This document shows, piece after piece, positions 1 to 64,000 of a stretch of DNA of 64,000 nucleotides. Under the pieces are notes generated by a model, which made no database searches, was not told the origin of the DNA, and saw only the letters and a program-made list of their open reading frames with translations. The translations under genes were made by a program, and so were the position numbers. This stretch comes from a virus. The stretch's first letter is position 1; every line of letters begins with the position of its first letter. The DNA is taken from the UHGV virus genome UHGV-1353844; one strand, written 5' to 3'.

Positions 1-558
1 GTCGATTTTCGCACTGTAGAACGTTGCATCTTTCATAAAGCTCGCCATTTCTCGTTGTGCTGCCCGAGACTTGCTTTTAATCCTGGCGTGTGCACCACTT
101 TCACCCCAGTGATAAGCCAATGCAATTTCTGCAATAGTGGGCTTGCGTTTGAGTCGTTTAGTCAACCCCTTTTCTAAATGTTTAACGTAGACGGAAGCCA
201 ATAGCACCGCATTACGAGGATTGTACAAATCCGCATTGCGACTAAGTCCGATTTCGGCACCGTAGAGTTTTAGCAAATTGCGCTTTGTGCTCGGTAGCAT
301 CTGAACCAGACTGTGCGCTTTAGACGTTCGATTATACGCCTTCGGATTAAACCGTGACTCTCGATAGATTAGCGTGGTCATCAAATTAGGATCGACACCC
401 TGCTTTCGAGAGATTTCCACAATCAACGGTTTTACCCGTTCGAAACGGTCTTGAATCATTTCGAATTCACGATGGTGTTTGGCATTGGGCGCGGATTTGG
501 ATGCGTATGCGTTAAACGCGAAAAGTGTTACCAGTAAAAGAAAGAAAATACGAAACAT
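1..558 (-). CDS. secreted lytic transglycosylase (SLT domain); 3' end truncated by window edge
   Basis: ATG at 558 preceded by GGAG; N-terminal signal peptide MFRIFFLLLVTLFAFNAYA; SLT-like catalytic region RESRFNPKAYNRTSKAHSLVQMLPS (E-S...NP...LxQM). ORF runs off position 1. Not in supplied ORF track because partial. Confidence 0.55.
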   Translation of the reverse strand, partial: MFRIFFLLLVTLFAFNAYASKSAPNAKHHREFEMIQDRFERVKPLIVEISRKQGVDPNLMTTLIYRESRFNPKAYNRTSKAHSLVQMLPSTKRNLLKLYGAEIGLSRNADLYNPRNAVLLASVYVKHLEKGLTKRLKRKPTIAEIALAYHWGESGAHARIKSKSRAAQREMASFMKDATFYSAKID

Positions 559-658
559 ACTAGTTCTCCAGTTGGATTTATACATTTCCGTGTTCCGTAG
601 AACGAAATCACGGCGCGGACAGCTGGAACTCCTTTGTTGTGTGCCCTAATGATAATAT

Positions 659-1183
659 CTATTTAAAAAGGTTTGGAATTAAAGGTTTTGCTTCTTGGTA
701 AAGCGTATCGGGTAAATAGAAACAGTATTGTTGTCTCCTTGGTACGAGTTTCTTTTCGATAAACAAAAAGATTTGTTGACGTTCAGCTTTTGTCAACCAA
801 CCGTTAGCCATCCCTAACGGCGGTAAAGCCACCCCACCCTCTAAGTTTTCTGCGGCATCTGCCAACGCGGTGATACCCGCGATAACATAAGAAACCTGGG
901 ATTTCAGTTTCCAATGTGTTTTTGTTGGTAAGAGAATGCAGTTTTCCTCGGGATAAACGTACACATTCCCTATTCGTATTTCGTTAGCGAAGCAACGTTC
1001 TCGGTAGTCCTGATAAAGCTCAGGATAGCGTTCTCTGCACGCTAAAGCGATACCCCGACCCATTGCCCCTACGCAATTTATCGTAACGACCTTGAAGCGC
1101 TCAGGGGCGTTAAACAGGTCGTTGTCAATAACCGATTCTGGAAGTATCGTTAGCATAACGGTCTTACCGAGTGAGGTAAGCAT
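659..1183 (-). CDS. macrodomain protein, TARG1/DarG-like ADP-ribosyl hydrolase family (putative)
   Basis: 174-aa ORF; motif TINCVGAMGRGIALACRERYPELY resembles the TARG1-type 'C-x5-MGAGIA-x2-FKK-F' signature; size typical of a stand-alone macrodomain. Start may be the second Met (MLTILPES). Confidence 0.5.
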   Translation of the reverse strand: MLTSLGKTVMLTILPESVIDNDLFNAPERFKVVTINCVGAMGRGIALACRERYPELYQDYRERCFANEIRIGNVYVYPEENCILLPTKTHWKLKSQVSYVIAGITALADAAENLEGGVALPPLGMANGWLTKAERQQIFLFIEKKLVPRRQQYCFYLPDTLYQEAKPLIPNLFK

Positions 1184-1256
1184 AATTGATGCACAGGGAT
1201 AAACCGCGTTCCGCCAATCGCTAACTCAACCAAAATCGCTATATACGTTTTAGACA

Positions 1257-1631
1257 TTAACGATTCCTTTTCACCCATTGACTGATAACGGACTCTAGCC
1301 CTTCATGCTCGAGACCGAGGCGTTTCATGGCAAGGTGCAATTCCAGCGTGTGCGTAATCTGTTCTCGGGTTTGGGCGTCGTTCATCTTCTCCCAGACCTT
1401 CTCCAGATTAATGTTAAATCTTGACAGCATATACGCTTCACGACACGCACCACGACGCCACAAACTCGGTTTAACGAACGGTAATTCGATTTCTGGAATC
1501 AGCCACAGTAGTTTATTAACCCGCGTAAGTTCACTGCCACCGATTTCGTGACACTGATAACAGATTTGTAAGATGTCGCTGTTATCCAGTGGTTCACTAA
1601 ATAGGTACGGGGTTTGGGTTCCTGGTAACAT
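1257..1631 (-). CDS. hypothetical protein
   Basis: 124-aa ORF in co-directional gene string; no recognisable motif. Confidence 0.4.
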   Translation of the reverse strand: MLPGTQTPYLFSEPLDNSDILQICYQCHEIGGSELTRVNKLLWLIPEIELPFVKPSLWRRGACREAYMLSRFNINLEKVWEKMNDAQTREQITHTLELHLAMKRLGLEHEGLESVISQWVKRNR

Positions 1632-1833
1632 CTGGATTCTCCTTAGGCTCGAAAGGTGATTCAGGTGGCAGCGTTCCTAACGCGCCTTGAATACAGGCCG
1701 TCAGTTCAGGTTTACCAAAACACACCTGACCGATCTTGCCCACGTTGGGATGCTGGAGAAATGCTTTTGCGCGTTCGTATTCTTTCCAGCAAATGCTTGT
1801 ATCCATTCCACCTACACCGAAACTGTTTAACAT
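1597..1833 (-). CDS. hypothetical small protein
   Basis: 78-aa ORF, short overlap with downstream gene; no motif. Confidence 0.3.
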   Translation of the reverse strand: MLNSFGVGGMDTSICWKEYERAKAFLQHPNVGKIGQVCFGKPELTACIQGALGTLPPESPFEPKENPDVTRNPNPVPI

Positions 1834-1899
1834 AAGTAGCTCTCCTGACGTAAAAATCTCACACTCATAGTGAGGAACGTCAAGAGAGCCTTTATTGTT

Positions 1900-2343
1900 T
1901 TAGAAAGTTTTGCTGAAATCCACCCATTCTTTATCGTGAGAATAGGTTGCTTTGTAGCCACGACGAATGAAATACTCTTTCGCTTCTTTGCACTTCGTGT
2001 ACATCCCAATGGCAATTTCACCGAATGCTTCATCAGCGGCTATCGCTTTGAAGATTTCTTTCATTACCCCGCGCTGACGGTAATCAGGCAGCACGTATAA
2101 CGAACGAATTTTGAGTACCCCGTTGCGATTACGGTAACTGCAATAACCTACCGCAACATCGTCGATATAAATCAGAACAACACAGTTGCCTTCGATCAGT
2201 TGACGCACGTTTAATTTCGGTACAGCGGTTTTGATTTTCAGCATCGTTGCTTGGTGATCTAAGTAACGGTAATGGAGTGCGAGTAAATCTTTCGCTTGTT
2301 CTTCACCGATTTTAGAAAGTGCGTTCAACAAATAAATTTCCAT
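1900..2343 (-). CDS. GNAT-family N-acetyltransferase
   Basis: 147 aa; acetyl-CoA binding-like segment LYVLPDYRQRGVMKEIF (R/Q-x-x-G-x-A/G) and size consistent with GNAT fold. Confidence 0.55.
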   Translation of the reverse strand: MEIYLLNALSKIGEEQAKDLLALHYRYLDHQATMLKIKTAVPKLNVRQLIEGNCVVLIYIDDVAVGYCSYRNRNGVLKIRSLYVLPDYRQRGVMKEIFKAIAADEAFGEIAIGMYTKCKEAKEYFIRRGYKATYSHDKEWVDFSKTF

Positions 2344-2375
2344 TTATCAGACCTTACAGACGCAAAAAGATGAAA

Positions 2376-2504
2376 TTAAAACCAACGTCCAATGATAAAA
2401 GCGGCTGCGGCGAGAAGCAGTACGGTAATAAAACCCGCACCCCATGTTAGTTCCGCGTTATATAAAGCGCCGATTGCAGCATTGGTAGTATTGACAACAG
2501 TCAT
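2376..2504 (-). CDS. small hydrophobic membrane protein (42 aa)
   Basis: Hand-called; GAGGG SD upstream of ATG at 2504; product MTVVNTTNAAIGALYNAELTWGAGFITVLLLAAAAFIIGRWF is largely one TM helix. Below ORF-track length cutoff. Confidence 0.3.
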   Translation of the reverse strand: MTVVNTTNAAIGALYNAELTWGAGFITVLLLAAAAFIIGRWF

Positions 2505-2661
2505 GGTTTTCCCTCGTAAAACGCCCTCCCAGTTACCCAGGAGGGGGTTCTAACTTAACTGTGCGTAGAGCCTTTGAAAGCCCATCCGTACTTATTAATC
2601 AGCCAGTTGAGAGATTTCCCAATAACCCACAACGACCCAAGTGTTAACAGAATACCCTCAA

Positions 2662-2862
2662 TCATGACTTCCCTCCAACACACCGCCACTCACATTCGCG
2701 TTGGTGCCAAATTGAACCCCAGGCGAGTCTAATCGCGTACGCTAAGACCACCCATAAAATCGCCGTTATACAAAATAGCACGTACAGAATGGCAACCAGC
2801 ACCATGACGCTAAACCCTAAAACGCTTAGTAACTGACGCCACCAATCAGTTTGCGTAGACAA
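2662..2862 (-). CDS. small membrane protein
   Basis: 66 aa with long hydrophobic stretches; overlaps end of upstream ATPase gene by 17 nt; stop overlaps ATG of a further 36-aa hydrophobic ORF (2555..2665) in ATGA arrangement. Confidence 0.35.
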   Translation of the reverse strand: MSTQTDWWRQLLSVLGFSVMVLVAILYVLFCITAILWVVLAYAIRLAWGSIWHQRECEWRCVGGKS

Positions 2863-5350
2863 TTTTTACTCCTTCGTTGTAAACCGCAGGCAGTGTTACG
2901 CCTTCAGGTTCAATAACACAGTATGCGGCTTCGTTAAGTTTTGAATGAATTTCTGCTTCGTGAGATACCACCAGTAACTGAGAGAACTCACCGGAATTCG
3001 CCAGGGTTTTAATAAACCCGACAAGATTATTTCGGTGTTCCTCATCCATCCCTTCTGACGGTTCATCCAACAGTAGCGGATACTGATGAAGTTTCAGGGC
3101 TTTGTAAGCGGTTAAACGAAACATCAAATTAAAGATGGCCCGCTGCGCTTTCGACCCTTTCCGCACGTCAGGTACCGGTTCAGGATGAGTTTTCAACTGC
3201 ACTGGGAACGTGTAGTCTAAGTCACCGTCGGTTAAGTCACACGGCATGACCCGCATAGGGTAGGTCCAGACTTGTTCGATATATCGCGTCATTAATTCTG
3301 TGATTCTCACGATAGCGTTGTAGAAGTATTTGCGTAATACCCCTTTCTCGGGCGAGAACGCTTGAATCATCAGCTTGTTATTAAATTGCTGCGCTTGTAA
3401 ATCCGATAACTCCTTTTCTAACGCAGTAAGTTGGTTGAGTTCGTTTTCCATCTGACGGTACCTTTCCCGTGCTGTGGTGAACGCATCCAACTTGTTTTCT
3501 CGGGCGTTTAATAACGTTTCGACCACCGTGTTGGTTAATGTTACCTTAACGTCGTTCTCTAAACGCTCAAAAACCGCATTAAAATTGTCTACAGTGACTT
3601 TAAGTTCGTTTAGATAACAAAAGGTATCATTAGCAACTGCGTGCTCTCTACGGCGCTCTGAGAGCGTTTCTGTTGCCTTACCCAAACGTTCCTGCTGGAA
3701 GGCAATTTTCTGCTGTAGTGCACCGTCAACGTTACCTACCGCTGCAACCGCATTTTCCCACTCTTTTTCCGCTTTAGCAAAACGCTGTTTCGTTTCGTGG
3801 TACTCAATTGCGGAATAAAGTTCACGATCGAACTCTGCGCACAGACTGCCAAACTGACTGCGGTTATCCGTAAAGACATTCCGCTCCTGGAGACGTTTAA
3901 AGAACAAACTCAATACCGGGTCTTTCGAGTATGTTAAAACGATTTCCCGTACTTGACGCATGTAATTAACGTCCGACTCTAATTCCGTACGGTCTCGCAA
4001 TACGGAATCAAGTTGAGTCTGTAACGTATTACGTTGCTCCATTTGTCCACGAATGGCTTCTTCCAATTCAGGCAAAGAACGACGGACACCCGGACGGAAT
4101 TTAAATTGACACTGCGGACAATCAACCTCGGCGGTTTCCAAATAGTGATTCCGTTCGTGGTTGAGATTCTGCAATACATTTTCAACACGCTGTAACCTGT
4201 CACGCAACCCAGATGAGTTTTGGTCTAAGGTCAACAGTTTCTCTTCCAGTACGTTCAACCGCTCCGTTGACTTAATAGCATCCAGTGTTGTTCCTAAACG
4301 TTGTCCCCAGACACGCGCATCGGTTGCTGCTTTAAGCTGGTCGATGTTAACGGTCTCTGCAAACAGTTCAGGGAAAAGGTGCTCAGTGTCCCACTGCTTT
4401 ATTAACTCGCGTAGTTTCGCAACCGTGTTTTTTAACCCCTCGTGATTCCGCATCAGGTAATCTTGGCGAGTGGACTCGTCCATCAACAAAGACAAATCTT
4501 TGTTTAGCATGGATAGTTCTGTTTCAGCAGAGACCACCGCTTCACGGGCAGTGGCTTCAATCCGTCGTGCTTCCTCTACTTGTTCTTCCGTAGGTAATCC
4601 GCCACGGTGTTCCAAGATAGCATTAATCGGTGCTTCGATTTTAAGCAATAGCGATTGAATCGTTGCCACCGTAACGTCACGATTCAGACCAGGCAGTTGT
4701 TCAATCTGTTTGTTGAGTTCACGTAAATCCGCTTCTAACGCTTTTAACCGCGTTGCTAATTGCTGACGTTCCTCTTCGTTATCAATTACGCGGGTACGCA
4801 ACTCTGCAATCTTGCGGCTGGTGATTTCAATACCACCGTTTAGCATCGTCAGGTTTTTTCGTAAACGTTGATAAAAACCTAACGCGTAAGTTAAGTCTGA
4901 CGTACTTAAACGGTAGAACCACTTACGGCGCAGTTCCGTTCCTGCATCCGTTAAAAGCACTTCCCCGTTCAGTAACTCTTTAATCTCTTTTGTAATGCCC
5001 GTGATTTCTTCTACGCGAGAGTTATACACTTTCGCATTACCTTGCTCGACGATTTTGGTACCCGTCGTCAGGTTCTCGATATCGCAAACCAATGAGTTGC
5101 CTTTACGTGCAACCTTAAATTTGTAACGATGGTCGTTAACCAAACAGATATTGGTGTAAGAACCCCCGTCACGGAATTCGGATTTCGAAGGTGCGATAGG
5201 TAGAAACACGGACAGTAAGCTGGTCTTACCGCAGCCGTTACCACCGAGGATAATGGTGGTTGGGGAATGGATAGTAAAATCGAAGGTTTCGATTTCGTGT
5301 AACCCCATTCCGGTAAATCCTTTAAGTACAATACGTTCAACTTTTAACAT
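2846..5350 (-). CDS. SMC/Rad50(SbcC)-like ABC ATPase with central coiled coil
   Basis: Walker A GGNGCGKTS near N-terminus; long heptad-rich middle with CPQC (zinc-hook-like); C-terminal signature-like GSKAQRAIF, Walker B LLLDEP and H-loop SHE. Start moved to ATG at 5350 (GGAGG SD 5 nt upstream) rather than GTG at 5368. Confidence 0.6.
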   Translation of the reverse strand: MLKVERIVLKGFTGMGLHEIETFDFTIHSPTTIILGGNGCGKTSLLSVFLPIAPSKSEFRDGGSYTNICLVNDHRYKFKVARKGNSLVCDIENLTTGTKIVEQGNAKVYNSRVEEITGITKEIKELLNGEVLLTDAGTELRRKWFYRLSTSDLTYALGFYQRLRKNLTMLNGGIEITSRKIAELRTRVIDNEEERQQLATRLKALEADLRELNKQIEQLPGLNRDVTVATIQSLLLKIEAPINAILEHRGGLPTEEQVEEARRIEATAREAVVSAETELSMLNKDLSLLMDESTRQDYLMRNHEGLKNTVAKLRELIKQWDTEHLFPELFAETVNIDQLKAATDARVWGQRLGTTLDAIKSTERLNVLEEKLLTLDQNSSGLRDRLQRVENVLQNLNHERNHYLETAEVDCPQCQFKFRPGVRRSLPELEEAIRGQMEQRNTLQTQLDSVLRDRTELESDVNYMRQVREIVLTYSKDPVLSLFFKRLQERNVFTDNRSQFGSLCAEFDRELYSAIEYHETKQRFAKAEKEWENAVAAVGNVDGALQQKIAFQQERLGKATETLSERRREHAVANDTFCYLNELKVTVDNFNAVFERLENDVKVTLTNTVVETLLNARENKLDAFTTARERYRQMENELNQLTALEKELSDLQAQQFNNKLMIQAFSPEKGVLRKYFYNAIVRITELMTRYIEQVWTYPMRVMPCDLTDGDLDYTFPVQLKTHPEPVPDVRKGSKAQRAIFNLMFRLTAYKALKLHQYPLLLDEPSEGMDEEHRNNLVGFIKTLANSGEFSQLLVVSHEAEIHSKLNEAAYCVIEPEGVTLPAVYNEGVKIVYAN

Positions 5351-5380
5351 GTCCACCTCCATATTCACGGAGCGTGGTGT

Positions 5381-5428
5381 AAAAAGAAAAAAAATAAAAG
5401 AGAAGGGAGAGAACCCGAAGGTTCTCTC
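5381..5428 (-). terminator. rho-independent terminator (minus strand) upstream of ATPase gene
   Basis: Stem GAGAGAACC / GGTTCTCTC with 4-nt loop, followed on minus strand by long T-rich run. Confidence 0.5.
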
Positions 5429-5434
5429 GCGGTA

Positions 5435-6043
5435 TTACGGCTGGTAGAGTTTGTAACCCATCTCCTGCCAGTTTTGGATATTTTTCGATTGCTCAACCCA
5501 AGCCTGGCCTGCATCTGACGCAACAACTTCCATCGTCAGTAAACAAATCAGATTGGTAACGGGAACACATTTCCCTGGTGTAACGTCATCCAAATACACC
5601 GGATACAGATATGGCGATTTGATGCTTTGGTACGGATAGGAATAATGTGTTCCTGCAACCCAACCTTCTTCCACTGGGCAGAGGTTAAAGGTACGCGTTT
5701 CTGGGATTTCCCCTTCAGAGATCCAATTTACAACGTCGGCCTTAATACGCCCGTTGTCGATGTAGTAGAACACAACACGTTGTGGGATACCTGCACCCCC
5801 GGTAGGGTCTATTGCTTCCAGCGCTTTAAACGGTGTGGTGTTCAACGTAGTACGGTTATCTAACGCGTACATTAGCTTTTCGTAAGCGGTTGGTGTTTTA
5901 CGTTCAAAATATGCTTTCAAACGCGGGTACGCTAAGAACCCTTCTACTTCTTCTTCCATCAAATCAATAAATAACGGAGAGTGTGGATTAGCTTCGTTTT
6001 GACGCATCGCTTCAATAAAACGAACCAAAGTAATTTCGTTCAT
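5435..6043 (-). CDS. hypothetical protein
   Basis: 202-aa ORF upstream of the ATPase, separated from it by a terminator-like hairpin; no metallophosphatase (Mre11/SbcD) motifs seen. Confidence 0.45.
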   Translation of the reverse strand: MNEITLVRFIEAMRQNEANPHSPLFIDLMEEEVEGFLAYPRLKAYFERKTPTAYEKLMYALDNRTTLNTTPFKALEAIDPTGGAGIPQRVVFYYIDNGRIKADVVNWISEGEIPETRTFNLCPVEEGWVAGTHYSYPYQSIKSPYLYPVYLDDVTPGKCVPVTNLICLLTMEVVASDAGQAWVEQSKNIQNWQEMGYKLYQP

Positions 6044-6060
6044 GTTTCAGTTTCCTTGGG

Positions 6061-6089
6061 CAAAAAAGAAGCCCCGTACACAGCGGGGC
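6061..6089 (-). terminator. rho-independent terminator (minus strand)
   Basis: GCCCCG-TACACAG-CGGGGC hairpin followed on minus strand by TTCTTTTTTG. Confidence 0.5.
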
Positions 6090-6097
6090 CGGGCTAA

Positions 6098-6574
6098 TCA
6101 CAGCCCTAAGTGCGTGAGTGATAAGATAGGCTGTGAGACACCCTGGATAGTAGCGTGGGAACGATACATTTCAGCGTTGGTTGAGAATACCTCGTTAGCG
6201 ATAATGCATTCACCCGTCTCTAAAGATAGGAGATAAATGTAATCGCTCCATACGCTTTGTACCAAGACCCACTCTAAGGATGGACCACAGTCTGATGTTG
6301 CTTGCAAATAGTGGAAATAAGGACGTATCGCATCCACCGCCGCATTAAAGCGACGATGATAAATTCGAGTTAAGTCAAACGACCAAATTGTTTCCAGATC
6401 AATAGGGCGTAAAGTACGCACGGTTTTGATAATAGTTTCCTGGTCGTTGTGTCGTGCTGCATCAGCAATCAATAACAGTTTCCAAGCCACCGTTAAGTTG
6501 TGGCGAATATACTCAGGCTTAGCCGTCAGTTCGTGATGGAATTGGGCCGCTTGATAAACATTAGATAAACGCAT
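6098..6574 (-). CDS. hypothetical protein
   Basis: 158-aa ORF flanked by hairpin terminators. Confidence 0.45.
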   Translation of the reverse strand: MRLSNVYQAAQFHHELTAKPEYIRHNLTVAWKLLLIADAARHNDQETIIKTVRTLRPIDLETIWSFDLTRIYHRRFNAAVDAIRPYFHYLQATSDCGPSLEWVLVQSVWSDYIYLLSLETGECIIANEVFSTNAEMYRSHATIQGVSQPILSLTHLGL

Positions 6575-6602
6575 TTTTAATTCTCCTTTAGGTAAAACAG
6601 GT

Positions 6603-6642
6603 CGTAAAAAGGACCCCGGACGAATCGGAACGAACCGGGGTC
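6603..6642 (-). terminator. terminator-like hairpin (minus strand)
   Basis: GACCCCGG…CCGGGGTC stem (15-nt loop) followed by CTTTTTAC. Confidence 0.4.
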
Positions 6643-6653
6643 AAGACTACACA

Positions 6654-7043
6654 TCAGTAATCTAATTCGATAGCGCCTAGCATCTCACCGCGTTCTTCGA
6701 TGACGATAAGATGACGGTCACGTGATTTGCTTTTCGCAAGCGTTAGTACAACTGTGGGGTCACACGTTTTGGTCGTTACAGGAAGCACCTCTTTTGCTAC
6801 AGCGTCAAGTACGAAATAATAACCCGCAGGGCAGGTTGTTCCGCCGTCTGCTTTTACGAGTATATAGCGTCCATCTGCGCCAACTTCTTGGCACTCGCCT
6901 GCATCGCCTTCGCAGACTTCAAAACCCGGTGGGTTGTAGTGATAGTCTGTGTTCGTTGCCGGGGTAAGTAATAAATCGTCGATGTGTGTAGAAGCCATAA
7001 CTCCGATTGAGAAAAACGCCAACAAAGCGCAGATAAGACGCAT
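6654..7043 (-). CDS. secreted small protein (signal peptide, Cys-containing)
   Basis: N-terminal signal peptide MRLICALLAFFSIGVMA; 6 Cys in mature part; member of 5-gene array of exported proteins. Confidence 0.5.
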   Translation of the reverse strand: MRLICALLAFFSIGVMASTHIDDLLLTPATNTDYHYNPPGFEVCEGDAGECQEVGADGRYILVKADGGTTCPAGYYFVLDAVAKEVLPVTTKTCDPTVVLTLAKSKSRDRHLIVIEERGEMLGAIELDY

Positions 7044-7053
7044 GGTTTACTCC

Positions 7054-7464
7054 TTAGATTTTAAGTTTGTCCTGAGCGACAACGATGGGTGCTCCAGAGG
7101 TGTCGATAACACCTACAGTCGGCACACCATTTTTGATTTTGAAGAACGGTTTGTTTTCGCCTGAACACAGTTGGTTGTCTTTGTATTCAATTTTCTGTGC
7201 TTTCCAAGTTTCCAGATTGAGCACCGACATAGGGCTGTCGTAGCACCAGGCACCGCCTTGCTCAACAACGAAAACATACCTGTTACCTTTGTATTCAAAC
7301 AAATTCTTTGTCTGGCAATACAGACCGTCAATTTCTGTGCAGTAGAATTCGTCGGTACTGTTGACGTATTTGATACCCGCCGGTAGTTTTACTGTTTTTG
7401 CTGCTACGTTAAGAGAGAACAGAACAGTTACAGCAACGAGTAAAGTTTTGATAAACGTTTTCAT
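7054..7464 (-). CDS. secreted small protein (signal peptide)
   Basis: Signal peptide MKTFIKTLLVAVTVLFSLNVAA; several Cys (FYCTEIDGLYC, WCYDSP). Confidence 0.5.
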   Translation of the reverse strand: MKTFIKTLLVAVTVLFSLNVAAKTVKLPAGIKYVNSTDEFYCTEIDGLYCQTKNLFEYKGNRYVFVVEQGGAWCYDSPMSVLNLETWKAQKIEYKDNQLCSGENKPFFKIKNGVPTVGVIDTSGAPIVVAQDKLKI

Positions 7465-7479
7465 GACAGACTCCTTAAA

Positions 7480-7962
7480 TTAGTTAACCGCAGCTACGTA
7501 TTTCTTAACCAGATAGGCGAATTCATTAACGCCGATATCGCCAAACCAAACCAGATAACCTGGGTCGACGTTGTAATAGTAACCTACTACGACATGGGTC
7601 TGAGGGTTATAAAGCGTCGTGATGTATTCCCAACCACAAGCATTGCTTTTGCAAGCGGTAGACTCAAGCCAGACTTTGCCGTTGATTTGCACGGGAATAA
7701 CATCGCCGCCAGGACCATTCATTACACCATCTTTACCGAATAATCCGTCTAGTCCGACCGGTTTCAACGCTTTATCGATTGCGGCTTTATAAGTCGCATC
7801 GTCAGTATAGAGTGTGTTGATATCAGGACACGCTCCAGGTTGTTCAGCCCAGGCTTCCGGGTTACAGCTAAGTGCTTGTTTTACGGTAGCCGCTTCTGCG
7901 TTAAAGGTAAAGCCTGTGAACAGAATAGCCACGAAGAACATCAGGGTATGTAAACGTTTCAT
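7480..7962 (-). CDS. secreted small protein (signal peptide)
   Basis: Signal peptide MKRLHTLMFFVAILFTGFTFNAEA. Confidence 0.5.
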   Translation of the reverse strand: MKRLHTLMFFVAILFTGFTFNAEAATVKQALSCNPEAWAEQPGACPDINTLYTDDATYKAAIDKALKPVGLDGLFGKDGVMNGPGGDVIPVQINGKVWLESTACKSNACGWEYITTLYNPQTHVVVGYYYNVDPGYLVWFGDIGVNEFAYLVKKYVAAVN

Positions 7963-7980
7963 TGTAAATTCTCCATTAAA

Positions 7981-8373
7981 TTATTCAGCGCTACGATTTA
8001 AAGTAATACGGCCAATCAGTTCTGCATTATGGAAGAAGTCCACAGCAGTATAGTTTCCGACCTCTAACGGATGAATACTGACCGACATGACTTTTGGTTG
8101 TTCGCAGGCGATATCCGTCAGACGTTGGTAGACTTGTGCACGGGTGTCGGCAATGAGTAATCCGGTACACGTTTCACCGCGTACTAAGCGATAAACTTGC
8201 AGTTTACCGAAACTGCGCATTAACGTAGGTGACTCGTCCGGGTTGATAATGGGTGAGTCAGGAGCCGGTTCGTAATGGCGGACGTCCGAATCGCCGAAAG
8301 CATAAGTGCCAGTAATACCGATTGCACAGAAAATAATGATGGTATAAAGTATAGTTCTGATATTCATTTTCAC
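7981..8373 (-). CDS. secreted small protein (signal peptide)
   Basis: Signal peptide MKMNIRTILYTIIIFCAIGITGTYA. Confidence 0.5.
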   Translation of the reverse strand: MKMNIRTILYTIIIFCAIGITGTYAFGDSDVRHYEPAPDSPIINPDESPTLMRSFGKLQVYRLVRGETCTGLLIADTRAQVYQRLTDIACEQPKVMSVSIHPLEVGNYTAVDFFHNAELIGRITLNRSAE

Positions 8374-8395
8374 GCACTCTAAAAAAGATTATTAG

Positions 8396-8857
8396 TTATT
8401 TGTTAGGACGGGTGTGTCCACAGTTCTGGAAGAAAGTTTCAGATAAACGATCGCCTTCTACGGTAAAGTTAGCGGCATCGTTACCATTGATACTCACACT
8501 GAAAGTTTTGGCATTACCGATAGCATTAACGAAAGCAACCCAAGCGAGTTCTGCTTTGTCACTACCGTCCACGGTAGGGATGTTATAGGTTTTGCCGTTT
8601 ACGACAATATCCATCGTGTTATCTTCAGCGTTAGTTGCACCTACGGGTTCCCCGTAATACCAAACCATCCGACCGTAAAATTTGCGATTCGCAGTTTCAG
8701 TGTCACAGTTGATAGACAGTCCGTTTCCGGCGGTGTCTTCGATTTCGTAAACTACCTGGCCAGGGTTTTGTATTTGTTCCCAGCTATTGATAGCGGCGTG
8801 TGCGCTATTGAGGCCGAAAGTTAAAATGGTTATTAAGAATGTGGTAAAGGTTTTCAT
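8396..8857 (-). CDS. secreted small protein (signal peptide)
   Basis: Start moved to ATG at 8857 (AAGGAG SD 8 nt upstream), giving signal peptide MKTFTTFLITILTFGLNSAHA; track ORF extended to 8899. Confidence 0.5.
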   Translation of the reverse strand: MKTFTTFLITILTFGLNSAHAAINSWEQIQNPGQVVYEIEDTAGNGLSINCDTETANRKFYGRMVWYYGEPVGATNAEDNTMDIVVNGKTYNIPTVDGSDKAELAWVAFVNAIGNAKTFSVSINGNDAANFTVEGDRLSETFFQNCGHTRPNK

Positions 8858-8903
8858 TGAAATGCTCCTTCGGGTTATGGGGAAGTTCCCACAAAACATG
8901 AAA

Positions 8904-9275
8904 TTAAATAACTGTGTTGGGGAATGCTTTAATCTGCGTATAGCTATCTCCGATACCTCTTATCATCTCCAGACGTTCTTCTGTAGAAAGGCTTTGGTTA
9001 ATGTCTTTGTCAAGATTGAACAGTGTCAAGAGTTTTGCAATTGCAACCGTCAGGTTGTCGGACAGCTGGTTGTTTTTACGCCATTCTTCGTTACGGAAAA
9101 TAGAGATAAGGTCTTTCACCTGGCCTTCAGCGTGTGGTTTGGCTAACTGCGCGTCACGCTGTTCGATAAGGTATGCTTCGTTGGCAAGTAAACGTTTCAG
9201 GTCTTCTGGGTTAGTGGCAGCGCGAGTAACGATCAGTAATACAACAAACGGGTCTTTGAACAATTCGCTTTTCAT
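8904..9275 (-). CDS. hypothetical protein
   Basis: 123 aa; preceded (in coding orientation) by terminator, conserved AT-rich motif, hairpin and AGGAG SD. Confidence 0.45.
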   Translation of the reverse strand: MKSELFKDPFVVLLIVTRAATNPEDLKRLLANEAYLIEQRDAQLAKPHAEGQVKDLISIFRNEEWRKNNQLSDNLTVAIAKLLTLFNLDKDINQSLSTEERLEMIRGIGDSYTQIKAFPNTVI

Positions 9276-9305
9276 CGTTAATACTCCTAAAATGGTTTTA
9301 GTTAA

Positions 9306-9347
9306 GTGAGAGCTTTTGTACTCTCACCTAAGTAATATATATCTGAG
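9306..9347. promoter_or_regulatory. conserved AT-rich motif (CTAAGTAATATATATCTGAG) with adjacent 7-bp-stem hairpin; promoter-like
   Basis: One of five copies; sits between a terminator and the SD of the gene starting at 9275. Confidence 0.45.
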
Positions 9348-9365
9348 ATTATTTTTAATGTTAGA

Positions 9366-9397
9366 GAACAAAAAAAAGGTGGGGTTTACACCCCACC
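9366..9397 (-). terminator. rho-independent terminator (minus strand)
   Basis: GGTGGGGT-TTAC-ACCCCACC hairpin followed on minus strand by T8. Confidence 0.65.
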
Positions 9398-9401
9398 GTT
9401 G

Positions 9402-9980
9402 TTAAACGTCGAATCGATACTGACGAGAATTGATTAAGAATTCTGTATTCAGTTCGATCCATTCGAGCAGGTCACCCAATTGTAAACGGCTTGGGTTTTC
9501 TATCTCGATAGTGGCAACCGGATAAGAGTTTACTAATTCCGTAATTGCCTCGATACCTTCTTGCGTTCCATCGTCTTCTAAGGTAATTATAAACGGCATA
9601 TCGGTACGCTCTGCGTTCGGGTTATACAGACTGACTTTCGTTGCCTGTACAAACGCCGAGTAATCGTCACGTATGATCCTAACGTCAGGCGATAACGTTA
9701 CCCAGAGGTGTTGTCCCGGTTGGAGTTTACGTTTTGCGTAGTTTAAGAACGGATTAGCCGGTAAGTTTTCCAAACCACTGCAAATGTTCCGTAAATGAAT
9801 TCCTCGCGGATCTTTATAGTCCACAGTGAAAATTCCTACCGGCTCACGGTCTGCCTGTTTTACCAGAAAGGCCAATACCGTGTCCGCTCTCTCTGGTAAG
9901 GAAAGCTCTATTCCCTCAAGCTCCCCATCGACGAGGTTTTCCAACCAAACGTCTTTTCTCATTTCTATTAATCGGTACAC
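9402..9980 (-). CDS. hypothetical protein
   Basis: 192-aa ORF followed by strong hairpin+T8 terminator. Confidence 0.45.
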   Translation of the reverse strand: MYRLIEMRKDVWLENLVDGELEGIELSLPERADTVLAFLVKQADREPVGIFTVDYKDPRGIHLRNICSGLENLPANPFLNYAKRKLQPGQHLWVTLSPDVRIIRDDYSAFVQATKVSLYNPNAERTDMPFIITLEDDGTQEGIEAITELVNSYPVATIEIENPSRLQLGDLLEWIELNTEFLINSRQYRFDV

Positions 9981-9992
9981 GGTACCACCTCT

Positions 9993-10766
9993 TTAGTTAT
10001 TGAGATTTACATCTGCGATAAACAGCAATTGTTTGCCGTGCTGCTGTACTTCTTTCCAACCTAACTTCATAGCAGTATCAACAACATCAACCATGCTGTA
10101 ACGGGACATCAAAGATTCTGATTTTGTTCCTGACATTAAGTAAAGTGGCTCATTAGGGCTACGGTCACGTGCGTCAGGAAGTTCACGTACGACTGCCGAG
10201 CCTTCGGGTGCGGTAACAACATGAATCACGGTAAATGGCCTCTTGTGCGTTAAATAGATACGAAATCCAACGTGTTCAGATTCATGAAAGATTTTCTTCA
10301 CAATCACATCTTTCAGTGTTGTTTGAACATCAGCCCCAGGCGATATCATAGACTTGCTGGAAACGAAGCAACGACTATTTTCAATCGTGGAGAAATAATT
10401 ACGTATCGGCAAACTGGCGTTATGATCGCGCAGTTTTTTGCTCAGTAGATCGAAGTTCAGTTCTTTAACTTTTTCTAACCACTCTTTGGCCTGTTGAATG
10501 TAATAACTACCAACAGCGCGATAAGTTAATACTTTACCTGTGCTCACTTTCCAAAGCTTGATGGTTAGTGAGTTTGGCTTATAGCGACGATACTCACCCC
10601 GCGTATGGTTGATGCGCTCGTAGCGCTCTACATCGTTAATCGGTGCAGATTCGACCGATTGTAATTGCAACGTTCGATCTAGTCTATCGGCAAATAGTAG
10701 CGACGTTAGCGGGCCTTCGATCATATACGGTTCGGTTTTAAAGATATCGTCTAAATGGACTTTCAT
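9993..10766 (-). CDS. hypothetical protein, paralog family with conserved C-terminal module
   Basis: C-terminus ...GWKEVQQHGKQLLFIADVNLNN shared with two adjacent genes. Confidence 0.5.
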   Translation of the reverse strand: MKVHLDDIFKTEPYMIEGPLTSLLFADRLDRTLQLQSVESAPINDVERYERINHTRGEYRRYKPNSLTIKLWKVSTGKVLTYRAVGSYYIQQAKEWLEKVKELNFDLLSKKLRDHNASLPIRNYFSTIENSRCFVSSKSMISPGADVQTTLKDVIVKKIFHESEHVGFRIYLTHKRPFTVIHVVTAPEGSAVVRELPDARDRSPNEPLYLMSGTKSESLMSRYSMVDVVDTAMKLGWKEVQQHGKQLLFIADVNLNN

Positions 10767-10833
10767 TTCTATTTCCTTCTTAACAAAAGCCGCGACTAAA
10801 GCGCGGCAGTTAGAGAAAGTGTATTTTCACTTA

Positions 10834-11985
10834 TTAAAGGTCAGCAACAAACAGCAGCTGACTGCCGTACGGTTCGACAGATTTCCAACCGTAATCTTTA
10901 CCGATCGTCGTTAAATGGCCGGTATTTAACTTTTTGTCAACCATCCGCAGACGCATCATTAGCGTATTGGATTCTGCCGCATCGAGTAACAACGCAGGTT
11001 CTTTTTCAGTGCGGTCATCCGCTTTCGGGAAGAAACTGTAATATTGACTTTTGGGCAGATCGATTGACAACGTATAATTTTTCTTTGTAACGAATAACGC
11101 CATCCCTTCGAAATTGCAATCGAAACGATATTCCCAACCCGCTTCTGCTAAAACGTCTTTTAGCATTTCCATGACTTTAAGCTGGTTAACGCTGGGCAGT
11201 CGGTAGATTGCAAGACCACTTGGGAAAATGCGTATACCGTCGACGACACTATCGGTGGTCTCGTCAATAAGTTCAGGATAGCGTTGTGAGAAAATGTGTT
11301 CGCTCTTGCTTTTCTCTTCGACGTCACGAATGAATTGGGCTAATTCGTCTCTTAAGGCAGACATTTGATTTTCTCCTTTGTCTTCAATAATCAGGTGGGG
11401 TTCGCCGCTAATTAAAATGTGGTAAACGAGATCGTCGGTAGAACGGTAAGTGAGCTTGATAGCTTTATCACTTAACATTTCGTAGCGGAAGAAACTTTCG
11501 TACCAGGTCGAGCCGAAATCGTTTCGTGTGAGTTCCTGCTCAACTTTGATGGTTTTTGCTTCAAAACCAATTAACCCACTTAATAACGCGAGTTCTGGTT
11601 TAGTTAAAATAGCTGCACCGTGAAAGGACACTTGCTCAAGCTGAAAACATAAACTACTGACTTTACCGCTTGGGAAGACCTTAAACATAATCTTCCGGCC
11701 GCTACTCTTTTCTCTAACAACGAGTTTACGGTAATTTAGTCCAGAATTTGTGTAAACCTCGAACTGGTAACCTTCAATTTCTTCATCGTAAGTACAGACA
11801 TCGACAGGCGCGATAATCTCATCGTATTCACTCAGTACACAGCAGCCCAAGTTATAACCAAACAACTCGCGTTGTAATGAAGACTCGATGGTTAAGCTTG
11901 GCAGAGGCCAAGTCTGATTATAGCATCTGTCCATCAGTTCTTTTAGGATCTTGACATGTCCTGGTTTAGAAATAATATTTCGCAT
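10834..11985 (-). CDS. hypothetical protein, paralog family with conserved C-terminal module
   Basis: C-terminus ...GWKSVEPYGSQLLFVADL. Confidence 0.5.
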   Translation of the reverse strand: MRNIISKPGHVKILKELMDRCYNQTWPLPSLTIESSLQRELFGYNLGCCVLSEYDEIIAPVDVCTYDEEIEGYQFEVYTNSGLNYRKLVVREKSSGRKIMFKVFPSGKVSSLCFQLEQVSFHGAAILTKPELALLSGLIGFEAKTIKVEQELTRNDFGSTWYESFFRYEMLSDKAIKLTYRSTDDLVYHILISGEPHLIIEDKGENQMSALRDELAQFIRDVEEKSKSEHIFSQRYPELIDETTDSVVDGIRIFPSGLAIYRLPSVNQLKVMEMLKDVLAEAGWEYRFDCNFEGMALFVTKKNYTLSIDLPKSQYYSFFPKADDRTEKEPALLLDAAESNTLMMRLRMVDKKLNTGHLTTIGKDYGWKSVEPYGSQLLFVADL

Positions 11986-12014
11986 TTTTACTCTCCTTTA
12001 GGGTTGTTCGTTAC

Positions 12015-12572
12015 TTAAACGTTATAAGCTAAGAACAACAGTTGCTGACCGAGTTTGCGCACTGTATGCCAACCGTGTGCTTTTGCTGTCCCTACCAATG
12101 TTTCCCAGTCATCAATATCACAACCGTCCTTTTTCAGTTCTGTAAGTAGTGCCTCTGCTTCTTTATCTGTTAGTAGTATTCCTGGGTTACTTAACGTACA
12201 CGTAAGTGGGTTAGGGAAATATGCGTAGCGTCTTGCGAAAGTAAAGTTCACGAGATAACGTGCATCTCCTCTGTCTAGAAGGGTAATAACATTGCCACCG
12301 TAGAACGCACTCGTTACTTTCCATCCGGTACCGGAAAACAGATGACGGAATATTTCGGTAAAACTATCTCCGACACTATGATAATTAAGTCGTGAGAAAC
12401 GGCGTTCCCAAACCACAGCATCTCCATCAAATTCTTCAACTTGAAGACCGGTAATCATTGTACCTGGCCGGATAACGTTAGACTGTATAACGCAAGGATA
12501 ATCAAGTTGGTGTTTACCTGCACCCAGCTTAACAAACTCAATAGCTTGTTGTTTCATTTCGATAGTAATCAT
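12015..12572 (-). CDS. hypothetical protein, paralog family with conserved C-terminal module
   Basis: C-terminus ...GWHTVRKLGQQLLFLAYNV; leader CCATTTTAGGAG shared with genes at 9275 and 45066. Confidence 0.5.
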   Translation of the reverse strand: MITIEMKQQAIEFVKLGAGKHQLDYPCVIQSNVIRPGTMITGLQVEEFDGDAVVWERRFSRLNYHSVGDSFTEIFRHLFSGTGWKVTSAFYGGNVITLLDRGDARYLVNFTFARRYAYFPNPLTCTLSNPGILLTDKEAEALLTELKKDGCDIDDWETLVGTAKAHGWHTVRKLGQQLLFLAYNV

Positions 12573-12631
12573 GATATATTCTCCTAAAATGGAATAAGGG
12601 AGTCACTACGTTCCTCTGGGAAGAGTATGTC

Positions 12632-12690
12632 GGTATACTACGTATACCTCCGCTATTTATATCCGTATACATATTGCCCCCTACCCCCTA
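12632..12690. promoter_or_regulatory. operator-like palindrome GGTATAC-TAC-GTATACC plus tandem CCCCCTA repeats in divergent intergenic region
   Basis: 17-bp perfect palindrome at 12632..12648; CGTATAC half-site again at 12664; tandem CCCCCTA x2 at 12677..12690. Confidence 0.35.
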
Positions 12691-12876
12691 CCGGTATCCC
12701 GAGTAGCAGAATAAAGGGACAATCTGTAAATTTTAAGTAATACTATGATTACCGAGGAATAGCCGGGTTGTAGCGTTTGAACAGTACGATGACTTCGTCC
12801 AATCCGCTTTTCTTCTCAGTAGACATTGGTCTGTCTCCTAATCACATGGTAACTCCGTTTCGAAAGAAACGTGCCC

Positions 12877-12931
12877 ATAGGGGCTGAAGTGCGAGTTCAG
12901 CCCCTATTCACTTAAGTAAAATATATCTGAA
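12877..12931. promoter_or_regulatory. conserved AT-rich motif (CTTAAGTAAAATATATCTGAA) with adjacent 12-bp-stem hairpin; promoter-like
   Basis: Hairpin ATAGGGGCTGAA-GTGCGAG-TTCAGCCCCTAT at 12877..12907; motif at 12911..12931, ~27 nt upstream of ATG at 12959. Confidence 0.4.
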
Positions 12932-12958
12932 TTCATTTCCGATCTAAGGAACGACCTA

Positions 12959-13924
12959 ATGGAGAAATCCAGCGTTGACTTTTTCTCGATTGGTATCGTC
13001 GCGGAAGACAAACCCCGTGGTACAGATCGGGTAAAAGTGATACCAATTGAAACCAACTTTGCGAACCCTACCGTTGTACAATCAGTTTCCTCAACCGCTG
13101 AAAAGGTACACGATACTGGGGGTGCTATCGACAACCTAACGATTAAAACCGGTAACACGATTACTGCAAAGTGGTGGAAATTTAATTCCAACCGAATTAA
13201 TTCCCCAGACGTTAAGCGAGAAGATTACGTTATCTTGCTACGTCTAGGGCAAACTGATATTTATTTTTGGATTGATTTGAATTTCGCTAACGTTAAGCGA
13301 TTAGAGGATGCGGTTTACGCGTGGTCGGCTGACCCGGAAAACCAGATGGCGGATGACTTGTCGAACGCGTATGTGTTAAACGTCTCAACGATTGACAAAC
13401 ACGTTACCCTAAGAACAAGTATGGTGAATGGGGAGAAAGCGGCGTGGTTATTCCAATTCGATAACGCTAACGGGTCGTGGCAGTGCGTTGACCATAAAGG
13501 GAATAAGTATTACATTAACTCGGTGGAAGACGATTTAGGTTTTGAGAACGCGATGCTCTCGAAAGTGAACATCAACAAAGAAGATGCGTTCATTTACGCA
13601 AAACGTTCGATTAACCTGGAAACGAAAACGATTAATGAGAAATGCGAAGTTCGGAATACCGAAGCGTCGAAATCGGTTACCTTTAAAACAGAAACCTGGC
13701 TAACTGAAGCTTCTGGTTCAACAACGTATAAAACGCCGAACTTTAAGCAAGAAGGTAACGAAGCGATGTTCACCGGTAATTTGGAAGTTGCTAAGAACTT
13801 CAAATACGGTGGTACGGGCGAAGGCGTGGGTATCTTTACGGTTAAGGATGCGGTGATTTCCGGTATTACCTTCAGCGTACACATCCACGACGGCGTCCAT
13901 GGCCCAACTTCAGGCCCACGCTGA
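12959..13924 (+). CDS. hypothetical protein, possibly virion-associated (C-terminal H-x-H motif)
   Basis: 321 aa; AAGGA SD; first gene of plus-strand structural-like block; C-terminus ...SVHIHDGVHGPTSGPR. Confidence 0.45.
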   Translation: MEKSSVDFFSIGIVAEDKPRGTDRVKVIPIETNFANPTVVQSVSSTAEKVHDTGGAIDNLTIKTGNTITAKWWKFNSNRINSPDVKREDYVILLRLGQTDIYFWIDLNFANVKRLEDAVYAWSADPENQMADDLSNAYVLNVSTIDKHVTLRTSMVNGEKAAWLFQFDNANGSWQCVDHKGNKYYINSVEDDLGFENAMLSKVNINKEDAFIYAKRSINLETKTINEKCEVRNTEASKSVTFKTETWLTEASGSTTYKTPNFKQEGNEAMFTGNLEVAKNFKYGGTGEGVGIFTVKDAVISGITFSVHIHDGVHGPTSGPR

Positions 13925-13944
13925 TTTCCCCTTTTTCTTACGCT

Positions 13945-13961
13945 GGTATTATATATTGTGA
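13945..13961. promoter_or_regulatory. weaker variant of the conserved AT-rich motif (GGTATTATATATTGTGA)
   Basis: Upstream of the DUF1471 gene; partial match to motif. Confidence 0.25.
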
Positions 13962-14042
13962 CCTGACGTTGGTAAGCTTCTTATCAACACTTTTCTTAAA
14001 CCTCATCGTTTAGTTAAGCAGGCCACTTTTTTCGCGCACTCA

Positions 14043-14080
14043 CTCCTCCCTTCGGGGAGGAGCTATCTTATGCTTTGGTT
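14043..14080 (+). terminator. terminator-like hairpin after 12959..13924
   Basis: CTCCTCCC-TTCG-GGGAGGAG followed by moderately T-rich tail. Confidence 0.4.
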
Positions 14081-14123
14081 GTAACACGATACAGTCCTTC
14101 CTTTCTTTAACTGGAGAGTAGCT

Positions 14124-14333
14124 ATGGCTATTAAAGAATTCTCTTCTGCTGAACACATTCCTGAAGAGTTCAAGAAAATTGGTAACGTAAGCGCTTTCGG
14201 TGATACCGTAGACGACGTTACTGCTAAGCTGGCTGTCGAAGCTGAAAAGATCGGCGGTGAAGCGTTTAAAGTTATCGGTATTTCCGGTAACAACAAACTG
14301 CACGGTAACGCGATTGTCTACAAAAAAGACTAA
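14124..14333 (+). CDS. DUF1471 (YdgH/BhsA/YjfY-like) domain protein, no signal peptide
   Basis: 69 aa; resembles the enterobacterial BhsA/McbA small-protein family (…AKLAVEAEKIGGEAFKVIGISGNNKLHGNAIVYKK); own SD; flanked by hairpin terminators. Confidence 0.5.
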   Translation: MAIKEFSSAEHIPEEFKKIGNVSAFGDTVDDVTAKLAVEAEKIGGEAFKVIGISGNNKLHGNAIVYKKD

Positions 14334-14350
14334 GTGAAAAAAACGTGCTA

Positions 14351-14391
14351 CTCCTACCCTCTTAGAGGGTAGGAGGTTACTTATTTTTTTC
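14351..14391. terminator. rho-independent terminator (bidirectional-like)
   Basis: CTCCTACCCTC-TTAG-AGGGTAGGAG followed by TTATTTTTTTC; lies between convergent genes. Confidence 0.6.
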
Positions 14392-15643
14392 TTGCACGGA
14401 AACGATGCATTTCCAAATAGACTTTTTCCCAGGGACCGAAAGGTCCTACGATTGCCTGTGCATCGTTAATTTTCTTCTGGTTATACCAACGGGCCTCACG
14501 GAACACGTAGTTTTGACTGTCGAATTCCGTGGTGTTAAATACCCATTCCCCTTCTTCCCACGTCGGCCAATAAGCAACGGTTTTACCGAAGCGGTTTAAC
14601 AGATAGCCCAGCTGTTTTTCCCCATCAGGGTCATTAGGATCTTTAAGGTATAAACGTCCCCAGATAGCGTTGTGAGAAACCCCCACAACTTCTTCTTCCA
14701 GATACGGATTATCCACCGTAAAGATAAACGACGACTCGTGGGTTAAAAGCGCCTTTAATGTTTCTGGGTTGCGGATACGCTGTACGCTGGTCGGGGATGA
14801 CAGATCGCCAACACCGATGCTATCCCAGTCGTAATAACGTCGGGTTTCTAACACAGTACGCGCAACGTCAAAGTTCGGTAACGAGACCATAATGGCTTTG
14901 TCGGAGAAGTACCCAGTAACCGGTAACCAGTGTATCAGACCCCCGATAACAAACCCCACGGTTTTACCCGTAATAGATTCCGGTAAAGAAATCATTAACG
15001 TGGAATAATAGTCACGGGTGGTGTCGAGTTTGTTTAGGGTCAAGTTAGCAATGGGGTACGTTTTAACATTCCCCAATTTACTAAAGACCATGCAGCCGAT
15101 ATCCGGTGTCCCTGCACGACGTACTATCTTACCCGCGCCCGGTAAACGTACACCAACTGTATCCGACTGATGTGGTACCCATTGACCGTTGATGTTGTAC
15201 AACACCCCGTTACGGTATTTGTCTTTCCATTTATCTTCGCAAACAATCACAACGTCGTCAGCATCGTCTATACTGAAATCTTGACTGTAATGGTAACCGG
15301 GAGGACACAGGTAGGTTTCTACTGGAACATCGGCATTAATCGATTGGTAGTGTGCCCAATCAAACTCTAACGTCGGTAAACCGTCTTTCAACGCAGAGAT
15401 AACCACACCGGCTTTTTCATTCAGCCAGTCTTGTAACGTATCGGTACGGTTTTGTAAGTCAGCGAGGTGATATTGGCTAATTAACGTATAGTCTTTACCA
15501 AGCGCACTCAGACCGACTTCGAAAATATGGTAATCAGAACACAAGGTTTCTAAGGGTTGCGTGACGTCGATGGCTCCCCAGGTACGGGTCTCTCGAGAGA
15601 AGCCAAAAGCGCTGTCAGGCCGCACTTGATAAGCAGTAGTCAC
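14381..15643 (-). CDS. hypothetical protein
   Basis: Track ORF (to 15859) would overlap the divergent fibre gene by 149 nt; in-frame GTG at 15643 has GAGG ~9 nt upstream, giving a 420-aa product and a 67-nt divergent intergenic region. Confidence 0.4.
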   Translation of the reverse strand: MTTAYQVRPDSAFGFSRETRTWGAIDVTQPLETLCSDYHIFEVGLSALGKDYTLISQYHLADLQNRTDTLQDWLNEKAGVVISALKDGLPTLEFDWAHYQSINADVPVETYLCPPGYHYSQDFSIDDADDVVIVCEDKWKDKYRNGVLYNINGQWVPHQSDTVGVRLPGAGKIVRRAGTPDIGCMVFSKLGNVKTYPIANLTLNKLDTTRDYYSTLMISLPESITGKTVGFVIGGLIHWLPVTGYFSDKAIMVSLPNFDVARTVLETRRYYDWDSIGVGDLSSPTSVQRIRNPETLKALLTHESSFIFTVDNPYLEEEVVGVSHNAIWGRLYLKDPNDPDGEKQLGYLLNRFGKTVAYWPTWEEGEWVFNTTEFDSQNYVFREARWYNQKKINDAQAIVGPFGPWEKVYLEMHRFRARKK

Positions 15644-15710
15644 AGCTCTTTTCCTCAATAGATTCAAGTCATAGTATGAACTCGACGCCCACGGACTATA
15701 GGAGTAGATA

Positions 15711-18700
15711 ATGGCTGTCGTCCTAGACCCACACTTCAAAGAACCGGGGAATAAAATAACCGGTGAAGCGGTCGCCGTCATTGGTACGAAGTACCGAATG
15801 TTGGTACCTGCCCACGCCCCTTTTTTCACCACATCCCTGGTGGTCAAGAGCGGCGGCAAAATACTGACCTTAGGCGACGATTACGTTATTACACACCCGT
15901 ACGAGACCGGTATGTTGCGCACAGCCTATCTCGTGCACGGGATGATTTGGATTGTTAATGACAAATACAAATCGAATTTCACGGTAGATTACCACGCCGT
16001 AGGTTGTGGTGAAGCGACCCAAGAACAGATTACCGCAGAACGCGAACTCAATAAAGATAAATACCCGTCTGCGTGTCAATGGGATACCGTTATCGGCGAA
16101 GTTTACTTTCCACCGGTCGATATTCAGTTCGACTGGGAAAACTGGAAAGGTGAACTGGAATTAATGCAGGCCATTGCAGGCTTAGGTGATTCGTTAGGTA
16201 ACGTGGTGAATCGGGTAGACCCGATTGCACGTAACACGTTAGATATCGAGCATCGTGCTAATGGTACGGTTATCACGTCTGAACAGTACGCAACGTACGA
16301 CAACAAAGGTGGGTATACTTACAATACCGCTAAACGCCGTTTCTCCGTTACGTACAAAACCACCACGTTAAATGAATATTCCCTGTCGATGAAATACCGT
16401 ATTCCGGCTATTTTTCCGAATATGGGGAGTATTAATCCGAACGAACAAATCGATTGGATGTTGTGCTACGCGAACGGTGGCGCAAGTATCCTTCGTCTCC
16501 AATTAAAACAACGTAAAATCAGCCTACGACTGACAGTTGCGTTAGGCAGTGGTTCGACCGATTATGATTATACGTTAATCAACGGTTTGACCGACGATGA
16601 ATTAAAAGGCGAATTAACGTTTAGCGTTGTTCGTCAACCGGGTAACGGTGTATACGTTATCGAGGTGACGACTAACAAACAGTCCATGGACTACACCTTT
16701 AACGTTGACACACCGCCAGACGAATTCTCAGCAGGTTACACCAAAACGGATGTTGCGAAGTGGCTGAAGTACAAAACCAACGTTAACTTAAACTGGTGGG
16801 CGGCTGAGAACGATTATGCTCAATTCCTTGCGTTACCTGGTGCGCCAGAAGCAGACGTAAGTAACGACGTTTATCAGTTAATCGTTAAGTACCATCAGTT
16901 AGTAGAACAGCTCTATCGCAACGCGCCTGCGCACGAACACGTCACCCGTAAGGATAACCCACACGCTGACACCTGGGGTCCGATTCGTGCGTTAGAATTA
17001 AACGGCATTGCATCCGACGCAGCATTAGCCTACGGGAAAACTAAGGAGCAATTAACCGATTACGTAAACGCTAAGTACCCAACGCAGGCAACGTTAACCG
17101 CCCAGAAAAAACTGCTTCGTGAATCAGCGAGCAAGAACGTTAACGGCACGATTACAACGCTCCCCGGCTTTACGTCATTTACTACTGAAGTCGACCCAGT
17201 GTCGATGTCGAAGTACGTGAGTCCTTATTTTAGTGAAAGCTATGTTAGTAGTGGCCACAGATATCACGGTGCGCTTCGTTATACAGGAACGAAAAGCGGT
17301 TTCAGTGCTAACTTTAATGCGGTACCTGCCAACCTGCAAGATATTGACTTTATTGTTACCGGACGTAAAACAGCGTCTGGTAATGAAGCGGTCGGTAGGG
17401 TTGGTTTTCGTTTCTACGAAAATCCCGGTAGTAACTCCGGTAAGTACGTAGAGATTACCGGTGAAGTCTGGTCCGGTACTCTTACTATCGAACTGGCGTT
17501 GCACGGTTACGGTAGTCCTGTACCGGCAGTTCGGTATATTTCGCAAGCTCCTAATCCGGCAATACCGGATGGGGATTTTACGCTACGTTTTCAACTGAAG
17601 CGTACAGGGAATGTGTTTGACGTCGTTATTACCGTAAACAGTAAAACGTATAGCGGTCGGATTAACTTCAATAACATGGACGCTGCGTTAGAAGCATTAG
17701 AGAATCAGCACCACTTTAAATCGCTGATCAATAATGTTGCTGACGGCGTCAATATTAGTTCGCAAAACAAAGGTAACACGGTTACCATTAAGAAAGCACC
17801 TGGCGTTGTTGACGAGAGACGTTTAGGTGCTCAGTTTGTCGTTGATCCGAAATCCATTAAGTTCATCGGTCAAGGTTCTACTGACGTTAACGTGGGTAAC
17901 AACCCGGTAACGTTGCAAGCGGGAGATAACCAGCTTGTGCTATATCCTGATGACCGTGGATTACTGTGGCGCGGTAAGAAACTCTTAGACCCCACTACGG
18001 TAGCGCCGTATTTGCCGGGCAATACCGCAGGCGGTACGGGATTATTCTACGGTGCAACTACAGCTACAGTGGAACTTACGGGTAGCGGGATTAAAGCGTC
18101 GCCGTTTGTCGCAACGTTTATTCTTCCGGTTGCCGAAGACGTTACTACGTTAGCGTGTTGGCAGTTAACGGACGAATTCGGTACGGCTGAAAACCTCGCA
18201 GCAACCCCTGCGTTAATTGAAAAACTGGACGCAGAGTTTACCGGTAAGTTAGTTGCCGCCAAGTCGTACATCAACGACATGCAGCTTACCAGTTCGGTTA
18301 CTATCGACAAAATTACCTTTGGTTTAGGTAACGTTGCGAATACCCCGGACGTTGACTTACCGATTTCTGTTGCACAGCAGACCGAGCTGGACAAATACTC
18401 ACCGAAGGTTCACCAACACCCGTCTTCCGTATTCGGTGTTGCGAACGCAGACACCACGAAACGGGGCCTGATTAAATTCGGTCTGGAAGTGGATGATGCC
18501 ACTTTAGCGCTCGACGGTAGTGTGGTGATGGCGCAGACTTCCCAGATTGAAGATTTGGAGAATACCGTCGGCGGGGTTGACTCGGGTGCGCGCGTTGACA
18601 TTATTCGCTTTGGTAAGTCCGGTAACGACCTAATTGACGTTACGGTTAAAGACAAAATCCTAGTGACACTTCCTGCTTCCACGTATTTCGTTGGCGGCGA

Positions 18701-20033
18701 AACGTACGACGTGCCGTTGATGTCGGTTAACGTCACTGAACGTTTCCCGAATCTGAATAAGGAAATTTACGCAGGGATTTTTGTTGACATTGTCGATAAC
18801 AAAGCGAAGTACATTATTCACGACAGCTACAGTCAGGCTGAAACGGATACCATGACGCGCGTGGGTCTAATCGGTATTAACGACCTTTCTGAAGTGTTCG
18901 TTACTGAACTACGTAACGTGACACGGTTAGGCGATTTCCGTGAGCTGAAAGACCACGTCGCCAATGATAACGCACACATTCAGCGTTCTGCTTCACGTGC
19001 AGTGCTGGGGTTAAGCAATTTAACAGTAGGTGCGCCCTGCTGGGCTTCTGGACTTCAAGCGGTTGTGCGTGGCGAAGCAGACTGGCGTTATGTGGTTGGC
19101 GGTGGATATAAAGCACTCGATGGTGTGAAATACGACCAGCTTGCGTCGAAGTGGGTGTTTGATGCAAAAGGGGTAAGTGATAACGTTCACGGGTTTATCC
19201 ACAACCTGTTCCCGGTATTTAACAATGCGGGGATGCGAGTCAGTTGGGAAACCGAAAGCAACGCAAAAACCGGAACGGTGCTAGAAACCATCCTGGCTTG
19301 CTGGAAAAATACCGAAGACGAGTTTATGCGGTTGTCGTTACTTATCACCCGTGGTTATCGTTTAACCGACAGTAACGGTGAGTATTGTTACGCCGGGTTT
19401 GGTTTAAACTTCGGTAACGGGAAATCCGTGGTGTTAGGTTTCACGCCGACCAAACGCGTTACCCCAGCACCGTGGAGTACGTTACATCCTGACGTATCAT
19501 TTACCCACACGCGTGGTGCGAATAACGAATTAACGTTTAACGCAACGCTGACCTTAGCAGGTACTGTTTACACTATTGTGGTGTATTTGTCTGCGGCAGA
19601 TAAATACGTAAGCTGTACGGCGGCAGGTGGTACTACGCAGAAAATCTCGCTGACCGACCGTTTAACTGGGTTCAACCTCGCGCCTATCGTTAACGATCCG
19701 TACACCCCTATTTACTACGGTTTAGGGGGACTTTATGAGGACGAAGTGCGTGCTAATATCCGTTCTACGACAGACAGCATAACCGGGAACAAACTCTACG
19801 GTACGCTGTTGGATTATATCAGCAACTACTCCTCGTTAAATCGTGTACGCGTCATGGAATTGGCCGGGACAAGCTCAGACCCTGAAACGCTTAATGCGCT
19901 AGTGGCAACCGAGTTTAATAACAGCCTGGCGGATTACGCTGCGTTACCGATACCTCCTTATCTTAACAAGGAGCGCGTAATGTCGTTTATCGACACCAAC
20001 AATAAAGTGCAGGCGGTAATCATTCGCGATTAA
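15711..20033 (+). CDS. large fibre-like structural protein (1440 aa) with shared N-terminal anchor module
   Basis: GGAG SD 8 nt upstream; N-terminus carries the P-F-F ... G-D-Y module shared by the next three genes; size and position suggest tail fibre/tailspike. Confidence 0.55.
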   Translation: MAVVLDPHFKEPGNKITGEAVAVIGTKYRMLVPAHAPFFTTSLVVKSGGKILTLGDDYVITHPYETGMLRTAYLVHGMIWIVNDKYKSNFTVDYHAVGCGEATQEQITAERELNKDKYPSACQWDTVIGEVYFPPVDIQFDWENWKGELELMQAIAGLGDSLGNVVNRVDPIARNTLDIEHRANGTVITSEQYATYDNKGGYTYNTAKRRFSVTYKTTTLNEYSLSMKYRIPAIFPNMGSINPNEQIDWMLCYANGGASILRLQLKQRKISLRLTVALGSGSTDYDYTLINGLTDDELKGELTFSVVRQPGNGVYVIEVTTNKQSMDYTFNVDTPPDEFSAGYTKTDVAKWLKYKTNVNLNWWAAENDYAQFLALPGAPEADVSNDVYQLIVKYHQLVEQLYRNAPAHEHVTRKDNPHADTWGPIRALELNGIASDAALAYGKTKEQLTDYVNAKYPTQATLTAQKKLLRESASKNVNGTITTLPGFTSFTTEVDPVSMSKYVSPYFSESYVSSGHRYHGALRYTGTKSGFSANFNAVPANLQDIDFIVTGRKTASGNEAVGRVGFRFYENPGSNSGKYVEITGEVWSGTLTIELALHGYGSPVPAVRYISQAPNPAIPDGDFTLRFQLKRTGNVFDVVITVNSKTYSGRINFNNMDAALEALENQHHFKSLINNVADGVNISSQNKGNTVTIKKAPGVVDERRLGAQFVVDPKSIKFIGQGSTDVNVGNNPVTLQAGDNQLVLYPDDRGLLWRGKKLLDPTTVAPYLPGNTAGGTGLFYGATTATVELTGSGIKASPFVATFILPVAEDVTTLACWQLTDEFGTAENLAATPALIEKLDAEFTGKLVAAKSYINDMQLTSSVTIDKITFGLGNVANTPDVDLPISVAQQTELDKYSPKVHQHPSSVFGVANADTTKRGLIKFGLEVDDATLALDGSVVMAQTSQIEDLENTVGGVDSGARVDIIRFGKSGNDLIDVTVKDKILVTLPASTYFVGGETYDVPLMSVNVTERFPNLNKEIYAGIFVDIVDNKAKYIIHDSYSQAETDTMTRVGLIGINDLSEVFVTELRNVTRLGDFRELKDHVANDNAHIQRSASRAVLGLSNLTVGAPCWASGLQAVVRGEADWRYVVGGGYKALDGVKYDQLASKWVFDAKGVSDNVHGFIHNLFPVFNNAGMRVSWETESNAKTGTVLETILACWKNTEDEFMRLSLLITRGYRLTDSNGEYCYAGFGLNFGNGKSVVLGFTPTKRVTPAPWSTLHPDVSFTHTRGANNELTFNATLTLAGTVYTIVVYLSAADKYVSCTAAGGTTQKISLTDRLTGFNLAPIVNDPYTPIYYGLGGLYEDEVRANIRSTTDSITGNKLYGTLLDYISNYSSLNRVRVMELAGTSSDPETLNALVATEFNNSLADYAALPIPPYLNKERVMSFIDTNNKVQAVIIRD

Positions 20034-20046
20034 GGAGAATTTTTTG

Positions 20047-23000
20047 ATGAAAGCGTATCCTTACGATCCTCGGGGGACGAAAACCGAGAATCACTTCTTA
20101 GAGGAGCGTATCATCGGGTCAGAAAACAACAACGACCGGGTGGTGATTTTAGACCATCGCCCGTTCTTTGAAGACTTAGTCGTCAGACAACCAGGTTCAA
20201 CCACCCCACTGAGCCGTGGGGTGGATTACGAACTGCAATATCAGCTGACGGAACTGGATGACTCGGTAGCAGCCAACGTGTATTGTGGGGTACACCTTAT
20301 CAACCCATCCATCAAAGGCATTGTAACCTTTGAAGGGCAAATGCTCGGCGGTACGTTCTACGACCCGTTCGTTGACATGCTCGACGAGCTGGTGAAATAT
20401 TTGAATAACCCGGTCAGTGCAGACTGGCTGTTGTTAGACGGTAGACCGTCGTTATACCCGGCTACGCCAGCGGCAACGTCCTGGGCGGACTTGCTGAACA
20501 AAAAATATTTAGCGTCAGCGATTCACGATATCGAGCTGAAAACCGATGATGCTAACCAGCTAATTAAAGATAAATTAGCCGAAGTTAAAGCGCTAGTGGC
20601 TGCGTTGGGGAAAGAAATCGAAGCGTTTAACTACCCAGCACATATCGCCGCGACGAACCCGCACGAAACCACGAGCGCACAAATTAATGCCCATCCCGTT
20701 AACCTGAAAACACCTGACACCTTTATGGCGTACGGGTTAAAATTAAAAGCGTTAACGGAAGAACTGAAAGCGTTTCGTTTACCACAGTCAGTTATTGACA
20801 CGTATATCTCCCACTGGATTTCTTCGGAAGTACGGGGCGTGTTTAACTGTACGGTGTCTGGAAACCGCGCACAGTTCCGTTCGAAAAATGGTGAGTCCGA
20901 AATCATTTTTGCGAATGATGGCTTTACGTTAAAATCCAACGGTTCTGTGGTATTGGCGGTAGGGCATCTGGAAGGCACAGGTGCGGGACGTTACATTAAC
21001 TGGCGTGCGGGTAAAAACACCTTACGTATCGAGTCAACCGGTGACGCTTTAGGGATGAACAAACTCACTCTGAACGGTAACCCGTTGTTGACCACCACAG
21101 CGCTGATGGAGTATCAGCAAGACCCTGATGCTGGCGGGAGTGGCGGTAGCGATCCTGATGACTCCAAAGTGTATATCGAAGGCCGTAACGGGATTAGTTT
21201 TACCGGTAAAGGTTCTCGTGCCGATCCTATCGTGGGGACTATCGACCCGACGAAAGCGACCACCGCTGAAAAAGGTGTTGTTAAACTTAAAACCGGTAAA
21301 GGCACAGAAACGGTTGGGGTTGCTGCAACCCCTGCGTCATTAACGCCGTATTCAACCGACTTATCAGGGTACGTGACTAAAACGACCATGATTAACGGTA
21401 AACCGATGAACGACGGTTCCAGGACAATCACAAAAGCTGACCTGGGATTAGGGCAAGCGGATAACACCGCAGACCTCGACAAACCGTTGTCAACCGCACT
21501 GAATGCTTCGGTTAGTGGTTTAGCAGACGTCGGACACCATCACGACTGGTCAGAGTTAGGCATTTATAAAGCCTCGCAGTCGATTTACGGCATCGGTCGT
21601 TACGCAACTAACCAGAACGGCTTAGTTGAAAACCGTGCGGTGGTACCGAACATCTTAAAAGAGCTTTCAGCCCGTTTAGATGTGGTGGCTGCTGCAATTG
21701 CAAACGCGAAAGAAGGCACGGTAACTGATTTTGCTGCTGTGAAAGGTGCAGACTGGCGCTTTAATAGCCAGGGTACGTCAATCTCCGTTCAGGATTTGAA
21801 ATATTTCTATTTGCTGGACGGGACGAAAGGCGACAGCACCGTTACTGGTGCGATTGACCTGCAAACCACCCCGATGTTTAACTGGTTCTCACCGAATAAC
21901 CAGCTTGAACTGACCTGGCCTACGGGTAAGGTGAGTAACGGTACGGGAATCAACTGGACGGGTATTGAAGAACCGCCGTTGATGGGGTTCCAGTCTGTCC
22001 CGGTAGGTAAAACTGCTACACAGATGGGTGACCAGTCAGTCGTTACGGTTCTGGCAAAAACGCGTGTAAGGGCGTACCAATCGAAGCTCTGGGTTTATGC
22101 CGCAGGGGGCGGACCGGTAACCGTTTATATCAACGGTAACCTAGCAGCTTCAGGCGAATCTCCACTCGTTGCAGTGTATGAAACGTCAGCAGACGTTGAA
22201 AACTACACGATTGCGGTTAAAGCTGAATGTAGTGACACGGCTAAGTCCGCAGCGGTACAGTTTGAAGTTTACGATGGGGATTACCCTGTTTACTTCAGTG
22301 GCCCTGAAACGCGCGTAGAGCTTCTCCAGGAGTTTGTTACCACGCACGTAGGGATTCGTCACTATCTGTACGTTAACATGCTCACAGGCTCTCTGTATTC
22401 GCGTGCTGAACCGATTCAGAGCATCGCAGTTGATCCTGAACGTGGTTATATCGGTTACGTTGATATTGTTGCTGGTGAGAATTACGCGAATAAAACGGTA
22501 GGGTTCGAAACCACGTTTGATTTCGGGAAAAGTGCCGAGGTTAGTGAACACATCGACACGCGTAAAGCACACGGACTCAGTTCTGTGGACTGGGCGTTAA
22601 CGGATAACCCACGTTTGCCGTTATTAAACCGTGCTATTGCCGAACCAAGAGCGTGTATCTTTAGGAAAGCGTTAACAGCCGGAACAGGTGATGTTTTCCA
22701 TCTTGTCAGTCGCGGTCTTTATACTTACGCACACAACCAAAACGTGAAGTCCAGTCTTCAGTACGTTGTGATGCCTGAAGGTGCTACACCGTATTGCTGG
22801 TTTACACCGTTTAACCCGAAAGAAAACAACGCACCGACGTTCGAAGGTTCGTTTGCATTCGATGTTGACGACGTCGGTGGAACACAAGCACTTACTGCCG
22901 CACCAGATTTGGTGCTATGTACGTCAACGCAAGGGGCGAGTGTTAAACGTCGTTATGTACGTATTGACCTGACGGACAAAGCGTGTAAGTTGGGGATTGG

Positions 23001-24228
23001 TTCCCGTTCAGTTTCAGACGTTACTGACATTCCGTTGGTAATGGAAGAGTCTGGGGAAACAGCGGTGAATGCAACGTTTAAGGACGTGTTGTTCAACGGT
23101 GAAGAAACCAACCCCGCGATTCTCGATTTGATTGGCTGGGGTGCCACCCGAGATAAAATCTCTGCAAACCATGCACCTCGTGGGATGATTCGTTACCGTT
23201 ATAACGTAAGTACGCGTGTGTTACGTTTAGCGTTGTCGTTCTCGCAGTTTGGGACGACGACAGTTAAACAACGTCAATTGGAGATTCAATTCCCGTTTGA
23301 CTTGGTGGATTATTTCACCGGTGACGGAATAGGGTTGTCGTTTAAAGAACTGAGCGCGAAATGCCGAGTAACAATTAGCCACGCACTGATTGATCCGGTT
23401 ACGAACAACATCGACATTGATAAGTATCATTACTTACGTTCGTTGTTTGAGTCGTATTTGGATTCATCCGTTGGGTATTTGGCTGATAACAAAGACGCTG
23501 ATTATAGTCAGTCTGTGATTGACCCTGCGACTTATGAGATTAGTCAAAAATACCGTGCCACGGAGAGCATTGCCTTGCCAACTGGTCAGGGAAACGTTGC
23601 GGTTTCTCACGATGGGCAGTTACCTGCGCAGTTCTTTGATCGTAAGCTGTCTCGCGGTGCGCTGATGGCGAAGAAAAACGAACTGCATACTTCCTGGAAC
23701 AACGAGTGGAGTACGACTAAGGCTGCTGCAAGTCGTTATCGTCACAAACTCATTCTCCGTTTTGCACAAGGTGCCGATAAACAACAGTACCGAATTGCAA
23801 AAGTGTCAGGAACGATAAAAAGTAACTGGCCAGGTAAGGTGATTATCGGCGACGCAGGGAAAGACCCATTCTTAGCGTCTACTGATAGCGCAGAGTTTGC
23901 TCTGTCAACCAGTGCTGACGTAGGTAAAGCGATTAGTATCACGGCCACCGACTTACGTGTAGGTCAGGACATCTATATTGTCTTAGACCCGCCGGGTGAT
24001 AATCCCGAAGGTTACGAGCTTAACTTTACCTGTTCGTTAGACGTGACTGATGAGCAAAGCACTCGTCAGGATCAGCTTAATGCGCAGAGCTTCGAACTGC
24101 GTAGCGGTGAAAAGCAGTTCTTAATGGAGAAACGCAATCCGTACCATATCACGAGTAAAGCGTGGAAATGGATACTTTCTGTACTGAAACGTGAACTTAA
24201 CGGGAAGCAGTTAGGGGATCGTACTTAG
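20047..24228 (+). CDS. tail fibre protein (1393 aa) with shared N-terminal anchor module
   Basis: ATG at 20047 with AAGGAG SD (track starts at TTG 20044); N-terminal HRPFFEDLVV...GVDYEL module; canonical tail-fibre motifs ATTAEKGVVKLKT and ITKADLGLGQADNTADLDKPLSTAL. Confidence 0.65.
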   Translation: MKAYPYDPRGTKTENHFLEERIIGSENNNDRVVILDHRPFFEDLVVRQPGSTTPLSRGVDYELQYQLTELDDSVAANVYCGVHLINPSIKGIVTFEGQMLGGTFYDPFVDMLDELVKYLNNPVSADWLLLDGRPSLYPATPAATSWADLLNKKYLASAIHDIELKTDDANQLIKDKLAEVKALVAALGKEIEAFNYPAHIAATNPHETTSAQINAHPVNLKTPDTFMAYGLKLKALTEELKAFRLPQSVIDTYISHWISSEVRGVFNCTVSGNRAQFRSKNGESEIIFANDGFTLKSNGSVVLAVGHLEGTGAGRYINWRAGKNTLRIESTGDALGMNKLTLNGNPLLTTTALMEYQQDPDAGGSGGSDPDDSKVYIEGRNGISFTGKGSRADPIVGTIDPTKATTAEKGVVKLKTGKGTETVGVAATPASLTPYSTDLSGYVTKTTMINGKPMNDGSRTITKADLGLGQADNTADLDKPLSTALNASVSGLADVGHHHDWSELGIYKASQSIYGIGRYATNQNGLVENRAVVPNILKELSARLDVVAAAIANAKEGTVTDFAAVKGADWRFNSQGTSISVQDLKYFYLLDGTKGDSTVTGAIDLQTTPMFNWFSPNNQLELTWPTGKVSNGTGINWTGIEEPPLMGFQSVPVGKTATQMGDQSVVTVLAKTRVRAYQSKLWVYAAGGGPVTVYINGNLAASGESPLVAVYETSADVENYTIAVKAECSDTAKSAAVQFEVYDGDYPVYFSGPETRVELLQEFVTTHVGIRHYLYVNMLTGSLYSRAEPIQSIAVDPERGYIGYVDIVAGENYANKTVGFETTFDFGKSAEVSEHIDTRKAHGLSSVDWALTDNPRLPLLNRAIAEPRACIFRKALTAGTGDVFHLVSRGLYTYAHNQNVKSSLQYVVMPEGATPYCWFTPFNPKENNAPTFEGSFAFDVDDVGGTQALTAAPDLVLCTSTQGASVKRRYVRIDLTDKACKLGIGSRSVSDVTDIPLVMEESGETAVNATFKDVLFNGEETNPAILDLIGWGATRDKISANHAPRGMIRYRYNVSTRVLRLALSFSQFGTTTVKQRQLEIQFPFDLVDYFTGDGIGLSFKELSAKCRVTISHALIDPVTNNIDIDKYHYLRSLFESYLDSSVGYLADNKDADYSQSVIDPATYEISQKYRATESIALPTGQGNVAVSHDGQLPAQFFDRKLSRGALMAKKNELHTSWNNEWSTTKAAASRYRHKLILRFAQGADKQQYRIAKVSGTIKSNWPGKVIIGDAGKDPFLASTDSAEFALSTSADVGKAISITATDLRVGQDIYIVLDPPGDNPEGYELNFTCSLDVTDEQSTRQDQLNAQSFELRSGEKQFLMEKRNPYHITSKAWKWILSVLKRELNGKQLGDRT

Positions 24229-24265
24229 GACAGGCTGCCTGCGGGCAGTTGTGTGTCCGTAGGTA

Positions 24266-24300
24266 ACCCCTCCCTGTAATGGGGAGGGGTATCCATTTTA
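24266..24300 (+). terminator. terminator-like hairpin between fibre genes
   Basis: ACCCCTCCC-TGTAAT-GGGGAGGGGT followed by ATCCATTTTATTT. Confidence 0.45.
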
Positions 24301-24322
24301 TTTAAAAGTAGGAGTCTTTACG

Positions 24323-27300
24323 ATGCCGAGAGAAGACGCGGCGCAGTTTAACGGTACGCTAAGCACAGCGACGTACCCTAACCGATTTAACGTGGTCATT
24401 CCGCCTGAAGGACCTTTTTATCGTATCGGATTAAAACTCACAGTAGCCGACGATACCGCGCCTAACGGACGTCGTACTCTGATTGAGGGGTTGGACTACT
24501 ATTTAGGCTATTACTTTAAAGAACTCGCAGAAGCTGAACAAGATCAGATTTACGGCGGGTTTATGTTGCTTACTGCAACAGAAATCGAATATGAGATTTT
24601 AGGGGTAGCACGTCAATACCGTGTACCGCAATCTGAAATCGGGAAGTTCTTAGTTCGTACTGACCTGAAAGACCCACGTAACGTGGACTGGTCTGAACTA
24701 ATGGCGTATGCGCCGGTTATTCAGCCTATCGACCCGCCTGCTAACTTAGAAGAAGCGATTCTGAGGGATGAGGTTGTTAAGGCGTTAGAAGACATTCGCA
24801 AGAAAATCATCAAACGTTCTACGGAATTAGATGCTGCGTTCAGTGAAGTCACTAACTTGATTTACGAGAACGGTAAAAAGGTTTTCGACGAAGAGTTATA
24901 CCAGCATCACCGTAACCCTAACGCGCATCATTATACCACTGATGACATTGCTGCTCTCCCGGTATTAGGTCGTGCTGTTGACGCTACAAAAGCGTTTGGG
25001 TTGACGATTGACGAGTTGGCTACGCTGATGGGTTCAGCGGGTATTGAGCAATCGGACGTTGACCAGTTAATGGGTGAAGCCCTCGGCACCGTTTACGGTC
25101 GATGGGGTACCACGAACGGTAATGAATTAACGTTTAAAACGTCAGGTGGCCACATCATCAGTATTCGTGGTGATAAGTGGTTAATTACCTCGCCACAACC
25201 GTTGGTGATTAAAGCAGACCAGGACAACAACGAATCGGGTTTAGCGGTTGAATTCAGTGCGGGTCTGAATACGCTTTGGGTTCACTCGGGGTCGGAACAG
25301 GACGTATTAGCGCCAGTTTATAACTCCGTGTACCTGGTTACACCAGAAATGGTGAACATGTATCTGACGTCAGTAACGTTGCTTGAAGCAAACGCGTATT
25401 TCAAAGCGTCAGACACTGTAAAACCGTACGGTACCGCAAAACAGACTAACCCGGTTACGTTAAACGCGAATATTCCCACGGCGTCCGAATCAGTTTATGG
25501 GTTGTTCTCGATTACGAATATCTCTACGTCTGCGGCGTTAGGTACTGCTATCTCCCAGAAAGCTGTAACAGAATTAAAAGACCGCTTGGACTTGTACGTT
25601 GACGATGACTATACCGTTAACGGTAAAGGGTTTGTTAAAACAGGCGACAATATGGTGTTAACCTTAACGAAAACCGATTTCGGTATCGATAAGATGGATA
25701 ACACCATACCGAGTGATAAGCCTGTGACAAAAGCGTTAACGAACGTGTTGAAAAACAAGAGTTTGAAAACGCACACCCACACCACTGCTGACTTGGATAA
25801 CGTCCCGATTGGTAGTGCAACGGTTGACGGTATCTTACAGCTCTGGGATGCAATTGACACCACTAACGATAAAGCTGTCACGTCGCGTCAAGGCTGGTTG
25901 TTCGCAAAAGAGATTAAGAAGGTCTCTGATAAACTGAATACCATCTTACCGGCGTGGACGGTAGGTGGAGCGAAATTCGGTAACAAGAACTTCTTACCTA
26001 TCCCAGCGTTAGGTAACTACGCAGGCTATACCAAAAACCAGTCCTACCAGAAAGGGGTTGTTGGGTATCAGCAGGGTAAGGTTTATTCGCTCCGTAACGG
26101 TTCTAACGGCGTGCCGGGTACGGAAGCTATTTATTACGGCTATGCTGACATTGACACGTCAAACGCGTTTGTAAATCCGCAGCAGACCTCAGTGAAATAT
26201 CACCCTGCCGGGATGAGTAAATATCCTGGGGTGACCCTAATAGCGATATTGATCGGTGGCCAGGAAGCGATTATTTGCCTGGGTTCTGACAATAACCGTT
26301 ATTTGGTGCTGTTTAATGGCTCGATGGACCACACTAAGCACACGGTGGTATGTCGCGTTACGATGCCCGTGTACCGTAACGGCAACCCCAGTGGTACTGT
26401 GGAACAAACCTGGAACCCGTGGCCGGAAGCTGACGATGTCGTGTTGGTTGAGGACTACGTTTATCTTCTCCGTTCAACGGTAAATAACTCCGCTTACGCC
26501 GTAGCAGCTTGGCGTCTACGTAAGGCCGATTTGTCTACTAACACTACGTTAGAATTTGAACGTGTAACTCTAACCGGCGAGATGGGACAATTCGGAGATA
26601 ACCTCTGCTTGCGTATTGGTCAGAAAACCGAAGAGTCGCAAACGGGTCAATTCTTTACATATCTCACACCGGAGGGTCGTGCTAAATGGACGATCGGGCG
26701 TAACTTTGTTCACGGTCCAGAATGTAACCACGCGTGTGCTGTGCGCGATAGCGTGATTCGTGTGAACCATATGCCTACCGTGTGGTTTGCAGCGGCCGAC
26801 GGTACGACGATTAATTTCCTTCAATGGGCAACAAGTTTTACAATCGATACGTTGACGGGCAAGGTTACGTTAGAAGGCCGCGAACGCTTCCCCATCAAGG
26901 CTGATGCTACTACTACACTCTCGTTCGCAGATGGTTCAACTGTAGGAACCAATCGTAAGTGGGGTGGTGGCCAGGCAAACAACCGTTGTTTCGCGACGTA
27001 TGCTAAACCCAACGGTACAGGAATGATGCTTTCCTGTTGGCAAATTGCCGATGCGGACCAAATGCCTAATGTTTCTATTAAGAGTACACAAGGCAGAGAG
27101 CTTTTCGATTATCTGCGTTACGATAACCCAAACAACACCTCGGGCGAAGGAACGTTTACCTGGGATAAAGGCCGTGGCTCCATTTACACCATCGGTTTGT
27201 CTTATCCAGTAGGGATTGGTGGTTCGAATAAGGTCTGGTTATCGAACCCTCGTAACCGTTACACGATCGAAGTGGAAGTTGATCCGAACAAACCTTACGA

Positions 27301-29509
27301 TGTTTCTGGGTATAGTGGGTACGGTCCGAACAACAACCGTCGTGAAGTCGATCCAACGCTTTACGAGCAGCTTAGCTGTATGGCTGCGTGCATGATCCCT
27401 GAGGAGCGTCATGGACAGTTGAACGGCTGGTATTTGACCAAAGCAGAAACGTTCCCGTATCGTAACATCTACGGTAACTTCGCATTGTCTTCCGAACGCT
27501 TAACGCTAGAAGAAGCCGATCGGCAGAAAATGATTCGGATGATCGTTGACGGTGCGCCATCTGGTCAAGCAAATGGTTACGCGAACGAACGTATTAGTGC
27601 TGCACATCAAACCGGTAATGCATTGTTTGCTCTTTGGATGTTGGGTATCAACACCGTGTGCGAATTTGACTTGTTGCAAGTTTCGTGCATGAAAACCTCA
27701 AGTAACGGACGTCGAATTCTTGACATCTATTACTTCATGGTGAGCCCATCTAAAGAGAACGGCTACTTACGTTTCAACTCAGCCACCTTTAAGTTGGTGG
27801 ACTGGTTCTTAGACCTCGATTATGGTTTAAGTTATCAGTCACTAAATGGGGGAGCGGGAGGTAAAACGAGGCGCGTGGGGCAGCCTATTTTTGCATCTGC
27901 GGATGGAACTAACTTCGGTATCTGGTTACCTTATACGTTAACTACCCGAAATATCGGGGACTTAAACGCCCTGGGCTACGCTGCTAAATATACCTTCGAC
28001 CCTGGTTCAGGTTGGACACGCGTTGCAGGTAAATCACAGTTACGGCAGATGGCCCCTGAACATAGACCAGAATCTGGGTGCTATATGGGTGCCGGTGATT
28101 GGGACAAGATGGCGTTGATTTACTCTAAAGCTGACCGTGTTTTCTGTTCAGGTAACGCGTATACAGCCGCAGAGTTCGTTAACGACACGACGTTCTCAAC
28201 CGGAGGTCAGGCGGTTATTATTGCCGGTGTGGAAACAGCGGAAGGTTGGATTCTGTATTTGACAGAAGAAGTCAAATTAGATTTCGGTAGCAGCAGTTAC
28301 ACACTCCCAACGTGGTCTGTGGATTTAAGCAGTGAGTTCCCATCCAATCACGCTAACCAGACGTTCTACGTGCACGCTGAGGTGTCGGGTTCTACCGCGC
28401 AATACCGCATCGGTTTGGAGCAGTTAGCCGATACCTCAACAAGACTGTTCGTTGGGACAGTAACCACCGATTCCAGCCGTATTACTGGTATCAGTATCGA
28501 CAAAGTAAAACGTTTGGGTCGTGTGAAAGAACTGGAAGACCACGCAGCAATTATCGACCAACACGATGTAGCAGCAGCGTTTGACAGAAAGACGGGTCCT
28601 CTATTAACACTGGTTAACAAGCCCGTTAAAGCACCTACGGCGTCTGCGTCGAAAGGTGAAGGGTATGTTGACGGTCAGAAATGGGGTTCACTGTCCGGCA
28701 TTACGACGCGTCCTAAGTTACCAATTCAGGAAACGTATTCGGGTTATAAGAGCGTGGCCAGGGTAGCGTATGAGAACTGCGCTGACCAATTCTGGCAGAA
28801 AGCGGTAGCTGCTAACATTGCGACAGCCACTGCTTCTGAGAACATGCAGGCAGCGTCTGCGAACATGAAATGGATTGGTGCGTATACGAAACCGACTACC
28901 GGAACGAATGCTTACTTAGCATTGAGTTTGCGTGTTCAGGTGCCAGGTAATCCAGGAACGGCGAATCGTGCTCTGAAACTACGACTTGCTGCACCAACCG
29001 GTATTGTTGAAGCTCGGTATGCATTAAACCAGGCCGGTGGTACGATGACTGAACAAACGGTAACGTTAACCGCCAACCAGTACCTGGAAAAAGAGCACAG
29101 TGGGTTTAAACCTGCCGAGGAGGTTCGTGTTCATGTCACGTTCGTTATTCCGAAGAACGAGTATGAAAGTTATCGTACGAAGTTTGGGGCGGTACAGTTG
29201 ATTGACGTTGAATCGAACACCATCGTCAAGCAGGCTGATATCGACACACCGTTCTTTGTCTTTACGGACACTGAACTGGCTGCGCAATCTGGTTTGGTGT
29301 ATAAAGCGGTCAAGGGTCAGTTTGACAATCTCCCGAGTGAACCTACGCTCATTGTCCGAGATGGTCAGACCGGAACTAACCCACCGGTGAAATCGTCTTA
29401 CGCTAACGGTACGCTAACCGTTTACGTAGCGACCGCGTACGATGCCGTGAATCCGGCGGAAACTCGCGATATCGACAAACTCCAGTTCAATCTTATGTTT
29501 ACATCTTAA
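24323..29509 (+). CDS. tail fibre protein (1728 aa) with shared N-terminal anchor module
   Basis: AGGAG SD; N-terminal EGPFYRIGL...GLDYYL module; fibre motifs VYGLFSITNISTSAALGTAIS and DKMDNTIPSDKPVTKAL. Confidence 0.65.
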   Translation: MPREDAAQFNGTLSTATYPNRFNVVIPPEGPFYRIGLKLTVADDTAPNGRRTLIEGLDYYLGYYFKELAEAEQDQIYGGFMLLTATEIEYEILGVARQYRVPQSEIGKFLVRTDLKDPRNVDWSELMAYAPVIQPIDPPANLEEAILRDEVVKALEDIRKKIIKRSTELDAAFSEVTNLIYENGKKVFDEELYQHHRNPNAHHYTTDDIAALPVLGRAVDATKAFGLTIDELATLMGSAGIEQSDVDQLMGEALGTVYGRWGTTNGNELTFKTSGGHIISIRGDKWLITSPQPLVIKADQDNNESGLAVEFSAGLNTLWVHSGSEQDVLAPVYNSVYLVTPEMVNMYLTSVTLLEANAYFKASDTVKPYGTAKQTNPVTLNANIPTASESVYGLFSITNISTSAALGTAISQKAVTELKDRLDLYVDDDYTVNGKGFVKTGDNMVLTLTKTDFGIDKMDNTIPSDKPVTKALTNVLKNKSLKTHTHTTADLDNVPIGSATVDGILQLWDAIDTTNDKAVTSRQGWLFAKEIKKVSDKLNTILPAWTVGGAKFGNKNFLPIPALGNYAGYTKNQSYQKGVVGYQQGKVYSLRNGSNGVPGTEAIYYGYADIDTSNAFVNPQQTSVKYHPAGMSKYPGVTLIAILIGGQEAIICLGSDNNRYLVLFNGSMDHTKHTVVCRVTMPVYRNGNPSGTVEQTWNPWPEADDVVLVEDYVYLLRSTVNNSAYAVAAWRLRKADLSTNTTLEFERVTLTGEMGQFGDNLCLRIGQKTEESQTGQFFTYLTPEGRAKWTIGRNFVHGPECNHACAVRDSVIRVNHMPTVWFAAADGTTINFLQWATSFTIDTLTGKVTLEGRERFPIKADATTTLSFADGSTVGTNRKWGGGQANNRCFATYAKPNGTGMMLSCWQIADADQMPNVSIKSTQGRELFDYLRYDNPNNTSGEGTFTWDKGRGSIYTIGLSYPVGIGGSNKVWLSNPRNRYTIEVEVDPNKPYDVSGYSGYGPNNNRREVDPTLYEQLSCMAACMIPEERHGQLNGWYLTKAETFPYRNIYGNFALSSERLTLEEADRQKMIRMIVDGAPSGQANGYANERISAAHQTGNALFALWMLGINTVCEFDLLQVSCMKTSSNGRRILDIYYFMVSPSKENGYLRFNSATFKLVDWFLDLDYGLSYQSLNGGAGGKTRRVGQPIFASADGTNFGIWLPYTLTTRNIGDLNALGYAAKYTFDPGSGWTRVAGKSQLRQMAPEHRPESGCYMGAGDWDKMALIYSKADRVFCSGNAYTAAEFVNDTTFSTGGQAVIIAGVETAEGWILYLTEEVKLDFGSSSYTLPTWSVDLSSEFPSNHANQTFYVHAEVSGSTAQYRIGLEQLADTSTRLFVGTVTTDSSRITGISIDKVKRLGRVKELEDHAAIIDQHDVAAAFDRKTGPLLTLVNKPVKAPTASASKGEGYVDGQKWGSLSGITTRPKLPIQETYSGYKSVARVAYENCADQFWQKAVAANIATATASENMQAASANMKWIGAYTKPTTGTNAYLALSLRVQVPGNPGTANRALKLRLAAPTGIVEARYALNQAGGTMTEQTVTLTANQYLEKEHSGFKPAEEVRVHVTFVIPKNEYESYRTKFGAVQLIDVESNTIVKQADIDTPFFVFTDTELAAQSGLVYKAVKGQFDNLPSEPTLIVRDGQTGTNPPVKSSYANGTLTVYVATAYDAVNPAETRDIDKLQFNLMFTS

Positions 29510-29549
29510 TGACTCGAGACAAGGACGTCTCGAATAAAGGAGAGTGGCC

Positions 29550-30749
29550 ATGGCCTCCATTGTTTATCAATATCCTTTAGATTTAACGGGCTCGCTAACG
29601 TCTAACGCTGTAGAGCGTCAGATTACGTTAGGTACAGGTAAAGTAAACCGTGCTTTTGCTTTTCCTGACGGCCCGTTCTTTGCGGACACGTTCCGTTTAC
29701 GTGTTGCTAACCGACCGGATGCAACCTACGAACGTGGTACCGATTATGAGTTGATTTTTGCACACCCGACTTATGAAAAGCTGACTAAAAACCGCGAGAT
29801 TGTTATGGCGGTGGTGGTCACTAACACAGCGATTCCAACAGATATTACGGTATCTGCGCAGGTCGTTGGTGGTCCACAGTCTGCGAACATTGTGGCTATC
29901 GAACAGGCGATTGCTGAATTAAACCTCGATAACCGTACGATTGCGTTTAAAGACCTGCGTAACGTACCGGATACATTCCCATCTGCACCGACGTATAAAG
30001 ACGTGGGTGACATCTACGGTTTTGAATATATCATTACCGTATTGGCGGGTATTAAAGATGCGATCAGTTCCGGTGACGCGGTACAGTTAGAGAACATTAA
30101 AGCGATTTTAGAAAGCCTGAAAAATGACTTCTTAGACGCTTTAAATGCACACATCAACGCAACCGGTAACGTTCACCATCTTGATATTCATCAGGTTAAC
30201 GGGTTAACAGAAACTGAAATCCGTGCGCTTATTCGTGACGTCCAGTCTGCCATCGACGCAACGATTACGGAAATCAATGCACTGAAGAAAGCGGACGAAG
30301 CTTTAGGTAAGCGTATTGACGCTGTTGTCAACTCTCTGGAAGCGTGGAACGACCAACTTAACGTGGTTGCTCAAAACTACCAGAAAATGGCCTTAGCGTT
30401 AGCGAACCTGAACTCGTTAGTGTTACAACTGCAAAAGAGCATCAACGATTTAAACACAAAACTGAATCAGGTTATTCAGCGTGTTGCCGCGTTAGAGCAA
30501 CAGGGTCAAGAAACCGATCAGAAAATCGATCAGGTACAACAGAACCTGGATGCGCTTAAACAGCAAGTTAACAATAACACGAACGCAATCAGTCAAGCGA
30601 ACCAGAACCTACAAAACCACATCGCGGCAGATAACCCGCACACCGGTTATCTCCACAAGAGATACGGTGGTGTGGTTCAGGCCCCAGTACACGTTAACGC
30701 TAACCTGACGTCTCGTGATGACGTACAGGCGGAAGCGGGTACGAAATAA
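29550..30749 (+). CDS. fibre-associated protein (399 aa) with shared N-terminal module and C-terminal coiled coil
   Basis: ATG at 29550 with AAAGGAG SD (track starts at GTG 29544); N-terminal DGPFFADTFRL...GTDYEL; C-terminal half Q/N/L-rich heptads. Confidence 0.55.
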   Translation: MASIVYQYPLDLTGSLTSNAVERQITLGTGKVNRAFAFPDGPFFADTFRLRVANRPDATYERGTDYELIFAHPTYEKLTKNREIVMAVVVTNTAIPTDITVSAQVVGGPQSANIVAIEQAIAELNLDNRTIAFKDLRNVPDTFPSAPTYKDVGDIYGFEYIITVLAGIKDAISSGDAVQLENIKAILESLKNDFLDALNAHINATGNVHHLDIHQVNGLTETEIRALIRDVQSAIDATITEINALKKADEALGKRIDAVVNSLEAWNDQLNVVAQNYQKMALALANLNSLVLQLQKSINDLNTKLNQVIQRVAALEQQGQETDQKIDQVQQNLDALKQQVNNNTNAISQANQNLQNHIAADNPHTGYLHKRYGGVVQAPVHVNANLTSRDDVQAEAGTK

Positions 30750-30758
30750 TTTAATTAC

Positions 30759-30803
30759 AGGAGGAACTATGCTTATGGCTGGTTCCTCCTCTATTTTAAT
30801 TTT
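30759..30803 (+). terminator. terminator-like hairpin separating fibre module from Cys-repeat/radical-SAM operon
   Basis: AGGAGGAAC…GTTCCTCCT stem (13-nt loop) followed by CTATTTTAATTTT. Confidence 0.4.
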
Positions 30804-30814
30804 AAGGAAGCGTA

Positions 30815-31207
30815 ATGGCGATTAGTGTTAAACAAATGCGCGATCGGTTAACCACAGTAGAAAATACAGTCGCTACCGGCCCTCGTGTCAATGCGCAGGT
30901 CGCATCGAAAGCGCATAACGCGGCAGATTCGTTTTCCGGTTGGACGCCTTCGCGTTTAGACTGCGGAGGAGCGTGTTCGTGGACATGTTCTAACGGATGT
31001 ACTCACGGTTGCTCGAGCTGTTCAGGAAACTGTTCAGCGTCGTGCGTGGGTAGCTGCTCTTCGTCCTGTGGGGGCAACTGTTCGGGATGCTCTGGCTGCT
31101 CGGGGGCTTGTTCTAGCAGTTGTACAAGTACCTGTACTGGAAGTTGTACTGGGCGTTGTTCGCATAACTGTTCGGGTGCTTGCTCCGGCGGTTGCTCTGG
31201 TCGATAG
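30815..31207 (+). CDS. Cys-repeat protein 1 (130 aa): N-terminal leader-like region + (Cys-x3)n core; candidate radical-SAM substrate
   Basis: AAGGAAG SD; C-terminal ~80 aa has 20 Cys at almost strict 4-residue periodicity separated by S/G/T/A/N (…CSWTCSNGCTHGCSSCSGNCSASC…). Confidence 0.55.
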   Translation: MAISVKQMRDRLTTVENTVATGPRVNAQVASKAHNAADSFSGWTPSRLDCGGACSWTCSNGCTHGCSSCSGNCSASCVGSCSSSCGGNCSGCSGCSGACSSSCTSTCTGSCTGRCSHNCSGACSGGCSGR

Positions 31208-31216
31208 GGGGAAGAA

Positions 31217-31612
31217 ATGGCGGTTGGATTAGCTGAATTAGTAAGACGTCTTAATAACGTCGATAGTATCGCGCTGAAAAACACCACAGGTGTACAGAAC
31301 TACATCCGCAATAAGGCCACGAATAACGCGGACCTGTTCGGTGGTCGGAATCGTGCGCATTATGACTGTGCGGGCACGTGTTCCTTTACCTGCTCGAGTT
31401 GCTCTGGTGGCTGTACAGGGAACGCGTCTGGTGGTTGCGGTTCTTCATGCTCTGCAAACTGTACGTCAGGGTGTTCAAGTAGCTGTTCAGGGTGTTCGGG
31501 GAGTTGTTCGGGTGGGTGCGCTAATGCGTGCTCGGGCACTTGTACGGGCGGCTGTACAGCATCGTGCTCCAGTAGCTGTACCGGTGGCTGCTCGTCGTGC
31601 ACAGGACGATAG
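31217..31612 (+). CDS. Cys-repeat protein 2 (131 aa), paralog of 30815..31207
   Basis: Divergent N-terminal ~50 aa then (Cys-x3)n core (…CSFTCSSCSGGC…CSGSCSGGCANACSGTC…). Confidence 0.55.
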   Translation: MAVGLAELVRRLNNVDSIALKNTTGVQNYIRNKATNNADLFGGRNRAHYDCAGTCSFTCSSCSGGCTGNASGGCGSSCSANCTSGCSSSCSGCSGSCSGGCANACSGTCTGGCTASCSSSCTGGCSSCTGR

Positions 31613-31622
31613 GAGGTGAGAA

Positions 31623-31832
31623 GTGATTTCCCTCAAAAATATTCGAGACAGAATCGGTCAGGTTGAAGGCTACATTAAAACCACAGATGCGAATAACTAT
31701 ATTGCTAATCAGGGTACGGTGTCCTCAACGAATAACTTGGCAGGATTACCGTTAACTCACTATAACTGTAATGGGAGTTGTAGCTGGGCGTGCAGTGGTA
31801 GCTGTAGTAAAGGTGCAGGGGGAGGCAGGTAA
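31623..31832 (+). CDS. Cys-repeat protein 3 (69 aa), short paralog
   Basis: GTG start with AGGAGG SD; N-terminal region similar to the other two, short core CNGSCSWACSGSCS. Confidence 0.45.
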   Translation: MISLKNIRDRIGQVEGYIKTTDANNYIANQGTVSSTNNLAGLPLTHYNCNGSCSWACSGSCSKGAGGGR

Positions 31833-31953
31833 GTCTTCTGGTGGTGGTTCCATACCAAGCCCTTCGAAACCATCCTTGATAACAAAGCTGCTGTTTATGT
31901 TGGGTCTGAGCTAGACGCTAAAGATACTACCCGTGAAATAATTGGAGTAATCA

Positions 31954-32841
31954 ATGAAGAACGATCTACATCTTGCATATACGACAACGTTCAATCATCC
32001 ACTTCACATCTCTTCCCCTGATTCGGTACGTCACCATCTTGCTGATGATGTACGCTTAATTGCCATGATTCCTGGGGAATGGCCGAAAGTGCGTGGTCGT
32101 CATATCGCTAATCGTGACAACTTTACGGTTGAGAATACGTTCAAAATTCGTGATATGGTTGGCGAAAGCATCGTTGTCTTTACCGGTGACAACTCACAAC
32201 GCGGTAAACTTATCGACGGTAAATATTTCTTTAGCGACGGTGTGTTAAATAATACAGTTGACTTAGAACTTATGTTCACACCGTTTGAAGAACTCGATGC
32301 TAAACCAATGGCCCGTCGTTGGTGGAGTCCAGACTACCTGGGTGCGTTCCCTAACTATTACGCGTTGGTTGAAAAAGATACCAAAGAGTATTTTGATACG
32401 GAACCGTATATCGATATTGAAGGCTATCAAGAACTCGGAATTACGCATCTGGCCGACTTAATGGCGTACAGCTATAAGTTCGAATGGATTCGTGAACGTT
32501 CGGTTTGGAAAGCCATCACTGACGAACACGTGATTACGAAACGCATTCGTAAACCGTGGATGCAGCATATGGTTCAGGTACGTTTTGGTCAGAGCCCAGC
32601 TACCGAAGCGGACATTTCCAAACTCGTCAGCTTCTTGCTGTCGAAAGTTAAACTGACTGACGAAGAAGCCGAAGCAGTTAAGCCGATGCTTGACCGTGTT
32701 GTGACCTTAGAAGACCTCAAACGGATGAATAGCCGCTACAACGAACTTAACCGTTTACTGGAAGCGTATAATTCGCCACTGATTTTAAAACCCGGTGTTA
32801 ACTTCGACGAAGATCCTTTATTCGCCATCGATTATATTTAA
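31954..32841 (+). CDS. hypothetical protein in radical-SAM operon
   Basis: 295 aa; GGAG SD; between Cys-repeat genes and radical SAM genes. Confidence 0.5.
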   Translation: MKNDLHLAYTTTFNHPLHISSPDSVRHHLADDVRLIAMIPGEWPKVRGRHIANRDNFTVENTFKIRDMVGESIVVFTGDNSQRGKLIDGKYFFSDGVLNNTVDLELMFTPFEELDAKPMARRWWSPDYLGAFPNYYALVEKDTKEYFDTEPYIDIEGYQELGITHLADLMAYSYKFEWIRERSVWKAITDEHVITKRIRKPWMQHMVQVRFGQSPATEADISKLVSFLLSKVKLTDEEAEAVKPMLDRVVTLEDLKRMNSRYNELNRLLEAYNSPLILKPGVNFDEDPLFAIDYI

Positions 32842-32861
32842 AAATACTGGAGCAACCTGCA

Positions 32862-33779
32862 ATGATAGACAATGTGGAATCCAGGATCTCGACGAAGTTG
32901 TACGATAAACCCACTATATTGTCCGTAGTTACGACGTCTAAGTGTAACCTAGACTGTAGTTTCTGCGGTGGAGCCTACTACATGAATCGTGAAGATTCGT
33001 CTCGTGCTTTTCAACGCGAACGTATCCTGGAATTACTACAAGAGAATCCAGCTATTAAGGAAATACATTGGACGGGTGGTGAACCGCTACTCGTCCAACG
33101 TAAGATTGAGGATTTCGTTAACGAACTGAAAGTGTCTCATCCGCACCTTGAGCATCACTTGTATACCAACGGCTTAAAACTGCGTAAATCGCATCTTACG
33201 CTGCTAAAAGACTTTGAGCATGTGTTTGTATCAATTGATGGCTACAAACGTTCTGAGCGCCCTTTTATGCGCTTTATTGAAGAGGATAGCCACGAAGCAC
33301 TGGAAGCGTTATACGAACTCGATAACTTCCAAACCTGGGCTGTGATTACGCGTGACCAGTTAGCCGATAAGCGCTGGTATGAAGATATTGTGGATTTACA
33401 TCGTGCGATGTACCACTATCGTCCCCGTGCGTTTTCTCTGATGTTTGATGCCCAAATGCCAAAACCGTTGTCTCCCGATCACATCATGAACTTCGTTTAT
33501 GGTTATTTAAAGATTCAGGAGAATATGGAACGGCTGAACGTCCAAACCGGAGAATCGTGCGGCGTGTCTGTCAGCAAGATTTTCGAAAACGAGTGTAATG
33601 TCTGTAGCGAAGAGTTGTATTTGAACGCAGATGGAACAGAACATCAGCTTCAGAATGCACCGGCTATCTTAAACGGTGGGTGCAATCAGCTTGCTTGCTC
33701 TATCGGGGTAGGTGCTTACGAGTACATTAAACGCGTGATTTATGCAGAGCGTAAAAGGATAAGCAAAGATGAGCAATAA
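32862..33779 (+). CDS. radical SAM enzyme
   Basis: CxxxCxxC cluster (SKCNLDCSFCGG) at residues ~27-34; GGE motif (WTGGEPLL); additional C-terminal Cys pairs (CNVCSEE…CNQLAC). Confidence 0.7.
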   Translation: MIDNVESRISTKLYDKPTILSVVTTSKCNLDCSFCGGAYYMNREDSSRAFQRERILELLQENPAIKEIHWTGGEPLLVQRKIEDFVNELKVSHPHLEHHLYTNGLKLRKSHLTLLKDFEHVFVSIDGYKRSERPFMRFIEEDSHEALEALYELDNFQTWAVITRDQLADKRWYEDIVDLHRAMYHYRPRAFSLMFDAQMPKPLSPDHIMNFVYGYLKIQENMERLNVQTGESCGVSVSKIFENECNVCSEELYLNADGTEHQLQNAPAILNGGCNQLACSIGVGAYEYIKRVIYAERKRISKDEQ

Positions 33780-35103
33780 TGAAGCACCACGTTCACAACG
33801 TACTTACCAGGTGGTAACGAACCTGTCTTGTAACTTAGACTGTGAGTATTGTTACGAACGTAAGTATCCGCGTAATAACAAAGCGGCGGATATCGTGGAT
33901 TTCTTACACGCCTGTTTTGAGCGTGATAAAGATATTCCGAACATCGACGTCATTATTGATATCATCGGCGGCGAACCTTTTATGCAACCGAAACTGCTGT
34001 TAGCGGCGTTTGAAACCGCAGAACAGTTGTGTAAGGAGCATAATCGACCGTATATGTTCAGTATCTCCACGAACGGGACGTTGTTAGACCGTCCGTTAAA
34101 CCGTGAGATCGTCGAGCGTTGGAAAGACAAACTCTCCATCGGTGTGTCTATCGACGGGCTGCCAGAAGTCCATGACCGTTATCGTATCTTTACCACGACG
34201 CGTCAGGGTTCTTACGAAGCCGCTGTTCGTGGCTATAACTACTTAAAAGAAGTGGGTATTGCTGAACTGGGTATCAAGGCAACCTTTACAACCGAAACCC
34301 TCCCGCATTACGCGGCGAGTATGAAGTCGTTAATCGATATTGCGGGTGGTGGTACGATTTCGGGTAACGTGACGTACGAAGATATCCTTCCACGGAGCAT
34401 GGCAACGGATATTGCGTTGCAGATGATCGAGGTGATGGATTATTGGATTGAGAAAGGGCTGCACACCAATCCACGTAACGTGTTGTCCCACATCATTCCT
34501 GAAGGTCTGGATTTCCGTCAGATTTGGGACCCAGATTGGCGTGATAAACTGCTGTACGACGACACGCACCGTTATAACCCTGAACGTTTACGTCCGTTCT
34601 GTGGGACGTTGACGTTTATGACTTGTTTAGGTTTTGACCGTAAGGTGTATGGTTGTAACCGATTCATGTCAACGGTAACGTCACGCTCTGCGGTGTTTGA
34701 GTTAGTCGGTCGTGAGTTTGTTAGCTTAGACGGCGGGAAACTGCTGGAAGAGATTCAGACGCAATACACCAACTATCCTGAAACGTGCTTAGGTTGTCCG
34801 ATGAAACACGGTTGTGGGAGCTGTGCAGCTGCTTCCTACGAAAACGGTGAAGGGACACTGGAAGACCGTAAGGCGTACCACGCTGAACGACGTCAATGTG
34901 GTTGGACGACCGCAAAACTGATGGCGGCAGAATACTGGCGTCAACGTACAGGCACCGTCCACGCATCGTCACTGCACGATTCGTCTGTTTGTTACTGTCC
35001 GAAATGTACGCGTGAGCGTGAGCAAGCTAAACGTGCGTTAAATGCACAACCTACTGAGGCAAATAATGAAATCAATTCTGATCCACAATTTTACGAAGCG
35101 TAA
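33769..35103 (+). CDS. radical SAM/SPASM-domain enzyme (peptide-maturase-like)
   Basis: CNLDCEYC near N-terminus, GGEP motif, C-terminal Cys-rich SPASM-like cluster (CLGCPMKHGCGSC…); 11-nt overlap with the preceding radical SAM gene. Confidence 0.7.
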   Translation: MSNNEAPRSQRTYQVVTNLSCNLDCEYCYERKYPRNNKAADIVDFLHACFERDKDIPNIDVIIDIIGGEPFMQPKLLLAAFETAEQLCKEHNRPYMFSISTNGTLLDRPLNREIVERWKDKLSIGVSIDGLPEVHDRYRIFTTTRQGSYEAAVRGYNYLKEVGIAELGIKATFTTETLPHYAASMKSLIDIAGGGTISGNVTYEDILPRSMATDIALQMIEVMDYWIEKGLHTNPRNVLSHIIPEGLDFRQIWDPDWRDKLLYDDTHRYNPERLRPFCGTLTFMTCLGFDRKVYGCNRFMSTVTSRSAVFELVGREFVSLDGGKLLEEIQTQYTNYPETCLGCPMKHGCGSCAAASYENGEGTLEDRKAYHAERRQCGWTTAKLMAAEYWRQRTGTVHASSLHDSSVCYCPKCTREREQAKRALNAQPTEANNEINSDPQFYEA

Positions 35104-35632
35104 ACTCCACCTGGTTGAGCGTTTTCTGCGCAAACACAAACTCTATAACGTTCACGCCATTATCCCTGGTGAAGACTTTACAGATGAGATTAAACCTCTG
35201 TTGATTAAGTACGGGCTAAACGTGATGATTCCCGTTTACTGTACAGAGACAGGCCATGAGTCCGTTGTGGAAATCGAAAAACGTAATCCGGGTTTCGAAC
35301 AACGCGTACTGGATTACCCACGCCACAAGATCGAATTGCTTCGTTATTCTGCGGAGAATCCGAGTAGCGCATCTATTGCTGCATTAGCGGTGTCTTTCCC
35401 GCGTCTGCCAATCCGTTGCTTGCGTTCTACGTCTATCTACGATGCTTATTACGTAGAGCATCAGACGTTCAACGAAAATGTGTTACCACAGTTAACGGAT
35501 GAAGAACGCGACATTGCAAACGTGGTGTGGTCAAACGATCTCTCTGAAACCTTCCAGTTGGTTGATTTTGGCTTGCTGCAAGAATTAGGTATGGTTGGAG
35601 AAGAAGAATGTCTGCTTCTAACAAAAGCTTAA
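35066..35632 (+). CDS. hypothetical protein in radical-SAM operon
   Basis: Start moved to ATG at 35066 (GAGG SD) rather than 35042. Confidence 0.4.
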   Translation: MKSILIHNFTKRKLHLVERFLRKHKLYNVHAIIPGEDFTDEIKPLLIKYGLNVMIPVYCTETGHESVVEIEKRNPGFEQRVLDYPRHKIELLRYSAENPSSASIAALAVSFPRLPIRCLRSTSIYDAYYVEHQTFNENVLPQLTDEERDIANVVWSNDLSETFQLVDFGLLQELGMVGEEECLLLTKA

Positions 35633-36282
35633 CGAAAGAAGAGATTCGGGCGCGTTATTTCGCGCACGATCTGCCAATTGACCGCCACGGTAACTACATG
35701 GAACGTGTAGGTAACGAAGACCGTGGTCGTACGGGGTTCTGTGCATTACTGCACTATAAGTTGATTGAAGGGATGAGTGATGAAGAAGCTTTAGCTCAGA
35801 TGCAAACTTACGAAATGTCTCCTATTGAGGCGAAGTTTACACTGAACAAAGCAAAAGAATTCATTACTGACGTTCTGGAGATTAACCTGGACGAGATTCG
35901 TTCGAATATGCGCTCGACGTCTCGCTATATCTATTTAGATATCCAGAAAATCATGTTGGAAATTGAACACCGATACGAAGACCAGCGTCACGGTTATATC
36001 GAAGTTGACGGCCATCATTTCCAAGCGGATGAAACCTCTCGTCAGATGCTGGGTCAATATATCCAGTCTGAAACTGCACCGGATTATTGGCTGGACACGT
36101 CGAATACACGTATAGAACCGTTTACGCTGGAGCAATGTAAAGCGTTAATGGCGGCTATTGTGAAACGTGACCAACAGCTACACAACGCGATGTCTGCCCA
36201 GAAAAGTGAAATTCGTCAGTACGCCGAACAGCGTGACTACGACACGATCCGTGCACTTGCGCTGGAAATGGGATTAGAATAA
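35608..36282 (+). CDS. hypothetical protein, last gene of radical-SAM operon
   Basis: 224 aa; GGAG SD; followed by bidirectional terminator. Confidence 0.5.
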   Translation: MSASNKSLTKEEIRARYFAHDLPIDRHGNYMERVGNEDRGRTGFCALLHYKLIEGMSDEEALAQMQTYEMSPIEAKFTLNKAKEFITDVLEINLDEIRSNMRSTSRYIYLDIQKIMLEIEHRYEDQRHGYIEVDGHHFQADETSRQMLGQYIQSETAPDYWLDTSNTRIEPFTLEQCKALMAAIVKRDQQLHNAMSAQKSEIRQYAEQRDYDTIRALALEMGLE

Positions 36283-36286
36283 AAAA

Positions 36287-36329
36287 TACCTACCTCCGTA
36301 AAGGAGGTAGGTAAACTTATTATTTTTTG
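36287..36329. terminator. bidirectional rho-independent terminator
   Basis: TACCTACCTCC-GTAAA-GGAGGTAGGTA flanked by A-run upstream and T-run downstream; between convergent genes. Confidence 0.65.
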
Positions 36330-36350
36330 TTATAGTAGTTGACTTAGCGG

Positions 36351-36881
36351 TTAAGCAGTAAAACCGTCCAATTCACCGTCGGTGGTGGCCAGGTCAATAC
36401 GATTATCGACTACCTTCGGTGTAATTACGAAAGTTGCCATTACACCCGGTTTATAACGGAGGTTCTGTTCAGTAACGGTGCATGTCACGGTACGCAGAGT
36501 GACGTTTTCATGTTCGTCTTTCTGGTCTTCGGTGCTGTACACAACGTCACCTGGCGCGATAGCGTCGTCAGGTTTTACTTTGTTGATGTATAGCTGTAAC
36601 CAAGCGCGGAGTTCATTTTCTTGAACCCAACGAGACAGATCGTCAGTTAGTTCAATCCGTCCTACAACACCCGGCTCCAGACGATCGTAATGCAGTTCGA
36701 TTTCGCCTTTGAAATTCTCAGAACCCGGTAGTGCGGTCATGGTAACTTTGGTATTCTTACTTTCGCCTTCCAGCGCAGTAGGGAGACCAAAGGACACTTC
36801 TTTATCTGTAATCTGATGCGGTAGCTCAGCGTTAGCAGCATTATAAAGCGCGACCAACATCATCTGGTTAGTAGCGGCCAT
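36351..36881 (-). CDS. hypothetical protein, paralog pair (C-terminus ...ELDGFTA)
   Basis: 176 aa; shares N-terminal pattern and C-terminal GELDGFTA with 36951..37487. Confidence 0.5.
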   Translation of the reverse strand: MAATNQMMLVALYNAANAELPHQITDKEVSFGLPTALEGESKNTKVTMTALPGSENFKGEIELHYDRLEPGVVGRIELTDDLSRWVQENELRAWLQLYINKVKPDDAIAPGDVVYSTEDQKDEHENVTLRTVTCTVTEQNLRYKPGVMATFVITPKVVDNRIDLATTDGELDGFTA

Positions 36882-36916
36882 TATCTTAGGTCCTTAATAG
36901 AACAAGTTAGAGAAAT

Positions 36917-36942
36917 ATCGGGGGAGGTCACCCCCCCCGATT
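36917..36942. repeat. homopolymeric C8 tract (G8 on coding strand) within imperfect hairpin; shared flank TCA-Cn-GATT
   Basis: ATCGGGGGAGG-TCA-CCCCCCCCGAT between the two ELDGFTA paralogs. Confidence 0.5.
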
Positions 36943-36950
36943 TAACTTAC

Positions 36951-37487
36951 TTAGCCACCGACACCCGGTGCAGTGAAGCCATCAAGTTCACCTTCCAGAC
37001 CGCTCAGCGCTACCTTCTCAGGAGCTGGGTTGGAATAAGTGAAGGTGGCAATAGTACCAGCCAGGAATTTAATGTGTGCATCGTTTACTTTGACAGTGTA
37101 AACTTTAGCACCACTATCCCCGTCAGTTTTCTCAATGGTCAGTTCGCTTTCAGCGAAATAGTCATCGACATAACCTTTAGTAACCATTTCTTCGTTCAGT
37201 TTGGTTACAATGGCAGAGTTTTCCAGATCGAGGCTACCGGCTTTTTCGTAAGCTTTGGCACCGATCAGGTCTTGAGAAGCCAGACGAATGTAGTGGAATT
37301 CTTTCTCGCCTTTGAAGTTCTGGCTTTCTGCCTTGGCGGTCAGCGTAATTTTGGTGTTACGACCACCGGTACCGCTGTGCGCTTCGACAGCACCAAAATC
37401 GACATCATCAACCGTCAGATTAGAAGCGGTTCCTGGGTTTTTAGCAATTACAGCTTCGACGAACTGCAGTTTGAAGGTTTTAGCCAT
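36951..37487 (-). CDS. hypothetical protein, paralog pair (C-terminus ...ELDGFTAPGVGG)
   Basis: 178 aa paralog. Confidence 0.5.
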   Translation of the reverse strand: MAKTFKLQFVEAVIAKNPGTASNLTVDDVDFGAVEAHSGTGGRNTKITLTAKAESQNFKGEKEFHYIRLASQDLIGAKAYEKAGSLDLENSAIVTKLNEEMVTKGYVDDYFAESELTIEKTDGDSGAKVYTVKVNDAHIKFLAGTIATFTYSNPAPEKVALSGLEGELDGFTAPGVGG

Positions 37488-37625
37488 CTTTTTACCTCGT
37501 AAGTGGTAGGGGTGGATTGCATAAGAATGTTATTTTAGACATTTCCTAAAATATAGATATGACGGTTGGCAGTAGGCGCTAACCTGAAAAAATTAATTTT
37601 TCTTAATTTTAATAAGGGTGAGATT

Positions 37626-38105
37626 ATGCTAAAACGCATTCTCGTGGTCGTTGCTTTTGTAATGACATTGGCAAGTTGTGCTATTCAGCCGAACGCAGAA
37701 GGTCAGTTCTCCACCGTACCTGTTGACCAACACGATATGGTCATTTACACCTGTACAGCTGCTTCTCAAGAATTCGACGATTTTAAACCGGTACCGTCTA
37801 GCCTAAAACTGATGCCCCTTTCGGTGTTAGTCATGGATACAGGGGCGAATTGGGTCGCTACATGGGACGAAGGTAAAATTGAATCTCCGCAACTTTATAA
37901 AGACCTGTTAGGCAAGGTGGACGGTAACTTAAACGTTGTTACCGGTGAGCGCTATTACCGTGTAAACGGGTTACTGTCGAAAACCCCAACGTTTGCGTAT
38001 TCTACCGTCAACTACAAAACGGGTGAAGGTAAAGGTGTAACGTTCTTCAGATGTCACGAAGGCAGCATTCCGGATACCGGCACTATGTTGCACCCGGTAG
38101 AATAA
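37626..38105 (+). CDS. lipoprotein (signal peptide with lipobox L-A-S-C)
   Basis: ATG at 37626 with AAGGGTGAG SD; MLKRILVVVAFVMTLASC…; only plus-strand gene in a minus-strand region; own terminator. Confidence 0.55.
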   Translation: MLKRILVVVAFVMTLASCAIQPNAEGQFSTVPVDQHDMVIYTCTAASQEFDDFKPVPSSLKLMPLSVLVMDTGANWVATWDEGKIESPQLYKDLLGKVDGNLNVVTGERYYRVNGLLSKTPTFAYSTVNYKTGEGKGVTFFRCHEGSIPDTGTMLHPVE

Positions 38106-38110
38106 TAAAT

Positions 38111-38145
38111 ACCCTCCTGCTTAGCAGGAGGGTAGGCTTATTTTG
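38111..38145 (+). terminator. rho-independent terminator after lipoprotein gene
   Basis: ACCCTCCTGC-TTA-GCAGGAGGGT followed by AGGCTTATTTTG. Confidence 0.55.
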
Positions 38146-38225
38146 TCCGTAAAACGCTCTAGAATGCGTTCTAAGACAGTTTATACAAAATAATGTACAA
38201 TCACCCTAAGTTAAGGATTATGCGC

Positions 38226-38741
38226 TTAGATTTTAACTAAGGCGCTCCAATCGATAGGGCTTTGTTTCACGACTTTCACAGTACCGCGATTCGGTGACCA
38301 GAACGTGATATTCGGTTGGTTACGAACGTCGATATGTAACCAACTGATGTCGCATTCGATAAAGTGAATGAACGGAAATTCGTCAGGATTAGCGGCGATA
38401 TAGTCGTGGACTTGTTTTACCGTTGAGTCTAACAGTGTTGCGTCAAATGCATTACCGAACTTGTGCTGACTCCCTGAATCAGAGTAGAGTTGTAACGCAC
38501 GTTGTTTATAGTTACCACCCTTAGGCTTTTCTTGGTTGATGAAAAAGTCTAAGGTTCTTAGGCCACGCTGTTGCGCAGCAGACGAGTTAATCACCATTCT
38601 GCCGAAACGGTTACGAATCTGTTGTAGCGAAATCATTAACAACGGGTTCATAAACCGAATTGCAGAATCACCGTATTTGGCGATGTACGATTGTGGTACT
38701 AACTCTTTGAGTTTAAAGTTACTCGGATTTGGATGAAACAT
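38226..38741 (-). CDS. peptidase M15-family peptidoglycan hydrolase (T5-endolysin-like)
   Basis: Zn-binding H-x6-D motif (SQHKFGNAFDA) and downstream His (WLHIDV), as in M15 phage endopeptidases. Confidence 0.55.
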   Translation of the reverse strand: MFHPNPSNFKLKELVPQSYIAKYGDSAIRFMNPLLMISLQQIRNRFGRMVINSSAAQQRGLRTLDFFINQEKPKGGNYKQRALQLYSDSGSQHKFGNAFDATLLDSTVKQVHDYIAANPDEFPFIHFIECDISWLHIDVRNQPNITFWSPNRGTVKVVKQSPIDWSALVKI

Positions 38742-39384
38742 CTTCCCTCCCAGACAGAAAAGCCCGTTTGATGTTCAAGTATTTGACATTAACGGGACAA
38801 CCTGTGGTGATATCAACACGTTCGTGGTCAGGAATAGCAGGCTCCTTAAACTCACGAACGAACAAATAGTTTCGATTGTAATCTAACGTACGGTAATCGT
38901 TAGTGGTATAAGACGGCTTCGCGTTAGGGTCTACGTAAGCATCCCAACCGAACCCCGCCACGGCTTTATAAAATGTTTGGCAGATATACGGCGAGATTTC
39001 CAACGACTGCATAATACGCAGGAATGTTAAGTCAGAGAACTCTTTATCGATAATACGCGAAACGTTACCACCCGGTGTCATGGGATAGCTACGCTCCGTG
39101 TTACATTTTTGATAGAGTAAGTCGTGAATGCAGGCCGCAGGTGCCCACGGTCCGTCAGGATGGAAAATTCCCTGTAAGTGTTCAGGAATTGACGCTAAAT
39201 CGGTAACGAACCCTTTCGGAGCGGTTAACCACAGTTGCGTGTCAGGTAATACACCGGTTAAATAAACCGCACGGTCTAAGTGTACGTGGTCGTGATAAAT
39301 CTCACGTAACGTAAACGGATAATGGTAATCCTCCGTTAATACAAACCACTTATTATCTAAACGTTTATATTGAAGCTTTTCCAT
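38719..39384 (-). CDS. DUF1353 domain protein
   Basis: Segment GFVTDLASIPEHLQGIF…AACIHDLLYQ resembles DUF1353; ATG at 39384 with AAGGAAAGG SD (track begins at GTG 39393). Confidence 0.45.
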   Translation of the reverse strand: MEKLQYKRLDNKWFVLTEDYHYPFTLREIYHDHVHLDRAVYLTGVLPDTQLWLTAPKGFVTDLASIPEHLQGIFHPDGPWAPAACIHDLLYQKCNTERSYPMTPGGNVSRIIDKEFSDLTFLRIMQSLEISPYICQTFYKAVAGFGWDAYVDPNAKPSYTTNDYRTLDYNRNYLFVREFKEPAIPDHERVDITTGCPVNVKYLNIKRAFLSGREDVSSKSE

Positions 39385-39399
39385 TACCCACACCTTTCC

Positions 39400-39504
39400 T
39401 TACAAAAACCAGAAGAACTCTTGTCCACGTTTTTCGTCTTTACGTTTCCGTCCAGACGTTAACGCTTTCCACAATAACGCTAAGAGTTTAGCAAACCAGT
39501 TCAT
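39400..39504 (-). CDS. small ORF (34 aa), start overlaps the endolysin stop (ATGA)
   Basis: Hand-called: MNWFAKLLALLWKALTSGRKRKDEKRGQEFFWFL; hydrophobic N-terminus, basic C-terminus. Confidence 0.25.
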   Translation of the reverse strand: MNWFAKLLALLWKALTSGRKRKDEKRGQEFFWFL

Positions 39505-40091
39505 TTTACTAACCCCGCTTTTACCGCATAATCTGCCATTTCTCTGAAGACGCGGCCGTACCAACCGTAGGTGTATTTCTCGTTTCTCTTACGTTTTTCG
39601 GAGATTTCCGTGTAGTAAGTTACTTGGTGCGAGATTAACGCAAAGATTAAAATGCTTAGCCCTTCATCTTTACGATATTTCAGGTACGCGTTCAACGCGC
39701 CCAGCGTTTTAGGCCCCATACCGCCGTCGGTATCGATGTCCGCGTAGAGTTTACCTTCGTTGTTCAACACGTTGAGAATACGCTGTAGCGATTTCACGCA
39801 GTTGGCACGACCTGCGTTAATACCAAAATCAAACATCCGGTCCGCGAGTAACGGTGAGATAGCGAAAATCTCATCAAGTTTGAGCTTCTTCCACCAACCG
39901 CGATCGTAGATATCGAATGCTTGTGCACGGGTAAGGTCTTTCATCTTCCCTGTGTAACCGTACTCACGTGCAGTCGTTACCGTGATACCGTGGTTCGTTT
40001 CTGCACCTAAGTCGTCAGGGTCGTTGACGTACCCGCCTTCCAAATCGGTTTTGGATTCAATGATACCTTCTTTAGACCAACGTTCAGCCAT
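39501..40091 (-). CDS. endolysin, GH108-family muramidase with PG_binding_3-like domain
   Basis: N-terminal EGGYVNDPDDLGAETNHGIT (GH108 signature) and DGGMGPKTLGAL (peptidoglycan-binding motif). Confidence 0.65.
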   Translation of the reverse strand: MAERWSKEGIIESKTDLEGGYVNDPDDLGAETNHGITVTTAREYGYTGKMKDLTRAQAFDIYDRGWWKKLKLDEIFAISPLLADRMFDFGINAGRANCVKSLQRILNVLNNEGKLYADIDTDGGMGPKTLGALNAYLKYRKDEGLSILIFALISHQVTYYTEISEKRKRNEKYTYGWYGRVFREMADYAVKAGLVK

Positions 40092-40110
40092 TTTCGTTTA
40101 ACTCCTCTTT

Positions 40111-40150
40111 TACACAAAAAAGAAAAGAGGGTGGGGATTACCCCCACCCT
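40111..40150 (-). terminator. rho-independent terminator (minus strand)
   Basis: AGGGTGGGG-ATTA-CCCCACCCT hairpin with T-rich runs on both sides. Confidence 0.55.
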
Positions 40151-40154
40151 GTAA

Positions 40155-40634
40155 TTATTTTTTCTTCTTAGCGCGTGATGGCTTAGCTGGCGGTGTTTCA
40201 ACAGCCGGTTTACGTGCAACACGCACCGTAAAACCGCCGACCCAAGTCAGACACTCAGGACGGAAGAAAATACCGTGTTCGATTGCGCTACCGTCCAACG
40301 GTAACTCACCAACCTGTTCTACCCACACGTCGTCTTCTGTAAGGGTTAGGCTGTACTGCTCGTTAATGACGGGCAGTAAGTCAGCGGTAGTCGTTGCAGA
40401 TTCTACCAACAGTTTCGGTAATACGTTCAGGAAATACAAACCTGCGTCAATGCGGTTATACTGGAACGTTTGTTCGTTAGTGTAACCGAGATTCTTAATT
40501 GACGCAACTGTGATTTCGGTATTGTAAGTACCGGTGGTCACAACCGGATCGCCCAGCGTGACTTTGGTGGTGTCGAACTCAGCGTCCGGGTTAGCCTTTT
40601 TAATAAGGTCGAAGATAGTTTCTTGATTGGTCAT
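40155..40634 (-). CDS. hypothetical protein (lysine-rich C-terminal tail)
   Basis: 159 aa, ends ...PPAKPSRAKKKK; N-terminal pattern resembles the small-protein family at 36351/36951. Confidence 0.45.
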   Translation of the reverse strand: MTNQETIFDLIKKANPDAEFDTTKVTLGDPVVTTGTYNTEITVASIKNLGYTNEQTFQYNRIDAGLYFLNVLPKLLVESATTTADLLPVINEQYSLTLTEDDVWVEQVGELPLDGSAIEHGIFFRPECLTWVGGFTVRVARKPAVETPPAKPSRAKKKK

Positions 40635-40647
40635 TACTGTAATCCTC

Positions 40648-41496
40648 TTAATCTAAGAATCCCGGTAAGACCGGATTAGTCTGTGCTAATTCAATCTTCG
40701 ACTTCGGACGATCGGTACCGTTAAAGTGAATTAACAGGTTACCGGTCAGGTTAGAACACAGCGGGCTGAGCGTTAGCACCAACACACGAGTGAACTTCGT
40801 ATTTGCGCCTTCGTAACCTGCGGTTGGACCATCGTAAATAACTTTAGCACCGTACAGGTTGTTAGCCGCGTTCTTAGGTACACTTACCCATTTCTCATCA
40901 ACGACGCCATCCAGTTTAGAGGCTAACTCTACCAAGTCTACGGTGTCGTTGATAGTAATCGGGTCAAGGTAATCTTTTTCTGCGGTGAAATCAATCGGGT
41001 GTGAATAAACCGCAGCGTTACCTTTCTTAGTGGACGGATACTCTACCAGATTCTCTAATTGAGTAACTGGTAAAAGTTCAGTCAGGTCAATAGGATCATG
41101 CAGCGTAAGCGTTACTACACCGCACCACTCGTAAGATTTCTCGTTAGCGGTAAGCTGATGGGTTTCGCCTTCAACTTTTGCGTCAACGATATCCGAGGGT
41201 AAAATATTTAGGCTGTATTTTGCGTTGATCGCATTAAGCAAATCTGATGCGGTTACCACACTGTCGTTACCGAATACCAACTCACCGGTTAAGTAGTCAG
41301 GTAAATTACGACGGTGGTAAGTCACTGTTAAAGTAGTAGACTCATCGCCTTTGAGTTTAGAGGTCAGAACCACCTGGGTATCAACCCCAGTACCGGTAGG
41401 TTCTCCGATATCAACATCACTGAAAGTCAACGGTGGACTAATATTGTTTTCAGTGTTGATGAGTTTTAGCAGTTTCTGTTTTGACGTAAGAGACAT
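40648..41496 (-). CDS. hypothetical protein
   Basis: 282-aa ORF; N-terminal LLKLINTEN…FSDVDIGEPTGTG pattern. Confidence 0.45.
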   Translation of the reverse strand: MSLTSKQKLLKLINTENNISPPLTFSDVDIGEPTGTGVDTQVVLTSKLKGDESTTLTVTYHRRNLPDYLTGELVFGNDSVVTASDLLNAINAKYSLNILPSDIVDAKVEGETHQLTANEKSYEWCGVVTLTLHDPIDLTELLPVTQLENLVEYPSTKKGNAAVYSHPIDFTAEKDYLDPITINDTVDLVELASKLDGVVDEKWVSVPKNAANNLYGAKVIYDGPTAGYEGANTKFTRVLVLTLSPLCSNLTGNLLIHFNGTDRPKSKIELAQTNPVLPGFLD

Positions 41497-41662
41497 CGCG
41501 TTAACTCACAGTAAGTAAAAAGGTTTAAGAGGTCGTTTTACATCCCTCAGCCAGCATAGGAATAGTCGGGTAGGGTGTAAGTAAAGTAGCGTCAAAATAA
41601 CAAAAAAGAAAAGGGAAAGAAAATTAATTCCGCTATAGACCGAAGCCTATAGCGGAGAGAGG

Positions 41663-42094
41663 TTAGCGAACGTTGTGTGCTAGGTACATCAGGGTCCGGG
41701 TGTCGATATCACGAGAAGTTTGCGACATCTGACTCAGTAGAGTGCTGGCAGTAGGGTCGTTGTAAACACGACTTAACCACTCGTCAACCATTTCTGGTAC
41801 AGTGTCGACTAAAAGCGGATAGTTAAGATTTTCCAGTGTGTATTCAACGAATTCGTGCATCAGATTCTGGTCACGATGCATAGAGTCGCCTAATTCACCT
41901 GCGGGATACTCTTCACGAGGACGTTTACCCCAGCTACAGATGTGCATGTAGTTAGTATTCACAATTTCCTGATATTCTTCTAACTTAACTAAATCGAAAT
42001 CAGTATTTGGACGACAGAAACCTGCTAAAACGCCCAGGGCAATCGGGTTGTTGCGAATGTAGTTACGGATATCATCTTTTAATACGAAAAACAT
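41663..42094 (-). CDS. hypothetical protein, paralog of 43352..43783
   Basis: 143 aa; shared N-terminal pattern L..D(I/L)R(N/D)YIR..P. Confidence 0.45.
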   Translation of the reverse strand: MFFVLKDDIRNYIRNNPIALGVLAGFCRPNTDFDLVKLEEYQEIVNTNYMHICSWGKRPREEYPAGELGDSMHRDQNLMHEFVEYTLENLNYPLLVDTVPEMVDEWLSRVYNDPTASTLLSQMSQTSRDIDTRTLMYLAHNVR

Positions 42095-42163
42095 TTTAAT
42101 GCTCCTTTAGGTAAATACAATAATAGAGGGGTGGTTTACCACCCCTTGGACGATTTTAGTTAA

Positions 42164-43330
42164 TTAGCGATGCTTCTGACAGTTAGGGCAGTTGCAACCT
42201 ACGCCAGAAGATATTTCTCTAAAGTACGCGTCGAGTAAGTGCTCGTTATTATTAAGAAAACGAACTGACCACAAGTCACGCAGATGAGTTTTTAACTTTC
42301 CAATAATACCGGGTTCATAGTTGAGTAGAATGGTAAGTGTATCGTTTTTGTAAGTCCACTGACGGACTTTCTCAGGAAACCAACGAGTGATATCACGCAT
42401 AAACGTATCGGCATCTTCTTTCCCAATAGTAGTGATTGTTAGAAGACGTAGACGGTTGTCAACAATCTCATTAATGAGACTATGAATTTCTTCTTCAAAA
42501 GCAATGTTCCACCATTTCCATTTAAAGGTGAGTTTTTCGCCCTCGAGTTTGGTCTCTACCTTGGTAGAATAGAATGCTGTCAAAGTGTCATTAATCGCTT
42601 CGGCATCTGGACCAGTGTATGTAAAGGCTTTCAACACATCGGACTCTTCACGCGGTTGCTCCCCTTCTTCGAGTTGGTTAAGAAAAATTTTCTTTGTTAA
42701 CTTACGCATACAGATGTTCAGTTGATTAATAACAACAGGGTCATTATCAACAAGCACAGTTAGAGTATCGCCAGCATAATTAGACTGGCGAATTTTCTCC
42801 TTGTGTTCGTGAACAACTATACGCATGAATTCGTCCGCTTCACCTTTTCCGATACCTTGAAACGAAATAAGTCGAACGGTGTCGTTATCGATCAGCTCAG
42901 CGACAGAACGTACTTCTTCCATGAGGTTACGATCGTCATTCTTCAATCGAACGACGAGTTTGCTGTTATCCCAGTAAATGCCTAAATCATCGGGATAGAA
43001 GGTCTCTAACGCCTCTTTAATATCCTTAATCTTTTCGCCTTCGTACCAGAGGACGTGCGGTTCGTCTTTCTGCTGCTCTTCGACTTTCGGTTGCTCTGTC
43101 TCGGTTGTTTCTACCGGGTTGAGCAACTCACCGATTTCCACCGCGATAGTGTCGCAAAGGTAATCGTTGCTGTGAGTCCAGTAGAACACGATGCTTTCAT
43201 CGTTGACTTGTTCTACACGGAAATGCACACCTTTATCCAGGAATATACGATAAAGTTGATCGAGTAACTGTGCTTCAGGAACCGGACGGATTTCAGTTTT
43301 AACGAGCGGTGTAATCTCAATATTAAACAT
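42164..43330 (-). CDS. hypothetical protein with internal tandem domain duplication and C-terminal Cys cluster
   Basis: 388 aa; two similar ~80-aa segments; ends ...GCNCPNCQKHR. Confidence 0.45.
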   Translation of the reverse strand: MFNIEITPLVKTEIRPVPEAQLLDQLYRIFLDKGVHFRVEQVNDESIVFYWTHSNDYLCDTIAVEIGELLNPVETTETEQPKVEEQQKDEPHVLWYEGEKIKDIKEALETFYPDDLGIYWDNSKLVVRLKNDDRNLMEEVRSVAELIDNDTVRLISFQGIGKGEADEFMRIVVHEHKEKIRQSNYAGDTLTVLVDNDPVVINQLNICMRKLTKKIFLNQLEEGEQPREESDVLKAFTYTGPDAEAINDTLTAFYSTKVETKLEGEKLTFKWKWWNIAFEEEIHSLINEIVDNRLRLLTITTIGKEDADTFMRDITRWFPEKVRQWTYKNDTLTILLNYEPGIIGKLKTHLRDLWSVRFLNNNEHLLDAYFREISSGVGCNCPNCQKHR

Positions 43331-43351
43331 GGTACTTTTCCTTTTGGTAAA

Positions 43352-43783
43352 TTATTCGTAGTTGTGCTTAAGGAACTCTAAAGCACGTTGGTCATTGGTT
43401 AATGCTACCGCCGACATTTTCTTTAAGGCTTGACGACAGTAAGCGTCACTCACAATACGTTGCTGCCAAGCATTAACAATTTCCGTGACTGTTTCTCCTT
43501 CTACAGCCGTATTGAGTTTATCGATAAAGTGACGTCCCATCAGATACGCAACTGCGTAGTCTGTGAACATCTCTGTACCGAAATCGCCGTCTGGGTAGTC
43601 AGCACGTTTCCGCACTGACATATCGGTAACAATTTGATACGACGACTTCACCACTTCGTGGAATTTTTCTACCGTTAAGGTATTAAGGTCCATACCCGAT
43701 AAAGAGAGTGAAGCCAGTACCGGAATACTGGCTGGGTATTTACGAATGTAATCACGCAAATCAGAATTTAGGGTTTTCATCAA
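43352..43783 (-). CDS. hypothetical protein, paralog of 41663..42094
   Basis: 143 aa. Confidence 0.45.
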   Translation of the reverse strand: MMKTLNSDLRDYIRKYPASIPVLASLSLSGMDLNTLTVEKFHEVVKSSYQIVTDMSVRKRADYPDGDFGTEMFTDYAVAYLMGRHFIDKLNTAVEGETVTEIVNAWQQRIVSDAYCRQALKKMSAVALTNDQRALEFLKHNYE

Positions 43784-44525
43784 TTAATCCTGCCTTTATC
43801 CAATTTAAATAGTTAACACCAACTTTTACCGGAGTAAGTTTGTCGAGTTCCTTTATTAGCAGATCGTAGACGCGACGACCGACGCGGTTGTCACAAGTGA
43901 ACGAAGTTAATCCGTTAGCTCTTACAGTCACGCAAAACATTTCGCGAGTTTGTAAGTAGTCGTCATTGATTTTGTCTACAATTCCTTTGATCTCTTCGTA
44001 ATTGTAATAAGCAATCCGATCTTTGTGTAATAAGAACCATTCCGTAGCCTCGAATCTTCCCGGTACATGCGGAATATAGTCATAACGAATAAGGTTGTTA
44101 GGATGTACTTTTCCGTCGTAAGCGAGGGTGTAAAGATCTACGCAGTATGAAGGGTTGTGTTCAAAAAACTCTCTGAGTTTAGTGAGGTTTTTCTTTGGAG
44201 AATGCTTAAAATAAACAATATAGTTATTGCTATCAACCTCAACGATACCGTATAGTTTCTCAGAAACTGCCATAAATAACTTCTCGGCAGACTTTATGTC
44301 TTCTCCAGGTTTAACAAAGTTCAGAACTAAACAGGTAGCTTCGTCGGCAATAACGTCGGTAATGAATTCGTTTGCCCTATTTAATTCAACTTCATCAAAA
44401 CCGGCAATCTTAAGTTCGTTCCCGTAGAATTGATAAGCTAAATGCGGTGTAGAATTTTTCAGGAAGCTCGTGATAATGTGTCCTTGCTCGCGTACGTTGC
44501 TGTTTTTGAATTCGATAGTTTTCAT
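43761..44525 (-). CDS. hypothetical protein
   Basis: 254-aa ORF. Confidence 0.45.
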   Translation of the reverse strand: MKTIEFKNSNVREQGHIITSFLKNSTPHLAYQFYGNELKIAGFDEVELNRANEFITDVIADEATCLVLNFVKPGEDIKSAEKLFMAVSEKLYGIVEVDSNNYIVYFKHSPKKNLTKLREFFEHNPSYCVDLYTLAYDGKVHPNNLIRYDYIPHVPGRFEATEWFLLHKDRIAYYNYEEIKGIVDKINDDYLQTREMFCVTVRANGLTSFTCDNRVGRRVYDLLIKELDKLTPVKVGVNYLNWIKAGLIDENPKF

Positions 44526-44571
44526 TTTTATTTTTCCTTTTAGATTTACAAGTCGAAGTGTTAATTTAGGT

Positions 44572-45066
44572 TTAGAGATGTTTTCCGATAACTTCCGAAA
44601 CTAATTCGTAAAGGTCATCGTCACTACACACATCCACACTAATTCCGATATCGATACTACGACTACGGAACCCTACTTTGAGCGATTTACCGAATTCGGT
44701 TTGGAGGGCTTTGTAGAGGATGTTCTTATCTTCTTCTGTGAGGTGTGCAGGTAGTCTAACGGTGAACTTGTAATGCTCTTTCGAAACAAGTTCGTTGGAA
44801 TAATTAAGACGATTAGCTCCACGCGTTCCGATAATCTGTGTTACCAGCTTAAACATTTCTTCATCGGTATACGCTGTTGCGCTGTAACCGATATCAATAG
44901 TGTTTCTGCGGAAACCTGCGCAGAACAAAGCACCGAACTGCTCACGGAATTCTTTGTGCAGAACATCTTTTTCTACGTCCAGTAATCCGTAACCCAAGTC
45001 AACGGTGAATTTGTATTTTTCTTTGTCAACTAATTCGTTAGTGTAATCAAGTCTAGTGAAGTTCAT
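44572..45066 (-). CDS. hypothetical protein with internal tandem duplication
   Basis: 164 aa composed of two ~80-aa repeats (RLDYTNELVDKEKYKFTV… / RLNYSNELVSKEHYKFTV…). Confidence 0.5.
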   Translation of the reverse strand: MNFTRLDYTNELVDKEKYKFTVDLGYGLLDVEKDVLHKEFREQFGALFCAGFRRNTIDIGYSATAYTDEEMFKLVTQIIGTRGANRLNYSNELVSKEHYKFTVRLPAHLTEEDKNILYKALQTEFGKSLKVGFRSRSIDIGISVDVCSDDDLYELVSEVIGKHL

Positions 45067-45096
45067 GGTATATGCTCCTAAAATGGTTTTAGTTAA

Positions 45097-45138
45097 GTGA
45101 GAGTAGCTGAACTCTCACCTAGGTAATATATATCTGAA
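45097..45138. promoter_or_regulatory. conserved AT-rich motif (CTAGGTAATATATATCTGAA) with adjacent hairpin; promoter-like
   Basis: ~80 bp here nearly identical to 9276..9347, including hairpin and leader CCATTTTAGGAG. Confidence 0.45.
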
Positions 45139-45148
45139 ATTATTTTTA

Positions 45149-45430
45149 TTAAAACCCCGCAATAAAGCTACCTAACGAAAGCCGCTGTAGGTATTTTGGC
45201 TTACGTGCCAGGTAACAGTTCTTAGGATTACCTATCGCCATCTGTGCAACCGCACGTTCTAAACGCGGTGCTTCTAAGATAGCACGATAGTTCCCTTCGT
45301 AATGCATTAACCATGCACACTCTTCAACAAAACGTTTTGCTTCTCGGTATTCTAACGTACGAATACGTTTCTTACCACGATACAAAACCACATCACCATT
45401 ACTACGAAATACAACCGTTTCACGCTTCAT
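45149..45430 (-). CDS. hypothetical protein
   Basis: 93-aa ORF. Confidence 0.4.
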   Translation of the reverse strand: MKRETVVFRSNGDVVLYRGKKRIRTLEYREAKRFVEECAWLMHYEGNYRAILEAPRLERAVAQMAIGNPKNCYLARKPKYLQRLSLGSFIAGF

Positions 45431-45773
45431 TAATAACCTCCCAATTCGCTCTTATAACTTCACGTTTATAATCATCAATTTCTTTACGGTAGAACTCTGT
45501 TTTTTCTTTTAATAATTTTAATATCTCTTCTTTAGGTAATTTTCCCTCACAACCCAATTCAGCAATAGCACAAACAAGGATGGTCAGATATTCCACTGAA
45601 CCGGTTTTCGCGCGGTATTCAGAGATAAGTTCTTTTTGCGTTTCAACTGTTTCTTCTAATAACTTGATATATTCTTCGTGCTTTGCACACTCTTTGCATT
45701 TTCCGAAACCTAACAATTTAAAAACCATTGTTACCACCGTTAGCAATCCAGGTTGCAACACGAACGTGTGCAT
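45420..45773 (-). CDS. hypothetical protein
   Basis: 117-aa ORF; two CxxC-like pairs (CKEC… CAIAELGCEG). Confidence 0.4.
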   Translation of the reverse strand: MHTFVLQPGLLTVVTMVFKLLGFGKCKECAKHEEYIKLLEETVETQKELISEYRAKTGSVEYLTILVCAIAELGCEGKLPKEEILKLLKEKTEFYRKEIDDYKREVIRANWEVINEA

Positions 45774-46026
45774 TGTGAAAGTTAGAGACTAAGAGTATCA
45801 CGCCACCTAACGTACGTGGAACACGTAAGGCTTCGAAACGACGACAGTAAGAACGTACGCAATACTCAGAACCCAAGATAACGACTTCGCAGTATTCTGA
45901 ACGAATCGGCAGTAGTTGAGAAACGAGTTTATCGCACGTTTCTTTATTGTCTTCTAACAATCCGCCACTGAGAATATAGTTGACAATGTTCTCAGGTGCT
46001 GATGTGTTCGTGATTTTACTTTCCAT
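45718..46026 (-). CDS. hypothetical protein
   Basis: 102-aa ORF, 56-nt overlap with downstream ORF; start uncertain. Confidence 0.3.
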   Translation of the reverse strand: MESKITNTSAPENIVNYILSGGLLEDNKETCDKLVSQLLPIRSEYCEVVILGSEYCVRSYCRRFEALRVPRTLGGVILLVSNFHNAHVRVATWIANGGNNGF

Positions 46027-46029
46027 CTT

Positions 46030-46404
46030 TTAAATCTCCACCGTAGTTCGTTCAGTTTCTTTAATAAATCTATGGACCGACTCACCTAATTTCTTTACAC
46101 TATTACTAAGTTTAATAAGCGTATCGAAATAGTGTTGCGCTGTTCGACCAAATAACATCGGTCCTGCTTTCAGTTCCAATGCAGAAACCAGATAGAGTTC
46201 GGGAAGAAAAATAGCACCGCCTTTACGACCTATCCTGACGGTGATATTGCGTACCTGAACATTAATTAGTTTACCGTCAGGGAGTACCACAATTTCGGTA
46301 TACCAGTCTGTTGCTTTAACGATCGTTCTGACATTCTCACCACAAGCCCAGGTTTTAAACGAGGTGTCTAGCCAACATCTGAATTTGTATAACAGTAATG
46401 ACAT
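46030..46404 (-). CDS. hypothetical protein
   Basis: 124-aa ORF. Confidence 0.4.
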   Translation of the reverse strand: MSLLLYKFRCWLDTSFKTWACGENVRTIVKATDWYTEIVVLPDGKLINVQVRNITVRIGRKGGAIFLPELYLVSALELKAGPMLFGRTAQHYFDTLIKLSNSVKKLGESVHRFIKETERTTVEI

Positions 46405-46446
46405 ATTGTTACTCCACCCTCTCAGGAATTCCTGAGAGGGGTTATA

Positions 46447-46728
46447 TCACAGCTTCTCTTCTATTGTGTCGATTCGAACTAACGCGTCGTGACTGACTTT
46501 CCGTGCGTGTCCAATCGTACTGCCTAAAGCTTTTGTTGTTGGGTCTAAGGTATTCAGACGGTGATACTGATAATCGATATCGCGTATACAGCGCGCCTGT
46601 TGTTTTACCATCCGAATTAACTGTCGTTTGGTTTGACGATTGTTACTAAGCTGCTGCCGTAACCGCGTGTTTTCTTTATAAAGCTCCTGTTGACGTGAGT
46701 TAATTAAACCCAACAACCAATCTAACAT
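46447..46728 (-). CDS. hypothetical protein (coiled-coil-like)
   Basis: 93 aa, Q/R/L-rich. Confidence 0.4.
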   Translation of the reverse strand: MLDWLLGLINSRQQELYKENTRLRQQLSNNRQTKRQLIRMVKQQARCIRDIDYQYHRLNTLDPTTKALGSTIGHARKVSHDALVRIDTIEEKL

Positions 46729-46730
46729 TT

Positions 46731-47246
46731 TTACCCCCGGTGCAAGAAAATACGGTTAGTGTTTTCGAATTTCGGTTCTGTCCACTCTAGTTCCCAGTAA
46801 GCCTGGTTAATATCGCGAGACGTAAGTTTCAGATTCGAAACATTGGGGATATCGCACATTTGAAGTAAACGGATAATCGTCACCAGCTCTTTACGAGGTC
46901 GGTCCCAGATAACCTCCAGATATTCTTTTAAACGTTCTGGATAAGCGACAGGACGAATATAGACCATACCCGACGGATACTCAATCGCTGAAGGTGTTTT
47001 AGGGACTAACCAAACCCAGTCTTTTAATACTGGGCCAGGATGATAATTCGAGAGCTGGGTAAGTGCGTTGGCGACAGAACGGCAACGGAAATACATGATG
47101 TCCCAGTCTTTCTCGAAACAGTTGTGTGCGACAACGACTTTTAATGGGTCGATAGGTTTACCGTCAATCGTAGTAACACCTGGCTGATTAGCCAAGATTT
47201 GACGTTCACGTTTGGTATAAAGATTCATGTTGATTGTTACAGACAT
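46731..47246 (-). CDS. hypothetical protein
   Basis: 171-aa ORF. Confidence 0.45.
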   Translation of the reverse strand: MSVTINMNLYTKRERQILANQPGVTTIDGKPIDPLKVVVAHNCFEKDWDIMYFRCRSVANALTQLSNYHPGPVLKDWVWLVPKTPSAIEYPSGMVYIRPVAYPERLKEYLEVIWDRPRKELVTIIRLLQMCDIPNVSNLKLTSRDINQAYWELEWTEPKFENTNRIFLHRG

Positions 47247-47288
47247 TTAATGCTCCTTTAGGTAAATAGTGGGGTAATTAAGCCTTCG

Positions 47289-48131
47289 TTATTTAAGATT
47301 CCGAACTTCTCTCATCTCGTTACAAAATCTATCAAACAGCTGGGCGTATTCGCCAACGTGAGCTTCTAGCTGTCCAAAAAAGTGGCGTGAAAGTCGTTCG
47401 CTGATTTCTTTTTCGTATTTCTTGAGAACGTGTTTAAAATATTCACCATCTCTCTTAATTTTCTGCGCAAGGGGTTCCAGAACTTTAAGAACCCATGGTT
47501 TGTTTGGGATCAAGAGATTCAGGTTACCTTCAAGATATTTGCTTTGATAAATTATAAATAGATGGTGTTCGTGTTCATCTTTCACTGCGCGAATAAACTC
47601 GGCAGCATCGGCCTCGCTAATATCCTCAACTGTAAATAGCAGAATATTTTCTTTCTCTATGTCATTCAATAGGTTATTTAAAAAAGCGCGATAAGTAGCA
47701 CCTTCATAGTTCACTTTAAGCACGTTGTTTTCAACCAGATAAGTGAATTTGTCGTTGTAAAAAAGGTATAATATCGAACCGATTTTACCTGCCTGTTTGG
47801 GGGTAAGTGGAATCTCGTCTGTGAAGTAAGCGACGTCTTTCGCAGTTGGCTTGTCTTTTAGCCTACAAGTCATTTGATCCGGAATTTCTGGATCTTTAGG
47901 CGTCTCAACAGCCCGTACTAAAATATCCATAACCGCACTAATGAGCTTGTTAGGGAAATCGACCTCGCCTTCTACCCAGAAAATGTTAAACGCTTCTGAT
48001 TTAACTTTATAGTAAAACGTGTACGTGTTTTGTAGCTCAGTGATTTCTTTAATTTGATCCTCAGTAGGGATAGGGGAAATTTTAAACTTGTTGATAACCT
48101 TTTCTTCTTCGGTGAGTTCGAACTGAAACAT
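47289..48131 (-). CDS. hypothetical protein (shares a domain with 42164..43330)
   Basis: 280 aa; segment …ILLFTVEDISEADAAEFIRAVKDEHEHHLFIIY… resembles repeated module of the 388-aa protein. Confidence 0.45.
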   Translation of the reverse strand: MFQFELTEEEKVINKFKISPIPTEDQIKEITELQNTYTFYYKVKSEAFNIFWVEGEVDFPNKLISAVMDILVRAVETPKDPEIPDQMTCRLKDKPTAKDVAYFTDEIPLTPKQAGKIGSILYLFYNDKFTYLVENNVLKVNYEGATYRAFLNNLLNDIEKENILLFTVEDISEADAAEFIRAVKDEHEHHLFIIYQSKYLEGNLNLLIPNKPWVLKVLEPLAQKIKRDGEYFKHVLKKYEKEISERLSRHFFGQLEAHVGEYAQLFDRFCNEMREVRNLK

Positions 48132-48142
48132 GCTACTCCTCC

Positions 48143-48586
48143 TTAAATCATTGCTGGGAATTCGAAATCAATCTTATTTACGATCCCGTAATCTTCTTTT
48201 AGTTGAATGTTTAATGTTCCCTGAAATAACTCAAGAGAACCGATGAAGAACGCTGTGTAACAGTTTCCACGAACAGAAAAGGCAAGATCCAATCCCCTTA
48301 AACAGCGTTTTAAGGTATCGTGTTCTTCTTTACTACCGAACAACTGGAAATTGATAACGGTAATCCGTTTGTTAATGATTGCCATTAACCAATCTTTAAT
48401 TCTTCTCGTGGTTATACTCTCTTTAAAATCGTTAGCTTCTGGTAGCCAGGTAACGTGAACAAACGGTGCAGCATAGTCCACGCAAACCTTTTGCTGCCAA
48501 CGTACTTGCATCAAACCACGAATACGATTTGCTAACGTTTCAGAATCACAAAGTAACATAATGCCGTTAGTAGTATTTGGTTTCAT
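48143..48586 (-). CDS. hypothetical protein
   Basis: 147 aa; first gene downstream of terminator + conserved motif. Confidence 0.45.
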   Translation of the reverse strand: MKPNTTNGIMLLCDSETLANRIRGLMQVRWQQKVCVDYAAPFVHVTWLPEANDFKESITTRRIKDWLMAIINKRITVINFQLFGSKEEHDTLKRCLRGLDLAFSVRGNCYTAFFIGSLELFQGTLNIQLKEDYGIVNKIDFEFPAMI

Positions 48587-48711
48587 AATTGTCCCTCTTT
48601 CTTAACGTAGTCTTCAACTAATTTATCAAACACGATTTTTTATCTTCACCCAATTCACCAGAACAGATAATACGGGTGATAGAACTAATCCTCCTTTCGG
48701 CTATAACTAAT

Positions 48712-48757
48712 AGAGCGAATGTAAATTTCGCTCTCCCCTAGGTAATATATATCTGAG
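48712..48757. promoter_or_regulatory. conserved AT-rich motif (CTAGGTAATATATATCTGAG) with adjacent hairpin; promoter-like
   Basis: Immediately follows (minus orientation) the terminator at 48758..48801. Confidence 0.45.
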
Positions 48758-48801
48758 AAAAAATAAAAAAGAAAGGTAGTAGGGGCTTAGCCCCTACTAC
48801 C
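48758..48801 (-). terminator. rho-independent terminator (minus strand)
   Basis: GGTAGTAGGGGC-TTA-GCCCCTACTACC followed on minus strand by TTTCTTTTTTATTTTTT. Confidence 0.65.
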
Positions 48802-48960
48802 TAATATTTATTTCATTCCGTTCTGAGAAAGCGTTGTCCCTGTAAGATGCGTAATAACGATCTTAACAGGCAATAGACGCTAACACCACCACACCAGTGA
48901 TGTCTTCTGAAAGTGTCGGTAGCTCGCGAATGCGTACCTTTCCTACCAGTTCAGCCACTA

Positions 48961-49473
48961 TTAACCACCAAAGGTTAAGACGCGATTATCTGCGGTAACG
49001 ATTAAATCGTTGTCTTTTACTACAGCGGCTTCTTCGTCGTTACCGAAAACCAGAACGGAGAATTGGCCTTTATAACCTAACGAGTTGGGTGAAACCTGTA
49101 ACGTTACAGCGTCTTTCCCTACGGTAAATGATTCGTCGGTAAGATCGTCGGGTTGTAAATTACAACCGCAAGCCGCGTTAATTCCGTCGATTAGATCGTG
49201 TGCGGTAAAACCATTACCGGAAACCTTTACCAGAATAGGTTGCTGGTTTAACCACCGCTCTGCGGTTAAACGGTTGTAATAGATTTGTAACGTTCTGTTA
49301 CCAGGACGTTTTATCTTTACAACAGCAGTGGTGTCACGATCCATTTCGTTACTGGTCTTTACGTCGCTGACTTCAACCTCGTTCTCTTGCAGGTCGAGCT
49401 GGAGGTCATGGTTAACCAGTGAAATAACCATGTTAAGTGAAGTTAACGACAAATCAGGCGTGAATTGTTCCAC
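48961..49473 (-). CDS. hypothetical protein, paralog of 58897..59460
   Basis: 170 aa; N-terminus PDLSLTSLNMVISLVNHD… and internal …CG(C/T)NLQP(D/E)DL… shared with the 187-aa protein. Confidence 0.45.
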   Translation of the reverse strand: MEQFTPDLSLTSLNMVISLVNHDLQLDLQENEVEVSDVKTSNEMDRDTTAVVKIKRPGNRTLQIYYNRLTAERWLNQQPILVKVSGNGFTAHDLIDGINAACGCNLQPDDLTDESFTVGKDAVTLQVSPNSLGYKGQFSVLVFGNDEEAAVVKDNDLIVTADNRVLTFGG

Positions 49474-49525
49474 GTATGGTTACCTCCTATGATTGGGGAG
49501 ACATAAAATGTTGGCTAAAAACATT

Positions 49526-49542
49526 TCACCCCCCCCCCGATT
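49526..49542. repeat. homopolymeric C10 tract (G10 on coding strand); shared flank TCA-Cn-GATT
   Basis: TTTCACCCCCCCCCCGATTA in the leader of gene 48961..49473. Confidence 0.5.
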
Positions 49543-49572
49543 ACGTTTTCAAGCACATTCGCTTGAAAATTA

Positions 49573-50076
49573 TTAACTAATCTTCAAATCTCTTAATGTG
49601 CCGGTTGATTTCATCACGTTTTGGAAAGCAGTGCTAATGTTAGAGGTCCAGTAATAATGTTGACCATTAATAACCTGCTGATAGGCTACCGTACAAGTGT
49701 TGCCGCCTAGATTTACGGTGATGTTAGAAGCTCTCCCACCTTGTAAATAGACCGCTAAACTTGGTTTTGCATCAGCAGCCAATGTGATCAATAGTAGTTG
49801 GATACCAATAAGTGTGCCTACGCCGCAGCTACCAGGATTCTGAATAGTCCCTTTATTTTTCTGCGCTAACGGCCAGTTTGGTCCCACCGCACCCCAAAAT
49901 TTAGCCATTGAATCGCTATATGCAGCAGTTGCGATTTTACAGCCAAGAGATCGGCCCACCATTTGACTCATCATAAAAGGTCTACCCAATCCTAATTTAC
50001 TACCAGCAGCACTCATCCATTGTTCGCCCGTTTCGTTCTTGGCCGAAGAACCGACCCATCCAGATGCTACCCCCAT
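49573..50076 (-). CDS. gp38-like adhesin paralog (shared N-terminal fibre-binding module, distinct C-terminus)
   Basis: N-terminus MGVASGWVGSSAKNETGEQWMSAAG… matches N-terminus of adjacent glycine-rich adhesin; no glycine-rich region. Confidence 0.45.
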   Translation of the reverse strand: MGVASGWVGSSAKNETGEQWMSAAGSKLGLGRPFMMSQMVGRSLGCKIATAAYSDSMAKFWGAVGPNWPLAQKNKGTIQNPGSCGVGTLIGIQLLLITLAADAKPSLAVYLQGGRASNITVNLGGNTCTVAYQQVINGQHYYWTSNISTAFQNVMKSTGTLRDLKIS

Positions 50077-50136
50077 TATACCCTATCCTTTTGAAAGGTG
50101 TGAGGAGGGGAGTGAGTATCCCCATACTTTTTCAAA

Positions 50137-50919
50137 TTAAACACGTGAACCATATATTGCACCTACTGCGTCCCATCTTGGCGCATTACCTCTAACGGCT
50201 GCACCAGCGGCTCCGCCGTTATATTCTGTACCGTTACCATGAGTATTACATCTTCCTCCAGCAGCACCGACATTACCACCCGAACCGCCTGTATATGCAC
50301 TAAGAGACCCCTCACCAACAGATCCTCTACCAGGAGCGGAAATAGTACCAGCAGCTGCACCGGAACTCATATGTGAGGAAGACCCACCAGCACCGAATGG
50401 GCGACCACCGCCACCACCAAATATTAGTCTACCCCTGTTACCGCCGCCACCGCCGCCACCGCCTCCGGCAATAGCGCCACGGTTGGTTATACGCAGTCTG
50501 TTTCCTATTCCGTTCTGTATTGCGGTTCCACCTGCACCGCCTGGTGAGTTAGAACCGCCGTTGCCTCCTCTGCCGTATACTGTAACCCCAGGATTGATGA
50601 TGAGTGTAATATACGAATTTGGAAGATTGCTAGGGAATTCTAAACAAGGAACCCCGCTACTATAAGACACTAAATCCCCTGTAATGGTCACAACGACAGC
50701 ATTAGAGCCTATAGAACGTAAATAGTTAATAAGCGTATCTTTATTGTAATTGTGATTAGCCCCGATCGAATACTGAACCTCTTTTGATTTTCCCGCCAAT
50801 TGCGACATCCAGCCTGGAACCGGCACACCAAGTGTGCGCATCGCGCCAGACATCCAATCGTTACCAGTTTCAGCTTTTGCTGAAGAACCAATCCAACCAC
50901 CTACGCCGACAACTGCCAT
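50137..50919 (-). CDS. gp38-like tail-fibre adhesin (T2-type, glycine-rich motifs)
   Basis: N-terminus MAVVGVGGWIGSSAKAETGNDWMS… and poly-Gly tracts (GGGGGGGGGN, GGGGGRPFGAGGSS) typical of T2/T6-type gp38; immediately downstream of the long tail fibre gene (TAATG overlap). Confidence 0.55.
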   Translation of the reverse strand: MAVVGVGGWIGSSAKAETGNDWMSGAMRTLGVPVPGWMSQLAGKSKEVQYSIGANHNYNKDTLINYLRSIGSNAVVVTITGDLVSYSSGVPCLEFPSNLPNSYITLIINPGVTVYGRGGNGGSNSPGGAGGTAIQNGIGNRLRITNRGAIAGGGGGGGGGNRGRLIFGGGGGRPFGAGGSSSHMSSGAAAGTISAPGRGSVGEGSLSAYTGGSGGNVGAAGGRCNTHGNGTEYNGGAAGAAVRGNAPRWDAVGAIYGSRV

Positions 50920-53900
50920 TAGGATCTTCCTTTAATTTCGTTAACCTCTTGACGCAACGCTTTCATACCCTCTACTAACAGCGCAATAACGCCATTGTAG
51001 TTTAGACGTAAACGTTTTTCGCCTGAAATGGCATCATCATCCTCAGACACAAGTTCAGGTAACGCTTCTAATGCGTCTTGAGCAATTAGACCTACCGAAG
51101 TGTTCCAACCGTCGTCTGGATGTTGAACCTCGTACAGATAGCCGGTAAGCGCTTCTAACCGATCCAAAGCCTTATCCAGCTTCACCAGATTACGTTTGTT
51201 GCGACGGTCAGAACGAATCTGTACGTCGTTAAACGAACCGTTACCGTTGCTAGAAATGTTATGACCAAAGGTTACTTGACCGTTAGAGTTATTAAAATAC
51301 AACGGACGTAGTCCGTTCCAGGAACCCGTTGCGGCTTGTCCGGAGTCGGTTACTAAGAAATAGGTATTGGCACCATCATTACGTAAAATGAAACCGCAGC
51401 TACCGTAAGCGATTCGGAAATCAGCATACTTCGTAACCAGTTTACCGTTAACCGTTAAATCGCCAGTGACAGTACCGCCGCTGTTCTTCAAAAACAGCGC
51501 ATCAATCCAGCCTGCAAATCCTGACTTATTGATGTATAAATTTCCATCATTTGCCAGAATGCCGCCACCCGGCGTCTTGAGAGGCTGACTCACATTTTGC
51601 AGCGTCAGCACACCATTCAATTGACCGCCAGATAATGGCAACGCCCCAACATCCGCAGCAGTTGGCTTGTTTTTCGTATTGTAAGCGCGACGCCAACCTG
51701 GTGAGTAAGCATCACCGTTATTTACGTAGATAAACTCCGCATTAGTGAGTGCGCCGCCGACGCTCGTCGTTGTGGGGGTCGTTATACGGATCGTGTAGTT
51801 GTTTGCGCTGTTACTAATCACTTCTATAACAGCCCCAGCTAACGGAATAACACCACAACCCGTCTCGCTGTTCGGTATGGACGCACTAGCAGCATAAGCC
51901 CATGCACAGCGAGCAACCCATGATTTTGTGGTAAACGCGCCGTTATTTTGCAATAACGTCACTAGCTGTGCTGTAGTTATTGCGCCGCCGTCTTTACCAG
52001 TCTCCAACCAACCAGTGGGCGAAGCCGGACAACCTATATCGGCAGGCCCTAACGATATATTTCTAGTACCGTCAAATGCGATACCGTTAATGGTACGCGC
52101 TGTCTGCAACTTTGTTGCCGTGGCTGCGTTTCCGGTAGTCGACTGATTACCCGTCTGGTTTACACCGGGCAGACTAATGTCTTGCGAACCGTCAAAGTTA
52201 ACACCGCCGATCTTACGTGCTGTTTGTAACTTAGTAGCGGTCGCTGCATTACCTGTCGTATTCTGGTTGCCTTGCTGGTTAACCCCCGGTAAATTGATAT
52301 CCCCAGTACCGTCAAAGGTAACGCCGCCGATTCTGCGAGCGGTTTTCAGTTTCGTCGCGGTAGCGGCATTGCCAGTAGTATCCTGATTACCGGTGGTATT
52401 TACACCAGGAATACTGTCACGGGCAGTATAAACTTGTGCCCAATCTGACCACGGCGCATCAGCCGTATCGCGTCGACTACGAATATAAACGGGTGCGTGT
52501 GCACCACTCGTGCCCGACCAACCAATTAACAACTCACCTTCGCCTAGCGCATTAGCACCACCTAAGTGCAGCAAGTTACCATAGGCGGTTGGATAACCGT
52601 TATTGTAAACTTCGTACATCTGGATACCAGGTGTACCCTTGTTCGACCCGGTCAGAGCGGTAACCCGTCCACGACCTACCAAGGTGTTGATATTGATGTC
52701 TCCAGAGCCATCGAATTTCACACCGTTAATATTTCTGGCGGTTTGAAGTTTAGTGGCTGTCGCGGCGTTACCTGTGGTGTTTTGATTACCTTGTTGGTTA
52801 ACACCTGGGAGGTTAACGTCGCCGCTGCCGTCGAAAGCGACCCCGCCAATTCTACGCGCAGTCTGGAGCTTAGTGGCGGTTGAAGCATTGCCGGTTAACT
52901 CACCTGCTAACCCTTTTGCAAAGGTCTGTTTCTCTGCCCAAGTGTGGGCTGCGTTCAACACAGGCATCTGTCGTGGCGTAATCGTACGGCTACCCTTCTC
53001 GCCAGCGATACGTACTGCAAAGAAGCGATAGTTAGCAGTAGACACTGTACCGCGCCAGACCAACATACTCCGACCAGTACCGGTGTCCTCTGACGCCCCT
53101 ACGAGAATACTGACCAAGTTACCGTCAATAACACCCCAATCCATTCCCGCAGGAATGTTTTTCATGGTATTCAACGGTGTACTTATCATCTGGCCAGGAA
53201 CGAAATCGAAGGTTTGCCAGTCTAACGGATCGACCTTGGCAGCAACCCCACCGATCCCTAAAGCCAACGGGAGTGAATAGGATGTGAAAATCTCTCGCCA
53301 TTCGCTCCAGGCGTTTCCTGTACGAATTCGTTGGAACTTGCGACCTTTCGTAGTTGCGCCTGTACCGTATGTGGTATAATTTTGTTCAACGCCTGAACCG
53401 TCTAAGCGTAAGGTAACTTCGCAAACACCTAACAAGGTTGCGCCAGCAGAGTCTGTTAACGGACCGTCAGTAGCCTCACCGGTAACACTAAAACGACCAG
53501 GTTTAGTTAAGTCATTAAAGCTACCCTTATAGTAGGCACCGTCTACCTGATACCCAACTTGAATCCAATCTTCCCACTGTGGATTAGACGCATCCCAAGT
53601 CGCAGTCAACCCACGGACATACATCGTACCACGACGAGTGGTGTAACGTTGCATACGTCCGTAGAGACCACCTTCCATTACTTCTAATACACCTTGAGCA
53701 TTACCACCTTCTTCGGGATAATGACGATCGAACGTCGCAAGAGAAGAACTGGAGTTACGCCACTGACCCATGTGTTCAACACCACCTAAAGTGTTAAGGT
53801 CAATAGTGGTGGAGAGCGGACGGTTCGCGGTAGTTGTCATTCTCCAGGGCGACCAAGGGCCGTTAGTACCGTTCCAGGTTCCTGTTAAACGACGAGTATA

Positions 53901-55385
53901 GACGTTACCGTTACGTATGGTAAAACGTTGGCTTCCGCTGTAGTTACCTGCTTTGAATACCTCTAAGTAACCAACTGCATCGTCTTCCGGGAAGTTCTTT
54001 GCAATTGTTGCATTCGTAGACGTGGCTTTAGACCAGACACCCATAAACGCTTCGACTGGGCCGAAGGTGTTGATATCCGCATCTACTGCCATTTCCCCAT
54101 TAAACTTCAAATACGTCTCTGCTGACAACCCGATGTTCTTCGCGAAGGTGACTTTATCTGGAATATCGGCACCGTTAGAACTGCGTTGCATAGCACCCGC
54201 AGCTTTATCAACAGTGGTTTTCAAACCCAGGAAGTTAATGATATCTGCCGTCGACCCTTTCGCTAACAAATCACGCGCAGTCGAGGTGAAATCCGCTAAC
54301 CCTACCTGATTACTACCGGTAAAGTAAGGGAGTTTGTTTGCAGCGGTGGTGACTGCGGCAATCGCTGTCAGTAACGGACTTAACGGCTGTTTACCCGCGA
54401 GTTGGTTCGTCATCGTTGTCGCAAAGTTAGGATCGTTTCCTAACGCAGCTGCAATTTCTGATAACGTATCTAACGTCTCGGGTGAAGAGTCCACTAATTC
54501 AGCAATCGCTTGCCGTACCCATGCGGTCGTTGAGACGCTCGTGTCGTTAGAATCCGAAGCAGGTGTTGGTGCTTTTACCACACCGGTAAAAGTTGGGTTG
54601 TGACGGTTTGCTTTTAACTGCAAATCTTCATTTAACTGCTTAACCGTTGACGGCGTAGCCGCTTCAGTAACAGAGTCACTGCTTAAGGTATTATTAAGTC
54701 TAACGATACCTTTACTGGTCGTTGTTGCATCAACGTTACCTTTTGCAGCGATTTCTTCTGCACGCTTAGCCGCTGCCTCAGAACGCGTTGCCGCATTCTC
54801 TGCGGTTTCTTTGTCTGTGGTAACTTGCGTTGCTGTAGCTTCTACAGCGGCTTTTGACGACTCTACCGACGCGACAGCTTCGTTAACTGCCGTAAGCGAC
54901 TGTTCGACTTGACCGGCTTGTGTGGCAACAGTTTCTGCTTTCTTCGTAACGGTAGTCACCGCTTGTGTGACGTTGGCCTCGCTTGCCGCTACCGCTTGCG
55001 CTTTCTCATTAACGGACACAACCTGGGTATCTACCGCCGTTTTCGCGGCTAACACTTCAGTGTGTTTTGTACCGACTTCAGTTGCTTTTTCGGTTACAGT
55101 TTGCGCTTGTTGAGCAACTGTAGCCGCAACGGTGTCAGTTTGTTGTTTTGCTGTTTCTGCTAAATTCTTTGCTTGTGTAGCCTGAGTTGCAGCTTCTTGT
55201 GATTGTGTTGCTGCTGTTTGTGCATCAGACACCGCATTACGTACGGTGTCAATATCTGCAACGATCTCACGGACAGGTAACTTATAATCTTTCTCATCCT
55301 TGGAAAAAAGTAAAACACCTTCACCTATATCCCCGGTGTATGGACGTAAATCGTGTAAACGAATTTTCTTTACCGCTTTAGCCAT
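50919..55385 (-). CDS. long tail fibre protein with C-terminal intramolecular chaperone (peptidase S74) domain
   Basis: 1488 aa: N-terminal anchor, Ala/Thr/Gln-rich coiled coil, six Phage_fiber_2-type repeats (TGNAATATKLQTAR-I-G--FDGS), C-terminal SDRRNKRNL…GLIAQDALEALPELV matching auto-cleaving chaperone domain. Confidence 0.75.
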   Translation of the reverse strand: MAKAVKKIRLHDLRPYTGDIGEGVLLFSKDEKDYKLPVREIVADIDTVRNAVSDAQTAATQSQEAATQATQAKNLAETAKQQTDTVAATVAQQAQTVTEKATEVGTKHTEVLAAKTAVDTQVVSVNEKAQAVAASEANVTQAVTTVTKKAETVATQAGQVEQSLTAVNEAVASVESSKAAVEATATQVTTDKETAENAATRSEAAAKRAEEIAAKGNVDATTTSKGIVRLNNTLSSDSVTEAATPSTVKQLNEDLQLKANRHNPTFTGVVKAPTPASDSNDTSVSTTAWVRQAIAELVDSSPETLDTLSEIAAALGNDPNFATTMTNQLAGKQPLSPLLTAIAAVTTAANKLPYFTGSNQVGLADFTSTARDLLAKGSTADIINFLGLKTTVDKAAGAMQRSSNGADIPDKVTFAKNIGLSAETYLKFNGEMAVDADINTFGPVEAFMGVWSKATSTNATIAKNFPEDDAVGYLEVFKAGNYSGSQRFTIRNGNVYTRRLTGTWNGTNGPWSPWRMTTTANRPLSTTIDLNTLGGVEHMGQWRNSSSSLATFDRHYPEEGGNAQGVLEVMEGGLYGRMQRYTTRRGTMYVRGLTATWDASNPQWEDWIQVGYQVDGAYYKGSFNDLTKPGRFSVTGEATDGPLTDSAGATLLGVCEVTLRLDGSGVEQNYTTYGTGATTKGRKFQRIRTGNAWSEWREIFTSYSLPLALGIGGVAAKVDPLDWQTFDFVPGQMISTPLNTMKNIPAGMDWGVIDGNLVSILVGASEDTGTGRSMLVWRGTVSTANYRFFAVRIAGEKGSRTITPRQMPVLNAAHTWAEKQTFAKGLAGELTGNASTATKLQTARRIGGVAFDGSGDVNLPGVNQQGNQNTTGNAATATKLQTARNINGVKFDGSGDININTLVGRGRVTALTGSNKGTPGIQMYEVYNNGYPTAYGNLLHLGGANALGEGELLIGWSGTSGAHAPVYIRSRRDTADAPWSDWAQVYTARDSIPGVNTTGNQDTTGNAATATKLKTARRIGGVTFDGTGDINLPGVNQQGNQNTTGNAATATKLQTARKIGGVNFDGSQDISLPGVNQTGNQSTTGNAATATKLQTARTINGIAFDGTRNISLGPADIGCPASPTGWLETGKDGGAITTAQLVTLLQNNGAFTTKSWVARCAWAYAASASIPNSETGCGVIPLAGAVIEVISNSANNYTIRITTPTTTSVGGALTNAEFIYVNNGDAYSPGWRRAYNTKNKPTAADVGALPLSGGQLNGVLTLQNVSQPLKTPGGGILANDGNLYINKSGFAGWIDALFLKNSGGTVTGDLTVNGKLVTKYADFRIAYGSCGFILRNDGANTYFLVTDSGQAATGSWNGLRPLYFNNSNGQVTFGHNISSNGNGSFNDVQIRSDRRNKRNLVKLDKALDRLEALTGYLYEVQHPDDGWNTSVGLIAQDALEALPELVSEDDDAISGEKRLRLNYNGVIALLVEGMKALRQEVNEIKGRS

Positions 55386-55417
55386 GATATTTAATTCTCT
55401 ATCGGGAGCTAAAAGAT

Positions 55418-55444
55418 CTGGGGGAGGTAAAGCACCTCCCCCAA
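55418..55444 (-). terminator. hairpin between 1001-aa gene and long tail fibre gene (possible partial terminator)
   Basis: TGGGGGAGGT-AAAGC-ACCTCCCCCA; weak T-run on minus strand. Confidence 0.35.
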
Positions 55445-55463
55445 CATTTTTATAAGCGGGTTA

Positions 55464-58400
55464 TTATTGCTCCGGTTTTAATGGAACATCTTCTATCGTT
55501 AACGTAACGTCTAAGACCGCTTGACTGTGGTCAGTAATCGCTAAGTCACGATAAATATTAGCGTTGGGTCCGTAGGTTTTATAAGTAACGTAGAGACCTA
55601 ACGCACGTAGCACTTCTCCAGTGTAGAACCCATAAGCCATTCCGTTATCAGAAGACTCTCGAGCGGCTGGAGACCACGCTCCATTAATCGGCTTATTCGG
55701 AATTGAGGTAATCGTAAACCCTTCACCTAACTCCTTAATTGCCGCATTAACCACTTTTTCGTAGTTCGGATTCGTTGCACCGGCGAGTAATGCCCAGCAA
55801 CACCCTGCTAACCACAACCCACACATATGTGCGGTGAAGTCGTTTTCCACCCAAACAGCTTTATCCGGTGCTGTAGGGAACTCGTTAGGAGTGTGGCCGT
55901 TAAACCGATCCACAAACCCACCTAGCCAATTCACCCAGTTGTCAATATAGGTTGTTAACGCCTCGGGAACGTCTTTACCTCGCAGTTTCAGTTCGTACCA
56001 ACACCGACACGCAGCATGAAACGCGCGAGGCTGATACCCTGCCCAAGGATGGTCATCACCCCAATGGAACGTCGTCCAGGTATCCGCTTCTCCGTAGCTG
56101 TAGTTGTCCCAACGGTTCCAGATATAAGCTGCGCAACCAGGTCCTAATTCCCCAATTTGCTGTTGGTAAGCCAACTGCGAATCGTGCAGGAATTGAATCT
56201 GGTTATCTAACCACAACTTATACCGGTCGTCTTTGTGGATACTGTACATAAACGGATACTGATAACCTGGATAAGGCATCCCGTGCCAAGCACCTAACTG
56301 TTCTGAACCTTCTAAGTAGCTGTTCGTGAACGGTATCGTACCCGGACAGTACGCTAACGAATCCAATCGGTAATCTACAATCGTACAATCACCCACCTTT
56401 GCATCAAACTCTGCACCACCGCGTAAGGCAATACGGAAGGTTAAAATATAACCATCGTCTTTATTAAAGACCGGTGGGACATCGTTAACACAATAGTAAG
56501 CAAAGTGTGCATGGTCAACTGTGGAGTCAGGAAGAATCGTGACCTGATCCACCTTATCGAAATTCGGTGCTGAAGGTTTAGGGTCAGCGTCTGTGTGGTC
56601 TGGCTGATAACCGGAAAGTGTGGCTTCATCCGGATTCAACGTTACCTGACGCCATTCGTTGTTTGTGTTGGGTAACATCCACCACCAAAGCCAGTTATCA
56701 CTGTCGACTAAACGCAAGTTAAAATCTGCGTCTGCACGGTAAACAATAGAAACGGGTTTTACCTTCTCTTCAGCGGTTAACCAAAACCCGATAATAAACC
56801 CGGCACTGTCATCAGGAAATTCCGCTTCTACCACGGTACCCGCGCGACCATCGTAAATGCTATCCTCAAAACGTTCTTCCCACGTACAACCACCGTAGTC
56901 CGAACACGCACGGGCTTCAGCTATCAGGTAGTCTCCCCCTTCTGGGGTGGTAATACGGGAAAGTTGGCCTAAGTCAACATCGTACTGTTTAACGGTATTT
57001 ACCGTAGACCGAGGTAAGGTTAAACCGTACCAGTTTACCTCCTCGGTATCAGCTTTCGCAGGGTTAATGTTCACCATCACTTTACAGTAGACAGGATCGC
57101 CATTCTTACAAACTCCACCGTACGTGACACGTAGTTTAGAGTCTTTGTTAATCCTGAACCTAACCGCTTTTTGCTCCATAAAGTGCTGCGCCGCTTCAGG
57201 CACGTGGATGGTAATGTCTCCATTCTCATCACGGCCGTAGGTGGCACTTACGGTATCTGGGTAATCGAAATCGTACGAAATACCGTCAGTAAACGGTGTA
57301 TCCGCAGCGGTAGAACGACGGAAGAATTTATCTGTCGCATCAATATACGTGTACTCATGTGCGGTGTAGAAAGCACAGTCTAATGCTTGTTTGTATTTCT
57401 CTTCACCTGTGATTCGCCACAGCAAATAACAGGCGTCGATAAACCACAGTTCAGCATCAGCGGCGTTACCGTATTGGTTTTTCGACCCTAAGAACGGTGT
57501 GTGGACCGGACGGTTGTGCCACGGCTCATTACGTTTAAATTCGTAACCGCCGTGTTCGACAGGAAGTTTTACCGCGTAGTTAATTAAATAGACACCGTTT
57601 AACTGTGTGTCTTTTAACTGTACGGTACCTTTATCAGCGTCTGCTAATCCCGTCTCAATAATTTCACCATCCTGGATTTTGTTACCCGTCCAGGCAATTA
57701 TCCAGTCAACGTCGTGTTTAGGAGCTTTTGTTGCAGAGCCGCCCCAAAGCGGGGTGTAACCTGTAGTATTATTTAGCAGTGTTGGCCAATCGACCCAAGC
57801 TGTGCTTTCGTAAGGCTTATCAGGATTAGTAATAACGTGAGTTAAAACGTCTTCCCAATTAATCGACCCTTCTTTGTCTTCCTTGATAATCTGTACATCT
57901 GCGTTAATCGCGGCCCAGGCAGGGTGGCCACGATATGCAAACGTACAGATATCCAAATACTCTCCCCAGAAAGGTGCACCGTGCGGTATCTTACATTGGC
58001 CATTTGTAAACCTTACAGGAACACATTTATACCCGCCGTTGGTAGGTTCCGTAGGGTGAATAGGATAGTGTGCTAATACCGGTTCTTTCCCGTTTACTAA
58101 CCAGTTACAAATCCGACGCTGGGGTGTTGTCGGAATAGGCTGTCCGGCGTAGAAGTACGTGTTGTACGCATCCCAGGCGTGTTTCGCAGCATCTAACCAT
58201 CTTTCGTCTTTTGTTGCGATATACATGTGGCAATAACCGATAATGTGTAACGACTGACCCTCGGTCGTTGCGTCACCGTTCGGTTGGTATTCCGCCATGG
58301 TATCAGCGATGAAATGACGGTTATTCGACAGAACACCTTCTTCGTTTTGAATGTAATGATCGATATGTGCGTCGTTAGTCGTTCCCGTATTCCGGGTAAC

Positions 58401-58469
58401 GAAGGATTGGTGACCGTAAGCTAACGATAACGCGTAGCTAATCGCGTGACGCTGAAAATGTTTTCTCAT
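55464..58469 (-). CDS. large Trp/aromatic-rich protein (1001 aa), putative receptor-binding enzyme (tailspike/depolymerase-like)
   Basis: Start codon immediately follows stop of the small anchor-bearing gene (TAAATG); function inferred only from context and composition. Confidence 0.4.
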   Translation of the reverse strand: MRKHFQRHAISYALSLAYGHQSFVTRNTGTTNDAHIDHYIQNEEGVLSNNRHFIADTMAEYQPNGDATTEGQSLHIIGYCHMYIATKDERWLDAAKHAWDAYNTYFYAGQPIPTTPQRRICNWLVNGKEPVLAHYPIHPTEPTNGGYKCVPVRFTNGQCKIPHGAPFWGEYLDICTFAYRGHPAWAAINADVQIIKEDKEGSINWEDVLTHVITNPDKPYESTAWVDWPTLLNNTTGYTPLWGGSATKAPKHDVDWIIAWTGNKIQDGEIIETGLADADKGTVQLKDTQLNGVYLINYAVKLPVEHGGYEFKRNEPWHNRPVHTPFLGSKNQYGNAADAELWFIDACYLLWRITGEEKYKQALDCAFYTAHEYTYIDATDKFFRRSTAADTPFTDGISYDFDYPDTVSATYGRDENGDITIHVPEAAQHFMEQKAVRFRINKDSKLRVTYGGVCKNGDPVYCKVMVNINPAKADTEEVNWYGLTLPRSTVNTVKQYDVDLGQLSRITTPEGGDYLIAEARACSDYGGCTWEERFEDSIYDGRAGTVVEAEFPDDSAGFIIGFWLTAEEKVKPVSIVYRADADFNLRLVDSDNWLWWWMLPNTNNEWRQVTLNPDEATLSGYQPDHTDADPKPSAPNFDKVDQVTILPDSTVDHAHFAYYCVNDVPPVFNKDDGYILTFRIALRGGAEFDAKVGDCTIVDYRLDSLAYCPGTIPFTNSYLEGSEQLGAWHGMPYPGYQYPFMYSIHKDDRYKLWLDNQIQFLHDSQLAYQQQIGELGPGCAAYIWNRWDNYSYGEADTWTTFHWGDDHPWAGYQPRAFHAACRCWYELKLRGKDVPEALTTYIDNWVNWLGGFVDRFNGHTPNEFPTAPDKAVWVENDFTAHMCGLWLAGCCWALLAGATNPNYEKVVNAAIKELGEGFTITSIPNKPINGAWSPAARESSDNGMAYGFYTGEVLRALGLYVTYKTYGPNANIYRDLAITDHSQAVLDVTLTIEDVPLKPEQ

Positions 58470-58934
58470 TTAGTAACCCGCTGCAAGAAGAGAACCTTTC
58501 CAAGTGGCACCCCCGTCAAGGGTATAAAGCGACAGAGTGTCTTCCGCATTTGCCGTGTAGGATAAAACCGGTTTTGCACCGTGAGGCCACTTAACGTTTT
58601 CAGGCCAGGTTACTTTATTCGCCCCTGTTCCCTGCTTAAACGTTAGCATTACTTCGAAACGGGTATTTTCCGCAACGTTAGTAAGGGCTGCGAACGTCAC
58701 CGTAGTAGTGGGATCGTTTAACACCAGAATAATGTCAGTGCTGGTATTGAAATCCAACGTGGCGGCATTATTCGAACCGTTAACCGTGGTGACTGTCGCA
58801 ACCGGGGCTAACTTATCAACATCAATTTTATATTCTTTATTGTCTTTGCTATACAGCAGTACCCCGCCCTGCGGTGTGCCTGCGTAGCTTTCGAGCTCAT
58901 GGAGTCTCGTCTTCTTCAGTGCTGTCGCCATCTG
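58470..58934 (-). CDS. small protein with N-terminal long-tail-fibre-like anchor
   Basis: Start set to ATG at 58934 (GAGG SD): MATALKKTRLHELESYAGTPQGGVLLYSKDNKEYKIDV parallels fibre N-terminus MAKAVKKIRLHDLRPYTGDIGEGVLLFSKDEKDYKLPV. Confidence 0.45.
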   Translation of the reverse strand, partial: QMATALKKTRLHELESYAGTPQGGVLLYSKDNKEYKIDVDKLAPVATVTTVNGSNNAATLDFNTSTDIILVLNDPTTTVTFAALTNVAENTRFEVMLTFKQGTGANKVTWPENVKWPHGAKPVLSYTANAEDTLSLYTLDGGATWKGSLLAAGY

Positions 58935-59460
58935 TAACCTCGAATGTAAGAACGGCATTGTCACCAATACAGAAGATTGCATCTTCTTCGTTTGCTAATG
59001 CCCGTTCGGTTGTATCAAACAACGTCACCATAAACGCGTTCATCCACGCAGGAGAATCGTCGGCAACGTTAACGGAAATGGGATCGTTACCTAAAGTGAT
59101 ATCTGAAGCACGTAAATCCTCGGGTTGTAAGTTCGTTCCGCAGAATTCATTTACAACACTAAGAATGTCACGAACGTTGTCTTCAGTACCGTCTAACGAA
59201 ATCAGAATGGGTTCATACGTTAATACTTCATCTGCGTCGAGTCTGTCGTAATAAACCACAACAGACGCACCATCTGGTTTTCTGATTTTACTGATTTCGG
59301 TAATGGTGTTACGACGCGAAGTTGTTGGAGATGAGTTTGTTACGGTCCCGCTAATACGTATTTCGTTTAGCGTAAGCTGTAACCCATTATCGTGATTGAT
59401 TAAAGCGACCACTAGCTCTGCTGAGGTCAGACTCAAATCAGGTACGTATGGTGTGGCCAC
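58897..59460 (-). CDS. hypothetical protein, paralog of 48961..49473
   Basis: 187 aa; GTG start with GGAGGG SD; acidic C-terminal tail. Confidence 0.45.
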   Translation of the reverse strand: MATPYVPDLSLTSAELVVALINHDNGLQLTLNEIRISGTVTNSSPTTSRRNTITEISKIRKPDGASVVVYYDRLDADEVLTYEPILISLDGTEDNVRDILSVVNEFCGTNLQPEDLRASDITLGNDPISVNVADDSPAWMNAFMVTLFDTTERALANEEDAIFCIGDNAVLTFEVTDGDSTEEDETP

Positions 59461-59474
59461 TTAACCCTCCGAGA

Positions 59475-59520
59475 TCAAAAAAAAATAAAACACCTACCGC
59501 CCATAGAATCGGGCGGTAGG
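59475..59520 (-). terminator. rho-independent terminator (minus strand)
   Basis: CCTACCGCCC-ATAGAATC-GGGCGGTAGG hairpin followed on minus strand by GTTTTATTTTTTTTTG. Confidence 0.6.
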
Positions 59521-59586
59521 AGACTATTCTGTAGTTAAAAATCAAGAATGATTAGTGATTTTTCCGGAAGATTTCGATAGAATTTT

Positions 59587-59961
59587 TTATTCGGTTAATT
59601 CTCCACACAACACAACGTCGATACCAAACATCATTCCCACTTCTTGAAGTTTGTTCGCCAGTAAGTGTCGATGACAAAACTTACCTGCGGGACAATAACA
59701 CATCAAAACCAAGTCATCGTGTCTGAGTAACGACACTAAAACTTCGGCATCAGTATCTAACAGTCGTTCGAGTTTGTACAAATACTTTATCGTGTACTCA
59801 CGTTCAGCGGCAGCGTCCTTGACAGAAGATTTATACGCCATTAGGAAATCCCAGTCGGGGGCGAGTTCCTTTCGACCTGACTTCACGGTGATATCCACCG
59901 CGTGAAATCCTTTCTGCTTAGCTAACCGCCACTTAGCGAGTTGTAGCGTCCAGATACGCAT
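59587..59961 (-). CDS. DUF488-like protein (putative)
   Basis: 124 aa; C-terminal motif LVLMCYCPAGKFCHRHLLANKL resembles DUF488 (YeaO-like) signature C-x-C…C-H-R-x-L-L-A. Confidence 0.4.
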   Translation of the reverse strand: MRIWTLQLAKWRLAKQKGFHAVDITVKSGRKELAPDWDFLMAYKSSVKDAAAEREYTIKYLYKLERLLDTDAEVLVSLLRHDDLVLMCYCPAGKFCHRHLLANKLQEVGMMFGIDVVLCGELTE

Positions 59962-60158
59962 TAGGAGCGAGTCTGCGATTCAGCCATCAACGCACAACTT
60001 TTTACAGCTTGTGCATGAAGCTCTGTACCCGGTGTATAATCCTTTATACAGTCCTGGTACAATTCACGTTTCGTTTCTAAAGTACGGCTATCTAACTCAG
60101 CACTTGCGAGTGCCCCTGCAATAACGATAAAAACTAGAATCGGCAACCAAATTTTCAT
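59961..60158 (-). CDS. small secreted/membrane-anchored protein
   Basis: 65 aa; N-terminal hydrophobic segment MKIWLPILVFIVIAGALASA; two Cys. Confidence 0.4.
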   Translation of the reverse strand: MKIWLPILVFIVIAGALASAELDSRTLETKRELYQDCIKDYTPGTELHAQAVKSCALMAESQTRS

Positions 60159-60367
60159 TTCCCTCCTCCCATTCGATTAGCGTATTCCGTACACGCCATT
60201 ACTAATTCAGCGTAGCGTGGATTATCTACAGTAGTGCCTGACATACATTCACGATAAAGGGAGTCTCTACGTGATTCGTCAGACGTCTTAACGTAGAACA
60301 TCAACATCGCTACAATCAACGCAGTTGAAACGATTGCTGAAATGATATATCCGTCATTTATTTTCAT
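60155..60367 (-). CDS. small membrane-anchored protein
   Basis: 70 aa; TM segment ISAIVSTALIVAMLMFYV; Cys pattern similar to neighbour. Confidence 0.4.
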   Translation of the reverse strand: MKINDGYIISAIVSTALIVAMLMFYVKTSDESRRDSLYRECMSGTTVDNPRYAELVMACTEYANRMGGGK

Positions 60368-60884
60368 CTATAAAACACCAAGGTTCCGGATAAAAGTCTG
60401 TAAGTAAATCAACGTAAAAACTACGTAAATTTGTTAGCCTTATAACACACCCTAACAAATCCTGATCAGTGCGATGATAAATCACCACAGAAGTTTCTGA
60501 TAATCGTTTAACATGTATAAACCCATCATCTTTTATTCTGCGATACAGCATCTTAAAATCGATTTCACCTACCGTATCAGGTTCACCTACGACGGAAAAC
60601 CGAATATGTGGCCGTTCGCTACCTTGGGTTGATAAAAATTCCTCTGTCGTCATTGCATAAACCTGCCCTAAAAAGGATAGGTGTGGAATTACTTCTTTAC
60701 GCAACTCGCTGCTCGAAATCTTAGCAAAAACCTGACGTTCCGTTAAGCGCATTAATCCACCTAATCTCTTCAAGTCTTTGTTATATCTCAAAAAAAGAGC
60801 CACTTTCTCGTCATGCGTAATAGGCGGCCATTCGACCGCCTTTGCACGACATTGCTTAAACCAACCCACAAGTCGTGCTATCAC
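60354..60884 (-). CDS. hypothetical protein
   Basis: 176-aa ORF. Confidence 0.45.
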   Translation of the reverse strand: MIARLVGWFKQCRAKAVEWPPITHDEKVALFLRYNKDLKRLGGLMRLTERQVFAKISSSELRKEVIPHLSFLGQVYAMTTEEFLSTQGSERPHIRFSVVGEPDTVGEIDFKMLYRRIKDDGFIHVKRLSETSVVIYHRTDQDLLGCVIRLTNLRSFYVDLLTDFYPEPWCFIDENK

Positions 60885-60886
60885 GT

Positions 60887-61579
60887 TTAGTAATCCTCAA
60901 TCTGGTTTACTACACTTTGAATACGTGTTGCGACTTCATTAGTGTCCAGGTCAGTTTCGTCTACTTTATCCACGAGTTTCTGTACTTTACGTACATGTGG
61001 CTCGGTGATATCAAAACGACCACGGTCGGCTAACAGCAACGTTACCATATCCTTACGCGAAACCATCAGTTCCTCTTCAGGTAAGTGTAAGGATTTGTCT
61101 AATAGTCCAGAATGCATGAAGTTTTCCAGTAAGCGTTCTTCTCCCTGGTCGAAATCATAGCGTTCATTAGGCGCAGCAACGAAAGCATAGCCGAAGTAGT
61201 TTTCTTCTGTCTCACGTAGCGACTTGATGATTTTGTCGCCGTGCTGACAGAAGTCACTTAACGTGTAGTCGTCAAGCGTGGCCACGACGGTTTCTGCTTG
61301 TACACCATTATCTGTTTCGTACAGATGCGCAACCCAGAGTTTCCAGTTACGTGGTTCGTCAAACAAACCACCGATTAACATATCAGTCGCTGCCATGCGC
61401 ATACGCGGTGACGTTGTGAACTGGAAACCACGACCTGCGTACGGACCAATAGGACGAATAGAGCTACCGACGAAAGTAATACGGTTTAGCGCATTTTCAG
61501 CAATGGTGTGCGCAGTACGGTTAGCAGCCGCTTTCGGGTTATACTTTTTGTTACGAGGTTTCTTTTGTTTGGTAGCCAT
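60887..61579 (-). CDS. hypothetical protein
   Basis: 230-aa ORF; basic N-terminus (KQKKPRNKK). Confidence 0.45.
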   Translation of the reverse strand: MATKQKKPRNKKYNPKAAANRTAHTIAENALNRITFVGSSIRPIGPYAGRGFQFTTSPRMRMAATDMLIGGLFDEPRNWKLWVAHLYETDNGVQAETVVATLDDYTLSDFCQHGDKIIKSLRETEENYFGYAFVAAPNERYDFDQGEERLLENFMHSGLLDKSLHLPEEELMVSRKDMVTLLLADRGRFDITEPHVRKVQKLVDKVDETDLDTNEVATRIQSVVNQIEDY

Positions 61580-62061
61580 TATTTATTCTCAACTAATACT
61601 GTGTGAAATGCTTTGTAAAGAGCTTGACGTGCTTCAATTAATACAGGCCGATTAATCAAGCACATGTATCCGATTTTCCAAGACCAGTAAGACGTGTCAT
61701 CGGTATTTAATCCATAGTCAGGTTCAAGATATACCAAATCCGTGTATGCGTCTGGTATATAAAGACGACACAAACTAAGATTCCAGAAATTCGGTAAATC
61801 TGATTTTGCAAGTTCGGTCATAACCTGCATTGGAATCTGACTTCCAATAGCGTCTGTTGCAAAAACGATATGCAGATTTCCAGGTGACTTAGAATACATA
61901 CCGTGACCTTCACAGCTCCACATTGTCGCCAGGTGCGGATGGTCGTTGATTAGTTTACAGGTATCACGAACACCTTTCTCAATGTAACCGTTTTTGATTG
62001 CAGACTGAGCACGTTCTTTAAACGACGCCAGTCTTTCTGCGCCAACAGAAAATTGAATCAT
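61579..62061 (-). CDS. hypothetical protein
   Basis: 160-aa ORF. Confidence 0.45.
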   Translation of the reverse strand: MIQFSVGAERLASFKERAQSAIKNGYIEKGVRDTCKLINDHPHLATMWSCEGHGMYSKSPGNLHIVFATDAIGSQIPMQVMTELAKSDLPNFWNLSLCRLYIPDAYTDLVYLEPDYGLNTDDTSYWSWKIGYMCLINRPVLIEARQALYKAFHTVLVENK

Positions 62062-62522
62062 GACGGACTCTTCCCTAAAATTATCTCACGCATTTCCAGG
62101 TAGGTGTCAAACGGCACCACGGTGTCTTTATAACGCAACGTTACGTAGGTTACGAAGTGTTGCGGTGCCAGGAAAGCACGTTTTGGCGACCCGTCGTGGT
62201 TGTAATACTGTTTCGGACGATAATTGTTGAAAATATCTTCCCGTGGGAACAGCGATTTCTGAATAACCACTTCCCAACGATGTGGTGTTTCCAAAAGCGC
62301 AATACGACCCAGTATGTCATCTACCCAACGTTCCTTGTTTTCAGTTAATACGAAACTGATGTGGTGATGTTGAACTTCTGCTAATGCAATTTCGGGTTCT
62401 TTATCCAGTTTCAGCAATACCGCAAACAGAGGACGGTAATCGGAATCGTACAAGTCACGGAAAGTGGTTTTCTCACGCTGTTTAAACAACTCAACAATTT
62501 CTTTAGATTCGAAGCAATTCAT
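62058..62522 (-). CDS. hypothetical protein
   Basis: Start set to ATG at 62522, overlapping upstream stop as ATGA (track ORF extends to 62564). Confidence 0.4.
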   Translation of the reverse strand: MNCFESKEIVELFKQREKTTFRDLYDSDYRPLFAVLLKLDKEPEIALAEVQHHHISFVLTENKERWVDDILGRIALLETPHRWEVVIQKSLFPREDIFNNYRPKQYYNHDGSPKRAFLAPQHFVTYVTLRYKDTVVPFDTYLEMREIILGKSPS

Positions 62523-62914
62523 TTTGAAATCCCCAATTCGTAAGTAACTAAATCGAACAAACACATTTCCAGCATTGCCTGATACAAGGTGTGTTCTCCA
62601 TTACCTACAAAACCGTTGGTCAACATTTTATACGTATCTTTCCCAAACATCGTCATGGTGTCAATAGGACGTTTTTCGATAATACGTAGTAGCGAAATTT
62701 CCATTACAATCCAATAAGCAGGTTCAACCCTAATTCTAAATAACGGATCAATTTTACTTATTGTTTTATCCCAAATCCTAAACCAACGAACCCATTCTGT
62801 GCTATTCTGGGGTATACGCAATCTAAGACGCGTATACGGTGAGTTGTTATATTGGTCAATAAATGTCTCAATGACATCAGCTTTTCTTGACATTATACCT
62901 AATATTGCGGTCAT
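62519..62914 (-). CDS. hypothetical protein
   Basis: 131-aa ORF. Confidence 0.45.
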   Translation of the reverse strand: MTAILGIMSRKADVIETFIDQYNNSPYTRLRLRIPQNSTEWVRWFRIWDKTISKIDPLFRIRVEPAYWIVMEISLLRIIEKRPIDTMTMFGKDTYKMLTNGFVGNGEHTLYQAMLEMCLFDLVTYELGISK

Positions 62915-62960
62915 CTCTATATTCTCCTAATCATTAAAATAGCCGCAGTTGTAAAAAAGA

Positions 62961-63482
62961 CTACGGGTTAAAAGGTAGCGGCTTGCAATCCCGCTTTTTC
63001 AACTCTTCTACTAACTCAGGTAATGTACACCAACGTTTAAATTTGTTGTTGGCTTTAAAGTGGCCGAGAATCTCCTCTACGCGTTCAATAGACCACTTCC
63101 CTTTACCCACGTTATCCAAATCTTTACGTACCGAGAGCGTCTCAATGGTAAACGCTAACTCTGAACTATCCGAGTGGTCGTACAACAATCTTACTGGTGT
63201 AGATTGGTGTAGCGTAACACGCCACCCTGACTCTTTAGCCCAGTAGACGTCTTTAATTCGACCACTGACGTCAATTACGGAACTGATATAAGTCCAGTCA
63301 TCTTCCAGTTTATTCTCTTCAGCAGTTAATGCTTCTTCTAATCGTAAAGAGTTAGGAGTCGGAATCCACCAACCGTATTTACTGTAATAGTCGTCTACTA
63401 CAGTAATACCTTCGTAATACAGATATTGTGTTTTTGTATTAACGAAAATTTCATCGCCAATTAAGACAGCGTTTATCTTCAT
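62961..63482 (-). CDS. hypothetical protein
   Basis: 173-aa ORF. Confidence 0.45.
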   Translation of the reverse strand: MKINAVLIGDEIFVNTKTQYLYYEGITVVDDYYSKYGWWIPTPNSLRLEEALTAEENKLEDDWTYISSVIDVSGRIKDVYWAKESGWRVTLHQSTPVRLLYDHSDSSELAFTIETLSVRKDLDNVGKGKWSIERVEEILGHFKANNKFKRWCTLPELVEELKKRDCKPLPFNP

Positions 63483-63970
63483 CGTAAGTGCTTCCTGTAA
63501 AATAAGTCGTACGTTTGTGATGAAGCTGTATCAATCGAACCTACTAAGGGAATGATATTCTTTTCGGTTATACCTGTTGCCCATGCTGCTCGAGCAAAAC
63601 CTTGACCCGAACCCGTTGCCCAAACCGTGTTTTTATTCAGTACACGAGATTCAAATTTACCCTCTAGCAGCCCGAGCCAGTGTGTTTCCTTAGCTGTAAA
63701 AATGATAACCTGATCGAAAAGTTGTTCTTTTTCGATAAGATCTTTAAATATCTCTTCAACCTTAGTTCGCTTTTCTTCGATCAAATATTTTTCTGCTCCG
63801 GACATTATCGTCGTTTTCCAGAGATCCGAGTCCAATACACGTTCCCCAGTGTAAACAACGAATTTGTTTTTGTATTTGTGTAATTTAGGAAGCTCTTTAA
63901 CTGTGCCGCCGTAATCAACCAACCGATCAGCTAAAATGTAATCCTTTGTTACTAATACCGTTGTCATCAC
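63479..63970 (-). CDS. hypothetical protein
   Basis: 163-aa ORF; ATGA overlap with downstream gene. Confidence 0.45.
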   Translation of the reverse strand: MMTTVLVTKDYILADRLVDYGGTVKELPKLHKYKNKFVVYTGERVLDSDLWKTTIMSGAEKYLIEEKRTKVEEIFKDLIEKEQLFDQVIIFTAKETHWLGLLEGKFESRVLNKNTVWATGSGQGFARAAWATGITEKNIIPLVGSIDTASSQTYDLFYRKHLR

Positions 63971-64000
63971 ACACCTCGAAGAAAAATAAAAGTACCCTCT

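Follow-up and report, generated by a model that had tools for sequence, protein, structure and literature searches.

The gene under study is an open reading frame of 174 aa on the minus strand (659..1183) of the window, i.e., of the whole 64-kb stretch of viral DNA that was analysed. The motif quoted for this frame in a preliminary description of the DNA, NCVGAMGRGIALACRERYP, is indeed encoded there, at window 1022..1078 (residues 36-54 if the frame is read as 174 aa). The neighbours of the gene are an SLT-domain protein, two small proteins of PHROG families without known function and a GNAT acetyltransferase (Table 1). The acetyltransferase, which had been predicted nearby, is a homologue of gp212 of Erwinia phage Asesino (39% identity to Asesino 174483-174917). 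The SLT protein had been described as a secreted lytic transglycosylase. Its SLT domain and, in the translation, an N-terminal hydrophobic segment (signal-like or SAR-like) agree with this; its identity, however, is that of a phage endolysin homologue, 54% identical to Asesino gp218 ('putative endolysin'). The complete gene, found in metagenomic contigs L005-L007, encodes 228 aa.

The gene under study most likely starts at the second in-frame ATG (position 1156) rather than at 1183, giving a product of 165 aa instead of the 174 aa first proposed. The start at 1183 was rejected because the 174-aa product had no record in the gene-call collection (exact look-up), because an identical 165-aa protein is called on three metagenomic contigs (L005-L007 group; exact look-up), and because AAG replaces the upstream ATG in two of these contigs, L005 and L007, both of which encode the same 165-aa protein. 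Homologues start in a corresponding way: 38 of the 39 aligned proteins are 150-170 aa long and begin at a Met equivalent to ATG 1156 (M10 of the 174-aa reading). The Shine-Dalgarno sequence before ATG 1156 in the window is weak; a good one (AGGAG) precedes the equivalent start of Asesino gp217. The in-frame codons located between the two ATGs are probably untranslated. Scanning for sigma-70 promoters and terminators around the gene revealed nothing exceeding shuffled sequences, an outcome that carries no weight for phages with RNA polymerases of their own. Residues below are numbered according to the 165-aa product.

Table 1. Features of the macrodomain locus (window coordinates; residues in 165-aa numbering)
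Feature	Position	Strand	Evidence or remark
SLT-domain endolysin homologue, downstream neighbour	1..585	-	Pfam SLT 2e-14; cut by window start
Stand-alone DarG2-like macrodomain CDS (AdfM orthologue), 165 aa	659..1156	-	ATG at 1156, stop at 659-661
PPLGMANGW loop, residues 112-120	797..823	-	Second loop (Gly-rich, binds phosphate); corresponds to T. aquaticus DarG G117-G121
PTKTHW segment, residues 77-82	911..928	-	Alignments
K79 codon	920-922	-	Aligned with T. aquaticus DarG Lys80 (catalytic), PhiKZ AdfM K78 and TARG1 K84
Motif NCVGAMGRGIALACRERYP, residues 27-45	1022..1078	-	First ADP-ribose-binding loop; alignment to 5m31, 5m3i
N27 codon	1076-1078	-	Corresponds to N22 of T. aquaticus DarG and N23 of PhiKZ AdfM
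Nine in-frame codons (MLTSLGKTV) before the likely start	1157..1183	-	AAG variant; homologue starts
GNAT acetyltransferase, 147 aa, same leftward gene string	1900..2343	-	Pfam Acetyltransf_1 2e-08; PHROG 3810

The protein resembles DarG-type macrodomains well beyond chance, and these, not the MacroD, Poa1p, TARG1 or viral nsP3 types, are its nearest relatives. The macrodomains of Mycobacterium tuberculosis DarG (5m3i) and Thermus aquaticus DarG (5m31) were matched in PDB by phmmer with E-values of 2.6e-21 and 2.3e-18, and by a profile of 40 homologues with 2.2e-39 and 9.5e-37, respectively. The same profile matched the T. africanus DarTG fusion at 2.4e-24, TARG1 at 4e-8 and Poa1p-type phosphatases at 7e-6 or worse. 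Pairwise identity amounts to 38% with the M. tuberculosis and 35% with the T. aquaticus macrodomain. The DarG model is the sole match in PADLOC (E 5.7e-32), and the DarG equivalog is the sole match in NCBIfam, where only positions 7-154 of the 338 in the model are covered and the score is 110 bits against a cut-off of 250 bits. Pfam Macro scores 20.1 bits, slightly below its gathering threshold of 22 bits, with profile positions 3-107 of 118 covered; taken by itself, Pfam would have left the assignment undecided.

The AlphaFold2 model of the 165-aa protein (pLDDT 94.3, pTM 0.90) has the macrodomain fold, that is, a three-layer alpha/beta/alpha arrangement with a mixed beta-sheet and a pocket formed from two Gly-rich loops, in agreement with the searches. 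Foldseek found 1076 matches to this model in PDB, 180 of them with E<=1e-3, and the top ranks are overwhelmingly macrodomains. The first rank is taken by 5m3e, T. aquaticus DarG with ADP-ribose (TM 0.78/0.84, rmsd 2.1 A), followed by M. tuberculosis DarG, T. africanus DarTG, S. coelicolor SCO6735 and TARG1 (TM ~0.68). Thus, neither the profile searches nor the structure prediction, both proposed earlier as checks, favoured an unrelated fold, and DarG was placed ahead of TARG1 by both of them.

The positions at which DarG contacts its ligand were mapped onto the window protein via HMMER and MAFFT alignments. Eight residues of T. aquaticus DarG have identical counterparts: N22 (N27), T79 (T78), K80 (K79), H82 (H81), W83 (W82), G117 (G115), N120 (N118) and G121 (G119). 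The Lys, the Asn and the aromatic residue that mark a DarG-type site (K80, N22 and W83) are therefore all present, as K79, N27 and W82. K29 is conservatively replaced (R34), and two ADP-ribose-contacting positions are unlike those of T. aquaticus DarG, namely Q34 (A39) and G119 (A117). Ala at the latter position also occurs in the AdfM protein of phage PhiKZ (LGCANGG), which is enzymatically active. Within the set of 40 homologues N27, V29, G30, A31, M32, G33 and G35 of the first loop are invariant, as are T78 and, in the second loop, P112, G115 and G119; K79 is at least 90% conserved. The importance of several of these residues is known from mutants. T. aquaticus DarG is inactivated by K80A and impaired by N22A, K29E and G119E, and its W83, located next to the distal ribose, was proposed to stack on thymine (Jankevicius et al. 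2016). PhiKZ AdfM has reduced activity when carrying N23A (PMC13309987). Hydrolase activity of the window protein is predicted from its conserved active site.

The preliminary description had assigned the protein to a joint TARG1/DarG class of macrodomains. The DarG part of this assignment is borne out by the profile searches and by the first rank in Foldseek, and the TARG1 part is not. Human TARG1 (OARD1, a terminal ADP-ribose glycohydrolase, PDB 4J5S) is a macrodomain of the same sub-class, and its catalytic Lys likewise lies in a T-K motif. Its site also includes Asp125, which together with Lys84 resolves a lysyl-ADP-ribose intermediate; this column is occupied by Gly (G119) in the window protein, as in DarG. 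In the second loop the family profile reads LGmanGwl against IGCGLDRL of TARG1. The protein is DarG-type (DarG2), not TARG1-type, because of Gly in the Asp125 column and because the column of N27 is Ser in TARG1, despite the aligned catalytic Lys.

The DarG macrodomains of DarTG2 systems (Jankevicius et al. 2016; PDB 5M31, 5M3E, 5M3I) and the window protein are of the same macrodomain sub-type, with K80/N22 and most of the ADP-ribose contacts kept, and they are predicted to share the same chemistry, hydrolysis of ADP-ribosyl-thymidine in ssDNA. The architectures differ. The window protein is phage-encoded and does not belong to a bacterial toxin-antitoxin operon. Full DarG has ~340 aa, including a C-terminal DarT-binding domain; no such domain was found in the 165-aa protein, and the NCBIfam match stops at 154/338. 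No darT neighbour is present near the gene, and the Pfam tables covering ~10 kb on each side in contig L005 contain no DarT (DUF4433). Since both the DarT-binding C-terminal domain and a DarT neighbour are missing, the protein is an orphan antitoxin domain, a macrodomain alone, and the possibility of a full-length DarG belonging to a DarTG2 toxin-antitoxin module is ruled out. The macrodomain of T. aquaticus DarG alone suffices as an antitoxin (Jankevicius et al. 2016).

The gene belongs to a block conserved among jumbo phages. With tblastn, 255 phage records were found to encode a match to the macrodomain protein, and identity is highest (61-65%) in jumbo phages of the genera Seoulvirus and Erskinevirus (STsAS, SPFM19, SEGD1, Asesino and Stratton); PhiKZ-like phages show ~35% identity. 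At the nucleotide level no match to GenBank phages was obtained by megablast for window positions 1-6000. According to local tblastn with all window ORFs, the 64-kb window is collinear, in inverted orientation, with positions 106-178 kb of Asesino (~72 kb), with amino acid identities of 35-80%. Gene order is kept, from an SMC/SbcC-like gene (gp207) through small genes, the GNAT gene (gp212), gp213, gp214 and the macrodomain gene (gp217) to the SLT endolysin gene (gp218), while the window contains no equivalents of Asesino gp215 and gp216. The macrodomain gene therefore occupies the slot of Asesino gp217, flanked by the homologue of gp214 and by the endolysin gene, and downstream of the SMC/SbcC-like gene. 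The neighbourhood had been called an accessory cluster, a view at odds with this synteny, which extends to both Erskinevirus and Seoulvirus phages.

Erskinevirus and Seoulvirus, which hold the closest named relatives, are genera of Chimalliviridae, and Asesino is a nucleus-forming chimallivirus possessing a chimallin nucleus. From the collinearity we infer that the window originates from a nucleus-forming jumbo phage of Chimalliviridae related to these two genera. Chimallin and PicA were not found in the 64-kb window. ChmA of Asesino is gp039, which is situated beyond the syntenic range (gp135-gp218), so the assignment to chimalliviruses draws on collinearity, and nucleus formation and nuclear import by this phage are predicted from its relatedness.

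Macrodomains of this kind have recently been characterized in chimalliviruses under the name AdfM (anti-DarT factor macro; Morgan et al., Cell Rep 2026, PMC13309987). The named AdfMs, all DarG2-like, are PhiKZ gp104, PhiPA3 gp108, Goslar gp83 and Asesino gp217, the last being one of the sequences in Fig. 1B of that work (PMC13309987). PhiKZ gp104 strips ADP-ribose from a DarT2-modified oligonucleotide and fully rescues E. coli from DarT2 toxicity; PhiKZ deleted for AdfM shows a drop in titre that is confined to clinical strains with DarTG2, where packaging is blocked (PMC13309987). GFP fusions of the PhiKZ, PhiPA3 and Asesino AdfMs localise to the phage nucleus (PMC13309987). For Asesino gp217 the same work provides localisation data only, the enzymatic proof being that for PhiKZ gp104 (PMC13309987).

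With Asesino gp217 the window protein shares 62% identity over 164 aa (full length); occupying the same gene slot, it is an orthologue within this named and experimentally characterized family, as judged by sequence. Like the named AdfMs it is a stand-alone DarG2-like macrodomain of ~165 aa with the active-site Asn and Lys and with Ala in the LG-x-A-N-G loop; unlike them it comes from an uncultured phage. Its identity to PhiKZ gp104 is 35% (E 4e-28), no closer than that to bacterial DarG macrodomains (35-38%). The two groups of proteins differ at two sites: the Erskinevirus/Seoulvirus-related clade has a C-terminal tail of ~35 residues with a conserved YLP...L..EA pattern, which PhiKZ AdfM lacks, and PhiKZ AdfM has an insertion before the second loop, which is absent from the clade. 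Identities of 35% and 35-38% would be compatible with one capture of DarG by chimalliviruses as well as with several. The mechanism has already been published in 2026 for related phages, and the window protein adds to the AdfM family an environmental member from an enterobacteria-type jumbo phage. It also supports the view that nucleus-forming phages still require a DNA-repairing anti-defence enzyme against DarTG2.

Considering these data together, the protein is taken to be an orphan DarG2-type (AdfM-type) DNA ADP-ribosylglycohydrolase, which would erase the thymidine marks of DarT2 on phage ssDNA, probably in the phage nucleus; a probability of about 80% is assigned to this reading. During infection, DarT2 of a host DarTG2 system would ADP-ribosylate thymidines of phage ssDNA at a TNTC-type motif. 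The phage macrodomain would bind ADP-ribosyl-thymidine, and Lys79, helped by Asn27, would hydrolyse the bond between ribose and base. Normal DNA would thereby be restored, allowing replication and packaging to proceed. Like its Asesino orthologue, the protein probably enters the phage nucleus, the site of phage DNA; import would follow the PicA pathway. Reversal of DarT-dependent DNA modification by the phage, which the preliminary description had put forward, gains support in this way: DarG is the best match by sequence, profile and fold, the Lys and Asn are kept, and the activity is proven for the orthologous PhiKZ AdfM (PMC13309987).

Evasion of DarT2 could also be realized by avoidance of its motif. 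This is ruled out for the window, where TNTC is not depleted and is even slightly enriched (2158 observed vs 2033 +/- 40 expected in 64 kb). Because the motif is not depleted, the phage DNA is a potential DarT2 substrate, and such an enzyme would be needed on DarTG2+ hosts.

The strategy of using the enzymatic half of a host antitoxin as an orphan gene, in order to remove DarT-placed ADP-ribose from the phage's DNA, is shared with AdfN (Johannesman et al. 2025, PMC11825919). AdfN, which is encoded by T4-like phages, is an orphan NADAR protein resembling DarG1 and counters DarTG1. The NADAR fold of AdfN is unrelated to the macrodomain, and the target is different, guanine adducts of DarT1 for AdfN vs thymidine adducts of DarT2 (PMC11825919).

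A variant of the AdfM-type explanation is that the Erskinevirus/Seoulvirus-related clade represents an independent DarG capture with another specificity (other DarT target motifs or another nucleic-acid adduct), or that its C-terminal tail is a clade-specific determinant of nuclear import; this is considered unlikely. Three further explanations, all of them much less likely than the AdfM-type one, concern the substrate or the activity itself. The macrodomain could act in the manner of TARG1 or of viral nsP3-type macrodomains and reverse ADP-ribosylation of protein or RNA, imposed by host defences (e.g., mRNA modification of the CmdTAC type) or by the phage's own ADP-ribosyltransferases. TARG1, whose substrate is protein glutamate-linked ADP-ribose (Jankevicius et al. 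2016), has the catalytic Lys in common with the window protein and matches it significantly; jumbo phages often encode macrodomains as well as ADP-ribosyltransferases, and 56% of them carried a macrodomain in a computational survey (PMC9503650). The match to TARG1 is, however, ~30 orders of magnitude worse than those to the DarG macrodomains, which speaks against a protein or RNA substrate, as does the replacement of the catalytic Asp125 by Gly. The DarG-specific N22 and W83 are present in the window protein, while TARG1 has Ser and Ala there, and in the orthologous AdfM family the substrate is DNA and the proteins are located in the phage nucleus, which contains it. A protein- or RNA-directed role is thus quite improbable.

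A housekeeping function in small-molecule metabolism is even more doubtful. The protein would in this case be an ADP-ribose-1''-phosphate phosphatase or an O-acetyl-ADP-ribose deacetylase, processing by-products of NAD metabolism or tRNA splicing. Such a role is suggested by the label 'phosphatase' of PHROG 335 (2e-30), by several phage records in which homologues are labelled as Appr-1-p processing proteins, and by Poa1p, which phmmer matched weakly in PDB (E 0.02). The Poa1p match does not extend beyond the first ~40 residues and counts for next to nothing in comparison with DarG; with matches this weak and partial, the 'phosphatase / Appr-1-p' reading was rejected. The labels themselves are generic macrodomain names which predate the characterization of DarG and which the PDB entries of M. 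tuberculosis and T. aquaticus DarG carry too, and the family member that was tested, PhiKZ AdfM, acts on DNA. Generic gene labels ('phosphatase', 'Appr-1-p processing', 'hypothetical') can now be corrected.

It is least probable of all that the protein is a weak or inactive ADP-ribose binder serving as a sponge, a sensor or a DarT-binding decoy: the contact changes at the positions of Q34 and G119 and the existence of binding-type anti-DarT factors such as ICP1 AdfB, a small DarT-binding mimic acting by binding and not by catalysis (PMC11481870), would allow it, but the catalytic Lys and Asn are kept under evident purifying selection (40 homologues), the active PhiKZ AdfM carries the same Ala at the G119 position, the DarT-binding C-terminal domain of DarG is absent, and the T. 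aquaticus macrodomain with K80A alone does not inhibit DarT (Jankevicius et al. 2016).

The distal tail fibre is similar to fibres of P1-like and SSU5-like elements (phage-plasmids) of E. coli and Salmonella, which suggests an enterobacterial host. DarTG2 systems are known among enterobacteria (PMC7003065). On Enterobacteriaceae carrying DarTG2 the gene should widen the host range of the phage, and this would bear on the choice and engineering of jumbo phages for therapy.

Related proteins are numerous. When 1.84 billion representatives were searched exhaustively with the profile, 13,532 proteins reached E<=1e-3, and 362 of these reached E<=1e-30. Stand-alone proteins of ~160-170 aa fill the first ~10 ranks; directly below them come longer proteins with a macrodomain at one end. 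All ten of the longer proteins sampled match the DarG model; two of them are full-length DarG (381 and 400 bits), and in the remaining ones the DarG-type macrodomain is part of other fusions, e.g., with DprA.

The ATG opening the 174-aa ORF, the longer reading adopted for the macrodomain gene in the preliminary description, is polymorphic. In a comparison of contigs it is replaced by AAG in L005 and L007, near-identical metagenomic relatives which encode the same 165-aa protein. Longest-ORF gene callers will therefore over-extend the gene in the variant carried by the window. The region compared is listed with the other features in the table.

Features of the window considered in this section
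Feature	Coordinates	Strand	Remarks
SLT-domain endolysin homologue	1..585	-	Homologue of Asesino gp218
Polymorphic ATG (AAG in L005 and L007)	1157..1183	-	Compared with the sites upstream of L005 position 10001 and L007 position 3729
SbcC/SMC-like gene, 840 aa	2846..5368	-	Matching region L005 5790..8311
Four successive virion-protein genes (1440, 1394, 1728, 401 aa)	15711..30749	+	PHROG matches
Radical-SAM protein, 305 aa	32862..33779	+	Pfam Radical_SAM and Fer4_12
Radical-SAM protein, 444 aa	33769..35103	+	Pfam Radical_SAM and Fer4_12
Tandem paralogue, 176 aa	36351..36881	-	Matches Asesino gp176
Tandem paralogue, 178 aa	36951..37487	-	Matches Asesino gp176
Tail fibre, 1488 aa	50919..55385	-	Asesino match confined to first 38 residues

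Upstream of the macrodomain gene, nothing in the window corresponds to Asesino gp215 and gp216 (63 and 146 aa), placed between the gp214 homologue and the AdfM gene. The regions set side by side are window 1184..1256 and Asesino 175828..176459; a gap of a mere 100 nt precedes the ATG at 1156 in place of these two genes. On the other side, the endolysin homologue is cut by the window start, its full length being 228 aa in L005, L006 and L007. Its hydrophobic N-terminal segment, MFRIFFLLLVTLFAFNAYA, resembles either a signal peptide or a signal-anchor-release sequence.

TNTC, the target motif of the host toxin DarT2, occurs at 2158 sites on both strands of the whole window, versus 2033 +/- 40 in dinucleotide-preserving shuffles (z ~ +3), and no avoidance of the motif is seen across this stretch. 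Among the nearest non-phage relatives of the macrodomain in the representative library is P0071 (441 aa), a fusion of a DarG-type macrodomain with a DprA DNA-processing domain; this architecture links the DarG-type macrodomain to ssDNA handling.

According to gene calls, the SbcC/SMC-like gene is present as two pieces (162 and 697 aa) on L005 versus a single 834-aa gene on L006. The split may come from a frameshift, or else the assemblies of these close relatives may differ.

The four virion proteins have a PHROG 2163 module at the N-terminus in common and match each other across PHROG 7557, 8078 and 7449. Judged by these matches, their genes are a paralogous giant-protein array, which is also found in Asesino (gp190 to gp187). 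The two radical-SAM genes adjoin with a slight overlap and have conserved counterparts in Asesino gp181 and gp180; the genes beside the pair (window 31954..32841 and 35042..36282) are conserved as well. The tandem paralogues share 33% (176 aa) and 43% (178 aa) identity with a single Asesino gene, so by sequence similarity the window has a local duplication where Asesino has one copy.

The tail fibre looks like a host-range module swap. Across its distal 500 aa it shares 50-65% identity with the tail fibres of P1-like and SSU5-like phage-plasmids from E. coli and Salmonella and with those of T4-like phages of Enterobacter, a similarity which points to an enterobacterial host for the phage.

Follow-up and report, generated by a model that had tools for sequence, protein, structure and literature searches.

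Why a giant lytic phage should carry a tandem run of genes for small exported proteins was the question raised by one region of a 64-kb window (the whole stretch of DNA analysed here, 64,000 nucleotides). The phage is an enterobacterial jumbo phage of ~220 kb related to SPN3US, and no mention of exported or periplasmic proteins was found in two broad jumbo-phage reviews.

Layout, export features and operon structure of the array

A first-pass annotation had described five consecutive minus-strand genes at positions 6654-8857 encoding proteins of 129-160 aa, and the ORF list of the window agreed. The genes, designated P1 to P5, and the features flanking them are given in Table 1. Intergenic spacers between P1 and P5 were 10-22 nt. 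For P4, the GTG start yields 130 aa and the ATG two codons further on, used by its orthologues, yields 128 aa (7981-8367). The P5 start at 8857 is preceded by GAAGGAG, and a longer frame beginning at an ATG at 8899 lacks a ribosome-binding site. Orthologues of the array genes were found across SPN3US-like phages, and comparison with orthologues in two related phage contigs gave dN/dS values of 0.02-0.22 for all five genes, from which we conclude that the five ORFs are real genes.

Table 1. Coordinates of the array genes and of the features that flank them in the window.
Feature	Position	Strand	Description
Intrinsic terminator	6070..6090	-	GGCCCCGctgtgtaCGGGGCT then T run; 3' of 158-aa ORF
158-aa ORF	6098..6574	-	No signal peptide; SPN3US gp184 orthologue; probably last gene of transcription unit
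P1	6654-7043	-	Small beta-protein of 129 aa, predicted to be exported; 4 Cys in mature part; SPN3US gp183 orthologue
P2	7054-7464	-	Small beta-protein of 136 aa, predicted to be exported; 4 Cys in mature part; SPN3US gp182 orthologue, P1 paralogue
P3	7480-7962	-	Predicted exported protein, putative divergent Ivy-family member, 160 aa; signal peptide 24 aa; two disulfide pairs
P4	7981-8373	-	Predicted exported small beta-protein, 128-130 aa, 2 mature Cys; SPN3US gp180 orthologue
P5	8396-8857	-	Predicted exported protein assigned to YfjT/YkfB family, 153 aa; signal peptide 21 aa; Cys51-Cys146 pair conserved
123-aa ORF	8904..9275	-	phrog_27024, no signal peptide; first operon gene in this phage only
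Promoter-like element	9321..9346	-	26 nt, TCAGATATATATTACTTAGGTGAGAG; operon head
Intrinsic terminator	9378..9397	-	GGTGGGGTgtaaACCCCACC then T8; 8-bp stem, 6 GC pairs; ends upstream operon (gene 9402-9980)

Sec signal peptides had been proposed for all five proteins, and each N-terminus indeed carried a basic n-region, a hydrophobic core (uncharged and 11-16 residues long in all five) and an AxA-type site, with predicted cleavage in P1 to P5, in order, at VMA/S, VAA/K, AEA/A, TYA/F and AHA/A (slash marks the cut). No second hydrophobic segment was present in any of P1-P5, and the P4 N-terminus could be a signal anchor instead of a cleaved peptide. The paired Cys reported earlier were also recovered, the mature parts of P1 to P5 holding 4, 4, 4, 2 and 2, all even counts. 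Signal peptides were called by residue features together with a crude in-house rule applied to the 72 ORFs of the window; the rule flagged eight, five of which form the P1-P5 run, and the chance of a run of at least five flagged ORFs was 2.7e-4 (~3e-4). That the genes are non-functional as exports, being either chance ORFs or hydrophobic N-termini that do not lead to export, was judged highly improbable given this run, the dN/dS values, the SPN3US-like orthologues, the ribosome-binding sites, the even Cys counts and the composition of the families, which are made up of signal-peptide proteins.

The five genes form one operon behind a phage-specific promoter-like element. The 26-nt element occurs three times in the window, always intergenic and on the minus strand, where 0 copies are expected by chance. 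In SPN3US, pEa_SNUABM_29, contig L011 and L054 (an Enterobacter ludwigii record, 95-97% identical to the window) it stands immediately 5' of the gene that opens the array, and in many SPN3US-like phages it is 83-97% identical while the flanking DNA is dissimilar; a nucleotide search of 6000-9400 against phage records matched only an intergenic element of 40-60 bp. The segment 8871-9319 is absent from L054 and from L011-L013. The bare octamer TATATTAC showed no enrichment, with four copies in the window against 2.4 expected; only the extended 26-mer was significant. In jumbo phages that encode an RNAP, bioinformatic searches have revealed conserved AT-rich motifs of this kind that turned out to be early vRNAP promoters (reviewed in PMC7598289). 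The element is therefore classed by analogy as probably an early (virion RNA polymerase) promoter, and the operon, judged by the motif alone, is probably early in timing.

Family assignment of the predicted exported proteins

A lysozyme inhibitor was among the functions put forward for the array by the first-pass annotation, an idea that gains support from the assignment of P3, by sequence comparison, as a divergent member of the Ivy family (Ivy is E. coli YkfE; PF08816; PDB 1GPQ, 1XS0 and 1UUZ). P3 itself scores under the curated cut-offs (15.2 bits against 21 for Pfam Ivy PF08816; 19.8 against 180 for NCBIfam NF007443, a match with E=5e-4), and the Pfam model matches six of eight P3-family members, weakly. 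A bridge is provided by a Klebsiella plasmid protein with 33% identity to P3 (E=9e-24), which scores above the Pfam Ivy cut-off (23.9 against 21 bits). The P3 loop C104-KSNA-C109 lies in register with CKPHDC of the Ivy structures 1gpq and 1xs0, and both loop Cys are invariant or nearly so across the P3 family. Structure prediction followed by fold search, the check recommended for the array, was run on P3 and favoured Ivy: the predicted structure, of moderate confidence (pLDDT 67.7, with the loop region below 50), has the five-stranded antiparallel sheet and packing helices of the Ivy fold. A match of P3 to a beta-mannanase (3vup, E=0.002-0.009) was set aside for Ivy after the fold search.

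P3 differs from Ivy in carrying an extra N-terminal disulfide and additional helices, and in being encoded by a lytic jumbo phage and CP4-like islands, whereas Ivy is a housekeeping periplasmic protein. Its loop, CKSNAC, lacks the His of Ivy CKPHDC that contacts the active site. Elsewhere in the P3 family the loop reads CKSDAC (L054), CKANAC, CKANTC or CKAHAC (E. coli) and CEQGNC (Klebsiella plasmid protein). Close relatives differ at the fourth position of the loop: the window has N there, L054 (95-97% identical) has D, and E. coli homologues have H or N. Ivy paralogues without CKPHDC reportedly fail to inhibit hen lysozyme. Neither a set of 50,697 phage records nor the BFVD library of viral structures yielded a match to P3, and an Ivy-family gene was found in no other phage in these two collections. 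In E. coli, an Ivy-like gene annotated as hypothetical is present in 138 of 5,426 complete genomes. CRISPRi knock-down of an Ivy-like E. coli O121 protein raises T7 plating efficiency (preprint, bioRxiv 10.1101/2024.04.20.590424), which hints at activity against phages; the loop of this protein, CKANTC, is that of the P3-family members P0007, P0009 and P0015, and on loop motif and fold the preprint's Hypo_04657 is a probable P3 homologue.

P5 was assigned, likewise by homology, to the YfjT/YkfB family (PF27224). The YfjT model was matched at E<=1e-5 by the close homologues and orthologues of P5 (precomputed, and scored on these homologues), and P5 aligned with E. coli K-12 YfjT over 133 aa (BLASTP, E=2e-14). 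W26, C51, W106, F109 and C146 are invariant among P5, two phage paralogues, YfjT and YkfB. A tblastn search of the 50,697 phage records returned no match to P5. Weak matches between the YfjT profile and antibody V domains (E>=0.015) were attributed to chance.

The mature regions had been described as unrelated, which did not hold for P1 and P2 and probably not for P4. P1 and P2 are paralogous (hhalign E=1.7e-5) and both are related to SPN3US gp181 (E=1e-7 and 3e-9), and P4 is probably a divergent member of the same superfamily, as suggested by a 79-column match (E=2.7e-4) in which both Cys line up and by a PHROG cross-hit. The core of the predicted P1 model is a seven-stranded beta-meander. 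Searches of P1, P2, P4 and P5 against Pfam, NCBIfam, PADLOC and PDB sequences returned nothing, and a profile search of 1.84 billion representative proteins recovered only 33 relatives of the P1 superfamily, small and signal-peptide-bearing except for three giant proteins, whose short, repeated matches were regarded as spurious. In general description P1, P2 and P4 resemble the lysozyme inhibitors MliC/PliC, PliI and PliG, beta-proteins of small size that reside in the periplasm and have either a signal peptide or a lipobox.

The superfamily of P1, P2, P4 and gp181 appears remotely similar to the lipoproteins YfjS and YafY. The alignment to the C-terminal beta-core of YfjS/YafY is weak (hhalign probability 63%, E=7e-5, and 86%, E=5e-6, over ~60 columns), and a C-x-G-YY-h-h-D ... 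C core appears to be common to P1, P2, P4 and YfjS/YafY. When an HMM of the phage superfamily was run on the complete ORF sets of 25 loci, each YfjS was matched (E=1e-6 to 2.5e-4) and no false hit appeared. Pfam PF20494 (YfjS/YafY), which K-12 YfjS matches at 1.4e-68, was matched at E<=1 by none of 24 members of the superfamily, P1, P2 and P4 included. YfjS and YafY are lipoproteins of the inner membrane and carry a lipobox, whereas P1, P2 and P4 have signal-peptidase-I sites of AxA type, and their h-regions do not end in an L-x-x-C lipobox. A 180-aa secreted protein encoded upstream of the E. coli Ivy-like gene resembled P1 on visual inspection, but profile comparison gave no support for a relationship (hhalign E=0.015-0.07); its family has no member in the window.

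A possible role in the periplasm and its alternatives

We infer export, early timing, inhibition and a role in exclusion, and on this basis propose by analogy, at a probability of somewhat under one half (about 0.45), that the array is an early periplasmic inhibitor module in which P3 would block wall-cutting entry enzymes and so act in exclusion of superinfecting or competing phages in the manner of Spackle. P1-P5 would be exported by Sec and processed by signal peptidase I; in the periplasm they would form their disulfide bonds and serve as small binding or inhibitor proteins. The disulfide-constrained CKSNAC loop of P3 would enter the active-site cleft of a peptidoglycan glycosidase, as in Ivy. 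Since the loop lacks the His of Ivy, the likely target is not a vertebrate c-type lysozyme but a bacterial or phage enzyme, either lysozyme-like or a lytic transglycosylase; Ivy inhibits bacterial lytic transglycosylases too, according to Clarke et al. 2010 as cited in PMC3660660. The periplasm of the infected cell would thereby be shielded from cell-wall-cutting enzymes, above all the entry enzymes of later-arriving phages, and P1, P2 and P4 (gp181/YfjS-like beta-domain) and P5 (YfjT) may be further periplasmic binders with other targets. The working analogy proposed for P3 is T4 Spackle (sp, gp61.3), the product of an early phage gene with a signal peptide, which inhibits the gp5 tail lysozyme in the periplasm and causes superinfection exclusion (PMC7677548). 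No sequence or fold similarity to Spackle was found.

Three other roles were weighed against this reading. P3, and perhaps others of the five, might control the phage's own lysis by restraining an exported SLT-type endolysin until lysis or, like T4 RI, by sensing superinfection. At a distance of 6 kb the window encodes a signal-peptide-bearing protein with an SLT domain (window 1-585; Pfam SLT E=2e-14), the annotation of its orthologues in SPN3US-like phages reads putative endolysin or transglycosylase, and the inhibition of lytic transglycosylases by Ivy cited above from PMC3660660 would fit such a target. The enzyme, however, is kept with its signal peptide in SPN3US and more than 100 relatives that lack the Ivy-like gene, and so needs no P3; moreover, the operon has an early-type promoter element whereas endolysins act late, and for the homologues in E. 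coli islands there is no endolysin to restrain. We consider lysis control unlikely. The same grade is given to an immunity-like shield against peptidoglycan-degrading type VI effectors, bacteriocins or gut animal lysozyme, by which the cell would survive a long jumbo-phage cycle or carrier state. Tandem genes for small periplasmic proteins with signal peptides, expanded by paralogy, resemble orphan immunity-gene arrays, and classical Ivy guards against lysozyme. Persistence in cells is hinted at by a near-identical phage genome whose record presents it as a circular 'plasmid' of 222 kb from a gull isolate of Enterobacter ludwigii. Yet no known immunity family was matched in Pfam, NCBIfam or PDB searches, the P3 loop is without the residues used against c-type lysozyme, and the sole phenotype of the probable P3 homologue concerns phage T7.

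Manipulation of the host envelope, in which the exported proteins would bind stress sensors, autolysins or the lipoprotein-trafficking machinery and remodel the wall or stress response for phage production, was rated quite improbable. It draws on the remote similarity of the P1 superfamily to YfjS/YafY (hhalign 63-86%), on the finding that only two E. coli lipoproteins activated Cpx when overproduced, one of them YafY, the YfjS paralogue (PMC6538781), and on the proposal that Ivy controls autolytic transglycosylases of the host (PMC3660660). The YfjS link is weak, however, with no PF20494 match and with P1, P2 and P4 not being lipoproteins; yafY deletion had no phenotype in the same study (PMC6538781), and the varying gene content between close phages would be left unexplained.

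Variation among phages and families shared with islands

The general idea of a periplasm-targeted accessory island gained support: in jumbo phages like SPN3US the array recurs as a conserved cassette whose content varies. From phage to phage the number of YfjT genes is 0, 1 or 2, and the array has a gene that is either Ivy-like or of gp181 type. Neither P3 nor P5 is present in SPN3US, and their roles are therefore dispensable for the lineage.

The families of the array recur in bacterial islands. YfjS/YafY directly precedes a YfjT gene in 18 of 25 enterobacterial loci, an adjacency mirrored by P4-P5, and in islands of Mixta and Citrobacter gp181-type members (E=2.5e-25 and 3e-14) are flanked by YfjS and YfjT. 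The Ivy-like gene is located in the same CP4-57/CP4-6 island type. By sequence, then, Ivy-like, YfjS-like/gp181-type and YfjT families appear to be common to the phage array and Enterobacterales CP4-57/CP4-6-type islands, the phage carrying three or four paralogues with an Ivy-like gene and E. coli K-12 the pairs YfjS-YfjT (CP4-57) and YafY-YkfB (CP4-6). Their side-by-side occurrence suggests a common module for envelope protection or phage exclusion. The locus is also a site in a jumbo phage of the nucleus-forming type that takes up host-island genes.

Bacteria are known to make protein inhibitors of wall-cutting enzymes (Ivy, PliC and others), and to our knowledge one, T4 Spackle, is known in phages. 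A broader proposal, which we regard as doubtful, is that YfjS-like, YfjT-like and Ivy-like proteins make up a mobile periplasmic 'anti-entry' toolkit, each directed at a different class of envelope-breaching enzyme of incoming phages and exchanged between CP4-57/CP4-6-type islands, for host defence, and lytic jumbo phages, for superinfection or competitor exclusion. If this were true, E. coli K-12 yfjS, yfjT, yafY and ykfB would gain a function and phage defence would have a periplasmic layer beyond current catalogues. The joint occurrence of the families in such islands also offers a hypothesis for these four genes and the Ivy-like gene, whose products may counter incoming phages or other wall-attacking agents in the periplasm.

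Predicted exported proteins of the array and their families

The five adjacent minus-strand genes encoding P1-P5 are separated by spacers of 10-22 nt, and strong ribosome-binding sites were found at four of them. In all five products a basic n-region is followed by an uncharged hydrophobic core and then by an AxA-type cleavage site, no second hydrophobic segment was found beyond the signal peptide in any of them, and the mature proteins contain 4, 4, 4, 2 and 2 cysteines (P1 to P5), as would be expected of proteins oxidised in the periplasm. Signal peptides were called by a simple in-house rule applied to 72 ORFs of the window; eight were positive, five of these being P1-P5, and the chance of at least five positives in a row is 2.7e-4. 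dN/dS against orthologues in two related contigs was 0.02-0.22 for all five genes. On the strength of the run probability and dN/dS, the series of consecutive exported-type ORFs described in the first-pass annotation is regarded as real, and the paired cysteines noted there are likewise present.

Coordinates of the array and of other features in the window
Feature	Position	Strand	Remarks
ORF	1-585	minus	C-terminus beyond window edge
Macro-domain protein gene	659-1183	minus	weak match, Pfam E=6e-4 (below cut-off)
GNAT acetyltransferase gene	1900-2343	minus	Pfam E=2e-8
SMC-like gene	2846-5368		SPN3US gp186
Terminator	6090-6070	minus	after 158-aa ORF
P1	6654-7043	minus	129 aa; SPN3US gp183
P2	7054-7464	minus	136 aa; SPN3US gp182
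P3	7480-7962	minus	160 aa; loop codons 104-109 at 7636-7653
P4	7981-8373	minus	130 aa from GTG; orthologues begin at ATG two codons on (128 aa); SPN3US gp180
P5	8396-8857	minus	153 aa
Segment with 123-aa ORF (8904-9275) and leader	8871-9319		
26-nt element TCAGATATATATTACTTAGGTGAGAG	9346-9321	minus	comes after terminator 9397-9378
Terminator, strong	9397-9378	minus	ends upstream gene
69-aa ORF	14124-14333	plus	no signal peptide
ORF	37566-38105	plus	
1488-aa protein gene	50919-55385	minus	tail-fibre protein

The further description of the mature regions as unrelated was not borne out. P1 and P2 are paralogous to each other (hhalign E=1.7e-5), and SPN3US gp181 is akin to both (hhalign E=1e-7 and 3e-9, respectively). 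P4 aligned with this P1 superfamily over 79 columns (E=2.7e-4, probability 41%) with both conserved cysteines in register, cross-matched the PHROG family of P1, and probably belongs to it. When 1.84 billion representative proteins were searched by profile, just 33 relatives of the superfamily came back, practically all of them small proteins with signal peptides.

P5 is assigned to the YfjT/YkfB family by its match to E. coli K-12 YfjT (E=2e-14) and by the precomputed Pfam PF27224 (YfjT) annotation present on all of its close homologues; the family keeps the signal peptide, two tryptophans and a cysteine pair. A YfjT-family profile (A9) also aligned weakly (E=0.015-0.2) with antibody V domains, over their first strands and near the conserved "...TINC" cysteine; these matches are probably due to chance but could hint at an Ig-like sandwich.

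P3 matched the Ivy models of Pfam (E=0.025; six of eight P3-family members match) and NCBIfam (E=5e-4) weakly, with P3 C104-KSNA-C109 placed on the CKPHDC loop of this E. coli lysozyme inhibitor. The decisive link was a Klebsiella plasmid protein of 312 aa whose annotation reads "Ivy family c-type lysozyme inhibitor": tblastn detected it at E=2e-16, BLASTP aligned it with P3 at 33% identity over 131 residues (E=9e-24), and it clears the Pfam Ivy gathering threshold; P3 is therefore classed as a divergent Ivy-family protein in the broad sense. The loop of Ivy contains a histidine, whereas that of P3 does not: P3-family loops read CKSNAC (window), CKSDAC (the sister genome L054, gene 4001-4483), CKANAC, CKANTC or CKAHAC (E. 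coli) and CEQGNC (Klebsiella). The fourth loop residue, at the position of Ivy's active-site-binding histidine, is N in the window and D in the 97%-identical L054 protein; the E. coli homologues have N or H there. The target enzyme could have selected for this variation. The predicted P3 model had no structural match in BFVD, and neither P3 nor P5 had a tblastn match among 50,697 phage records.

Phage lineage, variable cassette and probable promoter element

Protein-level searches and gene order assign the window to the jumbo phages of the SPN3US (Seoulvirus) lineage, whose genomes measure about 240 kb; beyond the counterparts in the table, gp185 matches its 202-aa ORF and gp184 its 158-aa ORF. 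Nucleotide searches of phage records found no close relative at the DNA level among isolated phages. The array region is, however, 95-97% identical over 4.3 kb, with the same phage genes, to a circular 222,441-bp replicon of Enterobacter ludwigii 51A:C (NZ_CP134650.1, L054) deposited as non-mobilizable "plasmid unnamed1", which is evidently a sister jumbo-phage genome. It points to Enterobacter as a host, and that isolate may harbour the phage in a carrier or pseudolysogenic state. The array was also found on metagenomic contigs of 220-228 kb, and Salmonella enterica assembly GCA_008966875.1 includes a 223-kb contig from a related phage (L012).

The composition of the array varies. SPN3US and pEa_SNUABM_29 carry four P1-superfamily members (gp180-gp181-gp182-gp183) and neither an Ivy-like nor a YfjT gene; in the window (P4-P3-P2-P1) the Ivy-like gene stands in place of gp181 and one YfjT gene is added. 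Related contigs L007-L010 have no YfjT gene and L011-L013 have two in tandem, the second at the position of the window's 123-aa ORF. The segment holding this ORF is missing from near-identical L054, where the 26-nt element lies directly 5' of P5, and the site directly behind the element is a small indel hotspot.

Three copies of this element, TCAGATATATATTACCTAGGTGAGAG, with at most one mismatch, were found on the minus strand of the window (9321-9346, 45112-45137 and 48731-48756), all intergenic, on the coding strand and 5' of minus-strand genes (0 expected by chance). It lies directly 5' of the first array gene in SPN3US, pEa_SNUABM_29, L011 and L054, and is the sole nucleotide similarity of the array region to other SPN3US-like phages, the flanking DNA not being conserved. 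In jumbo phages that encode RNA polymerases, conserved AT-rich motifs found bioinformatically upstream of operons were early virion RNA polymerase promoters in every tested case, and middle and late promoters are not findable in this way (PMC7598289). The element is thus probably the early promoter of the lineage and, because it heads the array, the array would be an early operon.

Elsewhere in the window, the GNAT and Macro-domain genes separate the SMC-like gene from the SLT enzyme gene (1-585). The L011 and L012 orthologues of the 69-aa ORF are marked Pfam YdgH_BhsA-like (DUF1471; small periplasmic stress proteins). ORF 37566-38105 has, from an internal Met, a lipoprotein-type signal peptide with lipobox MLKRILVVVAFVMTLAS followed by C, had no match in a Pfam search, and could be a spanin component or other envelope protein. 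The 1488-aa protein combines a trimerisation domain of the T4 gp34 type with an S74 intramolecular chaperone domain at its C-terminus.

Relation to CP4-type islands

In E. coli K-12 the lipoprotein gene yfjS precedes yfjT in island CP4-57, as yafY precedes ykfB in CP4-6. When YfjT loci were scanned in one genome per species of Enterobacterales (n=25), a YfjS/YafY gene lay immediately 5' of YfjT in 18. The P1-superfamily HMM found every YfjS at these loci (E=1e-6 to 2.5e-4) and otherwise only two island proteins, a clear gp181 type of 153 aa from Mixta tenebrionis (E=2.5e-25) and one from Citrobacter (E=3e-14), both placed between YfjS (or a YfjR-like regulator) and YfjT. Profile-profile probabilities between the superfamily and YfjS/YafY were 63-86%, no member reached the Pfam YfjS_YafY model, and homology is likely but not proven.

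The nearest cellular homologues of P3 (63-76% identity) are encoded, as "hypothetical proteins", on the chromosomes of 138 out of 5,426 complete E. coli genomes. Their genes sit in the same island type as the YfjS/YfjT families, with dynamin-like GTPase, YjcZ and patatin genes to one side and DUF932, antirestriction, RadC, DUF987 and CbeA genes to the other; in Klebsiella, the Ivy-family gene comes after those for a YfjP-like GTPase and a WYL regulator. From these shared neighbourhoods, all three families of the phage array belong to the periplasmic-protein cluster of CP4-57-type elements. In some E. coli gene models of 223-227 aa (P0004, P0007, P0009 and P0015; L003 7098-7640), the Ivy-like ORF has been joined to the N-terminus of the 180-aa secreted protein encoded upstream of it, which leaves the Ivy-like protein's own signal peptide internal; these models are likely artefacts of annotation or of a frameshift. 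The family of the 180-aa protein, in the same island cluster, is likewise uncharacterised; its members in the islands of Mixta, Enterobacter and Pectobacterium have 190-217 aa.

Proposed function of the array

The array may encode a set of periplasmic binding proteins, made early, exported by Sec and stabilised by disulfides, that would neutralise wall-cutting enzymes in the infected cell, in the favoured form excluding later-arriving phages. P3 is the sole member with mechanistic precedent: the disulfide loop of Ivy plugs the active-site cleft of lysozyme, and bacterial lytic transglycosylases are inhibited too (Clarke et al. 2010, as cited in PMC3660660). A preprint (bioRxiv 10.1101/2024.04.20.590424) reports that plating of T7 increases on knock-down of an Ivy-like protein of E. 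coli O121 whose loop reads CKANTC, and its authors propose a phage lysozyme as the inhibited target. Since P0007, P0009 and P0015 have the identical loop, the O121 protein is probably a P3-family member. T7 lysozyme is an amidase, and the internal virion protein gp16 of T7 has a transglycosylase domain used in entry; the latter would be the more natural target. The role proposed for the array resembles that of T4 Spackle, an early periplasmic protein that blocks tail lysozyme and shuts out superinfecting phages (PMC7677548). It is these precedents that favour exclusion of later phages.

That the ORFs are non-functional is excluded by their conservation and dN/dS. The array might instead control the phage's own endolysin: the product of ORF 1-585 opens with a strongly hydrophobic signal peptide (MYKSNWRTSMFRIFFLLLVTLFAFNAYA followed by S), Pfam recognises an SLT lytic-transglycosylase domain in it (E=2e-14), and its orthologues from SPN3US-like phages bear the annotation putative endolysin, so that the endolysin of the lineage appears to be Sec-exported or membrane-anchored. 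This explanation is weakened by relatives that carry an equivalent SLT endolysin without P3. Immunity-like protection from bacterial toxins or animal lysozyme is a further rival, as is manipulation of host envelope stress or autolysins, in whose favour overproduction of YafY switches on Cpx (PMC6538781). Confidence is high for the family assignments and for the operon and export architecture; the whole chain, through to wall-enzyme neutralisation or exclusion of later phages, is put at slightly under even odds (about 0.45).

None of Ivy, Spackle or the yfj/ykf genes is new in itself. The literature searched gave no description of a phage-borne Ivy-family gene, of such a gene placed in an expanded array alongside YfjS-like and YfjT-like proteins, or of this gene set as common to jumbo phages and CP4-type islands. 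Several genes of uncharacterised role thereby gain a directly testable hypothesis.

Follow-up and report, generated by a model that had tools for sequence, protein, structure and literature searches.

The 64,000-nucleotide stretch of DNA analyzed here, referred to as the window, carries at positions 9306 to 9347 a 21-bp AT-rich element, CYTARGTAAWATATATCTGAR, next to a hairpin. A preliminary description noted that this combination recurs at several loci and raised the question of whether it represents a phage-specific class of promoter whose transcripts begin with the hairpin. Our analysis indicates with high confidence that the element is an early promoter of an SPN3US/Asesino-like, phiKZ-related jumbo phage, and that it is most likely read by the RNA polymerase carried in the phage particle. 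Since this promoter class has already been described, the main finding is confirmatory.

Copies of the element in the window

Exact copies of the element, written above as it reads on the plus strand, are located at 9327-9347, 12911-12931, 45118-45138, and 48737-48757. By chance, 0.01 copies would be expected, and a total of four matches was reached in no shuffle. The element constitutes the strongest repeat family of the window (family D2). A tolerance of three mismatches yielded no further sites, and no weaker sites beyond the four were recovered in the window by a PWM scan, by allowing up to 7 mismatches, or by core-only regular expressions. The true sites score 46 to 68 bits in the PWM scan, with a matrix that was built from pattern-selected instances and is therefore biased toward the strict form of the motif. 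The core alone also matched at 41199 and 9583, both within open reading frames (ORFs) and without the flanking motif; these two matches were rejected. A scan of the window for Rfam families and tRNAs gave no matches.

Five loci had originally been proposed. Four of them hold the exact copies listed above, but the fifth, 13945-13961, which had been regarded as a weaker variant, is not a copy. It scores less than 8 bits in the PWM scan, differs from the 27-nt consensus at more than 7 positions, and has no downstream hairpin (z-score of +0.25). This locus occupies the convergent gap after the plus-strand baseplate gene 12959-13924 (phrog_3216, E 4.6e-112) and coincides with a generic sigma70-like match, TTACCA-16-TATAAT.

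All four sites are on the minus strand, within two minus-strand gene blocks, and each reads in that direction as an A-rich tract, TTTCAGATATATATTACYTARGTGAGA, a hairpin, a leader of about 30 nt, a Shine-Dalgarno sequence, and ATG (Table 1). They are multicopy, intergenic, and co-oriented with mostly small genes of unknown function. The stable hairpin said to adjoin the element is present at every one of them (z-scores of -1.9 to -4.5), and the nearly identical block of about 80 bp shared by sites 1 and 2 was recovered as repeat D1, which spans 9271-9357 and 45062-45148 with 87% identity over 87 nt. Three copies had been placed just downstream of a terminator. A canonical terminator precedes only sites 1 and 3, the one at 48774-48802 stopping a few bases short of the T/A-rich upstream tract of site 3. 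Site 2 instead adjoins the end of the upstream ORF (45149-45430), its A-rich tract extending to the stop codon, and site 4 lies in a divergent intergenic region between the baseplate gene and minus-strand genes. Site 4 is also the most divergent copy, with a PWM score of 45.7 and 6 mismatches to the 27-nt consensus; orthologous copies exist in relatives L018, L021, L022, L035, and L037.

The gene that follows site 1 heads a series of small minus-strand genes of unknown function reaching down to an SbcC-like gene (2846-5368). The operon behind site 4 continues through 12015-12572, 10834-11985, 9993-10766, and 9402-9980 to the terminator at 9378-9397. In relative L046, the counterpart of gene 48143-48586 starts about 70 nt after the motif.

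Table 1. Coordinates of the promoter sites and associated features in the window
Feature	Position	Strand	Details
Site 1 promoter	9322-9360	-	Exact motif; 2 mismatches to 27-nt consensus; PWM 67.6
Site 1 A-rich tract	9360-9350	-	ATTAAAAATAA
Site 1 27-nt consensus match	9348-9322	-	TCTCAGATATATATTACTTAGGTGAGA
Site 1 core	9339-9332	-	TATATTAC
Site 1 predicted transcription start	near G9325 (range 9327-9325)	-	phiKZ/201phi2-1 spacing
Site 1 hairpin, predicted RNA 5' end	9305-9328	-	GGUGAGAGU / ACAAAA / GCUCUCACU; 53-nt segment 9276-9328, -14.4 kcal/mol, z -3.6
Site 1 leader	9276-9304	-	Shine-Dalgarno AGGAG at 9288-9284
Site 1 first gene	8904-9275	-	123 aa; ATG at 9275-9273
Intrinsic terminator of operon upstream of site 1	9378-9397	-	GGTGGGGTGTAAACCCCACC then T8; ~18 nt upstream of site 1 A-rich tract
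Site 2 promoter	45113-45151	-	Perfect 27-nt consensus match at 45139-45113 (0 mismatches); PWM 67.4
Site 2 predicted start	near 45116	-	
Site 2 hairpin	45096-45119	-	Site 1 stem, other loop (UCAGCU); repeat D1; 53-nt segment 45067-45119, -14.5 kcal/mol, z -3.1
Site 2 leader and first gene	44572-45095	-	Leader near-identical to site 1 leader
Site 2 first gene	44572-45066	-	164 aa; no PHROG match; heads minus-strand gene run
Site 3 promoter	48732-48770	-	TCTCAGATATATATTACCTAGGGGAGA; PWM 47.1; 2 mismatches; predicted start near 48735
Site 3 hairpin	48712-48734	-	AGAGCGAA / 7-nt loop / UUCGCUCU; 49-nt segment 48690-48738, -11.9 kcal/mol, z -1.9
Terminator of virion-protein gene upstream of site 3 (48961-49473)	48774-48802	-	Thirteen pairs
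First clear gene after site 3	48143-48586	-	147 aa; ~150 nt downstream of motif
Site 4 promoter	12906-12944	-	ATTCAGATATATTTTACTTAAGTGAAT; core TATTTTAC; predicted start near 12909
Site 4 hairpin	12877-12907	-	12-bp G+C-rich stem AUAGGGGCUGAA / 7-nt loop / UUCAGCCCCUAU; no T-run after; 48-nt segment 12865-12912, -22.2 kcal/mol, z -4.5
Small ORF, first start codon after site 4	12749-12826	-	25 aa; Shine-Dalgarno; candidate gene

Source of the window and RNA polymerases of its relatives

On the basis of protein identity and synteny, the source of the window was identified as an uncultured jumbo phage of about 225 kb related to SPN3US and Erwinia phage Asesino. The large virion protein encoded at 20044-24228 shares 47 to 52% identity with proteins of Asesino, SPN3US, and other jumbo phages, and the layout of the window is syntenic with the 150- to 172-kb region of SPN3US. 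IMG/VR contigs of 151 to 225 kb are 91 to 97% identical to the window, and a complete relative, available as a circular record of 221,873 bp, is 95.5% identical. The element in strain 98232 and vB_EcoM_EC001 are among the close relatives. The phage probably infects E. coli.

An RNA polymerase gene is absent from the 64-kb window. The complete relative encodes an RNA polymerase beta-like gene with 69% identity to Asesino gp40, which is a homologue of phiKZ gp55, as well as a homologue (85.5%) of the SPN3US gene annotated as "RNA polymerase beta subunit." Beta-like subunits are also encoded on closely related IMG/VR contigs. The virion polymerase of SPN3US was demonstrated by mass spectrometry, and polymerase packaging in the virion has been shown for SPN3US, phiKZ, and similar phages only (PMC5105663).

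Similarity to phiKZ-type early promoters

As proposed in the preliminary description, the element belongs to a phage-specific promoter class: in both sequence and spacing, it matches the early promoter motif of phiKZ-like phages. In phiKZ and 201phi2-1, an AT-rich motif has been assigned to the virion polymerase; it precedes the mapped early transcription starts by about 10 bp (PMC7598289, PMC8244752, PMC11512511). The published phiKZ core is TATATTAC, the 201phi2-1 consensus is ...TTTRARR_BTATATTACDWHDGTG, and the OBP consensus also lines up (PMC7058600). The window sites combine a core of this type with an upstream TTT-N-AGAT and an A/T-rich tract at fixed spacing. Their consensus, AAAAATAATTTCAGATATATATTACYTARGTGAGA, can be compared with phiKZ sites such as aaaaaaatttgAGATtTATATTAC; phiKZ sites, for example, the one upstream of PHIKZ054, read TTTaAGATaTATATTAC with the same spacing as in the window. 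Start site, early timing, and polymerase are deduced from this homology with phiKZ and 201phi2-1.

The resemblance to these two members of the Chimalliviridae covers the core, the preceding TTT-N-AGAT-N at equal spacing, and the A/T-rich tract, and it extends to genomic organization, with multiple AT-rich copies that precede, on the same strand, operons of small, functionally uncharacterized early genes. The window sites differ from those of phiKZ and 201phi2-1 in that conservation runs on through YTARGTGAGAG, and from those of phiKZ in regularly having a hairpin at the predicted 5' end, a feature that the phiKZ sites show irregularly. The published N1M2 consensus, TBYAWWWWWTTTCARRYAKATATTATYWAAGTGWA (PMC7058600), aligns with AAAAATAATTTCAGATATATATTACYTARGTGAGA without gaps. 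Its core ends in TTAT rather than the TTAC found here, although weak sites of the complete relative have the GATAGATATTATC core form, as in N1M2-type promoters. The latter are bioinformatic predictions and were described without a hairpin.

Distribution and genomic position of the motif

A 37-mer containing the motif was found at 474 places in 139 phage records, 120 of which are SPN3US-like, Erwinia, or Pseudomonas phages as judged by organism name. A strict pattern identified 55 IMG/VR loci, mostly on contigs of 100 to 246 kb. The promoter position upstream of genes that had been suggested for the window is general: in 58 of 60 unique instances, the motif points at a downstream gene, with a Shine-Dalgarno sequence, a start codon, and a same-strand ORF. 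The start codon follows the motif at a median distance of 52.5 nt (interquartile range, 51 to 60.5 nt; 60 unique instances), and a T-run is present just upstream in 43 of the 60. For two sites in relatives that have no nearby ORF, no tRNAs were found downstream.

A genome-wide motif search, which the preliminary description had called for, was carried out on the complete relative. It returned 14 matches within 7 mismatches, compared with 0 in 20 shuffles. Thirteen of the 14 are on the minus strand, and all 13 are intergenic and directly upstream of a same-strand gene, so the motif does not occur mostly in coding regions. The operon with the RNA polymerase beta-like gene has one of these 13 at its head. 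The 27-nt search pattern can be used to find early promoters across SPN3US-like phages, essentially without false positives, and the element marks early operons for the annotation of an uncultured jumbo phage.

A hairpin at the predicted 5' end of the transcripts

The hairpin starts at the predicted transcription start. With the published distance of about 10 bp from motif to start (PMC7598289, PMC11512511), initiation is predicted at the first hairpin bases, in agreement with the earlier suggestion that the hairpin forms the 5' end of the mRNA. The "about 10 bp upstream" spacing on which this prediction is based carries an uncertainty of approximately 3 nt.

When sites 1 and 2 were aligned over 87 nt, 7 of the 11 differences mapped to the 8-nt loop of the hairpin and none to the core stem arms, GTGAGAG/CTCTCAC. 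Over 60 instances, the mean folding z-score was -2.8, with 75% of the values below -1.5. Loops range from 3 to 14 nt and are free in sequence, and the stem sequences are variable. Native combinations of 5' and 3' arms reached -9.5 kcal/mol, versus -6.4 kcal/mol for cross-site chimeras (p ~1e-6); shuffled tails on the 3' side still paired fairly well with the purine-rich 5' arm. This co-variation of the arms, seen across 55 instances, suggests selection for a stem-loop at the RNA 5' end. RNAalifold predicted no structure from an ungapped alignment of 44 instances because loop lengths differ; it was replaced by per-sequence folding, the native-versus-chimeric arm test, and pairing-probability profiles.

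It should be noted that the hairpin is not required for promoter function, as it is inconsistent at phiKZ early promoters (z-scores of +0.6 to -3.5 at 7 sites), and the four weakest sites of the complete relative show, by eye, little or no sign of it. An intrinsic terminator was rejected as a reading of the hairpin, since none of the four has a T-run after it on either strand. The site 3 hairpin does appear in the output of the terminator scan, though without a T-run. The genuine terminators are separate upstream hairpins, at 9378-9397 and 48774-48802. An RNase III site was rejected because the stems comprise only 7 to 12 bp.

In E. coli, the ompA leader provides an example of a 5'-end stem-loop that stabilizes mRNA. 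Drawing on such general knowledge of E. coli mRNA decay, we infer that the hairpin serves in message stabilization. Like its counterparts in ompA-type leaders, the stem-loop sits no more than a few nucleotides from the predicted 5' end, ahead of a single-stranded leader with a ribosome-binding site. In contrast to these leaders, its 5' arm is partly fixed by the initially transcribed sequence of the promoter, and stabilization is putative. Early transcripts are reportedly synthesized within a vesicle and have to persist in the cytoplasm of the host. The stem-loop may be a clade-specific device for stabilizing or handling early mRNAs, and the co-varying 5' hairpin is a candidate determinant of early mRNA stability or handling in this clade. 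RNase E scans mRNA from the 5' end (PMC9943677).

In the mechanism that we propose, the injected multisubunit virion polymerase would recognize the A/T-rich tract (approximately -30 to -22), TTTCAGA (approximately -21 to -15), and the core TATATTAC (approximately -14 to -7), and would initiate at the conserved G's of YTARGTGAGAG, about 5 to 7 nt past the core. Each site would drive a minus-strand operon of small early genes, usually coming after the terminator of the preceding operon. According to sequence statistics, the predicted first bases of the transcript, (G)GUGAGAG, have a complement farther downstream that varies by site while pairing is kept, and the early mRNAs are therefore predicted to begin with a stem-loop and few or no unpaired 5' nucleotides. 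The stem-loop would most likely shield the first messages from 5'-end-dependent host decay (RppH, RNase E).

The location of the hairpin also bears on a reading modeled on phage N4, in which an extruded DNA hairpin would itself be part of what the virion polymerase recognizes. In N4, as presumably here, early genes are transcribed by an injected virion polymerase, and in both systems an inverted repeat is linked to the promoter; the stem here overlaps the conserved GGTGAGAG, and at sites 1 and 2 it reaches 2 to 4 nt upstream of the G7 start estimate. However, N4 hairpins have their center at -11, on the upstream side of the start, show a 3-nt loop and conserved bases in stem and loop, and are used by a single-subunit, T7-like enzyme (PMC4496689). 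The hairpin described here varies in stem and loop and is situated past the -10-like core, at or after the predicted start; by eye, the weak sites of the complete relative and several phiKZ sites show it poorly or not at all. We consider an N4-type hairpin promoter very unlikely.

Possible recognition by other RNA polymerases

Could the element instead be a host sigma70 promoter, with TATATT as an AT-rich -10 sequence and the A-tract as an UP-like element, that is used before the phage enzyme is present? TATATT fits the -10 consensus at 5 of 6 positions, and site 2 can be read as TTAATA-16-TATATT (9 of 12). In addition, a copy that is almost the same stands upstream of genes in chromosomal islands of E. 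coli, in the absence of any phage polymerase. Yet site 2 is the only one of the four window sites that is even weakly sigma70-like, in line with the lack of a sigma70 match noted at the outset; sites 1, 3, and 4 have no match, and sigma70-like matches in the region are not above shuffle expectation. The element does not conform to TTGACA/TATAAT-like hexamers 16 to 18 nt apart, and the best-conserved positions of its information profile (CAGA, TTAC, and YTARGTGAGA) fall outside the sigma70 hexamers. Moreover, the motif is common to phiKZ-like phages of Pseudomonas, Erwinia, Salmonella, E. coli, and Vibrio, its strict form is absent from 185,579 species-representative bacterial genomes, and phiKZ infection is reportedly unaffected by rifampicin (PMC13282480). 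Use as a host promoter is accordingly highly improbable.

A different temporal class, transcribed by a nonvirion phage polymerase at middle or late times, would be compatible with the relatively low copy number: approximately 13 copies in the 222 kb of the complete relative, compared with 28 to 32 early promoters in the 280 kb of phiKZ. Against this, the middle (TACT near -22) and late (TATG at the start) motifs of phiKZ are different (PMC7598289, PMC8244752), and in both phiKZ and 201phi2-1 it is the early class that carries the homologous TATATTAC motif. The genes downstream of the element are small, of unknown function, and not structural, and neither exact matching nor the PWM scan found a copy in the plus-strand structural block (15.7 to 36.3 kb). 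A middle or late class is hence scarcely probable, and the late-promoter framing of the preliminary description was abandoned in favor of an early one.

Cassette duplication and copies in E. coli islands

A cassette of about 87 nt comprising promoter, hairpin, and leader occurs in duplicate, and small-gene indels in relatives begin there. Three candidate junctions of the PeSL (promoter-early stem-loop) type were observed. The closest IMG/VR relative, L005, lacks gene 8904-9275 and its leader at this position, with the junction at 9320; relative to L005, gene and leader form an insertion beginning exactly at promoter GGTGAGAG. L022 and L048 each carry this gene with a different leader, and a pair of E. 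coli island alleles shares its sequence as far as the predicted start, past which the two are unrelated. T4-type PeSLs are likewise short repeated units made up of a terminator, an early promoter, and a stem-loop; they lie between small variable genes, and indels or replacements among close relatives begin at them (PMC2839356, PMC4122927). They differ from the cassette in that their promoters are of the sigma70 type rather than of a phage-polymerase class and that their stem-loop is the upstream terminator, whereas the conserved hairpin here is downstream, inside the transcript; the evidence for shuffling here consists of a few junctions. The probability that the element mainly serves recombination or mobility, and owes its conservation to spread and not to promoter function, is negligible, as the duplication and junctions are compatible with promoter function, PeSLs are real promoters too (PMC2839356, PMC4122927), and strict orientation, constant start-codon distance, and homology to mapped promoters are explained only by promoter function.

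With the element taken as an early promoter, the cassette seems to have brought a phage early module, along with the phage-polymerase promoter, into CP4-like integrative islands of E. coli. The promoter and early-gene homologues in these widespread islands point to gene flow between jumbo phages and host islands. It is a rather unlikely extension of this reading that the cassette also acts as a recombination joint for early-gene swaps among jumbo phages and that the injected phage polymerase still transcribes from the copy in the island. If true, island genes would switch on upon jumbo-phage infection, as a sensor wired to the phage polymerase.

Many E. coli chromosomes contain a copy of the promoter together with homologues of phage early genes in CP4-like islands; an example of island genes downstream of the motif is found at 1998950-2000383 of NZ_CP028166.1. 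Pfam returned nothing for the early proteins shared with the islands. The 37-mer probe has a match in more than 40% of complete E. coli genomes; in 683, the match covers at least 80% of the probe. Among species-representative bacterial genomes, a second pattern matched Shigella flexneri only.

Four copies of an AT-rich element precede small minus-strand genes

The degenerate 21-mer of the preliminary description matched the window exactly at four sites (see table), whereas 0.01 matches were expected by chance, and allowing up to 3 mismatches added no further copies in the window. An independent repeat search returned the same four copies as the strongest repeat family of the window. The layout on the minus strand was common to all of them: an A/T-rich tract, TTTCAGATATATATTACYTARGTGAGA, an inverted repeat, a leader of about 30 nt, a Shine-Dalgarno sequence, and a start codon. 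All four sites fall within the two minus-strand gene blocks, which consist of small genes without known function, and none was found in the plus-strand structural block of the window. G+C content dropped to 39 to 42% where promoters and small early genes are concentrated (window 42000-50000), against 47 to 50% in the structural block.

The near-identity of about 80 bp previously noticed around two copies was borne out as a block of 87 nt with 87% identity (9271-9357 versus 45062-45148). A hairpin had been described beside each of five copies. This holds for the four sites, where folding energies ranged from -11.9 to -22.2 kcal/mol (z-scores of -1.9 to -4.5), but not for the weaker fifth one at 13945-13961, which has no adjacent hairpin (folding z-score of +0.25) and was rejected as a copy since it failed both the PWM scan and a 7-mismatch search. 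It sits in a gap between convergent genes, past the end of the baseplate gene 12959-13924 (phrog_3216, E 4.6e-112), which is certainly real, and coincides with an ordinary sigma70-like match, TTACCA-16-TATAAT (10/12; 13948-13975, minus strand). This is the best such match of the region and is directed antisense into the baseplate gene. Terminators had been placed upstream of three copies; canonical ones were found only at sites 1 and 3.

Behind site 3, a related sequence carries GGAGGATTAG-ATG, the start of a small open reading frame. The window has TTC in place of this ATG, leaving a leader of about 150 nt ahead of gene 48143-48586.

Coordinates of the element copies and related features (L-numbered entries are other database sequences compared with the window)
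Feature	Coordinates	Remarks
Element, site 1	window 9327-9347	minus strand
Element, site 2	window 45118-45138	minus strand
Element, site 3	window 48737-48757	minus strand
Element, site 4	window 12911-12931	minus strand
Start codon difference behind site 3	window 48676-48700; L030 3605-3625	
Element directly after the stop codon of the upstream gene	L001 2945-3045; L052 8431-8530; L069 15683-15790	EC001, SPN3US
Element followed by two hairpins	L012 211-340; L054 8580-8710	phiEaH2, Asesino-like contig
Near-perfect promoter copy with early-gene homologues	L071 1201-1234; L072 10865-12384; L073 7001-8230; window 7029-8373	NZ_CP028166.1, NZ_CP031833.1 chromosomes
Island homologue of window early gene	window 7981-8373	76% amino acid identity
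Island homologue of window early gene	window 7480-7962	95.6% amino acid identity, in another strain
Island homologue of window early gene	window 7054-7464	76% amino acid identity

The window belongs to a phiKZ-related jumbo phage

Megablast against phage records yielded almost nothing beyond the motif itself, in an SPN3US-like coliphage. At the protein level, three giant virion proteins, a baseplate protein, an SbcC-like protein, and tail genes corresponded to a jumbo phage of the SPN3US/Asesino type, and the gene order matched SPN3US 150-172 kb. IMG/VR contigs of 151 to 225 kb were 91 to 97% identical to parts of the window, and NZ_CP173450.1, a circular record of 221,873 bp from a complete E. 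coli assembly, was 95.5% identical to window 4746-25000. On these grounds, the window is assigned to an uncultured phiKZ-related jumbo phage, with E. coli as the probable host. In its database entry, NZ_CP173450.1 is labeled "plasmid p98232-contig_4" and comes from a urinary E. coli isolate; it is in fact a complete jumbo phage genome, with genes for a tail fiber, a family B DNA polymerase, an RNA polymerase subunit, and radical SAM proteins plus a tRNA-Ile. The record points to E. coli as the host and to either a carrier state or copurified phage.

No RNA polymerase gene was found in the 64-kb window. In the complete relative (NZ_CP173450.1), one gene encodes an RNA polymerase beta-like subunit with 69% identity to Asesino gp40, itself homologous to phiKZ gp55, and another is homologous to the gene of SPN3US that is annotated "RNA polymerase beta subunit." Virion polymerase subunits of SPN3US have been detected in the head by mass spectrometry (PMC5105663).

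Within the structural genes, four consecutive paralogous virion protein genes (15711-30749; 1440, 1394, 1728, and 401 aa) have a phrog_2163-type N-terminal region in common, and two adjacent radical SAM genes (32862-35103; 305 and 444 aa; phrog_1802), both also present in the complete relative, are embedded in the block. The tail fiber gene 50919-55385 (1488 aa) matches 61 PHROG families, among them distal long-tail-fiber families at its C-terminal end (residues ~1350-1487), and appears to encode a mosaic receptor-binding protein. Its counterpart in the complete relative is followed by a "receptor-recognizing protein" gene.

The element as a probable early promoter

According to a review (PMC7598289), a conserved AT-rich motif of about 10 nt, centered near -10, can be found ahead of the presumed early operons of every jumbo phage that encodes RNA polymerases; in all cases with mapped transcripts it turned out to be the early promoter, and its recognition is attributed to the virion polymerase. 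The initial 50 kb of phiKZ contain seven copies of TATATTAC, each on the coding strand, ahead of a gene, and preceded by TTT-N-AGAT-N. PHIKZ054, a gene with a published primary early start site (PMC8244752), has one of these copies upstream. Core and spacing are identical between the phiKZ early sites and the window element, and the published consensus sequences of N1M2, OBP, and 201phi2-1 (PMC7058600) give a gap-free alignment with that of the window, one that takes in the GTG past the core. A 37-mer taken around site 1 was found at 474 places in 139 phage records, 120 of which are, by organism name, SPN3US-like, Erwinia, or Pseudomonas phages; a strict pattern returned 55 IMG/VR loci, mostly on contigs of 100 to 246 kb.

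Downstream of 58 of the 60 unique instances we identified a ribosome-binding site, a start codon, and a same-strand open reading frame, the start codon being at a median distance of 52.5 nt (interquartile range, 51 to 60.5). A T-run typical of a terminator tail was located directly upstream in 43 of the 60. The genome-wide motif search proposed in the preliminary description was run on the complete relative, allowing up to 7 mismatches to the 27-nt consensus, with 20 shuffles as control. It gave 14 matches versus none in the shuffles. Thirteen were on the minus strand, all intergenic and directly upstream of a same-strand gene; the sole opposite-strand match was inside a gene. Weaker matches carry GATAGATATTATC, the core form of N1M2 and OBP, and one of them (139205-139231) heads the operon containing the RNA polymerase beta-like gene. 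The non-virion polymerase subunits of phiKZ are early products, with which this arrangement agrees.

The original promoter interpretation is thus supported by the phiKZ-like motif, the promoter position, and the genome-wide test. The element very probably belongs to an already known promoter class, the early promoters of jumbo phages related to phiKZ, which are attributed to the virion RNA polymerase. Recognition as a sigma70 promoter is a weak alternative: site 2 offers a 9/12 match, but it is the only one of the four sites to do so, such matches are not enriched, and the most informative motif positions fall outside the sigma70 hexamers. Against a promoter of another temporal class, the phiKZ middle and late motifs look different (PMC7598289). 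An N4-type DNA hairpin promoter fails on hairpin position, loop size, and enzyme type (PMC4496689).

A hairpin at the predicted 5' end of the transcript

A spacing of about 10 bp between core and start would put initiation at the conserved G's, 5 to 7 nt after TATATTAC, and the transcript would begin with (G)GUGAGAG. Across 60 instances, the 38 nt from the predicted start had a mean folding z-score of -2.8, and the stem almost always began within the first few nucleotides; pairing probability was high at positions 4 to 14 after the core. Part of the 5' arm is set by the promoter sequence. The inner stem and the 3' arm vary from site to site but remain complementary (GAGAGUUAA/UUAACUCU, GAGAUUAC/GUAAUCUC, GAGCAUUGA/UCAAUGCU, and AUAGGGGCUGAA/UUCAGCCCCUAU). 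Native arm combinations folded at -9.5 kcal/mol, compared with -6.4 kcal/mol for cross-site chimeras (3 better; P about 1e-6). Between the two near-identical window cassettes, 7 of 8 loop positions differ and none in the core stem arms (manual count from the alignment). Together, these results are good evidence for selection on pairing, and the hairpin is likely to be a selected stem-loop at the RNA 5' end. An RNA rather than a DNA structure is favored because the loops are variable (3 to 14 nt) and the hairpin lies downstream of the core.

In E. coli, 5'-end-dependent decay is classically slowed by a stem-loop placed right at the 5' terminus. RNase E scans from the 5' end (PMC9943677). We tentatively consider mRNA stabilization, an even possibility at best, the most likely role. 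Hairpins are inconsistent at the early promoters of phiKZ and, as judged by eye, weak at the weakest sites of the complete relative, which makes the hairpin an accessory to the promoter and not a component of it. None of the promoter-proximal hairpins has a T-run behind it, and they were rejected as terminators on that ground. Searches of the window for Rfam families and tRNAs gave no match.

Two copies elsewhere have unusual surroundings. In EC001 and SPN3US, a canonical terminator (GGCTACC...GGTAGCC plus T-run) is located about 20 nt past the 5' hairpin and ahead of the following gene; possible readings are a short RNA of about 55 to 60 nt, an attenuator, or simply a promoter upstream of the preceding operon's terminator. 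In phiEaH2 and an Asesino-like contig, a long hairpin is followed by a second one (CTGTCCCAAATACGTTGGACAG); a start codon is absent for about 105 nt, and no tRNA was detected. This may be a structured leader or small RNA.

Possible cassette exchange and a copy in E. coli islands

Relative to the closest IMG/VR contig (L005, 8951-8972), gene 8904-9275 (123 aa) of the window is an insertion, together with its hairpin and leader (8878-9319), and the inserted stretch starts precisely at GGTGAGAG of the promoter. The leader of this gene is nearly the same as that of site 2. In other relatives of the phage, the gene follows the same promoter with another hairpin and leader (its leader also differs in the related contig L048), and leaders such as AATCGACTATTAATCTAAAGGAG recur behind several promoters. 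The cassettes resemble the PeSL cassettes of T4-type phages (PMC2839356, PMC4122927), with a few junctions seen here.

Among 5,426 complete E. coli genomes, the 37-mer had some match in 2,303 and covered at least 80% of its length in 683; among species-representative genomes, the motif occurred in Shigella flexneri only. The order in NZ_CP028166.1 is terminator, TTCAGATATATATTACCTGGGTGAGA, leader, Shine-Dalgarno sequence, and ATG, and the copy lies within a CP4-like integrative island, where it has patatin-like/RdcB/dynamin/Ag43/GTPase genes on one side and DUF932/antirestriction/JAB/CbtA-YeeU genes on the other. Two of the three window early genes with island homologues are syntenic early genes in SPN3US too (gp086 and gp084), and the module has a G+C content of 42.7% versus 51.3% in the surrounding island. 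Combined with the promoter copy and the homologues, this suggests phage-to-island transfer of the module. A comparison of two island alleles showed identity as far as the predicted start site and no relationship beyond it, which places a junction at the promoter again.
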